A stretch of DNA of 64,000 bases, from the NCBI GenBank assembly GCA_902799835.1, contig CADCCF010000005.1, positions 193,722 through 257,721 on the forward strand, given 5' to 3'. This document shows, piece by piece, positions 1-64,000 of the stretch; position 1 is the stretch's first letter; each line of letters opens with the position of its first letter. Origin of the DNA: an uncultured Pseudomonadota bacterium. GTDB taxonomy: Bacteria > Pseudomonadota > Alphaproteobacteria > RF32 > CAG-239. The notes beneath the pieces are model-generated. The model had not been told where the DNA came from, did no database searches, and saw nothing but the letters and a program-made list of their open reading frames with translations. Both the position numbers and the translations under genes were made by a program.

Positions 1-687
1 ATTTGGTTGGGGCAACCGATTAAGTCCAGCAATAACAAATTGATCTCACCGGCGGTAGTGCGTGCGGCTTTTGAACCTAAAAACATTATTTCGCATTCAC
101 CCTTGATAGTCGGTCTTGATATTGCCCGTTTTGGTGATGACCGCACGGTATTTTGTTTGCGTCAGGGGCGTTGTTGTCATAAATTTATCAGTTTAGAGCA
201 TTACGATGTCGTAAGCGTTGCCGATTATTGTCAAAACATTATCCGCGATTATCAGCCGGTCAAAATTTTTCTTGATGCCGGAGGAGTTGGTGCCGGAGTA
301 TATGACATTTTGGTATCACGAGGATATCGCCGCTTGATAAGAGCAATCAATTTCGGATCACGAGCAATTGCAGATGATCGTTATTATAATCGTCGTGCCG
401 AAATGTGGGATAATGCTCGAGATTGGTTGTCATCAGATTTGGCGGTACAATTGCCTAACGATGAAAAACTATTAGATGAATTATGTTCAGTCAACAAATC
501 TTATGACAGCAAAGGTCGTCTGTTGTTAGAAAGCAAAGATGAAGTGAAAAAGCGTTTGGGCAGATCCCCTGATTTGGCCGATGCTTTTGTACTGACCTTT
601 GCCGAACCTGTCGTTGAGCAATCTCCGCCACGTCCTCCGGATAGTATTGAATCTTTGTTTTCCGATAACAGTAACGGGAAATGGTAA
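1..687 (+). CDS. Phage terminase large subunit, C-terminal (nuclease) part; 5' end lies outside the window
   Basis: The frame is open from nucleotide 1. Acidic-residue motifs typical of the TerL RNaseH-like nuclease domain are present (LDAGGVGAGVYD, DLADAFVLTF). It lies directly upstream of the portal and capsid genes. Confidence 0.7.
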   Translation: MWLGQPIKSSNNKLISPAVVRAAFEPKNIISHSPLIVGLDIARFGDDRTVFCLRQGRCCHKFISLEHYDVVSVADYCQNIIRDYQPVKIFLDAGGVGAGVYDILVSRGYRRLIRAINFGSRAIADDRYYNRRAEMWDNARDWLSSDLAVQLPNDEKLLDELCSVNKSYDSKGRLLLESKDEVKKRLGRSPDLADAFVLTFAEPVVEQSPPRPPDSIESLFSDNSNGKW

Positions 688-754
688 AACCTAAAGCGCT
701 TCTTAGTTCTTAAAGATGCGCTTTTTTCATATCTGTAAAAGAAAGGATACAATC

Positions 755-1003
755 ATGATTAAAGCTATTGCCGACCGTATTTTTGTTCGGCTTGAGCCAC
801 AAGAAAAAACATCTCATCTGATTATTGACAGTTTGCAAAATCCTCGGGTCATCGGTCGGGTTGAAAGCGTCGGTGAAAGGGTAAATTCAGTAAAACCGGG
901 TGACAAAATTTTGTTCCATCTTTTTGATGAGTTACCTTCTCACCAAAAAGATGTGGTCGTTTTAAGAGAAAATTCAATTTTAGGAGTATTTGAAAATGAG
1001 TGA
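755..1003 (+). CDS. Small (82 aa) GroES/cpn10-like beta-barrel protein encoded between terminase and portal
   Basis: An AAAGGA RBS precedes the ATG at 755. The residue pattern is DRIFVR..E.EKT...II......GRV.SVG.....VKPGDKILF.....VVLRE.SIL.V.E. This matches the GroES signature DRV.V....E.KT.GGI....G.V.AVG...VKVGD.V.F....E....IL.I.E. Confidence 0.35.
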   Translation: MIKAIADRIFVRLEPQEKTSHLIIDSLQNPRVIGRVESVGERVNSVKPGDKILFHLFDELPSHQKDVVVLRENSILGVFENE

Positions 1004-2771
1004 TAATTTAGAATATAAAGAAGAAAATGAGGTTAAAAATTGGCTGGCCAAAATTGCTAAAGCCGAACAACATTATCATGACTACCATGAGACAATTAAA
1101 AAAATCCGTCAGTATTATCGCGGAGATATCAAGAATGATAAACAAAATATTTTTTGGTCTTCAATTGAAACCTTAAAACCGTTTTTATATTTCAAACAAC
1201 CTAAACCCTACATTGCTCGTAAAGAAAAATCATCTGACAAATCACAAAATTATGCCTGTATGATATTAGAACGTGCACTACTTTGGGATTTGGAACAGTT
1301 TGATTTTGACAGTGTAATAAAATATGCCCGCAATGACTTTTTGCTTGCCGGTTCCGGTATGGTAATCGAGCGTTATCGTCCGCGTTTCGGTTTGGTTAAT
1401 AACCAATCGCAAGAACCGGTTGAAATTAAAATCGACGAACAAGTCAGAACGGAATATCTTGATCCGCTTAATTTTATTGCTGATTCGGAAAAGGTCGGTA
1501 TTTGGGAAGATTGCACTTGGTTTGCCATCAGGCAATATATGACCTTTGCATCGGCTATTGCAGCTTTTGGTGAAAATATCGCCAAAGGATATTTTGCCGA
1601 CGACAAGTCTTCTTCCAAAACAATTGAAGTATATGAGGTATGGGATAAGTCATCGAAACGCGTCTTGTTTTTGAGCCGTCACTTTCCCAATCATTTTTTA
1701 AAAGTTGTAGAAGGGGGATTGTCGTTGGATAATTTTTATCCGATACCGAAACCGATATTTGCTACCACAACTAACGACAGTATTATTCCGGTTCCTGATT
1801 ATATTCAGATAAAACCGCTTCTTGATGAGCTTGATGGCGTTACATCGCGCATGGAAAAAACTATGAAAGCAATCAAAGTATCCGGTTGTTATGATAATGC
1901 ATTTCCTGAGTTAGCTTCAATCTTAAATAAAGAAGTAACTTTGGTCAGCGTTTCTGATTTTGACCGTCTCAAATCGGCCGGCGGAATCAAAAATATTGTC
2001 GATTTTATGCCGATAGAACAATACATAAATGCTCTGCAAGCGCTGGCCTTAAGACGGCAAGATCTGGTTAATGCCATTTATGAAGTAACCGGAGTTTCTG
2101 ATATTATGCGCGGATCTTCCAATTCTGGTGAGACAGCAACTGCAGTTGTTAAAAAGACCAATTTCGGCACATTGCGCAACCAGGATCGCCAAAATGATAT
2201 GCAGCGATTTATTGCGGAGATTTTTAAAATCAAAGCAGAAATTATTTGTGAACATTTTTCTAAAGACAAATTACTGTCATTTTTGCCGGTTGATGAACGC
2301 ACCGCTTCTGAGGCGATTGCCGCGGTAGAAATTTTGAAACAAGATCGTTTGCGCGGTATGATTTTGGGTGTTGATAGTGAGACTGCCGGCTCCGAAGAGC
2401 AAACTTTGCAAAACAATAATTTGGCAATTAATTCGATTCATACTTTGATAAGTCAGGCATTTGATGTGGTCAGCAAACAGCCGCTTTTGTTGGATTTGTA
2501 TCGCCAAATGATTTCATCTTTGGTGGCAATTCTTCCCAATGCTCGTCAATATGACAGTGTGTTGGAACATTGCTTTGATAAAATTGCTGAGGAGTTTAAT
2601 CAACCTGATGCTCCGCAGTCCGAATTTAATTTGCAACAGCAATTAGTGCAGTCGCAAAAACAAAAAGACTTAGCCGAAATATCACTGAAAAAAGAGCAAA
2701 ACGATATCAAACGAATGGAGTTGTTGCTCAAATATCAAAATAAAAACACCAAGTCGAGTAACAACCAATGA
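996..2771 (+). CDS. Phage portal protein (about 590 aa)
   Basis: An AGGAG RBS sits 9 nt upstream of the ATG at 996. Size and position immediately after terminase fit a portal. It has a YEVTGVSDIMRG-type segment and a coiled-coil, acidic C-terminus typical of portals. Confidence 0.6.
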   Translation: MSDNLEYKEENEVKNWLAKIAKAEQHYHDYHETIKKIRQYYRGDIKNDKQNIFWSSIETLKPFLYFKQPKPYIARKEKSSDKSQNYACMILERALLWDLEQFDFDSVIKYARNDFLLAGSGMVIERYRPRFGLVNNQSQEPVEIKIDEQVRTEYLDPLNFIADSEKVGIWEDCTWFAIRQYMTFASAIAAFGENIAKGYFADDKSSSKTIEVYEVWDKSSKRVLFLSRHFPNHFLKVVEGGLSLDNFYPIPKPIFATTTNDSIIPVPDYIQIKPLLDELDGVTSRMEKTMKAIKVSGCYDNAFPELASILNKEVTLVSVSDFDRLKSAGGIKNIVDFMPIEQYINALQALALRRQDLVNAIYEVTGVSDIMRGSSNSGETATAVVKKTNFGTLRNQDRQNDMQRFIAEIFKIKAEIICEHFSKDKLLSFLPVDERTASEAIAAVEILKQDRLRGMILGVDSETAGSEEQTLQNNNLAINSIHTLISQAFDVVSKQPLLLDLYRQMISSLVAILPNARQYDSVLEHCFDKIAEEFNQPDAPQSEFNLQQQLVQSQKQKDLAEISLKKEQNDIKRMELLLKYQNKNTKSSNNQ

Positions 2772-2998
2772 CCTATTTTTCAAAAAATTTTTCGGAGGAA
2801 GTAATCCTTCCGGATGGAAGCGTTGCCTCATCTGTTGCGGATATTGATCGCTTCCTGAAGGCCAATGATTTGGCCGCAGCATCTGACTATTCTGCTGGTT
2901 ATTTGCAGAATATTCGAATGCTTCAAGAAAAACATCAGCGTGAAGAAATTTTCGCTGACTTACTTCAACAATACAAAAAAAGGATATGGAATGACTAA
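2768..2998 (+). CDS. Small hypothetical phage head protein (76 aa)
   Basis: The ORF overlaps both the portal stop and the scaffold start. It has no recognisable motif. Confidence 0.25.
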   Translation: MTYFSKNFSEEVILPDGSVASSVADIDRFLKANDLAAASDYSAGYLQNIRMLQEKHQREEIFADLLQQYKKRIWND

Positions 2999-3767
2999 AG
3001 ATACTTTAGAACCAGAAAATCAATCCCCGATGTCTGACGACAAAGGGGATTTTTTAGTACCTCCTTCGGGGTATGACAAAGAGATTGCCGAAACCTTTGC
3101 CGAATTGCCGCTGAATTGGCGTCGCTATCTTTGCGCACGTGAAGCAGAAATTGACAAAGGATTTGGTAACTTGCGCTCTCAAATCGCCATGTACAAATGG
3201 TTGGAGAATACTTATGCCGCCATTGAAGCTGAGTTGCGCAAATATGGTGTTGCTTCACAGGAAGATTGGTTGCACAAGTTGGTTGATGTTGAAAAACAGC
3301 TGCGCACCTCTCCGCAAGCCGCCATTAAGATGTTAGCCGAAAGTTATGGTGTCGGGATGCCGACTGCCGCAGCAAATAACTTAGGTCAACCATCTTACAA
3401 TATTTGGTCAACCAAAATTATCGAAAAGCAGATTCAAGATTTTGCTGATAGCTGCGATGATGCCGGCCAGCTTAAACATCCGTTTTATCAAGATGTTATT
3501 CAGGATATGTATCAGCTTCTTGCAAATCGATCAGCAACCAGTCTAGAAGAAGCCTATGATATGGCGGTTTGGCTAAACAAAAATACTCGAGCCAAAATGA
3601 TTGCTCGCAATATTGATTCCAGCCTGCAGAATAAAACTAAAGAAGCTCAAAAAGCCAAAGATGCGTCTTTTGCCGTTTCCGACAAAGCCGAACCTGACTA
3701 CAAAAATATGAGCCTGCGTGAAGAATTGGAACATCGTTTTGCCGAGTTTGGTTTTATTGATGATTAA
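2991..3767 (+). CDS. Scaffolding-like protein (258 aa, predicted alpha-helical)
   Basis: An AAGGA RBS precedes the ATG at 2991. The sequence is rich in helix-forming, charged residues. It lies between portal and capsid, the canonical scaffold position. Confidence 0.4.
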   Translation: MTKDTLEPENQSPMSDDKGDFLVPPSGYDKEIAETFAELPLNWRRYLCAREAEIDKGFGNLRSQIAMYKWLENTYAAIEAELRKYGVASQEDWLHKLVDVEKQLRTSPQAAIKMLAESYGVGMPTAAANNLGQPSYNIWSTKIIEKQIQDFADSCDDAGQLKHPFYQDVIQDMYQLLANRSATSLEEAYDMAVWLNKNTRAKMIARNIDSSLQNKTKEAQKAKDASFAVSDKAEPDYKNMSLREELEHRFAEFGFIDD

Positions 3768-3805
3768 TTTTATTGTTTTAAATTTTTTTGAAAGGAAAAA
3801 TAAAT

Positions 3806-4843
3806 ATGCCTAATGCAAATTATAATGATGTGTTTACCATGACATTGGAATCCCGTACTGCCAAAATGGCCGACAATATGTCGAAAAACAATGCCCTTTT
3901 GCGCAAGTTGCAGGAAAAAAACAATGTTCGTCCGATTTTGGGCGGTTCCAAAATTTTGGAAGAATTGGAATATGGTGAAGGTGATGTTGTTTGGTATTCC
4001 GGTTATGATACCATCAATTACACTCCCAAACAATTGTTCACTGCTGCCGAATACGCCATCAAGTTGGCCGCTGTTCCGGTAGCTATTTCCGGTGAAGATT
4101 TGTTGAAAAACTCAAGTCATGCTCAGGTAATGGACTTGTTATTAAAACGCATTAACAACGCTGAAAAAAGCATGGCTAACCAGTTGGCTTATGCCATGTA
4201 TGGCGATGGTACAGCTTCCAGCGGCAAGTCAATCGGCGGATTGAGATTATTGGTGGCTGATGATCCGACTACCGGCACAGTCGGTAACATTAACCGTGCA
4301 ACTTCAGGCAACGAATTTTGGCGCAACCAGTCTTTGAGTGTTAATGCTGTTTCCAAAGATAACATTTTGGAAAAAATGAACAACCTCTACATGGCTTGCT
4401 CGCGTGGTCATGACAAACCTGATTTGATTGTTGCCGACAACACATTTTATTCAACCTTTGAAGCTGCTTTGCAGGATGGTCAGCGTTTCTTGAATCCTAA
4501 TTTAGCTGATTCCGGATTTAGCAACTTGCGCTTTAAGGGTGCTGATGTGGTGTTTGATGGTGGACAGGGTGGTTATTGCCCGGAAAATCATATGTATTTC
4601 TTAAACACTGATTACCTCTTTTTGCGTCCTCACAAAGATCGCAATATGAAAGTTATTGATGGCAGTCGTGTTGCCGTAAACCAAGATGCAATGTACCGCA
4701 TTATCGGTTGGGCCGGCAATATGACTATGTCAAATGCTGCTTTGCAAGGCGTTTTGATAAATGTTCCGGCAGCCTCATCTGAGAGTTCAGCTTCAAATGA
4801 TAATGATTCTTCGACTGAAGGCGATACAACCGATAACGGCTAA
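3806..4843 (+). CDS. Major capsid protein candidate (345 aa) with a Ser/Asp-rich C-terminal tail
   Basis: An AAAGGAAAAA RBS precedes the ATG at 3806. Position after the scaffold and size fit a capsid protein. No motif-level confirmation is possible. Confidence 0.5.
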   Translation: MPNANYNDVFTMTLESRTAKMADNMSKNNALLRKLQEKNNVRPILGGSKILEELEYGEGDVVWYSGYDTINYTPKQLFTAAEYAIKLAAVPVAISGEDLLKNSSHAQVMDLLLKRINNAEKSMANQLAYAMYGDGTASSGKSIGGLRLLVADDPTTGTVGNINRATSGNEFWRNQSLSVNAVSKDNILEKMNNLYMACSRGHDKPDLIVADNTFYSTFEAALQDGQRFLNPNLADSGFSNLRFKGADVVFDGGQGGYCPENHMYFLNTDYLFLRPHKDRNMKVIDGSRVAVNQDAMYRIIGWAGNMTMSNAALQGVLINVPAASSESSASNDNDSSTEGDTTDNG

Positions 4844-4915
4844 TTATTGCAATATTTAACAGACAAAGGGCTGCTTTATTAAAAAGCAGTCCTTTGTCAT
4901 AATGGGAGAATTAAT

Positions 4916-5482
4916 ATGGATTTTGATACTTATCAAAAATTGATAGAGCAAAATAAAAATCATCTTGATGAAGGTGTATCAGCCAGATTTTATGATCGAG
5001 CGGTCAAAACAGGACAACTCGATAACAATGGTATTCCTAAATTCAAGGATGTTTGTTATTGCGAAATCAGAATCAAGGATAACACCACAGAGGTCTTTGA
5101 TCAGCCGGCCACTCCTGAAAAAATCGAGCGGTTTCCGGTTGAATATGCCCGTTATCAGCTATCCAAAAAACAAGCAAAGGCAGGAACGCCATTAGAGAAT
5201 TTTGCTTTTCTTTCTTTAAGCGAAATTGAAAGTTGTAAATATCATGGAATTTTCACTCTTGAAGCTTTGGCTTCATTATCGGAAGACCGTGTTCGCAATC
5301 TCAATTTGACCAAAGAGCAAAAAACCGCGCAGTGTTTTTTGGAAAACAATCGTCAGGTCAAAAGTACCGAAGAAATTGCTCAACTAAAAGATGGCTATGA
5401 ACAAAAGATAGCTTCGCTTAAAGCTGAACTTGATGATTTGAAAAACAAAATTACAACTTCTGTCAGGAGAAAGAAAAAATGA
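4916..5482 (+). CDS. Hypothetical virion protein (188 aa), possible head completion or adaptor protein
   Basis: A co-oriented ORF with a strong RBS that overlaps the next gene (ATGA). It has a C-terminal coiled coil. Confidence 0.3.
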   Translation: MDFDTYQKLIEQNKNHLDEGVSARFYDRAVKTGQLDNNGIPKFKDVCYCEIRIKDNTTEVFDQPATPEKIERFPVEYARYQLSKKQAKAGTPLENFAFLSLSEIESCKYHGIFTLEALASLSEDRVRNLNLTKEQKTAQCFLENNRQVKSTEEIAQLKDGYEQKIASLKAELDDLKNKITTSVRRKKK

Positions 5483-6189
5483 AATCAATTTTAAGCATAT
5501 GTCAGGAAGTTGCCGATATGGCGGCAGTAAAACGTCCTGAAAGTTTGTTCGCCACCAATTCAATGTCCGACAATATATTTTTGAGTGTTGCCAAATCAAC
5601 GCTCGATAGCCTATTGCGTTATGGTGATTGGCCTGAATTGATTAAGGAAGCAGTTTTACAAACTGATCCGGGACGCAAAAATTATTCTGTTGAAGAAATC
5701 TGTTATGATTTTTATTCTATGTTGCCGAATACCATTTATATCAAAGATATTCATGAAAAAGTCATCGGATCGATAGATCCGCAAACTTGGATGAAGTCAA
5801 AATATTTTTGCGATGACGGCGATTTGCTGAAATTTAAGTTGCAAAATAATCAGCTTAAATTTCTCAATTTGCCCGATTATCCGGTTAAAATAGTTTTTCA
5901 ATATCGTAGCAATTCAATATGCCTGCGTGCCAAAACAATGGAAGAAAGATCATCTATTCAATCAGATGACGACATTCCGATTTTTGATGAGTATTTGGTA
6001 AAGCTCGGAATTTTGTGGCGTTGGTTGAAACGTTCAGGGCTTGATTATGCGGAGGAATATGCTGAATACGAAGCTGAATTAAAAAAGAAATTTTCAGCTC
6101 AGTCAATATCTCAGGATATTCCGCTTGATTGTTATTGCCTTGAACCATTGGACAAAGGAGTGCGGATAAATGTTAAAGTCATACATTAA
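5479..6189 (+). CDS. Hypothetical virion protein (236 aa)
   Basis: It is translationally coupled to its neighbours and lies in the structural module. Confidence 0.3.
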   Translation: MKSILSICQEVADMAAVKRPESLFATNSMSDNIFLSVAKSTLDSLLRYGDWPELIKEAVLQTDPGRKNYSVEEICYDFYSMLPNTIYIKDIHEKVIGSIDPQTWMKSKYFCDDGDLLKFKLQNNQLKFLNLPDYPVKIVFQYRSNSICLRAKTMEERSSIQSDDDIPIFDEYLVKLGILWRWLKRSGLDYAEEYAEYEAELKKKFSAQSISQDIPLDCYCLEPLDKGVRINVKVIH

Positions 6190-7726
6190 TCGCACCGGAA
6201 AATCTTTAAGCTATACCATTGCTGCTCCGATTGGCGGACTAAATTGTCGTGATGCATATAATGTAATGCCACCTGAAGATGCTATTGTTATGGACAATTA
6301 TATTCCGCTTGATAACAAAATAGCTTTGCGTAAAGGCTATATTGATTATTATAAGAATAATCATCGTTTCTTGACTTTGGCAACCTACAAAAAGGATGAT
6401 AAACAAAGGCTTATCGGCATATCCTCAGGTAAGGCTTATAATTTGTCATCAGCATCCAATGTCAGTGTGTATGACAATCTGACTTTCAACAGTGATCGCT
6501 GTCAAACTGTTCAATACAAAGATTATCTTTATTTTATGAATGGTATTGATGTTCCCAAAGTTTATCATCTTGATGATGAAAACAATGAAACTTTTAGCGA
6601 TTGGGGGTTTCGCAATGATAATTTAACACCATCCAAGATTATTGCCGGAGGTGTTTCTAAACAATTTTTTTGGGCTTTGGAAAAAAACACTCTGCGTGTA
6701 TGGTATTCGGCTCAAGCCGGCAATATATCAGGAGATCTTAATTGTTTCGATCTAAGCAGTATCGCGCGGTTTGGCGGCCATCTTATGGCTGTATGTAATT
6801 GGACTGTTGATGGTGGTCAAGGAATAGATGATTTAACTGTGTTTATCACTTCAGAAGGCGAAGTTTTGGTTTATGATGGAACCAATCCTAATTCAGCTGA
6901 CAGTTGGTCGTTGAAAGGCAGTTATAAAATTTCACCACCGATCGGCTATCGATGCACCTTGCAATATCAAGGTGATATTATCATTATCACTGAGGATGGT
7001 TATTTGCCATTATCCAAAGTTTTACCTTTGAACGAAGCCGGTGTTTCAACTTATGCCTTTTCCGATAAGATTCGCGGACTGGTTTTGGAACGTTCGTCAT
7101 CAGGTAAAAACAAAGACGGTTGGCAGGGAGTTATTTATACTCGTGGTGGTTATGCTTTGTTTAATGTGCCGTTAAGCCAGGGTTATGAACAACATGTTGC
7201 TAATCTCAATACCGGAGCGTGGTGTCGTTTCATCGGCATTAAGGCACATTGTTGGTGTTTATTTCATGATAAATTATATTTTGGTTCTGATTATGGCGTT
7301 TGCCAGTTTGACCAGGGTTATTCCGATAATGGTATCTCAATTATCGGTGAGGTTCGTCAAGCTTATACCAATTTAGGAACTGATGTTTTGAAAAAAATTC
7401 AGTTGCTTAATCCTCGCACTGCTTCAAGCGGCAGATATGCCTTGGTTATATATACTGATGTTGATTATATTCACAGTTTGCAAAACACTTCGGAAACTTT
7501 GGGTTTTGGCGGAGTTACCAAATGGAACAAAGCACAATGGTCAAATTCTATCACCCAAGGACAAACCAAATGGCAAACATCTCGTAGCATAATTCGTTCC
7601 AATTGGATTGCCAATTCTGCCACTGGTTACAAGATTAGCGTTGTGTTTAAAACGCGCACAAGTGGTAACTTGATTGAGTGGTATGATACGGGGGTGCGCT
7701 ATGAACAAGCCTCAGGAATCATGTAG
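6170..7726 (+). CDS. Large virion structural protein (518 aa); tail tubular or adaptor candidate in a tail lacking sheath and tube genes
   Basis: The composition is beta-rich. It is the largest non-fibre protein between the head genes and the fibres. Confidence 0.3.
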   Translation: MLKSYINRTGKSLSYTIAAPIGGLNCRDAYNVMPPEDAIVMDNYIPLDNKIALRKGYIDYYKNNHRFLTLATYKKDDKQRLIGISSGKAYNLSSASNVSVYDNLTFNSDRCQTVQYKDYLYFMNGIDVPKVYHLDDENNETFSDWGFRNDNLTPSKIIAGGVSKQFFWALEKNTLRVWYSAQAGNISGDLNCFDLSSIARFGGHLMAVCNWTVDGGQGIDDLTVFITSEGEVLVYDGTNPNSADSWSLKGSYKISPPIGYRCTLQYQGDIIIITEDGYLPLSKVLPLNEAGVSTYAFSDKIRGLVLERSSSGKNKDGWQGVIYTRGGYALFNVPLSQGYEQHVANLNTGAWCRFIGIKAHCWCLFHDKLYFGSDYGVCQFDQGYSDNGISIIGEVRQAYTNLGTDVLKKIQLLNPRTASSGRYALVIYTDVDYIHSLQNTSETLGFGGVTKWNKAQWSNSITQGQTKWQTSRSIIRSNWIANSATGYKISVVFKTRTSGNLIEWYDTGVRYEQASGIM

Positions 7727-8150
7727 AATTATTTATGATTATGGACACAACATAGCTCGTTGGGTTTGTCTCAAATTGGGCTATGATGCCGATGCCATAT
7801 CCGATGGACAAGCGTTAGGTTTTGCTATCGGATCGCAATTAATCGGCGGTTTAATCTACCACAATATTCGTGAAGGGCGCGACTTGTGGTGGACAATTTA
7901 TACCATGGATAAGCGTTGGTGTTGTAAAAGAATTCTTCAAGCAATCTTCGGGCTAGCCTTTGATGTTTATAAGGTTCATCGCATCAGTATATTGGTACGA
8001 TGCGATAATGTCCCATGTCTAAAATTGGTTGAACGACTGGGATTTAAACGCGAAGGAACATTGAGAGCTTATGATGATTCCGGCACTGACAGTTATATCT
8101 ATGGAATGTTACAATCTGAAAATTTATGGAAAGGAAAAACAAATGAGTAA
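7674..8150 (+). CDS. GNAT-family N-acetyltransferase encoded inside the tail module
   Basis: The C-terminal segment LVRCDNVPCLKLVERLGFKREGTLRAYDDSGTDSYIYGML is a classic GNAT acetyl-CoA-binding and beta-strand signature of the RimJ/RimL type. Confidence 0.55.
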   Translation: MSGMIRGCAMNKPQESCRIIYDYGHNIARWVCLKLGYDADAISDGQALGFAIGSQLIGGLIYHNIREGRDLWWTIYTMDKRWCCKRILQAIFGLAFDVYKVHRISILVRCDNVPCLKLVERLGFKREGTLRAYDDSGTDSYIYGMLQSENLWKGKTNE

Positions 8151-9042
8151 AGCAATAGGAAAAGCTTTGGGAGCAGGCGGAGCTTCCACCAGTGTTTATG
8201 GTTCGGAGAGCAATATCTTAAATTATCTCAAAAATTATAACACAACCAACTATGATAATACGTTGAACAATTTGACATCTTATGCCGCCAATGCTTCACA
8301 AAATTTACCCAACATGGGAAATTATAATTTTAGTGTTGCAGCCTCAGATGGTGCCAGACAAAGAGCAGAGCAGGCAACATACAATTCTTATGCCAATTTG
8401 ATGCAGCCGACTTTTGCCAACCAAACTGATGATTTGCAAGCGCGCCTTGCCAATCAAGGATTAGCGGTTGGATCCGAAGCTTATCAAAGAGCAATGAATG
8501 ACTTACAAAACAATCAAAACAACGCCTTGAATCAGGCGGTATATCAGTCGGTGCTCAACGGACAAAACGCTTATTCACAGAGTTTGCAAGATCAAATTAA
8601 TGCAGCTTCTTTTGGCAACGCCGCACAAAGTAATTATATCAATCAGCTTCTGGCAGCCTTACAAAATTCAATTTCCGGCTATACTAATGCGATGAACCAA
8701 TATGATATTCAACATCAGGCAGACAATCGCATTGCTCAAAATCGAGCTTATAATTCGGCTGCTCAACATCAGGCCGGTAATGATTTCTTAAATTCAGCAG
8801 CCAGTGCGGCTGCCAGTGCGTTTTTAGCTTCGGATGCGCGGTTGAAAGAAAATCTTACACCAGTCGGAAAGTTAGATAACGGATTAACGGTTTATTGTTT
8901 CAATTTCAAAGGTAGTAAAGTGTTTCAAATCGGACTATTGGCCCAAGAAGTTCAAGCAGTAATGCCGGAAGCTGTTTTTGAAGGAGAAGACGGTTTCTTA
9001 AAAGTGAATTATCAATTAGCTTGCAAAATAAAGGAGAAATAA
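8143..9042 (+). CDS. Tail fibre or tailspike with a C-terminal intramolecular chaperone (peptidase S74) auto-cleavage domain
   Basis: The C-terminus reads SDARLKENLTPVGKLDNGLTVYCFNFKGSKVFQIGLLAQEVQAVMPEAVFEGEDGFLKVNYQ, matching the S74 signature (SDxRxKxNI ... AQEVQ ... P.AV ... DG). The central region is rich in Gln and Asn. Confidence 0.75.
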   Translation: MSKAIGKALGAGGASTSVYGSESNILNYLKNYNTTNYDNTLNNLTSYAANASQNLPNMGNYNFSVAASDGARQRAEQATYNSYANLMQPTFANQTDDLQARLANQGLAVGSEAYQRAMNDLQNNQNNALNQAVYQSVLNGQNAYSQSLQDQINAASFGNAAQSNYINQLLAALQNSISGYTNAMNQYDIQHQADNRIAQNRAYNSAAQHQAGNDFLNSAASAAASAFLASDARLKENLTPVGKLDNGLTVYCFNFKGSKVFQIGLLAQEVQAVMPEAVFEGEDGFLKVNYQLACKIKEK

Positions 9043-9043
9043 A

Positions 9044-9787
9044 ATGCCTTTTGACAGTGAAGGAGTATTTTCCCGTTTGCACAACTGGGAAGATGATCGC
9101 ATTAATGATATTGACATTATGTCAGATCGTCATGATGAAGAAGATGACAATTTTGCCGATGGACTGAGCCAGTGTTTGTTGCGCAATGGTCAGATTGCCA
9201 TGAGTGGAAATTTGCACATGGGAGGTTTTCAAATTAAAAGTTTAGCTGAAGGTCAAGCCAACAACGATGCAGTGAACAAAGGACAACTTAACACTGTGCA
9301 AACTACTTTGCAAAATGCCATAAATAGTGCAACAACATCAGCAAGTGTGTTTGTCGGCGATATTAAAACTTCATTACAAACTGCCAATCATGGCAACTGG
9401 CTTTTATGTAATGGACAGGCCGTGAGTCGCACAACATATGCTGACTTATTTGCTTTGTTAGGTGAAAATTTCGGTGCCGGTGACGGCTCAACAACTTTTA
9501 ATCTACCGGATTATCGCGGTAAGTTCTTGCGTGGTTTGGGTGGTGATTCCGAAACCGATATGTATACTACCCAAGCTGAGGGATTGCCTGAAATTAACAT
9601 CGGATATACTGGAACGCAAGGCAATGGTGACCCTGATAGTCCTTGGGATTCTGGTGGGGCTATGTATCCTAGAGCTTCTGAGAACATCTATCGTAGAGCA
9701 TCACAAAGTTCTGCAATATATGGAGCTTCGGAACACGTAACACCAATAAACCAAGCGATTAATTACTTTATTAGAGCAAAGGTATAA
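9044..9787 (+). CDS. Tail fibre protein with a phage tail-collar domain
   Basis: The segment GNWLLCNGQAVSRTTYADLFALLGENFGAGDGSTTFNLPDYRGKFLRGLG is the canonical tail-collar motif. Confidence 0.75.
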   Translation: MPFDSEGVFSRLHNWEDDRINDIDIMSDRHDEEDDNFADGLSQCLLRNGQIAMSGNLHMGGFQIKSLAEGQANNDAVNKGQLNTVQTTLQNAINSATTSASVFVGDIKTSLQTANHGNWLLCNGQAVSRTTYADLFALLGENFGAGDGSTTFNLPDYRGKFLRGLGGDSETDMYTTQAEGLPEINIGYTGTQGNGDPDSPWDSGGAMYPRASENIYRRASQSSAIYGASEHVTPINQAINYFIRAKV

Positions 9788-9791
9788 AATC

Positions 9792-10148
9792 ATGAGCGGA
9801 AGAGTTATCAATAATTTAATCGAAATCAGACAAGGCGACAGCTTTGCCGTGAATTTTCAAATCAAAAACAAGTGCCAACCGGCTGACTTGACCGGAGCGG
9901 TCATGACAATGCAGGTAAGAGATGAGAATAACAACCTGATGTTTACTCTTACCGGAACTGATGTTGATGTTAAAAACGGCAAAATGGCTTTGTTGTTTAC
10001 TCCAACCCAAACGAGTATTCCGGTTGGCGATTATAACACCGATATTCAAATCACCACGGCAGACGGTTCGGTTAACACTATTTTTCCGGCTGATGTTAAT
10101 CAAATCGGCACTTTTAGGATAACCGAGCAGGTAACCACGGGGGCATAA
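9792..10148 (+). CDS. Small beta-rich hypothetical tail protein (118 aa)
   Basis: It sits between the fibre genes and is translationally coupled to them. Confidence 0.3.
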   Translation: MSGRVINNLIEIRQGDSFAVNFQIKNKCQPADLTGAVMTMQVRDENNNLMFTLTGTDVDVKNGKMALLFTPTQTSIPVGDYNTDIQITTADGSVNTIFPADVNQIGTFRITEQVTTGA

Positions 10149-10149
10149 A

Positions 10150-12306
10150 ATGCAGGAAAGCAATTTTAACGTAATAATCGACACCGAAAACTATAATGCG
10201 GTGATCGGTGAAGTGGCTAAAATCGATGTCGGTCAGGCGATTAACTATATCAAATCCGGCGAGGCTGAGATTGAAAAAGCCGTTGATGACGGGATTGCTG
10301 AGTTTGATGCTAATGCAACAGCCAAAACCAACGCTTTTAATCAAAATGCCAACGACAAAACAACGGCGTTTAATAATAATGCCAGCGCAAAAACGCAGGA
10401 TTATAACGACAATGCGGTCGCCAAGACAACCACGTTTAATGACAATGCTACCGCAAAAACTTCAAGTTTTGATACTAATGTCACTAATAAGACCAACGCA
10501 TTTAATCAAAACGCTACTGACAAAACTCTCGCTTTTAATACCAATGCGGCGGAAAAACAAGCGGCTGTTGATGCCAGCGCAGTTTTGGCGGAAAGTTTTG
10601 CCAATCAATCCAAGCAATATGCCATCGGTGATCCAACCGAGCCTTTGGGCAACTCTGCCAAATATTGGGCAGAACAAGCATCATCTTCGCTCAGCGGATT
10701 AGCGACACGTGTCAACACAATCGAGGGCAAAATCCCCTCTACGGCAACTGCTAATAATCAGCTGACTGACAAATCTTATGTTGACAACGCCGATAGTAGC
10801 TTGCAACAACAAATTGATGCTATAACCGCGGCAAGCGATGTCACCGATATTGTCGGGACTTATGCCGAGCTTCAGGCTTATGACACTTCAACTTTGCAAA
10901 ACAACAATATTATTAAAGTTTTGCAAGATGAAACGCATAATAACGAAACCACTTATTATCGTTGGGTTATAACCGGCGGAGTGGGAGCTTGGGTGCTGAT
11001 TGGTGAAGAGGGGCCGTATTATACGATTGCCGCCGCTGATGCCACTTTCCAAGAAAAATTGGTTTCCGGCACAAATATTAAAACTGTAAACGGCAATTCA
11101 TTAGTCGGCTCAGGTAATGTCGATATTGATGCTTTGCCAAGTCAGACGGGGCAAGCAGGTAAGTTTTTGACCACCAACGGAAAAACCGCCAGTTGGGCAG
11201 AAGCCAGTGTCACCCCTGACAACAAGTCCATTAGCAAAAACACCTCAAACGCTTTGCAAGCAATCGGTGTCATCGACCAAAACAATCCGGCAAACGCACT
11301 GGGAGTATGGCACGGAACGCAAGCAGAATATGATGCTCTTGCCACACACGATGCCAACACGAGATATGATGTAGATGGTTATGGTGTCTTTATCGGCGAT
11401 GTTCAAATCGCTGCAGGAAGTTCTCAGCTTAACAATCCATTTTCTCTGCTCGATTACAAATATTCAGAGTATGAGTTAAGTAACGCAAGCTGGCTGTTAA
11501 GTAATGGTCAATTTAATTCTGGCACAGTTTATCAATCGGTTTATAATCTTTTGTTGCAAATCTATAACGGGACTGTAACTAAGGCAGGCGTAAGCGTTAA
11601 GCTATCGACCGAAACTTATGCTGATACCGATTTTGTACTCAATACATCTGATACCACTTTCAGATTGCCGTTAAAAGTTGCTCTCGCCAGCGGTAAGGCG
11701 GTTGCAGGTAATGGTAAAATACTTGGACTAACAGACGGAAACACAGAATTTGGTCTGACACACGTTCCAAATTCCTTTTTAGGAACATCATCAAGCATTG
11801 GAACGGATTTGGGAACATCTGCTCCTACTACGTCTCCTAACCCACCAACAAATGTTGCTTATGGCATAACCACAGACGAAACCAAATCCGGTATCGAAAC
11901 CTCTGCCAATGGTCTATATCTTTACTTCTATGTCGGTGAGGTTGTTCAAGATGCCAATATCATTGCCGCCGCTGGTGTGTTGACAGATATAGTAAATTTG
12001 AAAGCTCACAGTATAGTTGAAACTTATGTCAATGGCGATTCATGGTATAGGCTTTACTCTGATGATTGGTGTGAACAAGGAGGGACTATAACCACGCATG
12101 GTTCTTCAACACAGTTTAATCAGGCATTTTTGAAAAATTTTGCAAACATTCCAAATGTTCAGATAACCTTGGAAACAACATATATGCAATCCTACTATGC
12201 AGCACATATGGGCGTCAACTCTGTTACAGTTTCTGGCTTCAACTATTACAGCGGTATGATTGGTTTATCTAAGACATTTTGGCAAGCTTGCGGATATATA
12301 AGTTAA
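10150..12306 (+). CDS. Large tail fibre or tailspike (718 aa) with eight tandem 11-residue repeats near the N-terminus
   Basis: The repeat NA[TS]AKT.AFN. occurs eight times between about nt 10312 and 10575. The distal part is Gly/Ser/Thr-rich and beta-rich. It is followed by a fibre-assembly chaperone gene. Confidence 0.55.
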   Translation: MQESNFNVIIDTENYNAVIGEVAKIDVGQAINYIKSGEAEIEKAVDDGIAEFDANATAKTNAFNQNANDKTTAFNNNASAKTQDYNDNAVAKTTTFNDNATAKTSSFDTNVTNKTNAFNQNATDKTLAFNTNAAEKQAAVDASAVLAESFANQSKQYAIGDPTEPLGNSAKYWAEQASSSLSGLATRVNTIEGKIPSTATANNQLTDKSYVDNADSSLQQQIDAITAASDVTDIVGTYAELQAYDTSTLQNNNIIKVLQDETHNNETTYYRWVITGGVGAWVLIGEEGPYYTIAAADATFQEKLVSGTNIKTVNGNSLVGSGNVDIDALPSQTGQAGKFLTTNGKTASWAEASVTPDNKSISKNTSNALQAIGVIDQNNPANALGVWHGTQAEYDALATHDANTRYDVDGYGVFIGDVQIAAGSSQLNNPFSLLDYKYSEYELSNASWLLSNGQFNSGTVYQSVYNLLLQIYNGTVTKAGVSVKLSTETYADTDFVLNTSDTTFRLPLKVALASGKAVAGNGKILGLTDGNTEFGLTHVPNSFLGTSSSIGTDLGTSAPTTSPNPPTNVAYGITTDETKSGIETSANGLYLYFYVGEVVQDANIIAAAGVLTDIVNLKAHSIVETYVNGDSWYRLYSDDWCEQGGTITTHGSSTQFNQAFLKNFANIPNVQITLETTYMQSYYAAHMGVNSVTVSGFNYYSGMIGLSKTFWQACGYIS

Positions 12307-12317
12307 GGAGAAAACCA

Positions 12318-12692
12318 ATGGAAATTAAAGTCAAATTAAACAAACCTTATACATTCAAGCAACGAGCTGATTTTATTGTCGAGAATAATCACAACAAAGG
12401 CTATGAAATTAAAGAGGTTGCTGATGGGTTAGAGGCTTGGGGTTTAACGAATGAGGAACAAGAACAAGCTGATTTGGAGAATAAGCAAAAATCTATTCGA
12501 GCTACTCGCAATAGTTATTTGCAAGCAACTGATATTTATATGCTGGTTGACTTTCCCGTCACCGATGTTGAGCGTGAAGAATATAAAGCCTATCGGCAAT
12601 ATTTAAGAGATTATACTTTAGGCGAGGATTGGTGGGAGCAAGAGCCCAAGAGTTTCTCAGAATGGAAGGAGGTGATTATCAATGATGAATAG
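12318..12692 (+). CDS. Tail fibre assembly chaperone (Tfa-like, 124 aa)
   Basis: The C-terminal segment SYLQATDIYMLVDFPVTDVEREEYKAYRQYLRDYT resembles the Tfa family signature (LL..SDW...pD......W..YRq.LRD). It lies immediately after a fibre gene. A GGAG RBS is present. Confidence 0.5.
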   Translation: MEIKVKLNKPYTFKQRADFIVENNHNKGYEIKEVADGLEAWGLTNEEQEQADLENKQKSIRATRNSYLQATDIYMLVDFPVTDVEREEYKAYRQYLRDYTLGEDWWEQEPKSFSEWKEVIINDE

Positions 12693-12879
12693 TGAAATTA
12701 TCCAGGATACCAAAGTTGTCGGTTCGGCCGCTTTTGCTTGTGCTCTTGATTATGCGCAAATTTGCAATCAAATGATAACACTTGCCATCAGCATATGTAC
12801 TTTTGTTTATGTTGCCGCCAGGGCATATCAAACAATAAAAGCTTTACGTAAACCTTTCAAAAAGAGGAGACGTAAATGA
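12682..12879 (+). CDS. Holin candidate (65 aa, one TM, highly basic C-terminus)
   Basis: A GGAGGTG RBS precedes it. It has a hydrophobic core (ITLAISICTFVYVAA) and a KKRRRK tail. It overlaps the endolysin start (ATGA). Confidence 0.45.
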   Translation: MMNSEIIQDTKVVGSAAFACALDYAQICNQMITLAISICTFVYVAARAYQTIKALRKPFKKRRRK

Positions 12880-13346
12880 TAGATTTATATACTGTTTCTC
12901 AAAGATTAAAACTTCACGAAGGGCTGCGTTTGCAGCCCTATCGTTGTATAAAGGGCAAACTTACCATCGGGGTGGGGCGTAATTTGGATGATAATCCTTT
13001 AACTCCGGAAGAAGAAAAAATTGTGGGTGATTGGCGTCATGGTATAACCAAAGAAGCTGCAATATATTTGTTGCGCAATGATATCAAATCGGTTTATCGT
13101 GATTTAAAAAAATATCTTCCCTTTTTTAAGGAGTTAGATGAAGAACGACAATATGCATTGATTGATATGGCATTTAATTTAGGTATTGTCGGTCTCCTGA
13201 AATTTCAAAAAATGTTAGCTCATATTGCTTGTGGCAATTATGAACAAGCCGCTGATGAATGCTTAAACAGTCGTTATGCCAAAATTACCGGACGTCGTGC
13301 TGAGCGTATAGCTGAAGTCATACGCCACGGAGTATTCAAGTTATGA
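12876..13346 (+). CDS. Endolysin, GH24 (T4/P22-type) lysozyme
   Basis: The N-terminal segment LKLHEGLRLQPYRCIKGKLTIGVGRNL matches the catalytic motif of GH24 lysozymes (EG.RL..Y.D..G..TIG.G). The Asp position is substituted by Cys. Confidence 0.85.
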   Translation: MIDLYTVSQRLKLHEGLRLQPYRCIKGKLTIGVGRNLDDNPLTPEEEKIVGDWRHGITKEAAIYLLRNDIKSVYRDLKKYLPFFKELDEERQYALIDMAFNLGIVGLLKFQKMLAHIACGNYEQAADECLNSRYAKITGRRAERIAEVIRHGVFKL

Positions 13347-13471
13347 GATGTCTTAAAATCGTTGTCTGGATTTTGGCAGTTATTGCGGTGGGTGTCATGT
13401 TGTGGCGCTCACCGCAATACGCTTATTCAGCGGCACAATCTTTCGTTCTTTTATTGGAGCAAAATATATGA
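13343..13471 (+). CDS. 42-aa single-TM peptide (MRCLKIVVWILAVIAVGVMLWRS...), below the ORF-track size cutoff; possible antiholin or second holin
   Basis: Its ATG overlaps the endolysin TGA (ATGA at 13343-13346). Its own TGA overlaps the Rz-like ATG (ATGA at 13468-13471). It has a strong hydrophobic helix. Confidence 0.3.
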   Translation: MRCLKIVVWILAVIAVGVMLWRSPQYAYSAAQSFVLLLEQNI

Positions 13472-13665
13472 AAGTCAGAGTATTCGTTTATGCCGGTTGT
13501 CTGCTGTTTGCCTATTATCTGGGTTATGCGCAGGCCAAAGTGCAAATAGTGGAAAAACAAGTTGAGGTAATTAAATATGTTCAAACTAAACAAAACCAAA
13601 TTTTATCTGCCCCTCCTGCTTCTAAGCTTGAGTTGCTTGAGCTCATGCGTCGCGGGAAACTATAA
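13468..13665 (+). CDS. Rz-like inner-membrane spanin (65 aa): N-terminal TM plus coiled coil
   Basis: It begins MKVRVFVYAGCLLFAYYLGYA (TM) and continues with a charged helical segment. An Rz1-like lipoprotein ORF is embedded in its +1 frame. Confidence 0.45.
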   Translation: MKVRVFVYAGCLLFAYYLGYAQAKVQIVEKQVEVIKYVQTKQNQILSAPPASKLELLELMRRGKL

Positions 13666-13798
13666 TTATTGTCCGACTTATCCAAATGCTGGCGAAAAAG
13701 TTGCGCAAAGTATTGAACAAATCAATGCGCCGGAATTCTGGGAGTGGTTGGCGCGCATCAACAAACTGCGTCAACAATTAGAACTATGTCAGAAATAA
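13577..13798 (+). CDS. Rz1-like outer-membrane lipoprotein spanin, overlapping the Rz gene in another frame
   Basis: It has a signal peptide with lipobox LLSLSC/LSSC. A Cys-containing mature part is followed by a helical C-terminus. The embedded architecture is characteristic of Rz/Rz1 pairs. Confidence 0.5.
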   Translation: MFKLNKTKFYLPLLLLSLSCLSSCVAGNYNYCPTYPNAGEKVAQSIEQINAPEFWEWLARINKLRQQLELCQK

Positions 13799-13823
13799 TT
13801 TTTTTTATAGAAAGGAGAAAACA

Positions 13824-14015
13824 ATGGACATCCATCCTAAAAACATCTCACCGCTGGGCTACCAAACCGGTGTTGGCGGCATTGATAGTTATGGTGTTAA
13901 TCATAACGGATTTACCAATCAAGATGAGATTGCCTATCAAATGGCTCGCTCAAAACGTGAACAAGATTTGATAAAGCAATATAACGCTCAAGGTATTACT
14001 TCCAACTATCCTTAA
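13824..14015 (+). CDS. Conserved N-terminal module ORF (63 aa), MDIHPKNISPLGYQTGVGGIDSYGVNHNGF...; same frame as the next ORF, separated from it by one TAA
   Basis: A strong RBS (AAAGGAGAAAACA) precedes it. A near-identical N-module recurs at 15467. The downstream in-frame sequence still reads like protein. Confidence 0.4.
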   Translation: MDIHPKNISPLGYQTGVGGIDSYGVNHNGFTNQDEIAYQMARSKREQDLIKQYNAQGITSNYP

Positions 14016-14096
14016 ATCATACCACCAAATTTTTGGGGCAATTCCGCCAATAACTATGGTTTTGGAAATTCTAATATTTCTGCGAATATTGAGAAT

Positions 14097-14690
14097 ATGC
14101 AAAATAACACAACCCCGATACCGGTGGCGACAGCAACGCCGCAACAACAAGCTCAACAGCAACCAAAATCAAATGCTTGGAATATTGTTAAACAGCTTGG
14201 AAATAACTTTGCCGATGCAACTGAGGCCGGAGTTGTAGGTTATGCCACCGGAGCAAGTTTAGGTAATTTTGATGAGGCTATGGGCGGAGCAGCAACGGCA
14301 TTTGGAGTTGATTATAAAGGAGCAAGAGATGCCGTCCGTCAGCTTCAAAATAATTTAAGTCAGCAACATCCGTATGTTTATGGTGCAGGTGAATTTGCCG
14401 GTGCAATGACCACTCCGATGCATTTGGTAAAAGATAACACCTTCGCCAATAAAGCTTTAAATGCGGCAACAGATACCTTAAATGCTTCCACAGGCTATGC
14501 TGAAAATTGGAATGATTTTGCTACCAATTTATTGGTAAACGGAATTGCTAATATTGCAGGATTACCAATAGATAAAATTCCATATACACGTGGAGGTAGT
14601 GTCGTTGGGCGCAAATTTATCAAACAAGGGATTAATTCTGTTGCAGATAAGCTAAAAAACATATATTATGTTGATGAAAATGAAAGATAA
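14097..14690 (+). CDS. Gly/Ala-rich 197-aa protein; candidate toxin or bacteriocin-like body (function unknown)
   Basis: It has a Gln/Pro/Thr-rich N-terminus. Gly/Ala-rich hydrophobic stretches follow (VVGYATGASLGNFDEAMGGAATAFGV, YGAGEFAGAMTTPMHLV). Two small 3-TM paralogs lie directly downstream. Confidence 0.35.
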   Translation: MQNNTTPIPVATATPQQQAQQQPKSNAWNIVKQLGNNFADATEAGVVGYATGASLGNFDEAMGGAATAFGVDYKGARDAVRQLQNNLSQQHPYVYGAGEFAGAMTTPMHLVKDNTFANKALNAATDTLNASTGYAENWNDFATNLLVNGIANIAGLPIDKIPYTRGGSVVGRKFIKQGINSVADKLKNIYYVDENER

Positions 14691-14711
14691 TATATAAAAA
14701 AGGAACAAAAT

Positions 14712-15044
14712 ATGGAAAAAAAGGCCACAAATGGAATCATAAAGACTCTTTTTTATAAAGGAATTGATTTTGTACTTAGTGTGTTAGTTGCATTTGGAAT
14801 TGTTGCGCTGGTAGAAATACATTTTATGGCACCTTTTTTTCCTATTTTGTTCCTTTTGGATTTGTGTCTTATAGCTGGATATCCGTTGTTTTTACGATAT
14901 GTATTAAAAAAGAAATGGTTTGAATGTTGCAAAGATAAATTGTTACAGATAAAATATATATTATTACCTATATTGTTTTTAGAAATATTAGTATTGTTTG
15001 TGATTATAATATGTTATCCAAATGAAATATTGCAAGCTTCATAG
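14712..15044 (+). CDS. Small 3-TM membrane protein (110 aa), immunity-protein-like; paralog 1
   Basis: Three predicted TM helices. It shares the motif PLFLRYVLK[KR]KWFEC.KD..L.IKYILLP with the next ORF. Confidence 0.5.
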   Translation: MEKKATNGIIKTLFYKGIDFVLSVLVAFGIVALVEIHFMAPFFPILFLLDLCLIAGYPLFLRYVLKKKWFECCKDKLLQIKYILLPILFLEILVLFVIIICYPNEILQAS

Positions 15045-15071
15045 ATAAAAAACACAACAAAAAAACAGAAT

Positions 15072-15416
15072 ATGGAAAAAGAGACTATAATAAAAAGAAT
15101 AAAAAAGATAGCATCAGAAGCAATAACTGATGTTATTTGTGTATTGGTTTTATGTGGCTTGATGATTATTTTGGTATTTCATAAATTTGGCCCCCTTTTT
15201 CCTGTTCTGTTCTTGTTTGATTTTTGTTTTATGGTCGGACACCCGTTGTTTTTGCGATACGTTCTCAAACGAAAATGGTTTGAATGCACGAAAGATAATT
15301 TTTTAAGGATAAAATACATCTTGCTTCCATGGTTGATTATGGAACTTTTAGTTTTGTTATATTATCATAAGGTAACATTTTTTATCATCAAAACTGTTAT
15401 GGAAAATAGTAATTAA
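15072..15416 (+). CDS. Small 3-TM membrane protein (114 aa), immunity-protein-like; paralog 2
   Basis: A tandem duplicate of 14712-15044 with the same topology and the same conserved motif. Confidence 0.5.
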   Translation: MEKETIIKRIKKIASEAITDVICVLVLCGLMIILVFHKFGPLFPVLFLFDFCFMVGHPLFLRYVLKRKWFECTKDNFLRIKYILLPWLIMELLVLLYYHKVTFFIIKTVMENSN

Positions 15417-15466
15417 CAAACTGAAAAAATATCAGTATTGATAAAATATAACGAAAGAACAAAACA

Positions 15467-15685
15467 ATGGATATCTATCCTCAAAATATCTCGCCGTTAG
15501 GTTACCAAACCGGACAAAACGGTATCGACAGTTATGGTGTCAACCATAGCGGATTTTCTCTTAGCATCGTAATAAATATAAATAATCCAATGAGTTTCAG
15601 AAATAAAAAAAGCATTACTGATTTAACTCTCAGTAATGCTTTTTTTATATTTAGCAAATTTATTTTGACAATTTCTATATTTTAG
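15467..15685 (+). pseudogene. Orphan or truncated copy of the N-module seen at 13824; it diverges after about 30 aa and runs into a terminator hairpin
   Basis: It begins MDIYPQNISPLGYQTGQNGIDSYGVNHSGF and then loses similarity. The reading frame continues through the palindromic terminator at 15611-15642. Confidence 0.4.
15605..15647. terminator. Perfect 10-bp-stem hairpin flanked by an A-run and a T-run (bidirectional intrinsic terminator); copy 1 of a 41-nt repeat
   Basis: The sequence is aaaaaaagcattactgatttaactctcagtaatgcttttttt. An identical copy lies at 19271-19313. Confidence 0.6.
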
Positions 15686-15919
15686 AATAGCCTGAACTTG
15701 CATTGGTTGATTACCGATGTGAGGTTTGAAACCCTCTTTTCAGGTTATCTGTTAAATCAGATGTAAAAAACTACCTTTTTGCTTTTACGGCAGGAAGGTA
15801 GTTAATAAGATGTATTTTTATATCAAATAAACTACACTATTTCCTGAAAATAGGTTTCAACTTCCTGCCACCTCTCATCAAGGTGGTTTTGTTTTTTAAT
15901 AAAAGAGGGAAATAGGACT

Positions 15920-16606
15920 ATGAAAAAAATTTGTTTTACAATTATCGTTTTGATGGCATTATCAGGATGTGCTTCTGTGCAAGGTTGGAAATATACTGCA
16001 GAACCAAAGATATATAAAAAGCAAGATTTAAATTTAACAATAGCTGTACCTTCACTAAGAGATGAACGCATTAATGAAAATAATGCATTTAAAGCATCAG
16101 GTTGGCTAGCATTAATACCATTGGTTCCATATAGTACGCAATCCGAGTTTAATGTTCCAGAGGCATCACCATTCTTGAATTTTAAACCGACAGAAGATTT
16201 TTCAAAAGCAATTACAGAGGAATTGCAAAATTCTTCAATTTTTAAAGAAGTTTACTATTCAGATCGAACAAAAGATGCTGATTTAATTTTATCTGGAACA
16301 TTAAAAGAATCTCACATAAAGAAATCATGGACATTTTATGGATTATCATTACCAGGAGATTTGTTGTGGTTGTTTGGTGCACCGACAGGCTGGGCAAATA
16401 ATAATATAGTTATTGAATATAAATTAATGGATCAAAATTACAAAATATACTTCGAAAAAACTTATACGGCAAATGTTGAGTTTTACAACAGGTATTGGAC
16501 TAATCCGCACGAAATATTTCGCTTTGAATCAACTCTCAAAAAAATATCTTTAGAATTAGTTGATGATATAAAAGCTATAATTCAACAATTACCAAAGAAT
16601 TTGTAA
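15920..16606 (+). CDS. Lipoprotein of unknown function (228 aa)
   Basis: It has a signal peptide with lipobox LSGC (MKKICFTIIVLMALSGCAS). An AGAGGGA RBS precedes it. A structured leader with a hairpin plus T-run lies immediately upstream. Confidence 0.55.
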   Translation: MKKICFTIIVLMALSGCASVQGWKYTAEPKIYKKQDLNLTIAVPSLRDERINENNAFKASGWLALIPLVPYSTQSEFNVPEASPFLNFKPTEDFSKAITEELQNSSIFKEVYYSDRTKDADLILSGTLKESHIKKSWTFYGLSLPGDLLWLFGAPTGWANNNIVIEYKLMDQNYKIYFEKTYTANVEFYNRYWTNPHEIFRFESTLKKISLELVDDIKAIIQQLPKNL

Positions 16607-16751
16607 TTACAGCAAATATCCATAATCTATTCACAACTCAAAATTGTAACAACATTATAAAAGGGAACTTATATTTCTTATTTATATTCAACCCAAGAGC
16701 TTTGTTTTTTAACAAGGCTCTTTTTTTTATAACTAACTGAAAGGAGAAAAA

Positions 16752-16877
16752 ATGAGTAAAGCAATCGGTAAAGCATTAGGTGCGGGAATAGTTGCACCTT
16801 CCGTTTATGGTACGGAAACTAATATACAAAATTACTTAAATCAATTTAATCAACCGCAAATTGACAATAATTTATGA
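16752..16877 (+). pseudogene. 41-codon leader that duplicates the N-terminus of the tail fibre at 8143; ends at an in-frame TGA
   Basis: A strong AAGGAGAAAAA RBS precedes it. Its product is MSKAIGKALGAGIVAPSVYGTETNIQNYLNQF. The tail fibre begins MSKAIGKALGAGGASTSVYGSESNILNYLKNY. The TGA at 16875-16877 is in the same frame as the GH108 ORF. Confidence 0.45.
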
Positions 16878-16886
16878 TTACAAGCA

Positions 16887-17537
16887 TTGCAAAATCAGAT
16901 GTTGCAACAGCAATCCGCGGGCGTTAATCCTTGGCAACAACAATATAATGCTTTGTTGTTACAAACTTTGCAAAATCAAATACAATTAAAGCAACAGCCA
17001 GTCGATTATTCATTATATGGAACTGATTTTAGTAAAGAATTTATCGATCAAATGCTAGGTGATAATGATTATCAACGCGCATTACAAGAATATGCAATTC
17101 CTAATGAAAAAGGTTATGTAAATAATATAAATGATCCGGGCGGAGAAACCAATATGGGAATATCTAAACGTTATCACCCTAATGAAGATATTAAAAATTT
17201 AACCAGAGAAAGAGCTAATGCTTTGTTATATAATGAAGTGTGGAATTGGAATGGTATCAACAAACTTCCTCGTGAAATAAGAGGATTTGTATTTGATCAT
17301 GGTATCAGAACAAGTCCTCAAAATGCTATTGAAACGACGCATCGAGCATTAGGAATTAATCCGGTTGGTGATATTATTGGTGATATAACATTAAATCTTC
17401 TGCAAAATACGAATTATGAGGATTTTTTACAAAAATACCAAAATCTTGTGAGAGAACAAGATAAGAATAATGCCAACTATAATTACTTTGGCAATGGTTG
17501 GAATAACAGAACAAACGGTTACCATATCTCTTATTAA
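16887..17537 (+). CDS. GH108-family (phage muramidase-like) domain protein
   Basis: The motif EKGYVNNINDPGGETNMGIS matches the GH108 catalytic signature EGGY..D..D.GG.T..GIT. The ORF tool starts it at a TTG. It is in frame with the fibre-like leader upstream. Confidence 0.55.
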   Translation: MQNQMLQQQSAGVNPWQQQYNALLLQTLQNQIQLKQQPVDYSLYGTDFSKEFIDQMLGDNDYQRALQEYAIPNEKGYVNNINDPGGETNMGISKRYHPNEDIKNLTRERANALLYNEVWNWNGINKLPREIRGFVFDHGIRTSPQNAIETTHRALGINPVGDIIGDITLNLLQNTNYEDFLQKYQNLVREQDKNNANYNYFGNGWNNRTNGYHISY

Positions 17538-17542
17538 AGTTG

Positions 17543-17566
17543 AAAAGGAGCTTTTATAAGCTCCTT
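17543..17566. terminator. Bidirectional intrinsic terminator between convergent genes
   Basis: AAGGAGCTT-TTAT-AAGCTCCTT is a perfect 9-bp stem followed by a T-run. Confidence 0.6.
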
Positions 17567-17572
17567 GTTTTT

Positions 17573-18088
17573 TTAATCTTTATAGTCTTGCAAAAATTCG
17601 TAGCTAATTAAAGTTTTTTCTACTGATTGAAGTAAATCTTTATCATATTGTTCAATAATTTCCCAAGTTTTCCCCATTGTTTCTTGATTACATATTGTTC
17701 CAGAAGGGATTTTATATTTATTTAAACAGTAAATAATACCATAAGCTGAAGTAGTAGATTTGACATAATTATGATAATCATTTATATTTTGCACAAAATT
17801 ATAATTATAAAAACTTTTTATAATATCTTCTGTTAATGCATTCATACATGTTAATCTTTCTGTCTCTTTAGAACACAAAGATAATTTTTTCTGATATTGT
17901 AACAATAAATTATAATCATTTATAATCTCTTTGATTTTTTTCTTATTGCTCCAATCATTTGAATTATAGACTCTATCAATATCAATGCCGTGATAAACTT
18001 CAGCCTCTGCATTTAAGCTCAAAGTTAAAAATATTCCTAAAATAAAAACAATTTTTTTCATATTATACCTCATCATAAATATAAGCAT
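17573..18088 (-). CDS. Secreted Cys-containing protein (171 aa); weak resemblance to LprI/DUF1311-type lysozyme-inhibitor domain
   Basis: It has a signal peptide (MKKIVFILGIFLTLSLNAEA). The mature part begins C-x8-C and the segment LSLCSKETERLTCMNALTEDIIKSFYNY recalls the DUF1311 pattern C.......E..IC...L..D..LN..Y. Confidence 0.3.
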   Translation of the reverse strand: MLIFMMRYNMKKIVFILGIFLTLSLNAEAEVYHGIDIDRVYNSNDWSNKKKIKEIINDYNLLLQYQKKLSLCSKETERLTCMNALTEDIIKSFYNYNFVQNINDYHNYVKSTTSAYGIIYCLNKYKIPSGTICNQETMGKTWEIIEQYDKDLLQSVEKTLISYEFLQDYKD

Positions 18089-18294
18089 AATAACCTAAAG
18101 CTTAAAGTCAAGGTGAAATTATCACACCAAAAAATTGCAACAATTATATAAATAGGAACTAAAAATTCATTATCAAAAACTATCCGCAGTATAGCATTAA
18201 CTTTAGGAGTAATTTTACTAATGAGAAGGTTAGGTATTTTTTGTTCGGTAAACAATTCTTACATGCCGAATACTTAAACAAAAAAAATCCTCGA

Positions 18295-18612
18295 TTATGT
18301 CGAGGATTTACTTTCAGTCGAGGAGTTATCTATCCCGTATTTCTTTAAGATCTCCGGTGCAAATATAAAATTCCCCATACCCATAAACGCCCTTATCGCT
18401 CGTGCTGGTGGACAACCAAACGTTACAAGCAAAGTTTGTTTGCTTGGGGAATATCCGACATGATTACCATTCACAATATAAGTTTGAGCATCAGGATAAC
18501 ATGTGATGGAACGAACTCCGCCCCCGGGTACGGTACAAATGTAGGGCACCATTTTTAATACCTTCACACCATAACAACCTTTCGACACAATCATTATTTC
18601 TAATTTTTTCAT
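18295..18612 (-). CDS. Small protein of unknown family, paralog A (105 aa); core motif VPYICTVPGGGVRSITCYPDA
   Basis: It is paralogous to 19322-19621. Each copy has a duplicated upstream promoter and operator region. Confidence 0.5.
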   Translation of the reverse strand: MKKLEIMIVSKGCYGVKVLKMVPYICTVPGGGVRSITCYPDAQTYIVNGNHVGYSPSKQTLLVTFGCPPARAIRAFMGMGNFIFAPEILKKYGIDNSSTESKSST

Positions 18613-18782
18613 AATGTAATATATATAGGTTCAACATAATAATTTCAATTGCATCGCATTATAGTAAAATATACAAAGAAATGCAATCTTTTTTTGTCTC
18701 AAAAAATATTGACAAAATTTATCCTAAAGGATAAGCTGTCGGCAAAATCAATTATTTTACAAACAATTTAAAACCAAATTTT

Positions 18783-19262
18783 ATGAACACACAAACCAAA
18801 ATTTTGCTGATTACTGCACATCACAACAGTGATGCTTGTCAGGTGAACAACATTTTGACTATGGTTATATTCAAGATGTTGCCGGTGAACATCTCTGATG
18901 TCATGTACGCTTACATGATAGCCGAAGATTGGATTAAGTGGTGCAAAGATCCCAATTCCTCCGACGATAGTCCATTGCGAGGTAAATCTGCCGAAGATGT
19001 TGCCCCGCTTCTTAAGCTGTTTCAGCGTCAAGCTTATGATTTGGCAACGAAGTTGACATTATGCAAAAACGATGTTGAGGAGATTTTTGAAAACCTCAAT
19101 CCTTGCCTGATTAACAACTGGCGCAGTCGCGATAATTTGGCCAGAGAAATAACCAAAATGTATCATCGCTCTTTGCGATTTACGGCCAATCTTTTCGCCG
19201 AGGAGGGTGATGAATCCTTTAATAAAATTTTGAAGGAAAAACAGGTTCCTCTTATCAGCTGA
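18783..19262 (+). CDS. Hypothetical protein (159 aa)
   Basis: It sits between the two paralogs and ends at repeat hairpin copy 2. Confidence 0.35.
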   Translation: MNTQTKILLITAHHNSDACQVNNILTMVIFKMLPVNISDVMYAYMIAEDWIKWCKDPNSSDDSPLRGKSAEDVAPLLKLFQRQAYDLATKLTLCKNDVEEIFENLNPCLINNWRSRDNLAREITKMYHRSLRFTANLFAEEGDESFNKILKEKQVPLIS

Positions 19263-19270
19263 ACTTCAAA

Positions 19271-19313
19271 CAAAAAAGCATTACTGATTTAACTCTCAGT
19301 AATGCTTTTTTTT
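19271..19313. terminator. Copy 2 of the 41-nt palindromic hairpin; bidirectional terminator
   Basis: It is identical to 15605-15647. Confidence 0.6.
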
Positions 19314-19321
19314 AGATTTCA

Positions 19322-19621
19322 TCATTTTTGGGAGGATTCAGTTATTCCATACCTCTCCAAAATCTCTTGTGAGAATTCAAACCAACCGCTTGCCACCAAT
19401 CCTTCTATTGCTTTTTTTGCATCACTACTATATGGTACAAGCAAGGTTCGTTCTCTCAAGGAATACCCGACTCTCTGTCCCCTTGCAAAAAAAGTACGAG
19501 CATCCGGGTAACATTTTATAGCACGGAGCCCACCAGCCGGTACTACACAAATGTATGGTACCTTTTTGACTTTTTCTACAAACTCGACTTTTTTTGGCTT
19601 ACTTTTTTCTTCAGTTTCCAT
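19322..19621 (-). CDS. Small protein of unknown family, paralog B (99 aa); core motif VPYICVVPAGGLRAIKCYPDA, with a Lys/Glu-rich N-terminal extension
   Basis: It is paralogous to 18295-18612. Confidence 0.5.
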   Translation of the reverse strand: METEEKSKPKKVEFVEKVKKVPYICVVPAGGLRAIKCYPDARTFFARGQRVGYSLRERTLLVPYSSDAKKAIEGLVASGWFEFSQEILERYGITESSQK

Positions 19622-19716
19622 AAAATATATATTAATAGGTTAAACATAATAATCTCAACTACATTGCATTATATAAAAGATATAAGAAAATGCAATCATT
19701 TTTTATTTTGCCTCTT

Positions 19717-21072
19717 TTATGGTGCTTTCTTCTTTTCCTGTTTAATCCGCTCTTTTAAGTCATCAATTTTGATTTTTAACTGCGGAGCAGGGGAGAGCTT
19801 TTCGGCTTCTTTTAATTTACGTTCTGCCGCTTCCCAGTTGCCGATAATCGCCAAACTTTCCGCTGCCGCCCAGTTGGCTCGCGCCATATCACCTTTAGCT
19901 CCATAGGCTTTTGCCAACATCGTCCAAGCTTGAAAATTGTTCTTTTCCTTTAAGGTTATTGTATTTAAGAGTTCAATGGCTTTTTGAGCGGTTGGGGTAT
20001 CAGGATTGTCTTCCAACAAAGCAAAAGCATAACCGAATTTTATGTCACTGACTTGCGGTGCCAAACCATAAGCTTGAGCGTAAGAGTTTTTAGCTTTTTT
20101 AACTTGTCCGTTTTCCATTTCCATTTGCCCTTTAATTTCATAAAAATAAGGGTTATTCGGTTCTTGCCCCACTAACTTATCAGCCAAAGCAAAAGCATGT
20201 CTAAATTGCAAATCTCTAAAATAAGCAATAGCTAAGCCATATTGACAATCGGTTTTGTCCGCACATTTTTTTAACTCGTTAATCATTGCTTTGGGGTCAT
20301 TTAAATAAGCTTTCAACTTTATTTGTGCGCGCTTGAAATCCCCATCATATTTTGAGGTCGTCGGTAATTTATTATTCTCAGAAGCTTTTTCAAAAAAGGC
20401 AATGCGCTCCGGTGTCAGCGGGTGAGTGCGGAAATATGGCGTTTCTTCTCTACCGCTCATCTGATTTTGTTTGGCAATTTTTTTCATAAAATTCCGAATT
20501 CCTTTCGGTGATTGTCCGGTTGCTTTAAGCAGTTTGACCGCTGTTTCATCAGCCGCGCGCTCCTCATTGGCACGATAATGCACAAATTTGTTCAAAGCCG
20601 AGCTTTGCCCGCCCAACATAATGGCAAAAGCCGCATCGGCTCTGCCGCTCAAAATTCCGGCGGCACCGGCTAGGGCGGCAGACAATAATGATAAGTTGTT
20701 CAACTCGCGGATTTCTAGTTTTTGCCGCAAGATGTGTCCGCCCTTGATATGCCCGATTTCATGGGCAATCACTCCGGCTAATTCATTCACATTATCTGCT
20801 TGTATTAAGGTTCCGGTGTGAATAAACAAATGGTTGCCATCAGCCACAAAAGCATTCAGGCTGTCATCATTAACAATGTGAATATGGCTGCGGTAATAGG
20901 GTTGTCCGGCTTTTTGCATCAAGGGTTTGATAATTTTTTCCAATAAAACTTCAGTTTCTTCATCTGTTATCAGATTTAACCCTTCTGCTTGAACGCTATT
21001 GCTAAAAAAGAACGGCAGCAGCAAAAATGCCGCCGCCAGTCCTTTTGATAAAAATCTGTAAAGATGTAACAT
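19717..21072 (-). CDS. bepA: M48-family zinc metalloprotease with C-terminal TPR repeats (BepA/YfgC-like periplasmic protease)
   Basis: It has a signal peptide and the motif HEIGH (VIAHEIGHIKGGH). TPR-like helical repeats occupy the C-terminal half. Confidence 0.75.
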   Translation of the reverse strand: MLHLYRFLSKGLAAAFLLLPFFFSNSVQAEGLNLITDEETEVLLEKIIKPLMQKAGQPYYRSHIHIVNDDSLNAFVADGNHLFIHTGTLIQADNVNELAGVIAHEIGHIKGGHILRQKLEIRELNNLSLLSAALAGAAGILSGRADAAFAIMLGGQSSALNKFVHYRANEERAADETAVKLLKATGQSPKGIRNFMKKIAKQNQMSGREETPYFRTHPLTPERIAFFEKASENNKLPTTSKYDGDFKRAQIKLKAYLNDPKAMINELKKCADKTDCQYGLAIAYFRDLQFRHAFALADKLVGQEPNNPYFYEIKGQMEMENGQVKKAKNSYAQAYGLAPQVSDIKFGYAFALLEDNPDTPTAQKAIELLNTITLKEKNNFQAWTMLAKAYGAKGDMARANWAAAESLAIIGNWEAAERKLKEAEKLSPAPQLKIKIDDLKERIKQEKKKAP

Positions 21073-21074
21073 AT

Positions 21075-23597
21075 TTATCCTTTAATCAGTTTTTTCCACC
21101 AATTAGATTTTTCTTTCTTTTCCTCAACCGGAGCCTCCGGAGTTTCTTGCACTTTAGGTGCACTATCGTGGCTGTCATACAAAATCACCGGCTCTTGGGT
21201 TGTTTTCGGTTTTTCATTTTTTTCTTCATTATTGGCGAAATTATTGCGTCTTCTGCCGCCTCTGCGTTCAAATCTTCCGCGTCTGCCGCGTCTTTCACGA
21301 CGTTCAGAGTGCTCAGACTGCTCAGGGCGCTCCTTATTTTCAACCTTTTCTTCTTTTACTTCATCTTTTACTTCAGTAACAACCTCGTTTTCAGAAACCG
21401 GTGTTTCGTTTGAAGCAACTGATTTTTCCTCAATTTCTTCGGCAATTGTCGGCGGAAGGTTGACTACAGATTTTTCTTCTTTTGCACAAGCTTTAGTGCG
21501 CTCAATCTTGTAGTCGGTAACGCATTTGACACTGTCATCGGCACAAACCACAATATCCATTTTGTATTTTGTTTCAATTTCACACAAAGCTTTGCGTTTA
21601 TGGTTCAACAAATAAACTGCCACATCCGAAGGAACGGAAAGGCTGATCTTACTGGAACGATTTTTGCAACCTTCTTCTTCAGCCATGCGCAAAATATAAA
21701 CTGCCGCTGATTCCAAAGTGCGTGTAATTCCGCGTCCGTGGCAATAAGGACAAACCTGATAATTGCTTTCCCAAAATGCCGAATGAACGCGTTGACGCGA
21801 CAATTCCAACAGTCCAAACATGCTCATCTTGCCGACTTGAATGCGTGAGCGATCTTTTTTCAAGGCTTCTTTCATGCGTTTTTCAACAGCATGGTTGTTT
21901 GCCGGTTCGTCCATATCAATAAAGTCAATAACCACTAAACCGGCCAAATTGCGCAACTTTAATTGTCTGGCAATTTCATCGCAAGCCTCCAAGTTGGTCT
22001 TCAGGGCTGTTTCTTCCAAATCTTTTTCTTTGGTAGCACGACCGGAGTTAACATCAATTGAAACAAGTGCTTCGGTCGGATTAATTACCAAATATCCGCC
22101 GGATTCCAATTGTGCATTGGCATCATGCAACTTGTCCAATTGTCCTTCAACCTGAAACTTTTGGAACAAAGGAGCTTCATTATTGCCGTAATGTTTAATT
22201 TTTTTCAAATTGGACGGCGATAAAATTTTCAAGAAATTGCGAGCCTGTTTGTATGCCTCATCACCGGCTACCAAAATCTCAGAAATGTCTTTAGTGTATA
22301 TATCACGCAAAGCGCGTTTAATCAGACTGCCTTCTTCATGAATCAACATCGGAGCTTTATTCTTAATTGCATCAAGTCTGATTTGATTCCATGCTCTGAT
22401 TAAGAAGTTATAGTCGCGTACAATTTCGGCCTTGGTTTTTTCTTCACCGGCAGTGCGAACAATAATCGACATATCGGCGCCCAAAGGTAAATCTTTGACA
22501 ATTCCTTTTAAGCGTTGCCGATCAGCCGCATTGGTAATTTTGCGCGAAACTCCGCCGCTCTTGATGCGATTAGGCATCAAAACGCAATATCTTCCCGCCA
22601 ATGATAAATAAGTAGTCATGGCAGCGCCTTTGTTACCGCGCTCTTCTTTAACAACTTGAACTAAAACTGTCTGACCTTCTTTAATCACATCTTGAATCTT
22701 GTGACGATGATAAAGCTTGCGTGCGCGAATCAGCTTGCGTTGTAGTTCAAAATCCAAATTGTCATCAATATCATCATTGTCAAAAGCTTCATTAGCGTTT
22801 TCGTCGTCTTCATCGTCGTTATCAGTTCTGACATATTCAGTAGGTTCATCTTCACAAACTTCACTGCTGATTTGAGCATCAGGTTCATCAATATCCTCAG
22901 CCAAAGTTTTTTCTTCTTCGCTGACCTCATCTTCTGTCGAGTTGGAAATTTGCTTGCGGAATCTTTTCTTTAACAAACGTTTTTTGGTTCGTTTTTTACC
23001 CTGTTCTTCTTCTTTGGCCTCTTCTTCGGCAATAAATTGTTCTTCAATGATTTTCAGCTCTTCGGCGGTAGGACCTTCTTTTTCTTCAGGTTTTGATGCT
23101 TCTTCATTTGCACTTATGGCAACATTTTCTTCAGCTTTTGCCTGCTCGGCAGATGTTGCAACATCGATAATATTATTTTCCTGTTGTTCTTGCAAAGCGG
23201 CTTGCTCTTCTCGTTCCCTTAAAGCTGCCTCGCGCGCTAAAGCCTTTTCTTTAGCACGCTGTTCGCGTTGTGCTTCAATTTCACGAGCAATACGCTTTTT
23301 ATTTTCGATAATCTCATCAACTTCTTTATCAACTTCGGCCAAAACCTCATCGGTGACGTTATAATAATCAGGATGAATTTCGCCAAAAGCCATAAACCCG
23401 TGGCGGTTTCCGCCATAATCAATAAAACAGGCCTGCAAAGAGGGTTCAACCCTCATAATTTTACCTAAATAGATATTGCCTTTAATCTGTTTGCGAGTGG
23501 TGCTTTCAAATTCAACATCTTCCAGTTTGTTACCATTAACCACCACAACTCTGGTTTCTTCCGGTTGCGTATCATCAATCAGCATACGTTTTGTCAT
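21075..23597 (-). CDS. rne: Ribonuclease E
   Basis: It has an N-terminal S1 domain and catalytic core (GNIYLGKIMRVEPSLQACFIDYGGNRHGF), a Zn-link motif CPYCHGRG, and a long acidic, Arg-rich low-complexity C-terminal scaffold. Confidence 0.9.
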   Translation of the reverse strand: MTKRMLIDDTQPEETRVVVVNGNKLEDVEFESTTRKQIKGNIYLGKIMRVEPSLQACFIDYGGNRHGFMAFGEIHPDYYNVTDEVLAEVDKEVDEIIENKKRIAREIEAQREQRAKEKALAREAALREREEQAALQEQQENNIIDVATSAEQAKAEENVAISANEEASKPEEKEGPTAEELKIIEEQFIAEEEAKEEEQGKKRTKKRLLKKRFRKQISNSTEDEVSEEEKTLAEDIDEPDAQISSEVCEDEPTEYVRTDNDDEDDENANEAFDNDDIDDNLDFELQRKLIRARKLYHRHKIQDVIKEGQTVLVQVVKEERGNKGAAMTTYLSLAGRYCVLMPNRIKSGGVSRKITNAADRQRLKGIVKDLPLGADMSIIVRTAGEEKTKAEIVRDYNFLIRAWNQIRLDAIKNKAPMLIHEEGSLIKRALRDIYTKDISEILVAGDEAYKQARNFLKILSPSNLKKIKHYGNNEAPLFQKFQVEGQLDKLHDANAQLESGGYLVINPTEALVSIDVNSGRATKEKDLEETALKTNLEACDEIARQLKLRNLAGLVVIDFIDMDEPANNHAVEKRMKEALKKDRSRIQVGKMSMFGLLELSRQRVHSAFWESNYQVCPYCHGRGITRTLESAAVYILRMAEEEGCKNRSSKISLSVPSDVAVYLLNHKRKALCEIETKYKMDIVVCADDSVKCVTDYKIERTKACAKEEKSVVNLPPTIAEEIEEKSVASNETPVSENEVVTEVKDEVKEEKVENKERPEQSEHSERRERRGRRGRFERRGGRRRNNFANNEEKNEKPKTTQEPVILYDSHDSAPKVQETPEAPVEEKKEKSNWWKKLIKG

Positions 23598-24122
23598 AAA
23601 AAATCTCCTTACCCGTCCGGCGATTATGCCGAACTTTTATATTAATCCGAGCTGAATGAAAGAGACTTCAAGATAAACAAACACAAATTCTTGGGCTCAC
23701 AGCCCCAAAATTATAAACTTTGACACTCAGCGACTTACGTCATCAATTTTGCGCTTTGCATCCACCATAACCAAGGGTTTTTCCATAAAATTATTTTAGT
23801 TCGTTAGCGGTACCAAACCTTGGTTAATAAAATCTCGTCAATCTTTCGGCTCATCATCAGCCATTCAAAATGTCAACCCTTTTGCGATTCGAACCTTGTC
23901 CGTACTGGATCTGTCATCGAACAAACACCCAAAAAGCAGCAACATTTATTGATTATTGATTAGTTAGCGCCACTGGTTTCGGTCGTTTTGCAAAAGTTTC
24001 GTCAACCGAATATAGCATATACATTTTATTTTAAAACACAACTGATTTTTTTCATTTACAATTTTTTTAACCGATTATAAACAAGTTTTGAGTTATCATA
24101 ATAAAAAAGTAGGGGTTGTAAT
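23598..24122. promoter_or_regulatory. Long divergent intergenic region: rne 5' leader (minus strand) plus amiC promoter
   Basis: About 525 nt of non-coding sequence lie upstream of rne. rne genes classically carry long structured autoregulatory leaders. Confidence 0.35.
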
Positions 24123-25334
24123 ATGGCTAAAGCATTGCGTTTTGTATTTGCTGTTTTTGCCGTCATCACTGTCATGGTGACGACATGGCCGTGTTATGCC
24201 GGACAAATTAACGGATTGCGCATTGGTCAAAATGCCAGTGGTGCGCGAGTGGTTTTTGATGCCGATGCCAAATTTGACTACAAAGTTTTTACTCTCGGCA
24301 ATCCTAATCGTTTGGTTATAGATACGCAAAATATTGATGTTGCCTCAACCGTCATTAAAAGTATGCGCGAAAATGCTTTTGTCAGCAATATTCGTACCGG
24401 ATCAACCGGTGTGTCGGGGGTTCGTATTGTTTTTGACTTGTTGCGTCCTGCTGTGGTAAAAAAAGCCTTTATGCTGGCCCCGCAAAGCAATTTTAAGTGG
24501 CGTTTGGCAATTGACTTGGAAACTTCCAGTGAACGTGATTTTATGGCTAAAATAGGAAGCTCTAATTCTCACAACAGCAATGATTACAACCGCAACAATA
24601 CATCTTCTGTGGCTAACAGCTCTTCCTCCGAAGCAGTCAAAAACACCAAGCGCAAGCGTATTATTATGATTGATGCCGGTCATGGCGGTGTTGATCCCGG
24701 AGCAATCGGTTACAGCGGAACCTATGAAAAAAATATCACCTTGTCTATGGCTAAAGAGTTGAAAGAAGCTTTGGATAAAAATTCACATTATCAGGTATAT
24801 TTGACCCGTTCGCGCGATATTTTTATTCCTTTGCGAGAAAGAGTTAATATTTCACGCAAACATAATTCTGACCTGTTTATTTCGATCCATGCCGACAGTG
24901 CACGCAATTCCAAAGCCACCGGCCTTTCGGTTTATACGCTTTCGGAAGACGCTTCCGATAAAGAAGCAGCCGCTTTGGCCGAAAAAGAAAATAAGGCCGA
25001 TATTGTTGCCGGAATCAATTTTGCCGAACATTCCAAAGATGTTAACGATATATTGCTTAACATGGCGCAACGTGAAACCAATAACTATTCGGCCGAATTT
25101 GCCACCTTACTCAGTCGCCAAATGGCCAATATCGTCAAAACTGTCAGCAACACGCACCGATTTGCCGGATTTGCCGTGTTGAAAGCCCCTGATGTGCCGT
25201 CAGTGTTGTTGGAGCTTGGCTATTTATCAAATCCGGTTGAGGAACGCCAATTAAAGCAAAAAGCTTATCGACAAAAGCTTGTTGCTGCGGCTGTTCGTGC
25301 TATTGATAAATATTTTGAAAATAACAAGCATTAA
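24123..25334 (+). CDS. amiC: N-acetylmuramoyl-L-alanine amidase (AMIN domain plus Amidase_3)
   Basis: A signal peptide and an N-terminal AMIN-like domain precede the motifs IIMIDAGHGGVDPGA ... ISIHADSA. Confidence 0.85.
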   Translation: MAKALRFVFAVFAVITVMVTTWPCYAGQINGLRIGQNASGARVVFDADAKFDYKVFTLGNPNRLVIDTQNIDVASTVIKSMRENAFVSNIRTGSTGVSGVRIVFDLLRPAVVKKAFMLAPQSNFKWRLAIDLETSSERDFMAKIGSSNSHNSNDYNRNNTSSVANSSSSEAVKNTKRKRIIMIDAGHGGVDPGAIGYSGTYEKNITLSMAKELKEALDKNSHYQVYLTRSRDIFIPLRERVNISRKHNSDLFISIHADSARNSKATGLSVYTLSEDASDKEAAALAEKENKADIVAGINFAEHSKDVNDILLNMAQRETNNYSAEFATLLSRQMANIVKTVSNTHRFAGFAVLKAPDVPSVLLELGYLSNPVEERQLKQKAYRQKLVAAAVRAIDKYFENNKH

Positions 25335-25411
25335 TATTTGACAGCCATATTTTTTTTGAGTATTTTAAGCGCAGATATCATGAATTAATTTTCACCGCGG
25401 TTTAATTTATT

Positions 25412-27889
25412 ATGCTGAAAACTTTATCTTCTTTTTTAAGCACCTGCTTTTTCTTTGCAGTTATTGCTTTTGTTTTGATTATTACATCGGTATGGCAAAT
25501 TTCTCAAGAATTGCCGGATTATCGACAGTTGGAGGATTATGCTCCGCCGATTACCACCAGACTATATGCCGGTGATGGTCAGGTCTTGATGGAATACGCC
25601 GCTGAGAAGCGATTTTTTGTACCGGAAGATAAGATTCCTCCTTTGGTCAAAAATGCCTTTATTGCTGCCGAAGATAAAAATTTTTATCACCACTTTGGAG
25701 TCGATTTTACCGGAATTATTCGTGCCGTTTTAACCAACTTAAAGCACGTCGGCAGTAATCGTCGCCCAACCGGAGCATCAACCATTACTCAGCAGGTAGC
25801 TAAAAACTTTTTATTATCGTCTGAATTGTCATACAAACGCAAGATTAAAGAGGCTTTGTTGGCAGTTCGTATTGAACAGGCTTTTACCAAAGAACATATT
25901 TTGGAACTTTATCTCAATGAAATTTATTTAGGCAATCGTTCTTATGGTGTTGCTGCGGCGGCCTTGAATTATTTCGGTAAAGCTTTGGATGAATTGGAAT
26001 TGCATGAGGTGGCTTATTTGGCGGCTTTGCCCAAAGGTCCTAACAACTATCACCCGATAAACAAATATGATGCAGCTATTGCTCGACGCAACTGGGTTAT
26101 TGACCGTATGGTTGAAGATGGTCATGTTACTGAAAAAGAAGGTGAAGTTGCCAAAGCAAAACCATTGGAGGTTGTTGATAATAACACTGAGCTTATGCGT
26201 AATGCCCAATATTTCAGCGAGGACATTCGCCGTCAGGTTAAAAATAAGTTTGGTGAAGATGCTTTGTATGAAGGCGGATTGTTAATCAGAACCACACTTG
26301 ATCCCAGATTGCAAAAAATAGCCACTGAAGCCGTGCGTAAAGAATTCAACAATTACGATATTCGTCATGGTTGGCGCGGTGCTTTAAAGAACATTTCCTT
26401 AGATGGAGATTGGCGCGAAGATTTTGCTAAAGAAGCCAGACCGTTTGGTGCAAATCGCGGTTGGGAATTAGCGGTTGTAACCGATGTTAAAAATGATGTT
26501 GCTAAGATTGAAAAACAAGACAAAGCGGTTGGTGAAGTTCCTTTGGCTGTTTTGGGCTGGGCTCGTAAAACCCTCAAAGATCAACAAGTTGGCGGTCAAC
26601 CGACCAAAGTTGGTGATGTGTTGAAGGTCGGCGATGTTATATTGGTTGAAAAAGTCAGTGAAAATGAAGCTAAAAAGCATAATGTCAGCAACAACAGCTA
26701 TTATCTGCGGCAAATTCCCAACGTTGAGGGCGGATTGATTGCGGTTGATCCCCACACCGGAAAGATATTAGCTTTGGTTGGTGGCTATCATTTTTACAAA
26801 TCACAGTTTAATCGTGCAACGCAAGCCATGCGTCAAACCGGTTCTGCTTTCAAACCGATAGTTTATCTGACTGCTTTGGAAAATGGCTACGAGCCTAATG
26901 ATTTGATTTTGGATGCTCCTTTTGTTTTGGATCAAGGTAAGGGGCTTCCGGTTTGGAAACCGGTAAACTATTCCAAAAAATTCTATGGTTTGATGACATT
27001 ACGTCAGGGAATTGAAAAATCACGTAACCTAATGACCGTACGTTTGGCTCAGGATGTTGGTATGGATAAGGTATCGGCTGAGGCTGCCAAAATGGGTGTA
27101 AATCCCAATTTACCGCATTTATTATCAATGTCGCTTGGTGCTGGTGAGACCAAACTGATAAATATGGCCTCAGCATATAGTATCATTGTTAATGGCGGTA
27201 AAAAAATTACCCCTTACATGATTGAACGTATTCAAGATCGCGAAGGTCGCACGATTTATCGTAATGATGCTCGCAGTTGTCCGGAATGTTCGGTTGATAA
27301 ATGGGATAATCAAAATGTTCCGCACTTGTCTGATGAACGTGAGCAGATAGTTGATCCGCTGAGTGCTTACCAAATGACCAGCATTTTGGAAGGTGTTGTC
27401 CAATATGGTACCGGAGCTCGTTTGCGCTCATTAGGCCGTCATTTGGCCGGCAAAACCGGAACCAGTAACCGCAACCAGGATGCTTGGTTTGTGGGATTTT
27501 CTCCCAATTTAGTAGTGGCTGTTTATGTTGGATTTGATGTTCCGCGCACTTTGGGTAAATATGAAACCGGTGCTGCCGCCGCTCTTCCGGTATTTCAATC
27601 GTTTATGCAAGATGCTTTGAAAAATCAGCCTGATGAGCCGTTCCGTATTCCCAGTGGCATCAAATTGGTTCGTATTAATCATACAACCGGTAAACCGGCA
27701 TCTCCGACCGATGAAGCTGTAATTTGGGAAGCACTGAAGCCGGAAGCTGCTTTGCGTGCCGCTAAACAACGCGTTATCAGCGAGCAAAACGGCAATAGCA
27801 GTGATGAAAACGACACCAATTCCGAAGCTCTACCGACAGCTTATGAAAACAGTTCTGCTGATGACATTCAACTCGGAGCTGAGTACTAG
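25412..27889 (+). CDS. mrcA: Class A penicillin-binding protein 1A (transglycosylase plus transpeptidase)
   Basis: GT51 motifs are present (EDKNFYHHFGVD, RRPTGASTITQQ) together with transpeptidase motifs SAFKP, SKN and KTGT. Confidence 0.9.
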   Translation: MLKTLSSFLSTCFFFAVIAFVLIITSVWQISQELPDYRQLEDYAPPITTRLYAGDGQVLMEYAAEKRFFVPEDKIPPLVKNAFIAAEDKNFYHHFGVDFTGIIRAVLTNLKHVGSNRRPTGASTITQQVAKNFLLSSELSYKRKIKEALLAVRIEQAFTKEHILELYLNEIYLGNRSYGVAAAALNYFGKALDELELHEVAYLAALPKGPNNYHPINKYDAAIARRNWVIDRMVEDGHVTEKEGEVAKAKPLEVVDNNTELMRNAQYFSEDIRRQVKNKFGEDALYEGGLLIRTTLDPRLQKIATEAVRKEFNNYDIRHGWRGALKNISLDGDWREDFAKEARPFGANRGWELAVVTDVKNDVAKIEKQDKAVGEVPLAVLGWARKTLKDQQVGGQPTKVGDVLKVGDVILVEKVSENEAKKHNVSNNSYYLRQIPNVEGGLIAVDPHTGKILALVGGYHFYKSQFNRATQAMRQTGSAFKPIVYLTALENGYEPNDLILDAPFVLDQGKGLPVWKPVNYSKKFYGLMTLRQGIEKSRNLMTVRLAQDVGMDKVSAEAAKMGVNPNLPHLLSMSLGAGETKLINMASAYSIIVNGGKKITPYMIERIQDREGRTIYRNDARSCPECSVDKWDNQNVPHLSDEREQIVDPLSAYQMTSILEGVVQYGTGARLRSLGRHLAGKTGTSNRNQDAWFVGFSPNLVVAVYVGFDVPRTLGKYETGAAAALPVFQSFMQDALKNQPDEPFRIPSGIKLVRINHTTGKPASPTDEAVIWEALKPEAALRAAKQRVISEQNGNSSDENDTNSEALPTAYENSSADDIQLGAEY

Positions 27890-27902
27890 AGGAGATATAG
27901 TA

Positions 27903-29016
27903 TTGCGTGCTGATATATATGAAATTTCTATGCAGATTGAGCAGTCTTTAGCACTGCTGAGGAGGTCTCTTTGACTTGGATGTTGCCAAAGATCGTTTGT
28001 CGGAATTAGAGGCATTGACCGCTGACTCAGCACTATGGAATGATCCGGAAAAAGCTCTTAAGTTAACTGGTGAGAAAAATCGCCTGTCTGTTGCCCTAAA
28101 TGAATTTGACAATATGAATAACAGTTTTTCTGATTTAACTGAATTGGCTAACATGGCAGAAACGGATAATGATGAAAATTCATTAAATGAGATATTTGCT
28201 CAGTTGATGGCTCTGCAATCTCAGGTAAAGCATGCTGAGTTGGAAGCCTTGTTGTGTGGTGAAGCAGATAGCATGGATGCTTTTTTAGAAGTACATTCAG
28301 GTTCCGGTGGAACCGAAGCTCAGGACTGGGCCGAGATGTTGCTTCGAATGTACACACGTTGGGCAGAAGCTCACAAATATAAAGTTGAATATTTGGAAGA
28401 GACAGCAGGTGAGGTGGCCGGACTAAAATCCGCAACCATTAAAATTATCGGGCATAATGCCTATGGTTGGCTCAAATCCGAAAGCGGAGTTCATCGCTTA
28501 GTACGTATATCGCCATTTGACAGCAATGCTCGCCGTCATACCAGTTTTGCTTCTATCGGAGTTTATCCGGTTATTGATGACAGTATCAATATTGAGATTA
28601 ATGAAGCTGATTGTCGGGTTGATACTTATCGTGCATCTGGAGCTGGCGGACAACACATTAACAAAACCGATTCAGCTGTACGCATTACTCACTTACCTAC
28701 TGGTATTGTGGTACAATGCCAAAATGATCGTTCACAGTTTAAAAACCGTGATAGTGCTTGGAAAATGCTGAAAGCAAGATTATATGAATTAGAAATCAAA
28801 AAGCGCGAGCAAAAAGCCCAAGATATTCGTGATAATCAAGGTGATAACGGCTGGGGCTACCAAATTCGTTCTTATGTAATGCAGCCCTATAAAATGGTAA
28901 AAGATTTACGGACATCGGCTGAAACCTCAGATGTTAAAGGCGTTTTAGATGGTGACATCGATTTGTTTTTGTCGGCAGCTTTGGCTGATAAATTGAGTTT
29001 GGATAATCCGCAGTAA
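27903..29016 (+). CDS. prfB: Peptide chain release factor 2 with a programmed +1 frameshift (frame-0 ORF about 27903/27930 to 27974; shift at CTT TGA C, 27969-27975)
   Basis: An SD-like AGGAGG lies just upstream of tct ctt tga c. The downstream frame encodes SPFDSNARRHTSFASIGVYP and GGQHINKTDSAVRITH (GGQ motif). Confidence 0.85.
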
Positions 29017-29021
29017 CAGGT

Positions 29022-32000
29022 TTGAAAATAATGAAAAAACTAGACACGAAAGATTATCTGGCATACAAATTAACAAATTTTATCAGTGTTATTTTACTGG
29101 TAGGAGCATTGATTTTTATCTGGCAATTATATCGAGGTGCCATTCAACTGCCTTTCCTAAAACCATATATCATTCGTGCGCTCAACCATGATGATGCCGA
29201 TTATCAAGTTGATTTGGACAGTGTCAGCTTGGAATTGGTGCGTTCAATTCAACCATTGCGCATCATTGCCAATAATGTCAGTTATAAAAAAGAAAATACT
29301 ATCAGCATCAATGCACCAAAGGTTTCCATATCATTCAGCATCAAAGCTCTAATGCGAGGTGTAATTGCTCCGAGTTCTATAGATGTAGAACAACCTAACA
29401 TCTATGTATATAGTCGCTATAATATTGATGACACCAAAGACAACGAAGAAATTAAAAGCAAAAAAATACGTTATTATATTGAGCAGGCCGAGGAGTTTTG
29501 GGATCATTTCAACTCAGCTGATGACACTTATCCTGAAAGCTATATCAATTCAATAAGTGTAAACAAAGCTGAAGTTGAATTACTCGAAATTGATTTAGGC
29601 AAAAGATGGCATTTTAGCGATGTGAATTACCAATTTGAGCGAGGATTTAGTTCCATTACTACCGAAATTAATGCGCTTATGCCATTTGCTGATAGCACTT
29701 CGCATTTGGGATTGGCGGCAGACTATGCTTATTCCGGTGATAAAATAGGCTTAAAATTTTATTTTTCAGATTTGATTCCTTCCGAATTGCTTAAATTGTT
29801 AATTACTGATGACAAGGTTGCCGGATTATATAACATTCGCATTCCTCTGCATGGTAATATCAGTACTGATATCAATTTGCAAGATATTGGCAAATATAAG
29901 GATGATTTGTTGGCCAATACCGATAAATTGATTGAAAAAATTGATTTTGATTTTGCCGGAGAGAAGGGAGTTGCAAAATTCGGCGACGATGATAAATACG
30001 ATTATCATTTATCAGGGCTGTTATTAAAAGGTTCGCTAAGCGGTAATTTTGAGCAAATCACCATCAAAGATGCAAAGTTAAATTTGGATGGTCAAGAAGC
30101 CGAGCTTGGTCTTGAAGTTGACGGACTTAAGCCATATTTGCTTTCCTCAATACCAGACAAACTGAAAGTTAGAATTTTAGCCAAAGTCAAACAACTGGAA
30201 ACTTCCAAACTTACAGATTATTGGCCGCGCTATTTTAGTGATGCGGCATGGAGTTGGTGTCAGGAAAGTTTGTATGATGGTTATATTCGTAATGGCGATT
30301 TCCGTTTTGACTTTGGCTATGATAAGAAGAAAAAATCGTTTGAATTTGAAGGACTATCGGGTGAAGCCGATATTGACGGCAGCACTATTTTTTATCTGCA
30401 GGGTATGCCGGTTATCTCTGATGCCAAAGGTAAGGCCAAATTTACAAATTCCAGCATTTATATAGACATATCGCAAGGCAAATCTGACGGAGTAATGTTA
30501 AATGGCGGATTTGTTGATTTGTATGACCTTAATAAAGAAGATAACTTTATAAAACTTGATTTGAAAGCTGTCGGTTCAATCAGTGATATTCTCAAATTGA
30601 TTGATCATGAACCTTTGAAATATCCTTCTTCGGCCGGCTTGAATCCTGACAGAATAAAAGGAGGAAGCGAGGTTGATCTGAAGTTGGCATTTGAGTTGCG
30701 TAGTGATTTAGCCCCCAATGATGTTAATTTTGATATCACGGCAGTTCTTCATGATGTTGAAATTAATGATGTAATTGCCGGACATGCAATTGATGCTAAA
30801 AATTTGGATCTCACACTCAATAATGATGGTATGAATATTACCGGCGTTGCCAATATTGAAGGATTGCCGATAAATTTGACATGGGATGAACAATTTGGCG
30901 ATAACAAACTTTATCAACGTCGTTATCAATTGAGTTTTAATTTTGATCAAAACTTTATGGCTAAGACCGGAATTGATATTTCAGCACTTAAACCTCCGTT
31001 TATCAAAGGATCTATTCCCTCAAAAGCTATCATTACCGAGACTAATGATGGAGCTATGCTCATTGATGTACATGGTAATTTACGTGAAACTGTTATCGAT
31101 TATGATTTCTTAGGTTTTGCCAAAGTCGCTGGTGAAAATGGTGAAATATCTGCCAACCTAAAACTTAAAGACGGCAAGTTGCATGATATAACCTCATTTG
31201 GATTATCCAAGCCTGAATTTAAGGTTACCGGCAAGGCAGCGGTCAATAATAAAGGTCAAGTAACCCAAGTGGATATTTCCTCAATCAAAGGTCCGCATAC
31301 CAATGCGTCATCCCTTATTGAAATAGGTTATGAACCGGAACAAAATGTTAAGGTTACCGTTTCAGGTTCAGCCTATGATTTATCACCGTTCTTTGCCGAT
31401 TCAAATGATGAAGAAACTGTGGATGATAGTTCTTCGGATGATACCAAGGATGATGATTTTTGGGATAGTGTTCCCAATGCTGAAATTAATATTGCAGTGG
31501 ACAAGCTTTGGACATCACCGGATATTTATACATCTTCTTTTGCCGGTACTGCTCGCATTCTTAACAAAATTGGAGTTGATGAAATGCATTTAGTCGGCAA
31601 TTTCAAAGCAAATACTGCCAAATCTAATCCGCAAAATCGTCCTTACCTTAAATTAGACTACATTCCGCGCGGATCTAAAGAATATCTCTTGCAAGTTGAC
31701 AGTAATGACGCCGGCTCAGCGCTAAAATTCTTGCGAGTTTATGATTATTTCAAAGGCGGTACTTTGAAGATAGATGCCAAACGCGGTGCTGATAAAATTA
31801 TAATCGGGCATGCCAAAGCTCGTAATATCAATTTAACCAAAACCGGCGTGTTTGTAAAATTGCTGACTTTAGCATCGTTCACCGGCATAGTCGATATGCT
31901 CTCCGGTGATGGTATAACTTTTTCACATTTTGATGCTCCGTTTGAATATGATGGTTCCAAATTAAAACTTTCACAGGCGAAGGCTTTTGGTAATGTTTTG

Positions 32001-32267
32001 GGGATATCCGGCAGCGGCAGCTATGATGAAGATAAAAAGTTACTCGATTTTAAGGGAATGATTGCTCCGGCTTATGGTTTGAATTCTTTGCTTGGCAAAA
32101 TTCCGGTAGTCGGGCAACTGTTGAGCGGGCGTGATGGTACTATATTTGCTGTTAATTATCAAATAAGCGGTTCTTTGTCTGATCCTGATATTAACATAAA
32201 TCCGCTTTCGGCATTAAGTCCCAATTCGGTTAAAGATTTATGGAATGATAATTTCGGAGATGAATAG
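29022..32267 (+). CDS. Very large (1081 aa) membrane-anchored AsmA/YhdP-like protein (envelope lipid transport family)
   Basis: It has a single N-terminal TM segment, a long beta-rich periplasmic body and an AsmA-like C-terminal region. Assignment rests on architecture only. Confidence 0.45.
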   Translation: MKIMKKLDTKDYLAYKLTNFISVILLVGALIFIWQLYRGAIQLPFLKPYIIRALNHDDADYQVDLDSVSLELVRSIQPLRIIANNVSYKKENTISINAPKVSISFSIKALMRGVIAPSSIDVEQPNIYVYSRYNIDDTKDNEEIKSKKIRYYIEQAEEFWDHFNSADDTYPESYINSISVNKAEVELLEIDLGKRWHFSDVNYQFERGFSSITTEINALMPFADSTSHLGLAADYAYSGDKIGLKFYFSDLIPSELLKLLITDDKVAGLYNIRIPLHGNISTDINLQDIGKYKDDLLANTDKLIEKIDFDFAGEKGVAKFGDDDKYDYHLSGLLLKGSLSGNFEQITIKDAKLNLDGQEAELGLEVDGLKPYLLSSIPDKLKVRILAKVKQLETSKLTDYWPRYFSDAAWSWCQESLYDGYIRNGDFRFDFGYDKKKKSFEFEGLSGEADIDGSTIFYLQGMPVISDAKGKAKFTNSSIYIDISQGKSDGVMLNGGFVDLYDLNKEDNFIKLDLKAVGSISDILKLIDHEPLKYPSSAGLNPDRIKGGSEVDLKLAFELRSDLAPNDVNFDITAVLHDVEINDVIAGHAIDAKNLDLTLNNDGMNITGVANIEGLPINLTWDEQFGDNKLYQRRYQLSFNFDQNFMAKTGIDISALKPPFIKGSIPSKAIITETNDGAMLIDVHGNLRETVIDYDFLGFAKVAGENGEISANLKLKDGKLHDITSFGLSKPEFKVTGKAAVNNKGQVTQVDISSIKGPHTNASSLIEIGYEPEQNVKVTVSGSAYDLSPFFADSNDEETVDDSSSDDTKDDDFWDSVPNAEINIAVDKLWTSPDIYTSSFAGTARILNKIGVDEMHLVGNFKANTAKSNPQNRPYLKLDYIPRGSKEYLLQVDSNDAGSALKFLRVYDYFKGGTLKIDAKRGADKIIIGHAKARNINLTKTGVFVKLLTLASFTGIVDMLSGDGITFSHFDAPFEYDGSKLKLSQAKAFGNVLGISGSGSYDEDKKLLDFKGMIAPAYGLNSLLGKIPVVGQLLSGRDGTIFAVNYQISGSLSDPDININPLSALSPNSVKDLWNDNFGDE

Positions 32268-32749
32268 TGATTTCAACCAAACTTAAAATAGGTTTGGACT
32301 ATCACGGTGTAATCGACAGCAATCCCGATTATTTTAAAGAATTTTGCTGTTATGCAAAATCTAAAGGACATCTTATTTATATTATATCCGGTGCTTCAAA
32401 AGTATTCATATCTGATGTATTAGAGCAACTTAGATTGCCATATGACTATATTTTCAGTATATTGGACTACTGTTTGGCTTTGGGATATATTGAACAACAT
32501 GACAATGGACTCATCATAAATAATTTGGCATGGAATAAAGCTAAGTCAGATTTTTGTCGTCGTTGTAATATTGACTTGCATATTGATGATAGTGATATTT
32601 ACCTTCAGCATTTTTTGCAGCCGTATTGTCTTTATGATAATATTAAAAAAGTTTGCCAAATCCAAAATGGGCAAATAATCAACTTTAATCAACATCCCTC
32701 AGTTGCAATTGACAGTTTAGTCGCCGTAATAAAAAAACCGTCTTGTTAG
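32267..32749 (+). CDS. Hypothetical protein (160 aa), possibly a HAD-like small hydrolase
   Basis: It overlaps the upstream stop (TGATTTCA). It ends at a terminator shared with clpX. No clear motif. Confidence 0.25.
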
Positions 32750-34005
32750 ACGGCTTTTTTATGTTGAACTTTAGGTTGTTCTTTTGTTTTTATAAAACTT
32801 GGTTTCTTCCCTTCAGTAACAACCTTATCGTTAATGACAATTTCTGCCACATCATGTTTATCAGGAATTTCATACATTAATTCCAGCAAACATTCTTCCA
32901 TAATAGCACGCAAACCGCGAGCACCGGTTTTGCGCTCAATAGCTTTTTTAGCAATCGCTGACAAAGCATTTTTGGTAAAGGTAAGTTCGACATTTTCCAT
33001 ACCAAACATAGCCTTATACTGCTTAACCAGAGCATTTTTCGGCTCAGTCAAAACTTTGATTAATGCGGCTTCATCCAAATCTTCTAAGGTGGCAATTACC
33101 GGTAATCTTCCGACAAACTCCGGAATCATACCATATTTCAGCAAATCCTCCGGTTGCACATCTTTAATAATTTCACCAATATTGCGGTCTTCTTTAGTGG
33201 CAACTTTGGCACCGAAACCGATTGAAGTGTCTTTACCTCTGCGACCGACAATTTTTTCCAATCCGGCAAAAGCACCACCACAGATAAACAAAATATTGGT
33301 TGTGTCAACATGCAAGAATTCTTGTTGCGGATGTTTTCTGCCCCCTTGTGGCGGAACATTGGCAACAGTTCCCTCAATAATTTTTAACAAAGCTTGTTGT
33401 ACGCCTTCACCCGATACATCGCGTGTAATTGAAGCACTGTCAGACTTGCGGGTAATTTTATCAATTTCATCAATATAAACAATGCCGCGTTGAGCTTTTT
33501 CAATGTCATAATTAGCATTCTGCACCAATTTCAAAATAATGTTCTCAACATCTTCACCGACATACCCAGCCTCGGTCAAAGTGGTAGCATCAGCAATGGC
33601 AAACGGTACATCCAAAATCTTGGCTAAAGTCTGTGCCAACAAAGTTTTACCTGATCCGGTTGAACCAATCAGTACAACATTTGATTTGGCAATATCAACA
33701 TCAGGGTGTTGACTGGAGTTTAGCCGTTTGTAGTGGTTGTAAACAGCAACAGCAAGAACCTTTTTAGCATGTTCTTGTCCGATAACATATTGATCCAAAA
33801 ATTCTTTAATTTTTACCGGTGTCGGCAAACCTTCGAAATCAATACCTTTTTCCTTTTTTTCAATTTCTTTTATTTCATCGGAAACAATATTGATACACAC
33901 CTCAATACATTCATCGCAAATATAAACTCCGCGACCGGCAACCAATTTTTTCACTTCATCTTGGCTCTTGCCGCAAAAAGAACAATGTAATTTTTCTTCA
34001 CTCAT
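32746..34005 (-). CDS. clpX: ATP-dependent Clp protease ATP-binding subunit ClpX
   Basis: It has an N-terminal zinc finger (CSFCGK ... CDEC), a Walker A motif (GSTGSGKT) and a ClpX-type AAA+ module. Confidence 0.95.
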
Positions 34006-34017
34006 ATCCTTAATCCC

Positions 34018-34650
34018 TTATTTAATATCTTCGCGCGAGGTAACGACATGGTCAATCAAACCGAACTTCAAAGCTTCGTTGGGATTCATAAAGTTATCAC
34101 GTTCCATTGCCGCTTCAATTGTTGCAAGTTTTTTACCGGTATGATGAGCATAAATTTGATTCAATCTTTTTTTCATGTCTAAAATTTCTTTAGCGTGAAT
34201 CTCAATATCAGTTGCCTGACCGCGAAATCCGCCGGATGGTTGATGGATCATTATGCGAGCATTAGGCAGGGCAAAGCGTTTGCCTTTAGCACCGCCGGCC
34301 AGCAACAGCGAACCCATGGAGCATGCCTGACCGATACACAAAGTATTCACATCACAAGAAATATATTGCATGGTATCATACATGGCCATCCCCGAAGTAA
34401 CCACTCCTCCGGGAGAATTAATGTAAAGGAAAATATCTTTTTTAGGGTCTTCCGCCTCCAAAAACAGTAATTGGGCACAAACCAGCGCTGAAACTTCATC
34501 ATTAACTTCGCCGGTCAAAAATATGATTCTTTCTTTCAAAAGCCGTGAAAAAATATCATATGAACGTTCGCCGCGTGAAGTCTGTTCAATAACCATAGGT
34601 ATCAGATTGTCTTTAATTTCTAAGCTCATATTACTTTCCTCAAAATACAC
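34018..34650 (-). CDS. clpP: ATP-dependent Clp protease proteolytic subunit ClpP
   Basis: Catalytic-triad context is present ([14 protein letters not shown]). It is adjacent to clpX. Confidence 0.95.
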
Positions 34651-34785
34651 AAAACATTAATACTATAACTCATACTACAATATAATCAACAAATTATTAA
34701 TTTTTCATAAAAACAAATAAGTTGTTTTTTTTTAACCTAAATTAAATAAATAAGTGATATATAATCATACTAAGTTTATTTATGA

Positions 34786-36942
34786 ATGCGGAATATTGCA
34801 ATGTTAAGACAGTATGAATTAGTTGATTTGGTAAAATCTTACGATCCTGATGCTGATGAGGATGCGCTGAACCGTGCTTATGTTTATGCAATGAAAAAAC
34901 ACGGTGCGCAGTTGCGTACTTCAGGCGATCCTTATTATTCTCACCCCATAGAAGTAGCCGGTATTTTGACCAAGTTTAAGCTTGATTCAACATCAATTAT
35001 TGCCGGACTTCTTCATGATACGGTTGAAGATACTGATGCTACAATCGAAGAGATTAGAGATTTATTCGGCGAACAAGTCGCACAGATTGTTGATGGGCTG
35101 ACTAAATTAGCCATGATTGAACTAAAATCCAAAGATACCAAACAAGCTGAAAACTTTCGTAAGCTGTTGTTGGCAATGTCGGAAGATATTCGTGTTCTTT
35201 TGATAAAATTGGCTGATCGACTGCACAATATGCGTACTATTCAATATTGTCCCGAAGAAAAACGTATGCGTATTTCAAGAGAGACTTTGGATATATATGC
35301 TCCTTTGGCTGAAAGAATCGGTATGCAGGAAATCAAAACCGAATTGGAGCAAATTGCTTTTCGCGAGTTACATAAAGAGGCCTACGAATCCATCACTGCT
35401 CGTCTAAACTTCTTGCGTGAACAAGGTAGTGACTTGGTGCCAGCTATTATTAAACAGTTGGAAAAAGATATGGAAGAGGGAGGAGTTCGCGCTTCGGTGT
35501 CAGGTCGCGAAAAATCGCCTTATTCCATTTGGTGTAAGATGCAAAAGAAAAATGCTTCATTTGAGCAACTTTCCGATATCATGGCTTTTCGTATTATTGT
35601 TGATGATGTTGCAGCTTGCTATCAGGCTTTGGGTATTGTCCACAGTAAATATCATATGGTGCCGCGCCGTTTCAAAGACTATATTTCCACGCCCAAACCT
35701 AATGGTTATAAATCGTTGCACACCGGTGTAATCGGGCCGGAAAATACCCGAATTGAAATTCAAATCCGCACTCAGGAAATGCATGAAGTAAACGAAAAAG
35801 GTGTAGCTGCACACTGGGCTTATAAACAAGGTGAAAAAACTGCCGGTAAAAATTTCCGCTGGATTCAAGAGTTGTTGGAAATTTTGGAAGAGTCTTCTTC
35901 ACCGGAAGAGTTTTTGGATAATACCAAGCTCGAGATGTATAACGATCAGGTATTTTGTTTTACCCCCAAAGGTGATTTAATTGGTTTGCCGGTCAATTCA
36001 ACTCCGGTTGATTTTGCCTATGCCGTCCATTCCAAGGTTGGCAACACTTGTGTCGGAGCCAAGATTAATGGCGAAATAAAACCGTTGCGTACTATTTTGA
36101 AAAATGGTGATCAGGTTGAGGTGTTGACATCTAAAGCTCAACATCCTTCTCCGGAGTGGGACAGATTTGTGGTTACCGGCAAAGCCAAAGCCGCTATTCG
36201 CCGCTATATCAGAGCCAATAAACGCGAACAATTCGTATCATTGGGTGAACAGATTTTGGAGCGCACTTTTAAGGGGGAAAATTTAGAGTTTGGCGAGAAA
36301 GGTTTAATTGGTGTATTACCCAATTTTGAGGCTGAATCAGTTGAGGATATCTATGCTAAAGTTGGTGAGGGTTTAGTAACGGCATGGGATGTTCTGCGTG
36401 CGGTTTATCCCAGCTATAAGCAATCGAAAATCGGCAAGGTGGTCAAGTCTTTCAAAGTGCATGGCTTTGGTAAGTCTGCTAAAAAGAGTAAAGCTGATCC
36501 GGTTCAAATCAAAGGACTTATTCCCGGTATGGCAGTTCATTTTGCCGGATGTTGCCATCCGTTGCCGGGCGACAGAATTGTTGGTATTGTCACAACCGGA
36601 AAAGGAGTTGCCGTTCATGCCATAGATTGTAAGGCATTGGAAAAATATGCATCCGAGCCTGAGCGTTGGTTAGATATATCATGGGGCGACGCCGCAACCA
36701 GCGAGGTACACTTGGGGCGTTTGAAGATAATTTTAGCCAATGAACCGGGGGCATTGGGTGATTTATCTAATGTTATTGCCCGCGCTGATGGTAATATTGC
36801 CAACCTTAATATTACTAATCGCACCATGAGTTATTTTGAATTAATTGTTGATGTTGAAGTGCGTGATGTTAAACAGCTTAATGATATAATTGCAGCGGTT
36901 AAGGCTGTTAAGGTTGTATCATATGTAGCTCGCTCTAGTTAA
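34786..36942 (+). CDS. spoT: Bifunctional (p)ppGpp synthetase/hydrolase RelA/SpoT (HD, RelA_SpoT, TGS and ACT domains)
   Basis: HD motif region (HPIEVAGILT ... LHDTVEDT), synthetase region (RIIVDDVAACYQALGIVH) and a C-terminal ACT domain. Confidence 0.9.
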   Translation: MRNIAMLRQYELVDLVKSYDPDADEDALNRAYVYAMKKHGAQLRTSGDPYYSHPIEVAGILTKFKLDSTSIIAGLLHDTVEDTDATIEEIRDLFGEQVAQIVDGLTKLAMIELKSKDTKQAENFRKLLLAMSEDIRVLLIKLADRLHNMRTIQYCPEEKRMRISRETLDIYAPLAERIGMQEIKTELEQIAFRELHKEAYESITARLNFLREQGSDLVPAIIKQLEKDMEEGGVRASVSGREKSPYSIWCKMQKKNASFEQLSDIMAFRIIVDDVAACYQALGIVHSKYHMVPRRFKDYISTPKPNGYKSLHTGVIGPENTRIEIQIRTQEMHEVNEKGVAAHWAYKQGEKTAGKNFRWIQELLEILEESSSPEEFLDNTKLEMYNDQVFCFTPKGDLIGLPVNSTPVDFAYAVHSKVGNTCVGAKINGEIKPLRTILKNGDQVEVLTSKAQHPSPEWDRFVVTGKAKAAIRRYIRANKREQFVSLGEQILERTFKGENLEFGEKGLIGVLPNFEAESVEDIYAKVGEGLVTAWDVLRAVYPSYKQSKIGKVVKSFKVHGFGKSAKKSKADPVQIKGLIPGMAVHFAGCCHPLPGDRIVGIVTTGKGVAVHAIDCKALEKYASEPERWLDISWGDAATSEVHLGRLKIILANEPGALGDLSNVIARADGNIANLNITNRTMSYFELIVDVEVRDVKQLNDIIAAVKAVKVVSYVARSS

Positions 36943-36954
36943 AGGAAAAATAAA

Positions 36955-37344
36955 ATGATTGTCGGATTGGGAACAGATATTGTAAGTATTGAAAGAATTG
37001 CTAAATTGCTTTCGCGCAATGAGACTACTTTTATTGAAAAAATTTGCTCAGCCAATGAAAAAAAATATTTACAATCCTGTGCTGATATAACACCTAAATT
37101 AGCCAAACTATGGGCAGTCAAAGAAGCTGCGGTAAAAGCTTTGGGAACCGGTTTTGTTGAAGGTATAACTTTCAAAGATATTGAGCTTAAACATAACAAG
37201 TTGGGACGTCCTGAAGTCGAGCTGAAAGGAAAAGCCTTACAGATAATGGAACAATTAATCGGTAATGGTAGAGCTAATATTCTGGTTTCGCTCAGTGATG
37301 ACAAACCATGGGCTCAAGCGATTGTTATTATTGAAAAAATATAG
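36955..37344 (+). CDS. acpS: Holo-ACP synthase
   Basis: MIVGLGTDIVSIERI ... AVKEAAVKALGTGF. Confidence 0.85.
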   Translation: MIVGLGTDIVSIERIAKLLSRNETTFIEKICSANEKKYLQSCADITPKLAKLWAVKEAAVKALGTGFVEGITFKDIELKHNKLGRPEVELKGKALQIMEQLIGNGRANILVSLSDDKPWAQAIVIIEKI

Positions 37345-37400
37345 TTGTTATTTATAAAAAAATAGTTTATGGAAAGAGAATAAAAATAAAGGTCAAGACT

Positions 37401-38132
37401 ATGGAAAAAGAAGAAGAGAGCTTTGTTGATACAATAAAAACAGTAATCTATGCCATTCTTATAGCTGTGGTTATCAGAAGTTTGTGGTTTGAACCGTTTA
37501 AGATTCCTTCCGGATCAATGTATCCTACGCTTTATGTCGGTGATTATTTGTTTGTCTCAAAATATACCTATGGTTATTCTCGCCATTCTTTGCCGTTTAG
37601 TTTGCCTTTGTTCAAAGGTCGTATCTGGAGTGATAATCCTCAACGCGGTGATGTTATCGTTTTCAAAAATCCTCAAGATAATTCTACCGATTTTATCAAA
37701 CGCGTCATCGGTTTGCCAAAAGATAAAATAAAATTGGAAAAAGGTCGCCTGTTTATCAATGGCAAAAAATTGGAGCGCAAGAACAAAGATGACTTTATAA
37801 TCCGCAACCATTATGGAGCCAGTGAGCACTACAATCGTTATATTGAGGTTTTACCGGAGGGCAAAGAGCACTACATCTTAGAAGTTTCCGATAATGAGCC
37901 CAATGACAATTTTATGGAAGTTGAAGTTCCTGAAGGACATTATTTTATGATGGGTGACAATCGTGATCGCTCAGATGACAGCCGTGTTAATGTCGGATTT
38001 GTGCCATTGGAAAACATGGTTGGCAAAGCTAGATTTTTATTCTATTCTCATAATGACGAAGGTGCATGGTATCTGCCTTGGACTTGGCCCAAGAAAATTC
38101 GTTGGTCACGTTTATTCAACATAATTAACTGA
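37401..38132 (+). CDS. lepB: Signal peptidase I
   Basis: IPSGSMYPTL and GDNRDRSDDSR boxes are present. Confidence 0.9.
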   Translation: MEKEEESFVDTIKTVIYAILIAVVIRSLWFEPFKIPSGSMYPTLYVGDYLFVSKYTYGYSRHSLPFSLPLFKGRIWSDNPQRGDVIVFKNPQDNSTDFIKRVIGLPKDKIKLEKGRLFINGKKLERKNKDDFIIRNHYGASEHYNRYIEVLPEGKEHYILEVSDNEPNDNFMEVEVPEGHYFMMGDNRDRSDDSRVNVGFVPLENMVGKARFLFYSHNDEGAWYLPWTWPKKIRWSRLFNIIN

Positions 38133-38137
38133 TAAAA

Positions 38138-38788
38138 ATGACAAGAAAACTGCAAGAAATATTACAATATCAATTTAAAAATGAAGAATTGCTCAAAAAA
38201 GCGATTACTCACAGCAGTATCAACTCGCATGTTGATGGCAATTATGAGCGTTTGGAGTTTTTGGGTGATCGAGTTTTAGGGGTTGCAACCGCATCATTGT
38301 TATATCGTATCTTTCCGCAAGAGCCGGAAGGTAGTCTTTCACAACGTTTTGTCCGTTTGGTTTGCAAAGAAACAGTTGCTGAAATGGCGCTCAGTTTAAA
38401 GCTCAATCACTTTATGAAAGTTTTATCTGATGACTTGCGTCACAATGATAATGTTTTATGTGATGTGATGGAAGCAGTAATCGGAGCTATTTATATTGAT
38501 GGTGGTATTGATGCCGCAGTTGACTTTGTCAGCAATCATTGGCGGGAATTGATTGATAAAAATACCACTCCGCCCAAAGATGCCAAAACCGCTTTACAGG
38601 AATGGGCTCAACATTATGGTTTGCCTATGCCGGAATATCGGGTTATGCACCGTGAGGGAAGCGAACATGAGCCCATATTTGTGATTGAAGTAGCAATTGG
38701 TCAAAAAAAAGCCTCAGGTCAGGGACATAACAAAAAACAAGCAGAATTTGCGGCTGCCAAAGCGCTGTTAGAATTGGTGCAGAAATGA
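38138..38788 (+). CDS. rnc: Ribonuclease III
   Basis: It has the signature ERLEFLGDRVLG and a C-terminal dsRBD. Confidence 0.9.
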   Translation: MTRKLQEILQYQFKNEELLKKAITHSSINSHVDGNYERLEFLGDRVLGVATASLLYRIFPQEPEGSLSQRFVRLVCKETVAEMALSLKLNHFMKVLSDDLRHNDNVLCDVMEAVIGAIYIDGGIDAAVDFVSNHWRELIDKNTTPPKDAKTALQEWAQHYGLPMPEYRVMHREGSEHEPIFVIEVAIGQKKASGQGHNKKQAEFAAAKALLELVQK

Positions 38789-39687
38789 GTAATGAAAATA
38801 CCAAATGCGGTTTTGTTGCTTTAATCGGTGCTCCTAATGCCGGAAAATCGACCATAACTAACCACTTTACCGGTTCAAAAGTTTCGATAGTATCACCCAA
38901 AGTACAAACGACACGCACCACGGTTAAAGGAATTGGAATTTGGAAAAATTCTCAAATCATATTTCTTGATACTCCCGGAATCTTCAAACCTAAACGTCGC
39001 TTGGATCGCGCTATGGTCGCTAATGCATGGGATGGTGCCGGCGATGCTGATTTGATAGTTATGGTGGTCGATGCCAAAGCCGGACTTGATGGTGAGAGTA
39101 AAAATATTATTGCAGGACTTCGTCAAAAAAAACAGAAAGCAATTTTACTTATAAATAAGGTCGATTTGGTCAAAAAAGACAGCCTGTTGGAGCTGAGTAT
39201 AAAGCTCAACAATGAATATCCTTTTGCGGAAACTTTTTTTGTTTCGGCATCAACCGGTAAAAATATGGAAATTTTTTATGATTGGCTGGCCGACAATCTG
39301 CCGGATAGTCCTTGGTATTATCCTGAGGATCAGATGTCGGATATGCCGCTCAAGTTGCTGTGTTCGGAAATCGTACGCGAAAAGTTGTTTTTGTATCTGC
39401 AACAAGAAATTCCTTATGAATTGACGGTTGAACCTGAGTTGTGGGAACGTCGTGATGATGGTTCAATCAGAGCCGAAATAACCATCTATGTCAAAAAAGC
39501 CAATCAAAAGATTATTATTTTAGGCAAGGGCGGTCAAATGATTAAAAAAATCGGTATGGCCGCTCGCAAAGAAATGGAATATCTTCTGGAAGATAAAGTG
39601 CATTTATTTTTGTTTGTTAAAGTGCGTGAAAATTGGCAGGAAGATGCTGGAAGATATGCTGTTTGGGGTTTAGACTTTAAGGCTTAA
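38785..39687 (+). CDS. era: GTPase Era
   Basis: G1 motif GAPNAGKST, DTPG and NKVD are present, with a C-terminal KH domain. It follows rnc. Confidence 0.9.
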   Translation: MSNENTKCGFVALIGAPNAGKSTITNHFTGSKVSIVSPKVQTTRTTVKGIGIWKNSQIIFLDTPGIFKPKRRLDRAMVANAWDGAGDADLIVMVVDAKAGLDGESKNIIAGLRQKKQKAILLINKVDLVKKDSLLELSIKLNNEYPFAETFFVSASTGKNMEIFYDWLADNLPDSPWYYPEDQMSDMPLKLLCSEIVREKLFLYLQQEIPYELTVEPELWERRDDGSIRAEITIYVKKANQKIIILGKGGQMIKKIGMAARKEMEYLLEDKVHLFLFVKVRENWQEDAGRYAVWGLDFKA

Positions 39688-39699
39688 ATCTGTTGATGC

Positions 39700-40110
39700 C
39701 CAAAATAAAAATGAAATAGATATTTTCAGGGTTTGGGATTGCGAGCCAAATATTTGCTTTTCAGGTTCGGGCATTATGAGGGCAAGTGAAAAGTTTTGGT
39801 GTTTTGAGCCAGCCGCTAAAAGCTTATTCCGCCGCATGTTCGAGTGGGCGTAAAGCGCCTGCGAGTTCGGCGGAGGCTGCCGAAAAATATCAAAACCGCT
39901 TGACCGAATAGCCCGACGCTTTTTGCGCTACTTTTGTGCGTACAAAAGTAGCTAAAGATATGTTGCCCAAAAGTAACAAGAATTAGCCGAGATCACCGCG
40001 TCGGACTAAAACCCTCATCATGATGACATTAACATATTATTGTTACCATAAAGCGACTGTAAGGAGTGAATTAAATATCTCCTAATTAGAATTTTAGCAC
40101 TCAAAAGAAA
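39700..40110. other. About 400-nt non-coding stretch with conspicuously elevated GC and strong secondary-structure potential (candidate structured RNA or decayed gene remnant)
   Basis: A perfect 11-bp stem GCTACTTTTGT/ACAAAAGTAGC lies at 39927-39952. TCCGCCG...CGGCGGA pairing occurs around 39828-39875. GC is well above the flanking genes. It sits convergent between era and a minus-strand gene. Confidence 0.25.
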
Positions 40111-40152
40111 AGGCTTGGATTGCTCCAAGCCTTTTTATGTTGCTCTTCTGCC

Positions 40153-41652
40153 CTAGTCTTTGTTAAACCAAGAGCACCAACTGTCTGCCAAGCAACCGGT
40201 AGTTGGAATGTAGTTGGCGCTGACATTACATCCAACCGGAGTTCCGCAGACCAAAGTACCGGCACCTTTGACAATTTTCTTCAGGCTGTAGGCATACTGT
40301 GTATCGCCATTGCTAAAGCCTGACATGTTGCCGGGGATGGTTGCATTAGCGTCATTCGGGCAGAAATTACCACAAGATGAGCTGCTTCCCTTATAGGCCT
40401 CAACATAGCCTGCACCGGAATTACAACTGATCAAACAAGCATCACCCAAAGAGAACGCATTATCATTTGTTGTTCCATATAAGTTTCCGTTAGTGTAAGC
40501 ATCATTGGCTGATGTACAATCACACTTTTTGTAGCAATATGCCTGTTCGAAAATCTGTTTGTCAGTCTTAAATCCTTTGAAGCCGATACCTGAAATTTGG
40601 CAAGGAGTAAAGTGTGTTCCGGCATTTGCATATACTGAAAAATCATCTAAGCAAGCATAAGTATGGTAGAAAGCGGCATACACTCCCTCGGCAGGATTTG
40701 AAGCGCAGTTACCTGGTCGCAAAATACCTTCATTAAGAAGGAGACACATGGCCATAAAATTACCATAAGTACCATCCGATTTTATGACCTCTGCACTGGT
40801 TGGCATATTTTCACTACTCATCAAACTCTTAACCTGAAACTTTTCACGATTAAAGCAGGTAAAAGTCTTGTCTTTATCCAAAGTAACGCTTTCTGAAAAA
40901 GCGAAAACAGGCTTTGGAGCTGTATCAGTAGTTATTTCAACCATCTTTCCGCTAAGAGAAACACTCGAAGGAGATTGGAAAGACTTGCCGTTAATAGTAA
41001 AAGTTGAACCGGATTTTTTCAGCAGTGTGTAATTTCCATCTTTACAGGCGATAGATGACTCTTTTACACACAATTTTCCATTGGATAATTTGATTTTTTC
41101 ATAACTAAAAGACTTTTCCGCACCGGAATTTAAAGCTATCTCAATAGTACCTGATGGACAATTACATTCTTTATAATATTCATGCGCTGTGGCTTTACCA
41201 TTGGCACAATCATATAAAGTTTTGTGGTCTCCGCTCAAAACACCAAGTACCCCATTATCCCCTACACAAGTAGCTTGATCAAAAGGATAGGCACTATCGG
41301 ATTCATTGCCGTTTTTGTATTTGTAACAAGTGACATTACTAATCTTCGTGCCATTAGGATTGGTAAAACATCTTTTATCAACATCACTGGCAGGACCGGA
41401 GGTTGTATCATAACCTGAATATTGGCAATAAATAGAACCACATTGTTGCGGATGGTTTTTAGCATAAACAGTATCACAACAGGGACCCGTACAACCATTA
41501 CCATTTTGCATCTCATTTGTAAATGCGTTCTGTACATAGTTTGTAAATGCATTCTGTTTATATTCATTAATTTTTCTGACTTTAGCGTCGGACATCAGTG
41601 GATATAAACACAGCACCGAAGCCAACAATATTATCTTATGACTTGTTTTCAT
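40153..41652 (-). CDS. Secreted cysteine-rich protein (499 aa, about 30 Cys); possible adhesin or effector
   Basis: It has a signal peptide (MKTSHKIILLASVLCLYPLMSDA). An internal short repeat QNAFTN occurs twice. Cysteines are spread across the whole length. No family recognised. Confidence 0.55.
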   Translation of the reverse strand: MKTSHKIILLASVLCLYPLMSDAKVRKINEYKQNAFTNYVQNAFTNEMQNGNGCTGPCCDTVYAKNHPQQCGSIYCQYSGYDTTSGPASDVDKRCFTNPNGTKISNVTCYKYKNGNESDSAYPFDQATCVGDNGVLGVLSGDHKTLYDCANGKATAHEYYKECNCPSGTIEIALNSGAEKSFSYEKIKLSNGKLCVKESSIACKDGNYTLLKKSGSTFTINGKSFQSPSSVSLSGKMVEITTDTAPKPVFAFSESVTLDKDKTFTCFNREKFQVKSLMSSENMPTSAEVIKSDGTYGNFMAMCLLLNEGILRPGNCASNPAEGVYAAFYHTYACLDDFSVYANAGTHFTPCQISGIGFKGFKTDKQIFEQAYCYKKCDCTSANDAYTNGNLYGTTNDNAFSLGDACLISCNSGAGYVEAYKGSSSSCGNFCPNDANATIPGNMSGFSNGDTQYAYSLKKIVKGAGTLVCGTPVGCNVSANYIPTTGCLADSWCSWFNKD

Positions 41653-41832
41653 AATTTTTACCTCCTTTTACGTGAGTGCCGCAACCATATACACCGTGCT
41701 CTGGCCCCCAGTTTTCCTCCATATCTTCTATTGTAACACCACTCTGCGAAAAAAACAACACTTTTCAACATTTAAGAGCGATTCTAGTGAATAAAACTTA
41801 AAAAGGCGTTAAAACACATCAAATATGGTATA

Positions 41833-42552
41833 TCAATCGTTTTTTTCATTCGATTCAGTAGCTGAGTTATCATTACGCGAGTCAATAACTATGTCTGCCT
41901 CAAAATTTTCCTCACCTTCAGAAGCAAAATCATCATCTGACAGGGCATTTCCTTCACTGCTGGGGTTATTATCAGCCTCAATGGTCGGTAAATCTTCATC
42001 TTTTGTTTCAATGTTATTCATATCACTGATTTCGCCGATACTAACCTTAACTTTTTCTTGTCTGACCATCGGTAACTCATCACGCAGAGCCAACTGCTCT
42101 TCATTCAGCAATATGTTGGCATTTTGCTTGGTGTTGTTGTAGCATTTCAACAACCAAACATCATAAATAGGATGTTCAACCGCGCTCAAAGCCGGTGTTG
42201 AAGAAAACATCCAACCTTTGAAAATATTTACCGGATTGTCCGATTCGTAATTATCAACAACATCAATAAATGCGGTGTCTTCAGGCGTCTCTTCCGGAGA
42301 ATGGGTAACACATTTGCGTGCCAAAATCGAAAAACTGCCGAAATTGGCGATTCCATTCACCGGAACATCAATTTCCGTAACATGTCCGGTTATCTTGTCC
42401 ATTGCCTGCATTCGAGCTGTGTTCATGGCAATATCATCACCATACGCCACCGACAGTACCGCCAGTTCGCTCAAGGTTGATATTGCCAAAAACAATCCGA
42501 TTTTATTCATCGCCGGTAACCATAAATACAACTTCGCTGACCAAATCTTCAA
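41833..42552 (-). CDS. Secreted hypothetical protein with an extremely acidic C-terminal tail
   Basis: A probable signal peptide (MNKIGLFLAISTLSELAVLSVAYG) is present. The C-terminus is rich in Asp, Glu, Ser and Asn. Confidence 0.4.
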   Translation of the reverse strand: MKIWSAKLYLWLPAMNKIGLFLAISTLSELAVLSVAYGDDIAMNTARMQAMDKITGHVTEIDVPVNGIANFGSFSILARKCVTHSPEETPEDTAFIDVVDNYESDNPVNIFKGWMFSSTPALSAVEHPIYDVWLLKCYNNTKQNANILLNEEQLALRDELPMVRQEKVKVSIGEISDMNNIETKDEDLPTIEADNNPSSEGNALSDDDFASEGEENFEADIVIDSRNDNSATESNEKND

Positions 42553-43027
42553 TAGTCTTAAAATCTTTGGTGTTTTGCAATTGATCGCCGTCTTTTAAGA
42601 CTTCTTCGGCATGACCGGGATCAATTTTTATAAATTTGTCGCCCATCAGACCATCCGAAACAATTGCTGCCACACTGTCAGTGGGCAATTTAATGTTCGA
42701 TGCGATACTCATTGTTACCTTAGCGGTATAATCTTCTTCATCGAGTCTTTGACTGACAACCGTGCCAATCTTAATGCCGTTAATACGAACGTCAGATCCC
42801 ACATTCAAGCCGCCGACTTTTAAGAAAGTGGCATTGATATTGTATCCTTTAACTACCTGTAAATCCGATACCGAATAGGCAAAATAGCAAAATACCGCAA
42901 CCAAAAGCAAAACTGCAATTCCCATAATGGTTTCAACCGGTCTCTTAAAAGCAAAAATATCAATTTTACTCATCGTTCTTCTTCTCCTCAATTTTCTCTT
43001 TTTTACCTTGGCGTTTGGCTTTGCCAA
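42503..43027 (-). CDS. mlaD: MlaD/MCE-domain protein (paralog 2)
   Basis: It has an N-terminal TM segment followed by an MCE domain (VKGYNINATFLKVGGLNVGSDVRINGIKIGTV). Confidence 0.7.
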   Translation of the reverse strand: MAKPNAKVKKRKLRRRRTMSKIDIFAFKRPVETIMGIAVLLLVAVFCYFAYSVSDLQVVKGYNINATFLKVGGLNVGSDVRINGIKIGTVVSQRLDEEDYTAKVTMSIASNIKLPTDSVAAIVSDGLMGDKFIKIDPGHAEEVLKDGDQLQNTKDFKTIEDLVSEVVFMVTGDE

Positions 43028-43508
43028 TGCCTATAATGCGCTCAATCAACTCTTCCAATACCATAGCATCTTGCGTATAGGAAAATTCATCACCCGGAGC
43101 CAGCATATCTTCCGAGCCGCCCGGTTCAATTTCAATGTATTTTTTGCCCATGATGCTGAAACTGACAATAGCGGCAGAACTGTCATCAGGAAGTTGAATT
43201 TCTTCCTTGATTTCCATTTTTAAGATAGCTTTAAAATTGTCATCTAAAACTGTATCAGTTACACGTCCGACATCAATTCCCGAAAGTCTTACAATATCAC
43301 CGACTTGCAAACCGTCCGTGCGATTAAAACGTGCATACAACTGATAATACTTTCCGTCTTCTTTCGGCGCAATCTCGCTACGCGAAAAGAATATTGCCAA
43401 AAAAATCAGCAAAATCACACCCAAAACCGATAACCCGACTTTAAGATTGCGAGTTTCTTCTTTGGTATATAACTCTATTATTTTCATCTGCAGACTATCC
43501 CAATCCAT
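42966..43508 (-). CDS. mlaD: MlaD/MCE-domain protein (paralog 1)
   Basis: It has a TM segment followed by an MCE domain (YARFNRTDGLQVGDIVRLSGIDVGRVT). Confidence 0.7.
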   Translation of the reverse strand: MDWDSLQMKIIELYTKEETRNLKVGLSVLGVILLIFLAIFFSRSEIAPKEDGKYYQLYARFNRTDGLQVGDIVRLSGIDVGRVTDTVLDDNFKAILKMEIKEEIQLPDDSSAAIVSFSIMGKKYIEIEPGGSEDMLAPGDEFSYTQDAMVLEELIERIIGIGKAKRQGKKEKIEEKKNDE

Positions 43509-43646
43509 ATTTTAAGATTATATCTTGTATAAAACAAAATATTTGTTTTGTCATCAAAGATTTTGAAAAATAAAAATAGTTGTTAAAATTTAAAATAATT
43601 ATGTTATCATAACCGCGATTTATAAAAACAAAAACAAGGATGAATT

Positions 43647-44360
43647 ATGCTTGAGGTCAAGGGGATTCGCAAATATTTAGGGGATAGAGAAATTCTCCGC
43701 GATATCAGTTTTAGTCTTTCAGACAACGGAATAACGGCATTGTTGGGGCCGAACGGAGCCGGCAAAACCACATTGATGCGCCTGCTTATCGGCTTTTATG
43801 AGCCGGATTTTGGGGATATTATCATCAACGGATATTCTTTAGATGCGAATCGCATAAAAGCCGTCAGTCATGTGGCTTATGTTCCTGAAAGCGGGGGTAT
43901 TTATCCGGAAATGACCGTTTTTGAGTATCTCAAGTTTATGGCGGATATAAAGCATGTTACTCAAGCTGATTTTGCTGCCAATTTAGCCGATTTAGCTTCA
44001 TCTTTGGAACTGCACCAGGTTATGGAACAAAAATGTGAAACTTTGTCAAAAGGTTTTTCAAGAAGAGTGGCTATTGCCGGTGCCCTTATTTCTAACCCAA
44101 AGTTTTTGATTTTGGACGAGCCTTGTGAGGGCTTGGATGTTAAGCAAAAAGTCAATTTGCGTGCTTTTTTGAAAAAGCGTAGTCGTTCTTGTGCAATTTT
44201 GATTTCGACTCATATTATGGAAGATGTTGAAGCTATGGCCGATCGCATTTTGCTATTATCATCAGGTCAGCTTATCTGCGATGCCGAACCGCAAGAACTC
44301 AAAAGTAAGGCCAATAAATTAAGTATTGAAGCTTCTTTTTTCTCTTTGGTACAAGGATAA
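43647..44360 (+). CDS. ABC transporter ATP-binding protein (ABC-2/GldA-like)
   Basis: Walker A (GPNGAGKTT), the LSKGFSRR signature and Walker B (LILDEP) are present. Confidence 0.85.
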   Translation: MLEVKGIRKYLGDREILRDISFSLSDNGITALLGPNGAGKTTLMRLLIGFYEPDFGDIIINGYSLDANRIKAVSHVAYVPESGGIYPEMTVFEYLKFMADIKHVTQADFAANLADLASSLELHQVMEQKCETLSKGFSRRVAIAGALISNPKFLILDEPCEGLDVKQKVNLRAFLKKRSRSCAILISTHIMEDVEAMADRILLLSSGQLICDAEPQELKSKANKLSIEASFFSLVQG

Positions 44361-44369
44361 AATTTCATT

Positions 44370-45101
44370 ATGATGTATGATGCTTTAACCTGTTTCTATA
44401 AAGATTTTAAGTTTTATTTTGCCAGTCGCATTATCTATTTGCTGTTGGCACTTTATATATTGATATCAGTAGGCCTGACTTTTTGGGGAACGGACTTTTA
44501 CAACGATTCTACCATTAATTTACAACAATTTTTTGCCAATCAACCTTTGGTTTTTGCTATCATAATTCCAGCTTTAACCATGCGTTCAATTGCTGACGAA
44601 TATCGTGACCATACTCTTGAAATTATTATGGCACAACCGATTAGCCGCCTAGCTTTTGTTTTGGGTAAATTTATGGCAGCTTGGGCAATATGCGGCGTTA
44701 TGCTGATAGCCTCAATGTCATTTTGGTTTTTATTGTCATTTTGGCTTGCTTTGGACAATTTTTGGATTTTGTGGTGTTATGTGGCGGCTTGGATTGCCAG
44801 CGGTACCTTATGCGCTTTATCTCTGTTGGCGGCATCTTTCTTTGCTCATATGCTGAGCGCCTTTGCTTTAAGCTTGGCTGTGTGTTTTTTACTTACTAAC
44901 CTTAATTTAGGTTGGATTGGCGGATTGTTTACCCAACATAGTTTGTTGGCGCTAAAAATTGCCGGATCATTCAGTTTTGCCGCGCAATATGATAATATGA
45001 TATCCGGTCAAATAAGTCTTTCCTCTTTAATGTACTTTGCCTCCACAACAGCCGCATTTGTCTGGTTGACCGGTGCGGTTTTGGATTATAAAAGGAGATA
45101 G
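44370..45101 (+). CDS. ABC-2 type permease (GldF-like)
   Basis: About six TM segments. It follows the ATPase gene. Confidence 0.6.
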   Translation: MMYDALTCFYKDFKFYFASRIIYLLLALYILISVGLTFWGTDFYNDSTINLQQFFANQPLVFAIIIPALTMRSIADEYRDHTLEIIMAQPISRLAFVLGKFMAAWAICGVMLIASMSFWFLLSFWLALDNFWILWCYVAAWIASGTLCALSLLAASFFAHMLSAFALSLAVCFLLTNLNLGWIGGLFTQHSLLALKIAGSFSFAAQYDNMISGQISLSSLMYFASTTAAFVWLTGAVLDYKRR

Positions 45102-46989
45102 TATCTTGTTTTTCAAACAAAAAATCAATTCAGATGGCAAATTGGCGCTGTTGTTTGGCGGAGTTTTGTTGTTGCTCATTATTTTTAATGTATTAAGCGG
45201 ATTACTTTTTGGTTATGTCGCAGCAGATGTTACTGCCGACAAGCGTTATGAGTTGAGCCAGCCGACAATTAATCTTTTGCAAGAAAATAAGGCTCCGATA
45301 ATAATCCGTTTGTATATATCACGCGACCTAAAACAAGCCAGTCCGCGCTATGGTGCTTATGCTGACTATGTAAACCGTATGCTTAATCAGTATGTTGAGT
45401 ATGGCCACAGTCGTATCAAGTTGGAATTAGTCGAGATAACTCCATATTCCAGTGCAGAAATAGCTGCGGAAAAAGTCGGATTGCATCCTCTTGCTATTAC
45501 CGATTCCAGTCATGATGTTTATTTGGGTGCTAATATTATTCACGCTTCCGGTGCTGCTTTGAGTATTCCGGTGTTTGATATCAAACGCAAAAGTATGCTT
45601 GAAGACGATATCAGTCGTTCAATTTCGCGCTTAAATGCCCCCAAAGCTCCGCTTATCGGTATAATCTCACCTTATTTTAATGTGGCATCATCCGGCAAGG
45701 TTATTGCTTTTAATGATGATTGGCCGTTTATCAAACAACTCAAGGCTTTCGGTTTTCGCATTAAACCTTTAGGCTCATCAATGGCATTTATTCCCGAGGA
45801 TATTGATGCGGTTTTACTTTATTACCCGTTAGCATTAAAGCCCCTGAACTTATACGCAATTGATCAGTATTTGTTGCGTGGCGGCAATGTTATGGTTATG
45901 TTAGACGCCTTTTCCGAATTGAAATTTACCGAAAATAACACTTATGATTTGTACGACAGCGGTATGCAGGCTTTTTTGCAAAATTTAGGAGTGGAATATT
46001 ATAACGATATGCTTATCGGCGATTTGCAAAATAATCAAAATGTTATCATTGATGGCAAAAACAGTAGTTATCCGCTCTATCTCAAGGTTTATTCCTCGCA
46101 AATGGCAGCTCATCCGATTACAGCGCGCCTGCATGATTTAAAACTCAATTACAGCTCATTGTTCAATTTTGATGTTTCAAAATCAAAATTGCGCAGCACG
46201 GTTTTATACTCCAGCGGCAAACAAAGCGGTATATTACCGGCGGCATGGGCTTCACAACAGAGTTTCGCCACTCTAAAACAAAAAATAAAGTCTGAAGATA
46301 TGCAATTTCCTCTCGCTTTGTTATTGGAGGGAAATTTTCCGCCTTTTTACCGCGAACCTTTGATTAATAGATCTGAATTGGTGCTCAAAATGCCGTTGTT
46401 TGCTGATCGAGCTCAAAAAGAGGGAAAATTGTTACTGACCGGCGATAGTGATATGGCGGCATGGTCTTTGTGGCGTGGTGGATCCAGTGACGGTAATGCG
46501 CAATTTTTCTCTTCGGATAATATGCTGTTTATACGTAGCGCATTGGATTACTTATCATCCAGTGATTATTCCAATGTCGGTCAGAAATTTCTAACTCAAA
46601 GCAAATACAACCTGAAAGACATAATCAGAATGGCAGCAGAAGATCAAAACACTGACCAGAGAAATATCATTTTGCAACAACTGCAAGATACGCGGCGCCA
46701 AATTAATCAAATTTTTGAGGCATCCTATACCACAGAGTTTGATTTTTCGGTTGGGCGTCAGCAAAAAATAGCTGATTTGCAAAATAATGAACTAACTTTG
46801 GAACAAAGCTTAAAACAGATTGACTATAAAATCCAAGAAGATTATCATCGCTATCGAAAGTATTTTATAGCGGCTATGCTCATATTACCTACTTTATTGG
46901 CAGTTTTGGTGGTTTGGTGTGCATATTGTTGTTATCGTCGCTTTTACCGGTTACAAAAGAGGAAAAAGTTTTATGAAAAAAACAGCTAA
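45073..46989 (+). CDS. GldG-like ABC-transporter auxiliary protein (large periplasmic protein with N- and C-terminal TM anchors)
   Basis: Architecture and position after the ABC-2 ATPase and permease fit. A C-terminal TM segment is present (LILPTLLAVLVVWCAYCCY). Confidence 0.55.
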   Translation: MRFWIIKGDSILFFKQKINSDGKLALLFGGVLLLLIIFNVLSGLLFGYVAADVTADKRYELSQPTINLLQENKAPIIIRLYISRDLKQASPRYGAYADYVNRMLNQYVEYGHSRIKLELVEITPYSSAEIAAEKVGLHPLAITDSSHDVYLGANIIHASGAALSIPVFDIKRKSMLEDDISRSISRLNAPKAPLIGIISPYFNVASSGKVIAFNDDWPFIKQLKAFGFRIKPLGSSMAFIPEDIDAVLLYYPLALKPLNLYAIDQYLLRGGNVMVMLDAFSELKFTENNTYDLYDSGMQAFLQNLGVEYYNDMLIGDLQNNQNVIIDGKNSSYPLYLKVYSSQMAAHPITARLHDLKLNYSSLFNFDVSKSKLRSTVLYSSGKQSGILPAAWASQQSFATLKQKIKSEDMQFPLALLLEGNFPPFYREPLINRSELVLKMPLFADRAQKEGKLLLTGDSDMAAWSLWRGGSSDGNAQFFSSDNMLFIRSALDYLSSSDYSNVGQKFLTQSKYNLKDIIRMAAEDQNTDQRNIILQQLQDTRRQINQIFEASYTTEFDFSVGRQQKIADLQNNELTLEQSLKQIDYKIQEDYHRYRKYFIAAMLILPTLLAVLVVWCAYCCYRRFYRLQKRKKFYEKNS

Positions 46990-47953
46990 AATTGTTATTT
47001 TAAGCATCGTTATCGTTTCAATGCTGGTAGCGGCATTTTTGGGTTTTATGGCTTGGAAGCAGGGGACACTACTGCAGGGAAAGTTGGTCTTTGCTAAATC
47101 GTTTGATGCCGGAAGCAAGGTTAATCATATCATCATAACCAACAAAGATGGAGTAATTGAGCTTAAACAAGTTGAAGGTTATTGGCGTCTGCCCAAGTAC
47201 AATGATTATTATGCTGATTTTGGCGTAATCAAAAACTTTTTTGATAACTTGAACAGTAGTGCTTATTTGGTAAAAGTTCCTGACGGTGATAAAAAATTGG
47301 CCGATTTTCTTTTGCTTAATCCGGTTGAAAACCTAGAAAATTCTGGTGCCGGTACCTTAATTCAAATTTATACCGATGATGTCTTGTTGGATTCGGTAAT
47401 CGTTGGTATGCGTGATACTGAAAAAGGCTATTTTTTAGCTCGGCATGCGGATTCTGATAATGTATGGTTGGTTGGCGGAAGTTATGATTTTCCCTCAGAG
47501 GTAAAGATGTGGCTGCCGTCACCGATATTGGAAATTCCTTTATCAGCCGTGGAAATGCTAGGGGTTGATGGAAATTTAATATCACGGCGCATGAGCATAG
47601 AAGATTTTCATGATCGTTTAGGTTTGAGCGTAAATGTAAGCTGGCTGTTCCATAATTTATCATCATTGGATGTTTATGGGGTAATGCCTGAGGATGAGTT
47701 TGTAGCTAAATATTCTGATGCCAAATTGGCTAAAATATATGATATATCGACTTTTTACGGACTTCGTTTTGAGCTTGACTTATACAAAACTGAAGACAAT
47801 CAAGCGTGGCTTAATATAAAATTATCGACTGACAGTATTGCCCTTTCGGCAGTTAGTGACTATATCAAAGACAACCTCTTTTTGTATGAAGGTTGGTATT
47901 TCCAAATATCACCGCGTCAAAGAGATTATCTGATGAGTTATACTTTGTTATAG
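46973..47953 (+). CDS. DUF4340-like periplasmic protein that usually accompanies GldG-type ABC systems
   Basis: An N-terminal TM anchor or signal is present. The gene context supports the assignment. Confidence 0.4.
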   Translation: MKKTAKIVILSIVIVSMLVAAFLGFMAWKQGTLLQGKLVFAKSFDAGSKVNHIIITNKDGVIELKQVEGYWRLPKYNDYYADFGVIKNFFDNLNSSAYLVKVPDGDKKLADFLLLNPVENLENSGAGTLIQIYTDDVLLDSVIVGMRDTEKGYFLARHADSDNVWLVGGSYDFPSEVKMWLPSPILEIPLSAVEMLGVDGNLISRRMSIEDFHDRLGLSVNVSWLFHNLSSLDVYGVMPEDEFVAKYSDAKLAKIYDISTFYGLRFELDLYKTEDNQAWLNIKLSTDSIALSAVSDYIKDNLFLYEGWYFQISPRQRDYLMSYTLL

Positions 47954-47967
47954 TTTTTTAGGAATTA

Positions 47968-49269
47968 ATGTTAAAACCGGAATTAAGTGCGACGAACTTT
48001 ATCGCTGATTTGTTCGATGGCGTCGTTATTGCTTTCAGCAAGAACGGTCAGGTGGTGTTTTATAATCATATGGCCGAGTATTTGTTTGATGGTTTGTCTG
48101 TATATAAAACTTTGGATGATCTGCTCAGTGGTGATGAGTTATCGGTTTTGCGTCACAATCTAAATATAGCTTTTTTTCAGCAACAACCAATGGACTTTTA
48201 TTGGATGCATAAAGAAAGGCTTTATTTGGTTGCGGCAAGGCAGTTTGTAGCTGATGTTTTTCTTTGTTTGCGTGACATAACTGAAATAAGGGCACAAAGC
48301 GATTTACTCAGGACTTGTTCGCGCCGCTTTAATCAAATTGAGCAGCTTTCTCAAATCGGTTATTGGGAGTTGAATATCACCCATAAGACTTTTTATTGGT
48401 CTGATGGTATGTACAATTTGTTTAATCTAAGCAAGCAAAATAAAAATTATCATCATAATATTATTCGCCATTTTATCCACCCAGATGATATAGATTTTTA
48501 TCGCCAAAGTTTGCGTAAACTTTTAATTCATAATCAAGCCATATCCGGCAATATCAGAATTTTTACCGATAACAATGTTATGAAAATCTGCCATTTTTCC
48601 GCCGCCAAAATTATGATTGACGGCGAAGAAAGTGCCTGTGGCATAATGCAGAACATAACCGATTATTGCCGCACTGATGAACTGAAATCACTCACCGAGC
48701 TTGCTCATTCCGTCAAACAACAAATCCAGGCCATAAAGTTGTTTAGCGATTCGCTTCCTTTCGATACCGGTAGCCAAATACGAAATCATATAGATATAAC
48801 AGCCGATTTGCTCGATCAAGCAGTTAAAAAATCGCGTGAAGACAATTCTGAACAATATATTGATGTCGAGGTATTTTTGCCTGAAATATGCCGTGAATTT
48901 GGTGCCATTGCCCAAGTAAAAGGGCTAAAGTTGATTTGTCGTATCAGTCCCATGCTTATTAGGGGAGATAAAAGACTATTAGAGCTCATTTTGCGTAATT
49001 TGCTTGATAATGCCGGCAAATTTTCCAAAAGTAAAATCATTGTGGCCAACAGTTCGAACAGTATTTGGGTGGCTGACGATGGTTGCGGTATTCCAGCTTC
49101 GGAACAATCTAAAATTTTTTCTTGTTATTATCATGGTAAAAATAGCTGTGGTTGGGGAGTCGGACTTGCCATGGTTTGTAATGCTGCCAAACAACTTGGT
49201 GCTGAAATTGCACTTAAATCAAGGCCTAATCATTACAGCATTTTTCGCTTAATTTTTTCAAAAAAATGA
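47968..49269 (+). CDS. Orphan sensor histidine kinase (PAS, HisKA and HATPase_c domains); no response regulator is adjacent
   Basis: HATPase motifs are present (NLLDNAGKFS, VADDGCGIP, GWGVGLAMV). Confidence 0.75.
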   Translation: MLKPELSATNFIADLFDGVVIAFSKNGQVVFYNHMAEYLFDGLSVYKTLDDLLSGDELSVLRHNLNIAFFQQQPMDFYWMHKERLYLVAARQFVADVFLCLRDITEIRAQSDLLRTCSRRFNQIEQLSQIGYWELNITHKTFYWSDGMYNLFNLSKQNKNYHHNIIRHFIHPDDIDFYRQSLRKLLIHNQAISGNIRIFTDNNVMKICHFSAAKIMIDGEESACGIMQNITDYCRTDELKSLTELAHSVKQQIQAIKLFSDSLPFDTGSQIRNHIDITADLLDQAVKKSREDNSEQYIDVEVFLPEICREFGAIAQVKGLKLICRISPMLIRGDKRLLELILRNLLDNAGKFSKSKIIVANSSNSIWVADDGCGIPASEQSKIFSCYYHGKNSCGWGVGLAMVCNAAKQLGAEIALKSRPNHYSIFRLIFSKK

Positions 49270-49333
49270 ATCCTTGCCAAATTAAAAAATAAATGTTAAA
49301 ACACAACTGATATTAAATATAAAACAAATAATT

Positions 49334-49642
49334 ATGAAGAATTTAAAAAAATATGCAGTCTTTGCCGTAGTTTTTTGGCTGATTGTCACTTTCTGCCTTA
49401 TCATAGCTTGTCACCACGGTTTGGAAATAAGTATCGCGATTTTCATATCCTTGTGTATTATCTGGGTGGGCTTAGCCGCCTTTTTGGTTTGGATTTTCGC
49501 CACCGATGGACGGTCAGCTTGGTACAATCGCACCACTCCCATAGGAAAAATCACCATAAGGATATTGTTGGCGTTCTATGCCGTGATAGCGATTGCTTTG
49601 TTGGCAGCAGGATTAAGGGAAATGATAGTTTTCCTTTTGTAA
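49334..49642 (+). CDS. Small 3-TM membrane protein (102 aa)
   Basis: Hydrophobic helices are present. Confidence 0.4.
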   Translation: MKNLKKYAVFAVVFWLIVTFCLIIACHHGLEISIAIFISLCIIWVGLAAFLVWIFATDGRSAWYNRTTPIGKITIRILLAFYAVIAIALLAAGLREMIVFLL

Positions 49643-49778
49643 AATTTAAAGAGCTTATGTCATAAAAGACAAAGCTCTTTTTTTGACAAAAATTATAAAA
49701 AAGACTTGCCAAAATGTTTTTTTAGTGGTTATATATAAAGCACAGAATTATAATTGTTAAATTAAATACATTAATATT

Positions 49779-50237
49779 ATGAAGAAAAATGAAAATCCCA
49801 TGGTCGTATTGACCAATTGTGTGGTTTTGGTGTGGCAGAACGTAGCCAATCCCGAAGTAAAGATTGCTCACAAGTGGTGGTTCAAGTCGCCGGCATGGGA
49901 GCTGTATTCCATCCGTTACGGGGGAATGGAGTTTTTGGTGAAGCCGGAGCTCAATTACGTGTGGAAGGAAAAACCTGAAACTCCGCGGGCTATCGAGCTT
50001 GAAAAGGCTTTGTCCGATGAGAATGCACGCAAAGAGATGGACACGGTTCTGGCATATAGCGGCTATCCTACTATTCACGGGTGCGTTATGCCGGTGAAGA
50101 ACGAAGGTCAGCTCTTGCCGGAGTGGACCGATGAGGCCTACTTCGCCAGTATCACCGTTTGGCCGCAGTACCGCTTCAATCTTGGATGCGGTAGTGGTTA
50201 CATCAAAGAGAACTGTCGTATTGTCAATCGTTGTTGA
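49779..50237 (+). CDS. Hypothetical protein (152 aa) with clearly elevated GC relative to its neighbours; followed by its own intrinsic terminator (50243-50266)
   Basis: Third-codon positions are GC-rich. A GTCGGGTGTAAACTCGACC hairpin plus T-run follows the stop. Confidence 0.45.
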   Translation: MKKNENPMVVLTNCVVLVWQNVANPEVKIAHKWWFKSPAWELYSIRYGGMEFLVKPELNYVWKEKPETPRAIELEKALSDENARKEMDTVLAYSGYPTIHGCVMPVKNEGQLLPEWTDEAYFASITVWPQYRFNLGCGSGYIKENCRIVNRC

Positions 50238-50365
50238 CATCAAAGGTCGGGTGTAAACTCGACCTTTTTCCGTTTTAAAATGCACATTTGTCATTAAAAA
50301 TATTTGCAAATTGTTCCAATCTATTATACCATACCGCCGTTGTATTAACAGTAAACGGATTATAA

Positions 50366-52129
50366 ATGTTTAAATCTCTTATCAAAAAATTCAAAAAAAC
50401 TGATCTTGTTATTAATTATTCCAAAATGTGGAAATATGTTAAGCCATACTGGGGCAGGGCTCTGATTGCTATGACCATTACTATTCCGATTGGAGCTATG
50501 GATGCGGTTATCGCCTGGGCCTTAAAACCTTATATGGATGTGGTAATGGTGGAAAAAGGTTCCAGCTATACAGCATATATTCCTCTGCTGATTATTGTTT
50601 TTACTCTTTTACAAAGTGCCTTCAACTATATTGCCACTTATCTCAATACTTGGGTAGGGCAAAAAGTTTCCATCGGCCTAAAGCTTGATTTGTATAAAAA
50701 ACTGTTGCGTTATAATGCGGCTTTTTTTGATCAACGGCATTCCGGCGATATTTTGATGCGTTTTAATGGTGATGTTGATGCCAGTTGTGGTGGCTTATTG
50801 GCCAACTTAAAATTGTTTACCACCCGTTTATTCTCATCTATATCATTGATTTGTGTTTTGTTTTACAATTCATGGCAGTTAGCTGTTGTTGCCGTAATAG
50901 TTTTGGGCGCAGCACTTTATCCGTTAACTACTGTCAAACGCAAAATAAAATCAATCACCACACAGAGTGTGTTCAGTGGTGCCGCCATCAATACCCAATA
51001 TAATGAGACCTACCAAGGTAATCGTATCATAAGTTCTTATAACTTGTACGATTATCAAGCCAAAAAATTCAGCGATAATTTGCATACTTGTTTCAAATTA
51101 GGAATCAAGATGATACAACGTACCGGTTTGCTTTCACCGATGATGCATTTTATCGTTTCGGTCGGTATCGCCGCCGTGATTTGGTTTGGTAGTCACTTAA
51201 TTGTTACTCAGGTTATAACTCCGGGTAACTTTGTATCATTTATTGCCGCGTTGATTATGCTTTATACTCCGATTAAGGCTATCGGTAATAATTTCAATTC
51301 CGTACAAATGGCTTTATTGGCGATGGAACGTGTTTTTGAGTTGATGGATGCTCAGCCGGCTATTACCAGTAAAAAAGGTGCTCCGAAACTGGAAAAAATC
51401 AAAAAAACGATTGAGTACAAGGATGTTTGTTTTGAATATATCAAAGGCAAACAGGTTCTTGATCATGTCAATCTCACCATCAAAAAAGGCGAAACAATAG
51501 CTTTTGTCGGTAATTCCGGTGGTGGTAAAACCACAATGGTAAACTTGCTTCCGCGCTTTTATGATGTGACATCTGGTGCAGTGATGATTGATGGAGTTGA
51601 TATTCGCGATTACAATCTTGATTCTCTGCGTGATAACATCTCGGTTGTGTTCCAAGACAACTTTTTGTTCTCCGGTACCATTCGCGACAATATTCTCTTG
51701 GGTAAAGAAAATGCCACCCAAGAAGAAATTGATAGGGCTGTCAAAAATGCCTGTTTGGAAGAATTTATATCTTCACTGGAAAAAGGTTTGGATACTGATA
51801 TCGGCGAACGCGGAACTTTGCTTTCCGGTGGTCAAAAACAACGTATAGCCATTGCCCGAGCCTTTATCAAAAATGCCCCGATTGTTATATTGGATGAAGC
51901 AACTTCGGCATTAGATAATAAGTCTGAAGCTGTTGTTCAACAGGCTGTCGATAATTTGATGAAAGATCGCACGGTGTTTATAATTGCCCATCGTCTATCC
52001 ACTGTACGCAATGCCGATAAAATTGTGGTCGTAAACTATGGTAAAATTGCCGAGATGGGTACTCATGAAGAATTATTAAAGAAGCCGGATTCAGTTTATG
52101 CTTCTTTATACAAAACACAGTTGAAATAG
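50366..52129 (+). CDS. msbA: ABC exporter, fused permease and ATPase (MsbA-like lipid/multidrug exporter)
   Basis: It has a six-TM N-terminal half. Walker A (GNSGGGKTT), LSGGQKQR and Walker B (ILDEATS) are present. Confidence 0.8.
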   Translation: MFKSLIKKFKKTDLVINYSKMWKYVKPYWGRALIAMTITIPIGAMDAVIAWALKPYMDVVMVEKGSSYTAYIPLLIIVFTLLQSAFNYIATYLNTWVGQKVSIGLKLDLYKKLLRYNAAFFDQRHSGDILMRFNGDVDASCGGLLANLKLFTTRLFSSISLICVLFYNSWQLAVVAVIVLGAALYPLTTVKRKIKSITTQSVFSGAAINTQYNETYQGNRIISSYNLYDYQAKKFSDNLHTCFKLGIKMIQRTGLLSPMMHFIVSVGIAAVIWFGSHLIVTQVITPGNFVSFIAALIMLYTPIKAIGNNFNSVQMALLAMERVFELMDAQPAITSKKGAPKLEKIKKTIEYKDVCFEYIKGKQVLDHVNLTIKKGETIAFVGNSGGGKTTMVNLLPRFYDVTSGAVMIDGVDIRDYNLDSLRDNISVVFQDNFLFSGTIRDNILLGKENATQEEIDRAVKNACLEEFISSLEKGLDTDIGERGTLLSGGQKQRIAIARAFIKNAPIVILDEATSALDNKSEAVVQQAVDNLMKDRTVFIIAHRLSTVRNADKIVVVNYGKIAEMGTHEELLKKPDSVYASLYKTQLK

Positions 52130-52137
52130 GAGAAAAA

Positions 52138-54726
52138 ATGAAAAAACAAGCAGAACCATCCGATCCTTTGGATAGCTTGATTAAACGCGTTAAAGCAGCG
52201 CAACAGATATATAAAAACTTTTCACAAAGTCAGGTTGATGCCATTTTTAAGGCAGCAGCCGCGGCTGCTGCTGCTCAGCGCATACCTTTAGCCCAAATGG
52301 CAGTTGGTGAAACCCGTATGGGCTTAGTTGAAGACAAGGTTATCAAAAATCATTTTGCTTCAGAATATATTTATAACAAGTATAAAGATGCCAAGACTTG
52401 CGGTATTATCAAGACGGATAAAACCAACGGAATTAAAATTTTGGCTGAACCTTTAGGGGTTATCGCCGGTATTGTTCCAACCACCAATCCGACCTCAACT
52501 GCCATATTTAAGTCATTGCTTTGCCTGAAAACCCGCAACGGCATTATCTTCTCACCGCATCCGCGCGCCAAAGACAGTACTATTGCTGCCGCTAAAATTG
52601 TCTATGATGCGGCAGTTAAGGCCGGTGCTCCTGAAGATATTATCGCTTGGATTGATGAGCCGACCTTAGAGGCAACCCATTTTTTGATAACTCACCCTGA
52701 TGTTGATTGTATTTTGGCAACCGGTGGCTCCAGTATGGTTAAGGCTGCTTATTCGTCAGGCAAACCGGCTTTAGGTGTTGGTGCCGGCAATGTTCCGGTA
52801 GTGATTGATGAAACAGCCGATATTGATATGGCGGTTTCCTATATCTTAATGTCCAAAACCTTTGATAATGGTGTGATTTGTGCTTCGGAACAGTCTGTTG
52901 TGGCTGTTGGCAAAATATATGACAAAGTCAAAAAGCAATTTGCTGCCCAAGGTGCTTATATCCTAAAACCATCTGAGGTTAAAAAATTGTCTAAAATAAT
53001 GTTGGGTACCAAAGGGGTAAATCCTTTGATAGTAGGTCAACCGGCTGGCAGAATTGCTGATATGGCCGGGTTGAAAGTTCCTGAAGGTACTAAAATTTTG
53101 CTGGTTGAGCAAGATGTCATATCCAAGGACAATCCTTATGCTTTGGAAAAACTATCTCCTGTGTTGACGATATATCGTGCTAAAAATTTTGAAGTAGCGG
53201 TTGATAAAGCACTTGCCTTGGTTGCATTAGGTGGGCTTGGTCATACTGCTGTGCTCTATACTGACACGCGCAGTCAGGATAGGGTGGATTATTTTGCCCA
53301 CAAACTTCCGACCGGACGCATTTTGGTCAATTCGCCTTCATCACAGGGTGGAATAGGGGATTTATTTAACTTTAGACTTGAGCCTTCATTGACTTTGGGT
53401 TGCGGTTCCTGGGGTGGCAACTCAGTCAGTGAAAATGTTGGTATCAAACATTTATTGAATTATAAAACCGTTGCCGAGAGGAGAGAGAATATGTTGTGGT
53501 TTAGAGTTCCGCCCAAAATTTATTTCAAACGAGGGGCGGTTGATACGGCTTTACGAGAACTCAAAGATAAAAAACGCGCTTTTATCGTAACTGATAAATT
53601 TTTGTTTGATTCCGGTGCTGTTAATACTGTTTCTAATCTTCTAGAAGAAATGGATATTGAATACCAGATTTTCTTTGACGTTAAATCTGATCCGTGTATT
53701 TCTACCATTGAAGATGCACTCAAAGCTATTAAAGTATTTAAGCCTGATGTATTTATCGCTTTTGGCGGTGGTTCACCGATGGATGCTGCCAAAATTATGC
53801 AGCTCAAATATGAACACCCTGAAGTATCTTTTGAGGATGTAGCTTTGCGTTTTATGGATATCAGAAAGCGGATTTGTTCCATTCCTGCTTATTCCAAATC
53901 CATGATGGTCGCCATTCCCACAACTTCGGGTACCGGATCGGAGGTAACTCCTTTTGCAGTTATTACCGATGACAAGAGCGGTATAAAATATGCTCTGGCT
54001 GATTATGCCTTAACTCCTGATATGGCGATTGTTGATGCTGATTTTGTTGATAATATGCCCAAAGGTCTGACCGCAGCCGGTGGTATTGATGCCCTTGTGC
54101 ACTCAATTGAGGCCTATGTTTCGGTTATGGCAACCAACTTTACCAATTCAACAGCTTTGGAAGCGGCTAAACAAATATTCCGTTATTTGCCTCGTGCTTA
54201 TAAAGAAGGAGTTAATGATCCGATTGCTCGAGAAAAAATGCATCATGCCGCCACCATAGCCGGTATGGCTTTTGCCAACTCATTTTTAGGATTGTGCCAC
54301 TCCATGGCGCATAAATTGGGTGCAACTTTTGATATTCCGCACGGAATTGCCAATGCCTTGCTCATTTCACAGGTTATCAAATACAATGCCGATGAAACCA
54401 AGCATAAGCAAACTATCTTCCCGCAATATCGTGTACCCGAAGCAAAAAAGCGTTATGCCCAAATTGCTGAAAATTTGGGTCTGAAAGGTCGTAATGATGA
54501 TGCCAAAGTCAAAGCTTTGATTGCGGCAATCGAGAAATTGAAAAAAGACATTGAAATACCGTCATCAATCAAGGCATGGGGTATATCCAAAAAGGATTTT
54601 GCCTATAAACTTGATTGGTTGGTTGAGAATGCCTTTGACGACCAGTGCACCGGTGCCAATCCGAGCTATCCTCTGATGGAAGACATTCGTCAGATTTACT
54701 TAGATGCCTTTGAGGGTAAGATCTAA
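52138..54726 (+). CDS. adhE: Bifunctional acetaldehyde-CoA/alcohol dehydrogenase
   Basis: An N-terminal ALDH domain and a C-terminal iron-containing ADH domain are present (GGGSPMDAAK). Length 862 aa. Confidence 0.9.
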   Translation: MKKQAEPSDPLDSLIKRVKAAQQIYKNFSQSQVDAIFKAAAAAAAAQRIPLAQMAVGETRMGLVEDKVIKNHFASEYIYNKYKDAKTCGIIKTDKTNGIKILAEPLGVIAGIVPTTNPTSTAIFKSLLCLKTRNGIIFSPHPRAKDSTIAAAKIVYDAAVKAGAPEDIIAWIDEPTLEATHFLITHPDVDCILATGGSSMVKAAYSSGKPALGVGAGNVPVVIDETADIDMAVSYILMSKTFDNGVICASEQSVVAVGKIYDKVKKQFAAQGAYILKPSEVKKLSKIMLGTKGVNPLIVGQPAGRIADMAGLKVPEGTKILLVEQDVISKDNPYALEKLSPVLTIYRAKNFEVAVDKALALVALGGLGHTAVLYTDTRSQDRVDYFAHKLPTGRILVNSPSSQGGIGDLFNFRLEPSLTLGCGSWGGNSVSENVGIKHLLNYKTVAERRENMLWFRVPPKIYFKRGAVDTALRELKDKKRAFIVTDKFLFDSGAVNTVSNLLEEMDIEYQIFFDVKSDPCISTIEDALKAIKVFKPDVFIAFGGGSPMDAAKIMQLKYEHPEVSFEDVALRFMDIRKRICSIPAYSKSMMVAIPTTSGTGSEVTPFAVITDDKSGIKYALADYALTPDMAIVDADFVDNMPKGLTAAGGIDALVHSIEAYVSVMATNFTNSTALEAAKQIFRYLPRAYKEGVNDPIAREKMHHAATIAGMAFANSFLGLCHSMAHKLGATFDIPHGIANALLISQVIKYNADETKHKQTIFPQYRVPEAKKRYAQIAENLGLKGRNDDAKVKALIAAIEKLKKDIEIPSSIKAWGISKKDFAYKLDWLVENAFDDQCTGANPSYPLMEDIRQIYLDAFEGKI

Positions 54727-54729
54727 TAA

Positions 54730-54768
54730 AAAAAGGTTCTTCAAGTTTCAACTTAAAGAACCTTTTTT
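54730..54768. terminator. Bidirectional terminator hairpin (AAGGTTCTT...AAGAACCTT motif)
   Basis: A 17-bp imperfect inverted repeat is flanked by A-runs and T-runs. Confidence 0.6.
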
Positions 54769-54770
54769 AG

Positions 54771-55283
54771 TTAGGGTTTGATAAAACGGCGAATTTTTGC
54801 TTTCAATTCACCACGTTCAAACGAGGCTTCGACATTTCCAGCCATTTGGCACATTTTGATGGTGTAGTAGGGATAGCATCTCCGTACTCCCGAATAATCC
54901 ATCAATGTGTGATACAAACCTGACAGTGGTATTCCGCCAACATGCTCAATTAACTTGTTCAGCGGAGAAATAATAGAGCCTAATCTCCTGAAGTCGTCCA
55001 AGGAAGGAACTTCATCTTTGGCACTTTCTTTCATAACCACCACATCAGTTTCACCCAATTCAAGATATCTTTCGTCATCTTTGAACGGGAATACGCCAAC
55101 CACATCAAGCTTGGTATTAGCATCGTTAACCGGAAGTCGACACACCTTATCTTTAACGCGTACCGCCAGATCAAACTTTTCATCAGGCGGTATTTTTCTC
55201 AGTGCTTCGGCAATATCTTTCAGTGATATGCCGTTATAGCACATTACCCTTGCTACCGAGTAGCAAATTGATGAGTTATTCAT
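54771..55283 (-). CDS. Unknown-family protein P1 (170 aa); conserved G[VI][FY]PFKD[DE]E core
   Basis: One of three tandem paralogs. Confidence 0.5.
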   Translation of the reverse strand: MNNSSICYSVARVMCYNGISLKDIAEALRKIPPDEKFDLAVRVKDKVCRLPVNDANTKLDVVGVFPFKDDERYLELGETDVVVMKESAKDEVPSLDDFRRLGSIISPLNKLIEHVGGIPLSGLYHTLMDYSGVRRCYPYYTIKMCQMAGNVEASFERGELKAKIRRFIKP

Positions 55284-55305
55284 AACGATATTTTTTTATT
55301 GGTTA

Positions 55306-55833
55306 TTATTCACGTTTGATAATGCCACCATAGCGGACCAAGGCCGGAGCCTTGTTGCCGGTTACTCGTGCGTTATAGGCAACATCTTTTGTCATCTCCA
55401 CCACCATGGGTATGGCAAAGCCTTCTACCGGATGAACATGGTATATGCCCTCGATTTTGGGCATATTAAGCTTGGCTAAGGCGTTGTTGAGATCCTGGCG
55501 CACCTCGCTGATCCGTTGCATAAACTCAATCTTGGGCAGACGATCAATGTCACATTGATCATTGCGCTGATAGGTTTCTTGCGTCGCGATGTAACAATCG
55601 CTATCCTTAAACGGGCAGATGCCGATAAGCTCCACTCCGGTAATATCCGTACTAAACGGTACTCTCATCAGCGTATCGTCTTGGTCTTTAACAACCAAAT
55701 CAAACTGCACTGATGCCGGCATGGCCTCGAAATGTTTCATAACGTCGGGAATCGACAAACCGTTTTCGCACAAGGATTTGACAATTGCATCTATGCCGTC
55801 ATACTTACCTTGCATTAATTTATACTTTTCCAT
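55306..55833 (-). CDS. Unknown-family protein P2 (175 aa); same family
   Basis: It is a paralog with the motif IGICPFKDSD. It has its own TTGACA-N17-TATTAT promoter upstream. Confidence 0.5.
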   Translation of the reverse strand: MEKYKLMQGKYDGIDAIVKSLCENGLSIPDVMKHFEAMPASVQFDLVVKDQDDTLMRVPFSTDITGVELIGICPFKDSDCYIATQETYQRNDQCDIDRLPKIEFMQRISEVRQDLNNALAKLNMPKIEGIYHVHPVEGFAIPMVVEMTKDVAYNARVTGNKAPALVRYGGIIKRE

Positions 55834-55935
55834 AATTATAAAAATTAAAAATTAAAAACTGAAAAGATAATATATCTTTATAAAATTTTGTCAAATAAAA
55901 AAGGTTCTTTAAGCGAGCTTAAAGAACCTTTGGGG

Positions 55936-57069
55936 TCATTGATGTTTCAAATGAATGGAGGTAATATACTCTAATTTACCATCGATAAATTGGTATTTCT
56001 TTTTTCCCAAATCCCAGTAATACCTGACATTTTTGGGGAAATTTTCAGCATCTTCGGGGGCAATGTCTTTTGTGGTTGCCTCTCCAAAGAAATGATGACA
56101 GATATCATTTCGAAAAACGAAGTATCGCCCTCGCAACGGATGCGCCTCGATTTTTTCTAAGGCCGAGTTTAGTAAAGATAGCACCTCATTAAAACGATCC
56201 ATGTCGCTTCTTTCCATCGAATCAGCAATGCCATCGGTGGTGCCGTATAAATACTCGTTTACATCCAAAGCTTTGTCCTCATCTTTGAAAGGATAAAGAC
56301 CAATGATGCGATCCTTAGCAAAGCTCTCGCGCTTGGCAAAGGGTACTCTGGCTAATTCACCGTTTTCCTTCACCATCAACAAATCAAGCGTTGCCTCAAA
56401 TGGCGTAACCAGTCCCATACCGTGTTTGATATCATACAGCGCTATCCCATATTCCACCATCAGATTGACAATTTCAGAGAGAGCATCTTCTTTTTTGATA
56501 TCAAAAGGTTGCACCTCAATGGTTTTGCCCTGATAGGGGGAAAGATAGTTTTGCGGTTTCATATACCGACGAACCATCGGGGAATGCCAATCAAGGTAAT
56601 ACATGTCAGTGCGCCAATTAAATGTAGCTATTGCCCTATAGCTTCCGATGCCGCGAACAACATACAGATCATTGTAAGGCTTAGCTGCAATATTTTTGAG
56701 TGCGACATTCAAAGGGGTAAGGACTTGATTAATCCGCTTAAATGCATGCTCATCAGGAATGTCTTGATTACCTTTTCCGCCCCATATGTCAGTCCATGGA
56801 AAAATGTTATAAACTGAATGATGTTTTTCTTCCAGTTCCAGAAAACATTCATCTTCTTTGAACGGGTAGATACCGATCACATCATTGCGATTAACACTCG
56901 CAACCTTGAGTGTTGGCACTCTTCTGACATACCCATTTTGATCTTTGACTGCCAGGTCAAACAGCCTTTCAGCCGGCATAGTTGACAACTGTTTTTCAAT
57001 CTCCGGTACCGAAATACTGCTACTACACATCAACTCAATGACTCTTTTAAAAGCATTTTGTGTTTCCAT
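55936..57069 (-). CDS. Unknown-family protein P3 (377 aa); tandem two-domain fusion of the same family
   Basis: Two repeats of the domain are present (VIGIYPFKEDE, IIGLYPFKDED). Promoter and terminator modules are duplicated with it. Confidence 0.5.
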   Translation of the reverse strand: METQNAFKRVIELMCSSSISVPEIEKQLSTMPAERLFDLAVKDQNGYVRRVPTLKVASVNRNDVIGIYPFKEDECFLELEEKHHSVYNIFPWTDIWGGKGNQDIPDEHAFKRINQVLTPLNVALKNIAAKPYNDLYVVRGIGSYRAIATFNWRTDMYYLDWHSPMVRRYMKPQNYLSPYQGKTIEVQPFDIKKEDALSEIVNLMVEYGIALYDIKHGMGLVTPFEATLDLLMVKENGELARVPFAKRESFAKDRIIGLYPFKDEDKALDVNEYLYGTTDGIADSMERSDMDRFNEVLSLLNSALEKIEAHPLRGRYFVFRNDICHHFFGEATTKDIAPEDAENFPKNVRYYWDLGKKKYQFIDGKLEYITSIHLKHQ

Positions 57070-57180
57070 AATTGTAATATTAAAAATTAAATAATTGAGC
57101 GTATAATATAACTTTATAAAATTTTGTCAAATAAAAAAGCTCCGCTGTTTTATGCGGAGCTTAATAAAAGCAAATTTAGC

Positions 57181-57720
57181 TTAAAATTGCTCTTGCAATT
57201 CAAAGAAATATGCTTGCGGGTGATCGCAAACCGGACATTTTTCAGGAGCTAAAGGCGATTCAACTCTTGCTCCGCAATTAGCACATTCCCAAATAACTTT
57301 AGTTGGACGTTTGAAAATATTGCCCTCAACCAATGATTTTAACAAGGCTTGATAACGTTCTTCATGGCCTTTTTCAATTTTGCCAACCATTTCAAACAAT
57401 TCGGCAATGCGATCAAAGCCTTCTTCTTTGGCTTCTTTAGCCATACGAGCATACATGTTGGTCCATTCAAAATTTTCACCGCCGGCAGCATCTTTAAGGT
57501 TGTCGATAGTGGAGGGAACTGCGCCGTCATGTAACAGCTTAAACCAAATTTTAGCATGTTCTTTTTCGTTATTGGCTGTTTCTTCAAATTTGGCGGCAAT
57601 AATATTGTAGCCCTCTTTTTTGGCTTTGGAGGCATAATAAGTATATTTGTTGCGCGCTTGCGACTCTCCGGCAAAAGCTTCCATTAAGTTTTTTTCGGTT
57701 TTTGATCCTTTTAATTCCAT
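57181..57720 (-). CDS. rbr: Rubrerythrin (ferritin-like diiron domain plus C-terminal rubredoxin-like CxxC...CxxC)
   Basis: [24 protein letters not shown] is present. Helical Glu/His ligand motifs are present. Confidence 0.85.
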
Positions 57721-57867
57721 GGTATTTCTCTTTCATTTAAGTAGTTAACAATCTGTATATTTGTAAATTTTTACAATTTTGTCAATAATTTTGTTTTAAA
57801 ACTTGACTTTTGTTGATTAATTGATATTATGCGCGTCATACCACTAACAAAAGAAAGGTTTAAGGTT

Positions 57868-58782
57868 ATGGAACAGAAAAACGGCAATGTTACAGCTTTT
57901 CCTTTTACGCAAAAGGTTATATCCATTGATGCTGTAAAGATTGGCAATACACTTCCTTTTTCTTTGCTTTGCGGACCTTGCCAAATTGAGAGCCAGCAAC
58001 ACGCAATTGATATTTGCGGTGCAATGGTCGAAATCACTAAAGACTTGGGTATTCCTTATGTCTTCAAGGCCTCATTTGACAAAGCCAATCGCTCTTCCAT
58101 TAAGGGAGCTCGCGGTGTCGGATTGGAAAAGGGGATGGAAACCTTTGATGAAATCAAAAAACTTTATCCCAATTTGCCGATTGTCACCGATGTGCACGAA
58201 ACTTGGCAGTGTGCAGAGGTAGCACAACATGTTGATATGTTGCAGATTCCGGCATTTTTGTGCCGGCAAACCGATTTGTTAGTGGCCGCTGCCAAAACCG
58301 GCAAAATAATCAATATCAAAAAAGGACAATTCCTGGCTCCGGAAGATATGAAAAATGCTGTTCAAAAATGTGTTGATTCCGGCAATAGTCAAGTTTGTTT
58401 GACTGAACGCGGAACTTCTTTTGGCTATCATACCTTGATTGTCGATATGACCGGATTTGCCACTATGGCCAAAACCACCGGTTGTCCGGTAATATTTGAT
58501 GCCACTCACTCGGTGCAAAAGCCGGGTGGTTTGGGTACTGCTACTGGAGGTAATCGCGAAATGGCTCCGATTTTGGCTCGTGCCGCTATTGCCGCCGGTG
58601 TGGGTGGGTTGTTCATGGAAACTCATGAAAATCCCGATAAGGCCTTATCAGATGGTCCTAATACCATTGCATTATCTAACATGAAGTCAATTTTGGCATA
58701 CTTAAAAGAATATGATATGTTGACCAAATCCAAAATTAATGATTATTACCAAGAATGCGGTTTATTGACGAAGGCTATATAA
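57868..58782 (+). CDS. kdsA: 2-dehydro-3-deoxyphosphooctonate aldolase (KDO8P synthase)
   Basis: GIPYVFKASFDKANRSS, LQIPAFLCRQTDL and VIFDATHSVQ are present. Confidence 0.9.
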   Translation: MEQKNGNVTAFPFTQKVISIDAVKIGNTLPFSLLCGPCQIESQQHAIDICGAMVEITKDLGIPYVFKASFDKANRSSIKGARGVGLEKGMETFDEIKKLYPNLPIVTDVHETWQCAEVAQHVDMLQIPAFLCRQTDLLVAAAKTGKIINIKKGQFLAPEDMKNAVQKCVDSGNSQVCLTERGTSFGYHTLIVDMTGFATMAKTTGCPVIFDATHSVQKPGGLGTATGGNREMAPILARAAIAAGVGGLFMETHENPDKALSDGPNTIALSNMKSILAYLKEYDMLTKSKINDYYQECGLLTKAI

Positions 58783-59465
58783 TCGGTATTCGCCGTCATG
58801 GCGAAAACTCAGGTATTATCACAATTTTGTGCAAAGAACAAGGTAAGGTTTGCGGCTACGTTAAATCTTGCTTTAGCAAAAGGAATTTAGCAGCTTTTCA
58901 GATTGGTAATTTGGTAAAAGTTGATGCGTGGTCGCGCGTTGACGATAATATGCTTAGCCTTAAAATTGAACTTATTTCGCCTTATGCGGTCAATTTTTTG
59001 GCGCATCCGCAAAAATTACAAACTTTGAGCAGTTTTTGCGGTTTGTGCAATGAGTGTTTACCGGAATTACAATCGGTTGATAAATTATATGAATTTGCTT
59101 CAAATTTTATTAAATTTATTGATGAAGAAAATTGGCTAATACATTATTGTTTCTTTGAATTTTATCTTTTAGAGTTTCTCGGCATCGGGCTTGATTTGAG
59201 TAAATGTGTAGTAACCGGTCGGCAGGATGACTTGGCTTATGTTTCGCCTAAAAGTGCTTGTGCAGTTTCTTATGATGTTGGTTTAAATTATAAAGATAAA
59301 TTATTTGATTTTCCGAAATTTATTGTTGAGAAAAATTATAACCCTACCCTCCAAGAACAGCTTGAATTATTGCGGATGACCGAGTTTTTCCTCAAGAAAA
59401 ATTTTTTTGCAATTCATAACTTGAAATTTCCGATTTCTCGTGCTAATTTGGGCGCGAATTTGTAA
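58755..59465 (+). CDS. recO: DNA repair protein RecO
   Basis: It has an N-terminal OB fold (GIRRHGENSGIITILCKEQGKVCGYVK) and a Cys-containing zinc-binding region. The true start may lie slightly downstream. Confidence 0.65.
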   Translation: MRFIDEGYIIGIRRHGENSGIITILCKEQGKVCGYVKSCFSKRNLAAFQIGNLVKVDAWSRVDDNMLSLKIELISPYAVNFLAHPQKLQTLSSFCGLCNECLPELQSVDKLYEFASNFIKFIDEENWLIHYCFFEFYLLEFLGIGLDLSKCVVTGRQDDLAYVSPKSACAVSYDVGLNYKDKLFDFPKFIVEKNYNPTLQEQLELLRMTEFFLKKNFFAIHNLKFPISRANLGANL

Positions 59466-59485
59466 AACCACAGGAAACAACCGTA

Positions 59486-61708
59486 ATGGCGGAAACGCAA
59501 GAAAAAATCAAAGAAGTCTATCTCAAAGAGGAACTTAGTTCTCGCTATCTTTCATATGCGATGTCGACAATTGTGTCGCGTTCTCTGCCAGATGTCAGAG
59601 ATGGCTTAAAGCCGGTACACCGTCGCTTGTTGTATGCCATGCGTCAATTACATCTTGATCCCAAATCCGGTTTTAAAAAATGTGCTCGTGTGGTTGGTGA
59701 TGTTATCGGTAAATATCACCCGCACGGAGATTCATCGGTTTATGGTGCCATGTGCCGTTTGGCGCAGGATTTTTCGGTGCGTTATCCTTTGGTTGATGGA
59801 CAAGGTAACTTTGGTAATATCGATGGGGATTCACCGGCTGCCATGCGTTATACCGAAGCGCGTATGACCGAATTTGCTGTTAGCTTGATGGACGGATTGA
59901 GCGAAAATGCCGTTGATTTTATTGATACTTATGATGGTGAAGAACAAGAACCGGTTGTGATGCCGGCAGCGGTACCCAACTTGTTGTGCAATGGTTCCAA
60001 TGGTATTGCAGTTGGTATGGCTACCAACATTCCTCCGCATAATTTGGCTGAAGTTTGTGACGCTTTGTTATTGATGATAGATAAGCCGGAAGCCACGGTC
60101 GAAGCTTTGGTACGCAAACTCAAAGGTCCGGATTTCCCTACCGGAGGAGTGATTATTGATAAATTTTCTTCCATTGTTGATATTTATACTTCCGGCAAAG
60201 GTAATTTCAGAGTTCGCTCTAAGTGGCATAAGGAAGATTTAGGACAGGGACAATACCAAATCGTAGTTACCGAAATACCCTATCAAGTCGTCAAGTCTAA
60301 ACTTATTGAACGTATTGCTCAGTTAGTTTTAGATAAAAAAATTCCTCTGCTCAGTGATGTCAGAGATGAATCGGCTCAAGATATTCGTATAGTTTTAGAG
60401 CCCAAGAGCCGCAATGTCGATGCCAATATTTTGATGGAAATATTGTTCAAAGAAACTGAATTGGAATCCAAGTTTAACATGAACATGAATGTGCTTGATT
60501 CCGAAGGGGTTCCAAGGGTTATGAGTATTGCTGATGTTTGTCGGGAATATCTCAATCATCGTGTCAAAGTTTTGGAGCGTCGTTCCAATTATCGTCTGCA
60601 AAAAATTATTGCTCGTTTGGAGATTTTGTCGGGTTATCTCGTTGCTTATCTCAATTTGGATGAGATTATCCACATTATCCGCGAAGAGGATGATCCCAAA
60701 GTAAAACTGATAAAAAAATTCAAACTCAGTGATATTCAGGCAGAATCAATCCTCAATATGAAGTTGCGTAATCTTCGCAAATTGGATGAAGCTGAAATTA
60801 AAAGTGAGTTTGAAGATTTAACAGCAGAAAAAGCTTCATTGGAAGAGCTGTTAGCCAGTGATGAATTGCGTTGGCGCAAGATTGCCGAAGAAATTAAAGC
60901 TGTCAAAGATAAATTTGGCAAAAAGACGGCTTTAGGCGCTCGTCGCACTGAGTTTGCCGAAGTTAATTTGGAAGATATTGACATTTCAATTGAAGCCCGT
61001 ATTGAGAAAGAACCTCTGACCATTATATTATCGCAAAAAGGATGGATCAGAGCCATGAAGGGCTATCAGCCTTTGGATGATGACTTCAAGTTTAAGGATG
61101 ATGATAATCTGTTGTTGGCAATTCATGCCCAAACTACCGACAAAATAGTTCTGTTTGATACATCAGGCAAGTTCTTCAATATTAATGCCTGTGATATTCC
61201 GACCGGTCGCGGTTTTGGTCAACCGTTGCGCCTGATGATTGATGTCGGGGTAAATGATCAAATTGTTGATATGTTTGTTTATACTGCCAAAACGAATTAT
61301 TTGATAGCATCCAATTCCGGTTATGGTTTTATTATTGATGATAATCACTTGTTGGCGCAAACCAGACAAGGCCGTCGCATTATGAATGTTGCAGAAAATG
61401 AACGTGCGGCTTTTTGTTGTCCGGTCAATGGGGACATGGTTGCCTTTATCGGGGACAATCGTAAGATTTTGGTTTGCCGCTTGGAAGAGGTTCCGACAAT
61501 TGCGCGTGGACGGGGAGTTTGCCTGCAAAAATACAAAGACGGTGGTTTATGCGATATACAAATTTTCAATGAAAAAGATGGTTTCTGTTTTAATCGTTCC
61601 GGCGGTAAAGCTGTTGAAACCAATCTGATAAATTGGTTGGGACATCGTGCCGGTCAGGGAAAACTTGCCCCCTTTGGGTTTCCCAAATCAGGTAAATTCT
61701 TGAAATAA
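59486..61708 (+). CDS. parC: Topoisomerase IV subunit A (GyrA-family fold; 740 aa is ParC-like length)
   Basis: The N-terminus reads YAMSTIVSRSLPDVRDGLKPVHRRLLYAM with an active-site Tyr region. It lacks the long GyrA C-terminal extension. Confidence 0.75.
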   Translation: MAETQEKIKEVYLKEELSSRYLSYAMSTIVSRSLPDVRDGLKPVHRRLLYAMRQLHLDPKSGFKKCARVVGDVIGKYHPHGDSSVYGAMCRLAQDFSVRYPLVDGQGNFGNIDGDSPAAMRYTEARMTEFAVSLMDGLSENAVDFIDTYDGEEQEPVVMPAAVPNLLCNGSNGIAVGMATNIPPHNLAEVCDALLLMIDKPEATVEALVRKLKGPDFPTGGVIIDKFSSIVDIYTSGKGNFRVRSKWHKEDLGQGQYQIVVTEIPYQVVKSKLIERIAQLVLDKKIPLLSDVRDESAQDIRIVLEPKSRNVDANILMEILFKETELESKFNMNMNVLDSEGVPRVMSIADVCREYLNHRVKVLERRSNYRLQKIIARLEILSGYLVAYLNLDEIIHIIREEDDPKVKLIKKFKLSDIQAESILNMKLRNLRKLDEAEIKSEFEDLTAEKASLEELLASDELRWRKIAEEIKAVKDKFGKKTALGARRTEFAEVNLEDIDISIEARIEKEPLTIILSQKGWIRAMKGYQPLDDDFKFKDDDNLLLAIHAQTTDKIVLFDTSGKFFNINACDIPTGRGFGQPLRLMIDVGVNDQIVDMFVYTAKTNYLIASNSGYGFIIDDNHLLAQTRQGRRIMNVAENERAAFCCPVNGDMVAFIGDNRKILVCRLEEVPTIARGRGVCLQKYKDGGLCDIQIFNEKDGFCFNRSGGKAVETNLINWLGHRAGQGKLAPFGFPKSGKFLK

Positions 61709-61902
61709 TGTCAGAAGTTTTGTTCGAATATATCAGTCTTGGCAATGCTGTAAAGATCACGGCAATTGACGCTGACAGCAAAGTCGAAGCCGTAGTGGTT
61801 GCGCCCTTGGGACTCAGCGAAGCACAAATGCAAAAGCTTGCTTTGGATAAGCTTAATTACATTATCAACAATACAACAACAAAGATTGTGGATAAGTCAT
61901 AA
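61708..61902 (+). CDS. Small hypothetical protein (64 aa), translationally coupled to parC
   Basis: Its ATG overlaps the parC stop. Confidence 0.3.
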   Translation: MSEVLFEYISLGNAVKITAIDADSKVEAVVVAPLGLSEAQMQKLALDKLNYIINNTTTKIVDKS

Positions 61903-62012
61903 TATGTTCCGCAATATGTTTCCAATTTAAAAAATAAGTTTTATAATAACGCCGCAATGGTTTGTTGTATAAGCGATTGCGTTTGGGGAATATTAGGTTA
62001 TGGGGAAATATA

Positions 62013-64000
62013 ATGTCGCAAGATTCGGCTGAGTCTAACAATAAAGTAACTGTTTTACCGCAATTCATGAATGATGAGCACGCTCATATTGATATTGCCG
62101 AGGAAGAAAATTCTTCTTGGTTGAGCAACAATTTGCACAAATTGATCTTAGGGGTTAGTGCCGTATGGATTGCTTTGGTGATTATTTACATTACGCAATT
62201 TTTTGGTTGGTCCAATTTGTTTTTAATGATGCCGGATGAGTTTGGCGGATTTATGGCTGGCATAACTTTGCCGTTAGTTATATTTTGGGTAGCTATGGCT
62301 TATATTGACCGCGGAACATCTTTCAAAAAAGAGGCCAGATTTTTGCGCGCTTATATGAATCAGTTGGTTTATCCTGAAGAAGAGGCCCCCCAGACCGCCA
62401 AAGCTTTTGCTGATGCTATTCGTTCTCAAGTTGTCGAATTGCAGCAAGTTACCAAACTTGCTCATGAGCAAACTTCAAAAATCAAAGATGGTATTAAGGA
62501 AAATGTTGATGATTTTGCTAAATTAGTCAGCAAACTTGATGGTTATTCATCACATACCATCGTCGAACTGAGCGAAGGTGTAAAATTTTTGATGGCTAAT
62601 TTTGAAAATATTGTGGCCCAAGCCCAAAATTCAAGTAATAATTTGGCTTCCATAAATCAAAAATTTGTTGAAGACAGCAATATGATAGGTAATTCACTAT
62701 CGGAACTACTGGATAAAATTATGCCTTCATTGCAGGAAATTAAAAACACGGTACAGGAGCTCAAACAAACTGCCAATGGCGCAATGGTTGAAATTAATCG
62801 CTCTGGTGATGAATTGAAAAATTTTAATCAAATGGCTATAAAAAATTTTTCCGATACACAAAACATATTGAATGCTCAAATTGATGTGATGGGACAAGTG
62901 TCTGAAAAAGCCTTTGAGAATTGTGATGCGTTGAAAGATAAAGTTGCCAGTGAATTGTCTGATATGCAAGATGTTTTACAAAAGCATCTCGTGAAAATTG
63001 ATGAAGCGATTAGCGCGGTTAGCCAAGAAACCAAAGACAAAAGTGAAGAAATGGCCAAAATAGCCATGAATAATGTTGAGACAATCAACAATGGTGTCAG
63101 ACAGAGTTTTAAGGCCGTCGGTGAAATGTTTGATTCCCAAATTGATAAATTTGATGATGCCGTTAATCAATACAGCCACCAAATATCTGGTTTGGTAAAA
63201 ACTATTGATGAGCGAGCCGATGTTGTCACCCAAAAATTCTCTTCACACAGTGAATTGGTTAATCAGGAATTGGATAAGCTTATGGTCAGGAGCGCCAATT
63301 TGGAAGAAGGCGTTGCTATGCGAGTTGCCAATTTGAACAGTGTAGCTGATAAAGCTATTGCAGCCATGCAAGATGTTGAAAGCTCACTAACTAAAAATAC
63401 TATCACATTTGGTGAAAAAGTTGCAGCAGCCAATGATGATTTGACATCATATATCGATACGATAAATGACAAAGTAATTAATATTCAAGATTTTAGTGAA
63501 AAGCTCAACGATATGAACGACCATATCAATGAAAGTTATAAAGGCTTACAAAAAGTTATGAGCACGGGTCTTGAACAGTTACAAGATGTTAATAAAGATA
63601 TCAATTCATCAACCGAAAATCTTTTGGTGCAGACTGCCCAATCATCGGAAAGTCTCAATCAAATAGCTTCTGTTTTGCAAAAACACACCTCTGGATTGGC
63701 CGATGCATCCAATGTTGTTGTAACCCAAAGTCAAATCAGCGAAGCATCCTTAGTTCAACAACAAAAATATCTCGCAGATACAGCATCTAAGGTTGATTTC
63801 ATTAAAGATGAGTTGCGTCGTCAAATTGATGAATTATCCTTGAGTTCTGACAGTTTGGAAAAGAGTGCTAAGGAAACAGCCGACTTGTTAAAAGAAAGTG
63901 TTCAAAAAATGTTGGCGTCCTGTAATGAAGCAATTTCCAAAGGCCATCAGATTAACGATAATTTAGCCGAACAGTCAAATCAGTTTGACACCTCAGTAAA
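62013..64000 (+). CDS. Large coiled-coil membrane protein, 3'-truncated by the window end (at least 662 aa); absent from the ORF track
   Basis: A continuous open frame runs from ATG 62013 to the window end. Two TM helices are predicted (LILGVSAVWIALVIIYI, FMAGITLPLVIFWVAMAYI). A very long Gln/Glu/Lys-rich helical region follows. Confidence 0.55.
   Translation, partial: MSQDSAESNNKVTVLPQFMNDEHAHIDIAEEENSSWLSNNLHKLILGVSAVWIALVIIYITQFFGWSNLFLMMPDEFGGFMAGITLPLVIFWVAMAYIDRGTSFKKEARFLRAYMNQLVYPEEEAPQTAKAFADAIRSQVVELQQVTKLAHEQTSKIKDGIKENVDDFAKLVSKLDGYSSHTIVELSEGVKFLMANFENIVAQAQNSSNNLASINQKFVEDSNMIGNSLSELLDKIMPSLQEIKNTVQELKQTANGAMVEINRSGDELKNFNQMAIKNFSDTQNILNAQIDVMGQVSEKAFENCDALKDKVASELSDMQDVLQKHLVKIDEAISAVSQETKDKSEEMAKIAMNNVETINNGVRQSFKAVGEMFDSQIDKFDDAVNQYSHQISGLVKTIDERADVVTQKFSSHSELVNQELDKLMVRSANLEEGVAMRVANLNSVADKAIAAMQDVESSLTKNTITFGEKVAAANDDLTSYIDTINDKVINIQDFSEKLNDMNDHINESYKGLQKVMSTGLEQLQDVNKDINSSTENLLVQTAQSSESLNQIASVLQKHTSGLADASNVVVTQSQISEASLVQQQKYLADTASKVDFIKDELRRQIDELSLSSDSLEKSAKETADLLKESVQKMLASCNEAISKGHQINDNLAEQSNQFDTSV

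Follow-up and report, generated by a model that had tools for sequence, protein, structure and literature searches.

Introduction

Polymorphic toxins, taken here in the sense of Zhang/Aravind 2012 and Jamet & Nassif 2015, are recognized by a conserved N-terminus joined to variable toxin domains, by an adjacent and co-varying immunity gene, and by loci with arrays, orphans and recombination. In the MuF toxins (PMC5576092; Bxa, PMC11699363), an N-terminus related to a particle protein is carried on variable toxins and followed by one or more immunity genes, as in the locus we describe here; these toxins too occur in gut-bacterial prophages, and how they are delivered is unproven, as it is here. 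The MuF module is ~300 aa long and sits in the packaging/head module, and the toxins it carries are cytoplasmic (ADP-ribosyltransferase, deaminase, (p)ppApp synthetase). Colicin-like bacteriocins combine a disordered N-terminal uptake region and a C-terminal killing domain with a membrane or periplasmic immunity protein, and for both pesticin/Pim and colicin M/Cmi the immunity gene is encoded on the opposite strand of the toxin gene. The release of a colicin through prophage lysis has precedent in Salmonella, where colicin Ib, the product of a plasmid gene and a toxin without an export route, relies on lysis by a resident temperate phage (PMC7374059). Effectors of the T6SS (Tlde1, the VgrG3 C-terminal muramidase, Tae/Tge) have no signal peptide and are encoded with small partner immunity genes, and prok-SAA “lipocone” domains are presented, in the relevant passages of PMC12419801, as the tips of polymorphic toxins, paired with small membrane immunity proteins that have four Cys. 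CDI and Rhs arrays contain toxin fragments left by recombination.

Here, we describe a locus of an uncultured alphaproteobacterium, contained in a 64,000-nucleotide stretch of DNA (the window), where a putative toxin gene and two genes encoding small membrane proteins follow the lysis genes of a podovirus-like element (Table 1). We consider it very probable that the core of this locus is a toxin-immunity pair. On balance, we also favor the fuller reading, i.e., a polymorphic toxin-immunity cassette of uncultured rumen and gut Alphaproteobacteria with a toxin that is released by lysis and taken up by other cells; the route itself, lysis release followed by outer-membrane uptake, is put forward tentatively. 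The locus differs from the MuF systems in several respects: Pfam detects no MuF domain (Phage_Mu_F/SPP1 gp7) on either N-terminal module (N-A, N-B) or on the full proteins, these modules are only 41-93 aa long, the genes lie after the lysis cassette, before the terminase or away from any phage, the recognized toxins act on the envelope, and the host is a Gram-negative alphaproteobacterium, unlike the hosts of the MuF systems.

We could not find this toxin family described in the literature or databases searched. The locus provides what appear to be new parts of bacterial antagonism, namely two or more putative N-terminal trafficking modules, a candidate toxin domain (LGNFDE) and a family of candidate immunity proteins with three transmembrane segments (3-TM), which are absent from Pfam, NCBIfam, PHROGs (beyond one weak hit), PADLOC and PDB. 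A clue to delivery is that all assignable payloads are predicted to act on the envelope, that one module comes from a virion protein, and that the cassettes are grouped with a minimal phage-like element. This raises a testable question, namely whether protein toxins can be delivered from one Gram-negative cell to another by phage particles or by phage lysis alone.

Results and Discussion

Table 1. Features of the locus, with positions in the window.
Feature	Position	Strand	Details
Right 13.8 kb of podovirus-like element	1..13798	+	Terminase, portal, capsid, tail, fibres, lysis
Virion protein	8143..9042	+	N-B N-terminus, Q/N-rich coiled-coil-like shaft, Peptidase_S74 chaperone domain; PF13884 E 3e-10; phrog_6121 virion structural protein
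Lysis cassette	12682..13798	+	Holin, GH24 endolysin, i-spanin, o-spanin; directly upstream of toxin gene
N-A module with RBS	13807..14105	+	Portable 5′ constant region of toxin family
Putative toxin gene	13824..14690	+	N-A module (codons 1-~93), N/Q/G-rich linker, ~170-aa helical LGNFDE C-terminal domain
3-TM inner-membrane protein, candidate immunity 1	14712..15044	+	110 aa
3-TM paralog, candidate immunity 2	15072..15416	+	114 aa
Orphan 5′ fragment of N-A gene	15454..15685	+	RBS + 30 codons, joined to AT-rich sequence; tblastn
Hairpin flanked by A-run/U-run	15603..15648		Bidirectional terminator-like; inside orphan fragment
2.7-kb insertion relative to L006 and L010	15652..18328		Carries second cassette; blastn breakpoints
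Lipoprotein	15920..16606	+	Lipobox LSGC, 228 aa; no family found
Second putative toxin gene	16752..17537	+	N-B (41 aa), Q/L-rich linker, GH108 muramidase; PF05838 E 3e-14
Secreted protein, candidate periplasmic immunity	17573..18088	-	171 aa, signal peptide; convergent with GH108 gene
Decayed remnant of N-A linker (NYPQYSINF...)	18169..18288	+	tblastn E 0.005 + translation

Both toxin genes are interrupted by in-frame stop codons

The open reading frames of the initial annotation are all present where it placed them. The first two, of 63 aa (13824-14015) and 197 aa (14097-14690), share a frame and are separated by a single TAA (14013-14015), and they are a nonsense allele of one 288-codon gene rather than two genes. 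Intact homologs are 287-307 aa long, those of 287 aa being up to 93% identical, and the uninterrupted homologs encode a Gln where this gene has the TAA. This TAA belongs to a complex +3-nt indel allele common to the window and the related locus L007; the interrupted sequence recurs at 100% identity in an independent ENA assembly, and 63-aa products are also present in other contigs. As a consequence of this premature stop, the toxin is probably inactive in the window, and since dN/dS is still low (0.14) downstream of the stop, the loss of function would be recent or incomplete. A sequence scan of the 288-codon product identified neither a signal peptide nor a TM segment. A double-glycine leader was also considered for N-A and rejected because the GG is not conserved among homologs.

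The second toxin gene, encoding a GH108 domain, is cut by an in-frame TGA (16875-16877), and its product is probably inactive as well. The presence of one in-frame stop 41-63 codons into each of the two genes could be taken to mean that these stops are programmed, with readthrough or a two-ORF design that throttles toxin output or yields a module-less 197-aa product from the ATG at 14097, and the TAA allele does preserve the downstream frame, recur in several contigs and precede a region of low dN/dS. However, the two stops differ in codon, position and context, the majority of homologs are uninterrupted, the L007 copy of the same TAA allele is frameshifted, truncated and clearly dead, and two further family members (L008, L010) are broken at other places. 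We consider programmed stops highly unlikely, and recoding was rejected because TAA and TGA are different codons and the gene is uninterrupted in most homologs.

The C-terminal domain of the toxin has no recognizable fold

Searches of Pfam, NCBIfam, PADLOC and PDB yielded no match to the LGNFDE domain. The 197-aa body gave no Pfam hit at E ≤ 0.1 and a weak match to an uncharacterized PHROGs family (phrog_5880, E 1e-4 to 1e-3), and a PDB-sequence profile search with the toxin returned 0 hits at E ≤ 10. AlphaFold2 produced low-confidence helices only (mean pLDDT 45 for a full-length homolog and 47.5 for the 197-aa body alone; models at pLDDT 30-47 with an alignment of 101-113 sequences), and Foldseek of these models against PDB and BFVD found nothing (best E 2.5), a weak test of fold with models of this confidence. 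Comparison by hhalign showed no relation between LGNFDE and the SAA domains of sister toxins, and a match to a 632-aa structural-module protein of phage L050 was not significant (E 0.039).

The initial annotation had linked the locus to pore-forming colicins and described hydrophobic segments in the body of the toxin. Our analysis does not bear this out: the searches above gave no sequence, profile or fold link to the ten-helix channel domain, and with a maximum Kyte-Doolittle 19-residue mean of 1.06, and no segment at 1.6, the body contains neither a TM-grade segment nor the hydrophobic helical hairpin (~35-40 apolar residues) of these colicins. What the locus does share with them is a neighboring protein with the topology of a 3-4-TM immunity protein. 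The LGNFDE domain also holds invariant D, E and R residues, which would suit an enzyme no less than a pore-former. As a candidate activity, we infer that the domain acts from the periplasm to damage the inner membrane or a target embedded in a membrane, and that the 3-TM proteins would neutralize it at the inner membrane.

The 3-TM partner genes co-vary with the C-terminal domain

The two 3-TM proteins are tandem paralogs, as first described (48% identical, with the motif PLFLRYVLK[KR]KWFEC common to both). Hydropathy rises above threshold in two segments of the 110-aa protein and three of the 114-aa protein; taken together with the sequence and a positive-inside charge pattern, it gives three hydrophobic spans in each. 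Neither protein has a match in Pfam, NCBIfam or PADLOC. In 26 of 26 loci, a 3-TM homolog is located <400 nt downstream of the LGNFDE domain, whatever the N-terminus (N-A, N-B or others), with these homologs 43-48% identical to the 14712-15044 product and present as one to three tandem paralogs at other loci. Other C-termini have other small TM or secreted proteins downstream, i.e., the partner switches with the C-terminal domain. Judged from these gene neighborhoods, the small membrane-protein gene tracks the C-terminal domain and not the N-module, and the 3-TM genes most likely protect against the LGNFDE toxin.

Their location directly after the spanins, together with a size and three-TM topology that resemble class I holins, could instead indicate lysis accessory genes, with the 3-TM proteins acting as class-I-like holins or antiholins and the 288-aa product as a membrane-active lysis factor. 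We regard this as extremely improbable. A class I holin is a three-TM protein encoded by the endolysin and needed for lysis; this element has its own, separate 65-aa holin preceding the endolysin, the LGNFDE/3-TM pair is found without any lysis genes in four loci (L001, L003, L126 and L128), and a different C-terminal domain always comes with a different partner gene.

The 15072-15416 gene has a dN/dS of 0.20 versus L006, and the 14712-15044 gene differs by 1 nt from its counterparts in L010 and L006. With both toxin genes stopped and the partner genes intact, this strain is probably an immune non-producer, a state that bears on toxin-immunity dynamics in gut communities.

Exchangeable N-terminal modules carry predicted envelope-acting domains

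Comparison with homologs extends the conserved N-A module to ~93 aa, in place of the 30 aa first noted, and homology among N-A copies begins 13-17 nt 5′ of the ATG. N-A is located at residue 1 in all its proteins (313 clusters at 50% identity), and at least 100 of these clusters bear other C-termini, while the LGNFDE domain is found with at least six different, unrelated N-termini, including N-A and N-B. Tandem arrays of 3-6 N-A copies per locus are present in L010, L015, L033 and L035. These swappable modules and arrays, the partner gene that follows the C-terminal domain, and the orphan fragments and insertion described below correspond to the polymorphic-toxin layout, and this part of the initial annotation stands without its link to pore-forming colicins.

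In a set of 76 N-A proteins that carry other C-termini, Pfam identified GH108 (11), SAA (4), VgrG3-like_C (3), Tlde1 (3), SLT (2), Pesticin (1) and Phage_lysozyme (1) domains and no cytoplasmic toxin domain, with ~50 of the 76 having no assigned C-terminus, so that the envelope-only count rests on the remainder. Where recognizable, every C-terminal domain on N-A is predicted to attack peptidoglycan or its lipid carriers, i.e., the cell envelope, and each is accompanied by a small neighbor gene of its own that encodes a membrane or secreted protein. Both the toxicity of these domains and its neutralization by the neighboring protein are putative. In the SAA-carrying sister toxins, the neighbor is a small Cys-rich single-TM protein, seen after the L010 SAA toxin, which matches the arrangement in the relevant passages of PMC12419801; those passages list other trafficking domains, and the N-A/N-B architecture and LGNFDE are not among them.

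N-A is partly ordered (AlphaFold pLDDT 70-82) and continues into a disordered N/Q/G-rich linker modeled at low confidence. It has no match in Pfam, NCBIfam or PADLOC, no detectable relative among virion proteins and no homology to N-B by hhalign. A pattern scan of IMG/VR viral contigs found no N-A, and in the phage collection it is present only on one unannotated 5-kb fragment (MT838567), for which a microvirus origin was rejected because the record is itself a toxin array. The 41-aa N-B module, together with its RBS, is common to two toxin types and the virion S74 protein: N-B of the GH108 toxin and the virion protein at 8143 share 63% identity over their N-termini, and of the 588 homologs of this virion protein, all matches listed have an N-B-like N-terminus, apart from those that are N-truncated or fused to the GNAT encoded upstream. 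By this comparison, the virion protein is the source of N-B. The possibility that the N-module is a phage structural domain, as the initial annotation had considered, holds for this sister module and not for the N-A of the toxin gene.

Association with a podovirus-like element suggests routes of delivery

The element, a small defective phage, is about 16-16.5 kb long and contains a repressor, packaging, podovirus virion and lysis genes. Its left end was recovered from L124, a locus that matches 15.5 kb of the window at 100% identity, and contains an S24 repressor, two small genes, terS and terL; no integrase or replication genes were found in the element. The toxin ATG is located 25 nt past the o-spanin stop, directly after the spanin genes as first reported, with no terminator-like site called in between, whereas the colicin Ib gene is unlinked to its phage. 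A toxin gene occupies this position in at least four diverged elements (those of the window, L010, L032 and L033; the endolysins of the latter three are 61-97% identical). Toxin genes are found between the repressor and terS in L002 and L015, cassettes occupy the S74 slot in L016, L028 and L129, and in total 11 of 35 genome loci have cassettes inside or beside podovirus-like elements. Elsewhere, toxin genes are away from any phage, and L001, L006, L126 and L128 have cassettes without nearby lysis genes. The recurrent position after the spanins supports the earlier description of the cassette as phage cargo, which is nevertheless unproven, as a close relative with 90% DNA identity carries the same cassette next to aspS and without phage genes.

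We favor lysis release with colicin-like uptake, with toxins docked on particles being a real possibility. In the favored route, the toxin, which has no signal peptide, would be transcribed together with the late/lysis genes of the SOS-type (S24 repressor) element next to it and escape when this element lyses the cell, and the N-module and linker would then carry it across the outer membrane of related cells, as do the translocation domains of colicins, pesticin and colicin M. Import across the outer membrane is proposed purely by analogy. The resemblance to colicin-like bacteriocins includes the stress-type repressor and lysis function nearby, and the sister toxin that matches Pfam Pesticin. 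On the other hand, no colicin, pyocin or pesticin uptake domain is recognizable here, N-A contains no recognizable receptor-binding domain or Ton or Tol box (the assignment of a box needs the TonB/Tol partners of the host), the 3-TM genes run in the same direction as the toxin gene, and the toxins, at 230-400 aa, are much smaller.

If the toxins are instead docked, the N-modules would attach to the podovirus-like particle at the S74 needle/fibre site, or as ejected internal proteins, and the particle would deliver the toxin to the target periplasm, with immunity protecting sister cells that are resistant to the DNA and not to the payload. The 16-kb element would then be a domesticated “killer particle” with N-modules copied from its virion protein (N-B), and a phage-derived toxin-delivery device apart from tailocins, eCIS, GTAs and MuF toxins. 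The presence of N-B at the N-terminus of a virion protein, conserved among the homologs listed, points to docking on particles over uptake, and docking would also suit the replacement of the S74 slot, the clustering of cassettes with elements, the periplasmic action of all assignable toxin domains, and the conservation of an element that lacks both integrase and replication genes, as expected of a domesticated particle. MuF toxins provide an earlier example of polymorphic toxins borne on a phage structural domain (PMC5576092). However, N-A, the majority module and the one present in the window's own toxin, has no detectable virion relative and was not found in the viral contigs, at least six unrelated N-termini are found on the same toxin domain while the docking site on the virion is conserved, and cassettes also occur far from any element, so that we rate docking, and with it a domesticated killer particle, as a possibility to be kept in mind but not a likely one.

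Two other readings also account for the envelope-acting domains. The toxins could be cargo effectors of a T6SS or another contact-dependent system encoded elsewhere, with N-modules that are adaptor- or spike-binding domains; they are small and without a signal peptide, and their sister proteins bear T6SS-typical domains (Tlde1, VgrG3-like_C, lysozyme/SLT) with periplasmic immunity-like partners. This is unlikely: as far as Pfam detects, the N-modules are unrelated to the known MIX, FIX, PAAR or Rhs markers, there are no T6SS, T1SS or T5SS genes in nine annotated neighborhoods, nor vgrG, hcp, PAAR or adaptor genes in these or in the window, and what recurs beside the toxin genes is a phage-like element rather than a T6SS. 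Alternatively, the proteins could be virion-borne factors that breach the wall or membrane on phage entry, with the small partners as prophage superinfection-exclusion inhibitors, in analogy to gp5 lysozyme with Sp, and Imm, in phage T4. Envelope-only activities would suit podovirus genome ejection, N-B is also found on a virion protein, and the partners are located in the periplasm or inner membrane, but the tandem arrays of several different enzymes, each accompanied by a partner of its own, the orphan fragments and the stand-alone pairs at housekeeping sites on the chromosome are typical of antagonism loci and not of a virion module, the genes are outside the structural block, and the related bona fide phage L050 has no toxin genes after its spanins. 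We consider an entry function quite improbable.

An orphan N-A fragment borders a second cassette

The second, truncated copy of the N-module noted previously at 15467 was recovered by our search: it shares 26 of 31 residues and ~13 nt of 5′ RBS with the first copy and then diverges (tblastn E 3e-14). An orphan fragment with an identical breakpoint is also present in L006 and L010, and we interpret it as a recombination scar. In CDI/Rhs systems the orphans are 3′ toxin-immunity ends, whereas this orphan is a 5′ constant module with its RBS. The hairpin inside the fragment, already noted as a terminator, has a 19-bp stem (dG -22.8 kcal/mol, z -8.4; none of 200 shuffles reached this stability), and homology to L006 stops at 15651, three bases beyond it.

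The 2.7-kb insertion has a GC content of 0.28-0.30 and is bounded by N-A fragments. The lipoprotein and the 171-aa protein that it encodes have no match in Pfam, NCBIfam or PADLOC, and a kinship of the lipoprotein with a 224-aa gene upstream of an N-B toxin in L003 was rejected, as the two show no relation. A homolog of the 171-aa protein adjoins a GH108 remnant in L007, and the same arrangement, with the partner on the opposite strand as in pesticin/Pim and colicin M/Cmi, is also present at two GH108 toxins in L002.

A polymorphic toxin-immunity family

Comparative genomics places the cassette downstream of the spanin genes in a polymorphic toxin-immunity system, in that N-modules are swapped, partner genes co-vary with the toxins and arrays contain gene fragments; these features define such systems, and they bear out the layout proposed in the initial annotation. 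The ~170-aa helical C-terminal domain of the toxin gene (13824-14690), which we refer to as the LGNFDE domain, is followed by one to three copies of a three-transmembrane (3-TM) homolog, on the same strand and less than 400 nt downstream, in 26 of 26 loci. This linkage is independent of the N-terminus of the toxin, which can be the module of the present gene (N-A), a second module (N-B, MSKAIGKALGAG...) or one of at least four others. The LGNFDE and 3-TM pair is also present in chromosomal settings, i.e., aspS/ftsK (locus L001), mfd (L003), lptB/hpf (L126) and an ABC-F gene/pgk (L128). As far as sampled, the family is seen only in MAGs of uncultured rumen and gut Alphaproteobacteria, and the window sits on a contig of 848 kb in such a MAG.

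An exhaustive profile search identified N-A in 313 clusters at 50% identity, always at residue 1, with at least 100 of these clusters containing other C-termini. In 76 N-A proteins with other C-termini, Pfam identified GH108 (11), PG_binding_3 (6), SAA (4), T6SS_VgrG3-like_C (3), Tlde1 (3), YkuD (2), SLT (2), Pesticin (1) and Phage_lysozyme (1) domains, and no nuclease, deaminase or ADP-ribosyltransferase. Pfam assigns only about one third of these 76 proteins, and the payloads of that third are predicted to attack peptidoglycan or, for the SAA proteins, lipid-linked envelope precursors, the target predicted for SAA "lipocone" domains in a published account (PMC12419801). The genes next to these toxins differ with the payload. 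For example, the SAA toxins of loci L010 and L008 are followed by Cys-rich single-TM proteins, which fit the four-Cys immunity class that the same account reports for prok-SAA toxins; an SLT-like toxin has a multi-TM protein gene next downstream, and GH108 and VgrG3-like toxins have signal-peptide protein genes alongside on the opposite strand. Single loci can have three to six N-A genes in tandem, along with pseudogenes and 5′ fragments. Literature searches found no account of this N-module, toxin and immunity architecture, and a description may still exist; from its sequence we take the cassette to be genuine and to belong to a polymorphic toxin-immunity family that has apparently new trafficking modules and an apparently new toxin-immunity pair.

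The sister toxins in which Pfam detects an SAA domain (E between 6e-14 and 3e-20) are encoded at L010 3231-4367, L008 3756-4662, L129 27-1158 and L035 2493-3173, and two tandem Cys-rich single-TM paralogs lie behind the L010 toxin. A further unit of ~100 aa (GEAI...NYGLDKGIYKHG...), without a family match, forms the C-terminus of N-A toxins of 347-401 aa (L017 4501-5703, L035 7000-8040), and in L003 also stands free as an ORF past the 3-TM gene (9175-9474). If this unit were a nuclease, the rule of envelope-only payloads would fail.

Intact partners beside broken toxin genes

All ORFs listed in the initial annotation were found in the window, and the description was accurate well above chance. 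Each 3-TM paralog contains three hydrophobic spans, in line with the three TM helices claimed, and has positive-inside charges, by hydropathy scan and sequence inspection. The second N-module copy was likewise confirmed: it repeats the first ~30 codons and ~13 nt of the ribosome-binding region (tblastn E 3e-14), then passes into AT-rich sequence with a 19-bp hairpin and U-tail (dG -22.8 kcal/mol, z -8.4). Two details required correction, since the conserved N-module is ~93 aa long rather than 30 aa, and the body, described as having hydrophobic segments, contains no TM-grade segment (highest 19-residue hydropathy 1.06). The toxin ATG is located 25 nt past the o-spanin stop, and the gap contains no called terminator-like site.

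Features of the two cassettes and the adjoining element (window coordinates unless a contig is named)
Feature	Position	Strand	Remarks
Left end of element	L124 1-5085		5 kb left of window; genes seen on L124: host genes, S24 repressor, two small genes, terS, terL, Cpn10-like gene, portal
Rest of element	1-13798		terminase, portal, capsid, podovirus tail, fibres, lysis genes
GNAT acetyltransferase gene	7674-8150		
S74 protein	8143-9042		Q/N-rich shaft, Peptidase_S74 chaperone domain
63-aa ORF of toxin gene	13824-14015		same frame as 197-aa ORF; single TAA between, 14013-14015
197-aa ORF of toxin gene	14097-14690		
First 3-TM paralog (imm1)	14712-15044		48% identity to second paralog; common motif PLFLRYVLK[KR]KWFEC
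Second 3-TM paralog	15072-15416		
Second N-module copy	15467		
2.7-kb insertion	15652-18328		left edge at terminator hairpin
Lipoprotein, 228 aa	15920-16606		lipobox LSGC; no family match
N-B-GH108 muramidase gene (second toxin gene)	16752-17537		in-frame TGA, 16875-16877; one homolog has Leu there
Signal-peptide protein, 171 aa	17573-18088	minus	convergent with N-B-GH108 gene
Decayed N-A linker remnant	18169-18288		right edge of insertion
Terminator-like site	18285-18309	minus	right edge of insertion

With the read-through product of the first toxin gene as query, we identified 370 relatives, many of which are uninterrupted (287-307 aa), span the full query with identities reaching 93%, and have Gln at the position of the stop in the window. 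Intact genes read CCG CAA TAC GGT ACT AAC where the window reads CCT TAA ATC ATA CCA CCA AAT; the change is complex and lengthens the sequence by 3 nt. Locus L007 contains the same TAA allele, but shifted out of frame there by 2 additional nt and cut short at its 3′ end, and several metagenomic contigs also encode 63-aa products of the stopped kind. Since an independent ENA assembly matches the window at 100% across 15.5 kb, the TAA is no local assembly slip. After the stop, dN/dS is still low, at 0.14 when measured against the copy in L010, which is intact, and a pair of intact genes gives 0.10; therefore, the lesion is recent or some constraint is left. Programmed stops would be a reading for the recurrent stopped forms, and are less likely when set beside the many uninterrupted relatives. 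The partner genes in the window are all intact, with imm1 only 1 nucleotide different from the copies in relatives. The toxin genes are degenerate in this strain, and the simplest reading is that the strain is immune and that both toxins in the window are no longer produced.

The second toxin gene is part of an insertion (GC 0.28-0.30) relative to L006 and L010, which are ~90% identical to the window in nucleotide sequence. In L007, the homolog of the 171-aa signal-peptide protein adjoins a GH108 remnant, and the N-B-GH108 gene and the 171-aa protein gene look like a second toxin-immunity-like pair. For the 228-aa lipoprotein, we ask whether it might serve as orphan immunity or in surface exclusion. 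Its signal/lipobox region shows a weak PHROG match to Cor superinfection-exclusion proteins (E 0.0015).

The LGNFDE domain and its likely target

Searches of Pfam, NCBIfam, PADLOC and PDB profiles recognised none of the three parts (N-module, C-terminal domain and 3-TM proteins), and in PHROGs the body weakly matches phrog_5880 (function not annotated). AlphaFold2 models from 101-113 sequences contain seven helices at low confidence, the mean pLDDT being 45 over the complete protein and 47.5 when only the domain is modelled, and fold searches with these low-confidence models gave no match. The earlier idea of a pore-forming colicin was not supported, as the hydrophobic hairpin is absent and colicin channel domains show no resemblance. 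The Asp, Glu and Arg residues that are invariant are located within LGNFDE, RDAxRQLQ, HPYxYGxxEF and ASAGYAENWNDF, and D149, E150, E189 and D230 (P0001 numbering) are among them; such residues are as compatible with an enzyme as with a protein acting on membranes. Because the domain has an obligate partner that spans the inner membrane, and the assignable sister toxins all act outside the cytoplasm, we infer that the target lies in or at the inner membrane and is reached from the periplasm.

In many homologs, whichever N-module they have, the LGNFDE domain comes after a conserved linker motif, QQLRMPxGSEQQITMPSYELQQ (P0045, P0053, P0055, P0066, P0103; L028 5866-6603). In some short forms the motif is the actual N-terminus; it might serve for processing or binding.

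A minimal podovirus-like element and its link to the cassettes

The adjoining element has structural genes similar to those of podoviruses of Brucella and Sulfitobacter. Contig L124, which is identical to the window and reaches 5 kb further left, shows the left end, so that the whole element is ~16.5 kb without integrase or replication genes, none of which is present between the flanking host genes (window 1-13798 and L124 1-5085). The same layout is found in L002. From its gene content, the element seems to be one that forms particles and has become defective or domesticated, in the manner of a GTA or a killer particle. The related bona fide phage L050 (IMG/VR) has an integrase behind the spanins, and no toxin genes there.

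For the proposal that the cassette is phage cargo, the evidence is mixed. In four loci (the window, L010, L032 and L033; endolysins only 61-97% identical), the spanin genes are directly followed by an N-A toxin gene; L002 and L015 have a toxin array placed between terS and the side of the repressor; in L016, L028 and L129 toxin cassettes have taken the place of the portion beginning at the S74 gene; and element genes occur within 6 kb in 11 of 35 genome loci. Against this, many cassettes are far from phage genes, a pattern scan of IMG/VR viral contigs gave no N-A, and in L006 the same cassette and downstream chromosome follow aspS where the window has the element, with homology beginning 17 nt before the ATG. 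The cassette is tied to a minimal podovirus-like element and cannot be said to be carried along within a phage genome; from these arrangements, we conclude that cassettes and element are recurrent partners that recombine with each other. Lysis accessories, a reading suited to genes placed after spanins, are less likely beside the cassettes far from phage genes.

Neighbours also differ among close relatives, on the left (L006 and L001 have aspS, the window has the element with DsbD/DUF179 before it) and on the right (ftsK in L001 vs. M48/RNase E in L006), and comparison of the loci suggests that recombination between N-A copies may cause chromosomal rearrangements.

Proposed release and entry, and the particle alternative

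The toxin has no signal peptide, and no secretion-system genes are present in nine annotated neighbourhoods; T6SS cargo, to which the VgrG3-like C-termini might point, is less likely. The cassette is placed behind lysis genes under an S24-type repressor. We propose that the toxin would be produced late after induction of the element and that the holin, endolysin and spanins of the element would let it out, for which colicin Ib, dependent on prophage lysis, is the model (PMC7374059). The N-module and disordered linker would then carry it through the outer membrane of related cells. Different entry routes would account for several unrelated N-modules on one payload, and passage of the outer membrane by N-module and linker would account for only periplasm-acting payloads being seen.

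The main rival is that the toxin is docked on, or ejected from, the particle via the N-module. The N-B of the GH108 toxin (16752-16874) and the N-terminus of the S74 protein (8143-8265) are 63% identical over 41 aa/codons, N-B also begins the LGNFDE toxins of L003-L005, and the L003 gene matches the S74 gene from 14 nt upstream of the start codon, including the ribosome-binding region. The S74 protein matches phrog_6121 ("virion structural protein"), and among its homologs (n = 588) an N-B-like N-terminus is present in every listed one, barring those GNAT-fused or N-terminally truncated. Since N-B is common to both, the toxins took over the N-terminus of a particle protein. Particle docking accounts for N-B, for the keeping of a replication-less particle and for the physical association of cassettes with the element; however, it leaves N-A and the other N-termini unexplained, with no relation between N-A and N-B by hhalign and no relative of N-A among the proteins of the element. 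We regard a particle of phage origin armed with these toxins as unlikely. A further reading of N-termini shared with a virion protein, as phage entry proteins paired with exclusion factors, is also less likely, given the tandem arrays, the gene fragments and the pairs in chromosomal settings.

With release by lysis as the preferred reading, the nearest analogues by inferred mode of action are pesticin, colicin M and the pore-forming colicins with periplasmic or membrane immunity, none of whose defining sequences or folds were found here. The nearest precedent in kind is the MuF toxins of temperate phages (PMC5576092, PMC11699363), whose MuF domain, genomic slot and cytoplasmic payloads are all missing from this cassette family.

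In phage L050 (9956-13615), an N-B-type protein without S74 and with a glycine-zipper tail (weak match to "internal virion protein") is followed by 330-aa and 632-aa proteins. The latter was rejected as an LGNFDE relative, since the short common motif GATFGGYD... is not significant (hhalign E 0.039). In all related elements, the GNAT acetyltransferase gene is conserved between the genes for a 518-aa tail protein and the S74 protein. The same slot is seen in L009, L016, L028, L045-L048 and L129, and some homologs are GNAT-S74 fusions (P0214, P0235, P0237; 443-446 aa).

Follow-up and report, generated by a model that had tools for sequence, protein, structure and literature searches.

The gene at positions 16752–17537 of the window—the whole 64,000-nucleotide stretch of DNA that was analysed—is best explained, with moderate confidence, as the inactivated form of a 261-residue modular protein. 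In this protein, a short N-terminal segment (module A) would serve as a tag for loading into or docking onto the virion, and a secreted partner encoded next to it would protect the producer. The gene carries a GH108 muramidase body and, as judged by its relatives, belongs to an undescribed family of mix-and-match enzyme and toxin cassettes in gut Alphaproteobacteria. Neither the N-terminal modules of this family, which have a length of 45–100 residues, nor the helical partner are described in Pfam, PHROGs, NCBIfam, the PDB or the literature searched. The copy in the window appears to be dead and its locus is an ordinary one; the family behind it is of more interest. The features of the gene and its partner are the following:

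16633–16751, forward strand: upstream boundary of the cassette; part of a repeated intergenic element of ~120 bp, with a terminator-like hairpin (16695–16722) and the ribosome-binding site GGAG
16752–16874, forward strand: module A, putative N-terminal address segment (MSKAIGKALGAG...), matched by tblastn to 8143–8265
16866–17003, forward strand: Gln-rich linker, predicted helical, with an 81-nt (27-codon) tandem duplication (repeat D5)
16875–16877, forward strand: in-frame TGA, a mutated TTA (Leu42), which is TTA in the intact alleles P0001 and L001–L006
17004–17537, forward strand: GH108 muramidase body including the stop codon, with the VDYSLYG pre-segment, E119/D128/T133 and a helical half resembling a peptidoglycan-binding domain
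17545–17566, no strand: hairpin terminator between the convergent genes
17573–18061, reverse strand: partner gene; predicted secreted helical protein of 162 aa with four conserved Cys, a candidate inhibitor or immunity protein
18062–18173, no strand: copy of the intergenic repeat that lies upstream of the partner gene and bounds the cassette on the right

The gene starts with an ORF of 41 codons from the ATG at 16752 to 16874, whose leader peptide is MSKAIGKALGAGIVAPSVYGTETNIQNYLNQFNQPQIDNNL. After the TGA at 16875–16877, the frame is open up to the TAA at 17535–17537. The single in-frame TGA between leader and GH108 frame had been described in the first-pass annotation of this DNA, and the coordinates of the ORFs agree with it. 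The leader was also said there to be near-identical to the start of the S74 protein encoded at 8143 (MSKAIGKALGAGGASTSVYGSESNILNYLKNYNTTNYDNTL). The resemblance holds: searched by tblastn against the whole 64-kb window, the leader matches 8143 with an E-value of 1.4e-13, the next best match having 0.024, and 26 of its 41 residues (63%) are identical to those encoded by 8143–8265. The near-identity does not hold, as 79 of 123 bases (64%) match in the nucleotide alignment of the 41 codons. Of the identical residues, 11 use the same codon and 15 a different one; because most of them differ in codon, module A seems to have been kept alike at the peptide level. Leader and S74 start are, to judge from this alignment, old paralogous modules with similarity at the peptide level and not a recent near-identical copy. 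A recent duplication of the 5′ end of the fibre gene is ruled out by the nucleotide identity of 64% and the mostly differing codons, and the resident S74 gene is ruled out as donor of the window-specific leader variants by the comparison of alleles. Residues 1–41 have no match in Pfam, and the window leader does not feature a MuF domain (PF04233). In the AlphaFold model, module A has a pLDDT below 50 over residues 1–37, followed by the predicted linker helices of residues 39–55 and 60–80. No signal peptide or membrane segment was found in the intact GH108 protein. The gene had been placed ~3 kb outside the structural cluster; it does lie beyond it, the revised distances being 3.4 kb from the final spanin ORF and 4.1 kb from the final tail gene, and it is no part of the structural module, being placed after the lysis genes and other cassettes.

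The GH108 body is identified by several independent matches, in line with the first description of the gene. The downstream ORF matches Pfam PF05838 (Glyco_hydro_108) with 53.7 bits against a cut-off of 21.2 (E 3e-14) and PHROG 315, endolysin, with 2e-27. The sequence matches of the body in the PDB are NMB1012 (2IS5/2IKB; E ~3e-11) and Brucella SagA (7DNP; 7e-10), and also Sen1395 and TtsA. The same four proteins are retrieved by Foldseek with the predicted model, with a probability of 1.00 to 2IS5, 7DNP and 2IKB over 155–171 columns. The AlphaFold model of the intact protein is of moderate confidence, with a mean pLDDT of 65 overall and 80–92 across most of the GH108 domain, which adopts the two-lobed helical fold of this family. 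The catalytic motif NEKGYVNNINDPGGET provides E119, D128 and T133, all invariant in the family alignment; the Asp follows nine residues after the Glu and the Thr five after the Asp. This spacing equals that of Glu17, Asp26 and Thr31, which are catalytic in SagA (PMC8334348), with the motif being EKGY here and not EGGY. The PF09374 domain is found in relatives and is absent from the window protein. The body is, on these matches, a GH108 N-acetylmuramidase with an intact Glu-Asp-Thr triad and a putative muramidase activity. It was rejected as the endolysin of the prophage itself, which carries a separate set of holin, lysozyme and spanin genes at 12682–13798.

Positions 1–13800 of the window hold the late genes of a podovirus resembling Mx8 and Brucella phage Tb. 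Their order is terminase, portal, scaffold, capsid protein, tubeA, tubeB, GNAT, S74 protein, collar fibre, BppU_N protein, 718-aa fibre, fibre chaperone and lysis genes, and the capsid protein is 48% identical to that of Mx8/Mx9; the portal is encoded at 990–2771 and tubeB at 6170–7726. The second carrier of module A in the window lies within this set:

7701–8150, forward strand: GNAT acetyltransferase, counterpart of P22 gp14/“IVPA” (PHROG 4470, 1.6e-22), overlapping the start of the S74 gene
8143–9042, forward strand: virion protein of 299 aa with module A (8143–8265), a Gln/Asn/Ala-rich middle part and a Peptidase_S74 self-cleaving chaperone domain (~8830–8976)

The S74 domain scores 40.6 bits against a cut-off of 22 (Pfam PF13884) and contains the cleavage motif ASDARLKENL with the typical Ser-Asp-x-Arg-Leu-Lys. 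The PHROG labels of the protein are virion structural protein (6121, 5e-36), DNA ejection protein (4287, 2e-7) and also tail fibre. Over residues ~64–297, it is homologous to Tb_23, phiGT1 gp17 and Mx9 p88; no solved homologue was found. The order tubeA, tubeB, GNAT and S74 protein is common to phiGT1, Brucella phage Tb and Mx9. The record of phiGT1 equates the GNAT with P22 gp14 and T7 IVPA, and internal virion proteins lie to the right of it in this phage (PMC10386132). The S74 protein of phiGT1, Tb and Mx9 is followed by another two or three proteins, and a peptidoglycan hydrolase domain is part of Tb_25 and phiGT1 gp18. Homologues of such proteins are absent from the window prophage, where the S74 protein is followed straight by the collar fibre. 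The S74 domain argues for a trimeric fibre-like protein, and the position of the gene argues for the set of ejection proteins. On sequence and gene order, the S74 protein appears to occupy the ejection-protein slot of Mx8/Tb-like podoviruses and is not clearly a tail fibre; the earlier naming of 8143 as a tail fibre is not justified, since the gene follows the gp14-like GNAT where the internal or ejection proteins begin.

The module shuffling already put forward for the gene in the window is supported: at least six different bodies carry module A, and at least five N-modules precede the GH108 body. A HMMER search of 1.84 billion representative proteins with a module-A profile retrieved only 37 proteins with diverse bodies: S74-type proteins; GH108; the Gly-rich domain that module B carries in the window; an SAA-like domain; and a number of unknown domains. 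This search supersedes an earlier word-indexed one with the module-A alignment, which was biased and returned only short proteins. One of the relatives (P0160) shares the Gln-rich linker as well as module A. The same GH108 body, at an identity of 45–90%, occurs with modules A, B, D and E and with a short MuF domain (PF04233), the latter in the sister proteins P0027, P0109 and P0112, and module B is found in P0200 on a body more than 90% identical to that of the window. Module B, in turn, heads GH108, the Gly-rich domain, a second C-terminal domain and the SAA-like domain. One N-domain combined with many C-domains, as in polymorphic toxins of the MuF type, is thus the arrangement of both modules A and B. 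The leader itself is also variable. Between the window and the L001 allele, 13 of 17 differing codons lie within codons 5–28, a divergence of ~26% compared with 0.6% in the rest of the gene, and this concentration shows that the leader was exchanged. For modules B, D and E, no counterpart in a virion is known; in L014, a contig without an S74 gene, no matching module subtype was found on a structural protein, and nucleotide searches against isolated phages yielded nothing close. Taken at the level of sequence, module swapping is strongly supported.

Past the lysis genes, three cassettes follow in a region of lower G+C (29–33%), the third of which is the GH108 gene with its partner. The elements preceding it are:

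13824–14690, forward strand: sister cassette with module B, an in-frame TAA (14013–14015) and a Gly-rich C-terminal domain
14712–15044 and 15072–15416, forward strand: two paralogous small membrane proteins, immunity-like (repeat D1)
15467–15646, forward strand: rearrangement scar in which a module-B stub (32 codons, 15467–15562) is fused to the 3′-terminal 23 nt of a PHP-domain gene and the terminator of this gene

Relatives of the gene at 13824–14690 read Gln at the position of the TAA, and its Gly-rich C-terminal domain sits on module A elsewhere (P0142). In the related prophage L001, the same slot carries an intact module-B gene with another C-terminal domain, followed by a different membrane protein. 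A TM110 homologue follows a CTD1 fragment in L048, and a lipoprotein gene follows the cassette of the module-B stub.

Of 43 species-level genomes, which all belong to uncultured Alphaproteobacteria of the gut or rumen, 35 have the partner gene next to the GH108 gene; the two also adjoin each other in each genomic context retrieved. The alignment of the partner features a signal peptide and the four Cys as invariant residues; its AlphaFold model has a pLDDT of 84 and is all-helical, and no match was obtained in Pfam, NCBIfam or the PDB. The intergenic element of ~120 bp bounds the pair on both sides, being present upstream of the GH108 gene and again upstream of the partner gene. Positions 16633–18173 are 90–99% identical to the non-prophage contig L066; homology to L066 begins at 16633 and homology to L001 at 16656. 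To judge from these boundaries, the GH108 gene and its convergent partner form a self-contained recombining cassette of ~1.5 kb (16633–18173). It is located at the prophage end in the window and L001 and directly after the terminase in L012, a position also taken by cargo genes in L014, and otherwise at varied chromosomal sites. With respect to a temperate phage as carrier, most members of the family have no phage genes within 10 kb. None of the 43 species genomes encodes a structural protein of this phage at a distance of 10 kb or less from the GH108 gene, and the 143 flanking ORFs of these loci have housekeeping-type matches. GH108 genes with module A itself occur at non-prophage sites (L009/L036 and L066). 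A pattern scan of IMG/VR for relatives of the GH108 gene found none. The M48 peptidase, RNase E and AmiC neighbours are absent from all 43 species loci, and no genome with an empty site was found for the prophage boundary. The GH108–partner pair therefore resides mostly at non-prophage chromosomal sites and is not simply a phage accessory.

The intact protein consists of module A with ~45 residues, the Gln-rich linker, a conserved VDYSLYG..FSKEFID segment and the GH108 domain. In the preferred explanation, module A would place the enzyme in or on the phage particle, the particle-borne GH108 would reach the periplasm of the target cell, and the partner, a secreted and putatively disulfide-bonded helical protein, would shield the producing cell along with its kin; lysogens would be protected by it. 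The tagged muramidase might stand in for the hydrolase-bearing internal protein that is missing from the prophage; in a variant of this mechanism, it would co-assemble with the S74 trimer through the Gln-rich coil. The cassette recombines between the end of the podovirus prophage and chromosomal sites in gut and rumen Alphaproteobacteria. In the genome of the window, tag and enzyme are uncoupled, and a restart at Met50 (16899) could at best yield a GH108 that lacks the leader and stays in the cytoplasm. We infer the role of module A as a loading tag because it heads a virion protein, the S74 protein; because it is conserved as a peptide; because it is predicted to be disordered alone; because it is interchangeable with MuF, which binds the portal in SPP1 (PMC5576092); and because the attached enzyme otherwise has no route to the periplasm. 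The main argument against virion loading is provided by the many phage-free contexts of GH108 genes. Given the non-prophage sites of the module-A GH108 genes, loading, if real, must work in trans. Against the partner as an inhibitor speak its location on the opposite strand and the lack of a match to any known inhibitor fold, and toxicity of the enzyme is likewise presumed.

A broader version of this explanation is held only tentatively. Modules A, B, D and E and the short MuF domain could be portable virion-address tags that load arbitrary cargo in trans, turning podovirus particles into weapons that deliver proteins to neighbouring cells. The cargo would comprise the muramidase, the Gly-rich membrane-type domain and the SAA-like domains, encoded by prophage-borne as well as chromosomal cassettes; for every cargo, the producer would have a corresponding immunity protein, either secreted or in the membrane, and the recurrent stops behind the tag would disarm the cargo quickly.

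The phage-free contexts also allow for a cellular role, which we consider unlikely. Here, GH108 gene and partner would be a housekeeping pair of autolysin and regulator like SagA and PhiA of Brucella, the enzyme opening the cell's own wall for a secretion system or another envelope machine; the N-modules would target cellular complexes, and the likeness to the S74 protein would have arisen incidentally through recombination. Most of the 43 species keep the pair at chromosomal sites outside prophages, and SagA (7DNP), for which PhiA has been proposed genetically as a periplasmic inhibitor (PMC8334348), is among the best sequence and fold matches. However, SagA features a C-terminal transmembrane segment, whereas membrane anchor and signal peptide are absent from the GH108 protein, and the partner is helical, is not an MliC/PliC barrel and has no match in the PDB. 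In addition, the same N-modules head unrelated C-terminal domains, each followed by its own small membrane or secreted protein, and one of the N-modules is the MuF phage-head domain. Finally, the genomic position varies by species, copies can form arrays and ~16% of them are broken.

The inactivation of the gene in the window is traced by its intact alleles. The protein search retrieved P0001, which has 261 aa, is 96% identical and colinear over the whole readthrough sequence, and carries Leu at position 42; this intact form (P0001/P0199) is encoded by ten metagenome contigs. L001–L006 read TTA at codon 42 and share the neighbourhood of the window—M48 peptidase, RNase E and AmiC on the right and the same prophage on the left—so that the window differs by a single T-to-G change, a transversion. 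A third, shorter allele, P0198, is also intact with 234 aa; its first 35 leader residues are as in the window, and it has only one linker unit. Within the linker duplication of the window, the second copy reads Leu-Leu-Leu where the first copy reads Leu-stop-Leu. The variation between strains at the TGA, which the first-pass annotation had pointed to, is thus TTA in L001–L006 and TGA in L007 and L008. Over 17 kb, L007 and the window agree completely (100% identity), and the contigs with the TGA allele may represent one strain. Downstream of the stop, only three codons differ between the window and the intact L001-type allele, which argues for a recent nonsense event. Approximately 7 of the 43 related genes in other species are broken as well, with second lesions being present in L056 and L024. 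As far as these alleles indicate, the TGA is a plain nonsense mutation from TTA (Leu), and the window gene is a recent pseudogene. Of the two possibilities initially given for the TGA, a recent pseudogene or a readthrough product, the former is upheld by the intact TTA alleles, and the latter loses ground, as the stop lacks structure, is not conserved and relatives are often broken.

It is rather improbable that the split gene is still useful. In such a case, a restart at the TTG at 16887 or the ATG at 16899 would yield a leaderless GH108, acting as a second, holin-dependent endolysin or as a wall-remodelling enzyme. The downstream ORF of 212–216 aa is indeed intact with all catalytic residues, it differs from the intact allele by the three codons mentioned, the restart codon lies seven codons past the TGA, and NCBIfam gives a weak match to a holin-associated N-acetylmuramidase (33.7 bits against a cut-off of 240). 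However, no ribosome-binding site precedes Met50, and the prophage already possesses its holin, lysozyme and spanin set. The three substitutions since the split are too few to speak on selection, and the second lesions in L056 and L024 show further decay in other broken relatives.

Programmed readthrough or recoding of the TGA into a low, regulated level of full-length protein is very improbable: a single TGA in a frame open on both sides, a second modular gene nearby with a single in-frame stop, and stops just past the N-module that recur in L015 and L056 are set against closest alleles that read Leu at codon 42, a stop region without stimulatory structure (compared with shuffled sequence, the 80 nt spanning and following the stop show no better folding, z +1.5) or Rfam match and with U as the base following the TGA, a second case that is a poorly read-through TAA, and L015 and L014 cases that came from a search favouring short proteins. 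Selenocysteine was rejected together with programmed readthrough, as no RNA structure or Rfam hit is present and relatives carry Leu. An alternative genetic code with TGA as Trp or Gly was rejected as well: table 11 leaves ORFs exceeding 1000 aa open, and TGA serves as a stop; the genome follows the standard code, with TGA terminating one of nine long ORFs checked.

If the modules are indeed loading tags, the range of phage-borne polymorphic toxins, with MuF and mainly Gram-positive siphoviruses, would widen to include Mx8-like podoviruses from uncultured Alphaproteobacteria of the gut. Wall-degrading cargo and a new type of candidate inhibitor would be added to these systems, and a short tag by which foreign proteins could be introduced into phage particles would become available. 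In addition, the S74 “structural protein” of the Mx8/Tb/phiGT1 group has a modular, exchangeable N-terminus.

A combination of a short N-terminal docking part with interchangeable enzymatic bodies is a feature of tailspike and tail-fibre adaptors, such as the head-binding domain of P22 gp9 and the adaptors of K1F, K1E and SP6. In those proteins, the tail module encodes the bodies, which are domains for receptor binding or depolymerases; the present family has a muramidase and toxin-like domains in their place, with an immunity-like gene accompanying each. The virion hydrolases of podoviruses—T7 gp16 type, phiGT1 gp18 and Tb_25—resemble the proposed system in that a wall-cutting domain would travel with the particle, and the related phages phiGT1 and Tb have the gene of such a protein immediately behind that of the S74 protein. 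The GH108 of the window is a small separate protein beyond the lysis genes. It shares a short N-segment only, has a dedicated secreted partner and belongs to a cassette that also occurs free of phage.

SagA/PhiA and TtsA of Salmonella Typhi share the GH108 fold and the triad with the window protein. SagA/PhiA, moreover, features the same alphaproteobacterial setting and an adjacent periplasmic protein proposed to restrain the enzyme. SagA is held by a C-terminal transmembrane anchor and PhiA is an MliC/PliC-like barrel (PMC8334348), whereas the window protein lacks an anchor, its N-modules are swappable and its partner is helical with no relative of known fold. Of the characterised enzyme pairs, SagA/PhiA comes nearest, yet neither the anchor nor the inhibitor fold agrees.

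Among the kinds described so far, the MuF family comes closest. In SPP1, MuF is a head protein bound to the portal (PMC5576092). MuF polymorphic toxins of temperate phages have been described by Jamet et al. 2017 (PMC5576092) and Zhang et al. 2012 (PMC3482391); peptidoglycan, lysozyme and muramidase are not mentioned in the main text of the former. The present family differs in several ways: the 45-residue module of the window is unrelated to MuF and also heads a podovirus virion protein, the S74 protein; the cargo is a muramidase with a new partner, whose gene is convergent; and most family members lie outside recognisable prophages, with N-termini as variable as the C-termini. The likeness comprises a conserved N-domain thought to specify transport, variable C-domains and a small adjacent gene, which in the present family is putatively protective, as well as diversification by recombination and, in the window and L001, a location at prophage ends. 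Sister proteins of the GH108 body, finally, carry the MuF domain (PF04233) itself.

A terminator-like hairpin (16695-16722) lies just 30 nt 5' of the start codon of the GH108 gene, the muramidase gene behind N-terminal module A, and is kept in the related prophage L001 and in the non-prophage locus L066. Transcription of the GH108 gene may therefore need antitermination or readthrough past this hairpin.

A single in-frame stop also breaks the second modular gene of the window: the TAA at 14013-14015, where the codon in its relatives is one for Gln. This gene and the small genes downstream of it are as follows.

13824-14690: modular gene coding for an N-terminal module B and a C-terminal, Gly-rich domain of 190 aa
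14712-15044: small multi-pass membrane protein, downstream of the Gly-rich domain gene
15072-15416: small multi-pass membrane protein, paralogous to the preceding one

The Gly-rich C-terminal domain is carried on module A in other genomes (protein P0142, contig L014). The two membrane protein genes share 74% identity over 163 nt and look like duplicated immunity genes.

In other genomes, a stop or a frameshift repeatedly occurs immediately past the N-terminal module, as listed below—a recurrence that is partly selection bias because the search favored short proteins.

L015, 8001-8675: stop, in the slot of the S74 gene
L056, 4695-5147: stop past module A, and a second stop
L014, 8001-8417: frameshift past the N-terminal module

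Other carriers of the modules were also seen. The metagenome protein P0140 has module A joined to a C-terminus resembling sigma-70 region 3/4; a chimeric assembly or a junction with the gene for a sigma factor could account for this. The unverified 5-kb viral contig L067 (MT838567.1, 'Bacteriophage sp.', human feces) is an array of cassettes of the same kind as those in the window. The array includes module B on an SAA-like domain, together with a small membrane protein, and a further enzyme-like gene in two copies, with a convergent gene for a secreted protein after each.

At 15467-15646, a module-B stub of 32 codons is joined to the final 23 nt of a PHP-domain gene; L066 matches the region of this junction with 100% identity at 4133-4205. 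A 41-bp hairpin terminator occurs in two exact copies 3.7 kb apart, one within 15467-15646 and the other at 19272-19312, and between them lie the lipoprotein gene, the GH108 gene, its convergent secreted partner, and two small genes. The stub junction and the repeated terminator could be the scar of a recombination event or else a repeat resembling an attachment site. The interval that separates the partner gene from the M48 peptidase gene of the host holds two paralogous small genes with similar upstream regions; identity is 68% for the gene bodies and 82% for the 50 nt preceding them.

18295-18612 (-): small gene
about 19322-19621 (-): small gene, paralogue of the former

In the prophage, the GNAT acetyltransferase gene (7701-8150) and the S74 gene (from 8143), which encodes module A and a Peptidase_S74 domain, overlap by 8 nt at the beginning of the latter; in L001, both share one frame and are called as a single 446-aa protein. 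The N-terminus of all module-A proteins is Met-Ser-Lys or Met-Ala-Lys. Together, these observations raise the idea that the adjacent N-acetyltransferase could modify module-A proteins. Between the S74 gene and the collar fiber gene (junction 9042-9044), the prophage lacks any counterpart of the internal/ejection proteins, two or three in number, whose genes separate the S74 protein from the fibers in Mx9, Brucella phage Tb, and phiGT1; one of these proteins carries a peptidoglycan hydrolase domain in Tb and phiGT1. Either the prophage is defective or these functions come from elsewhere.
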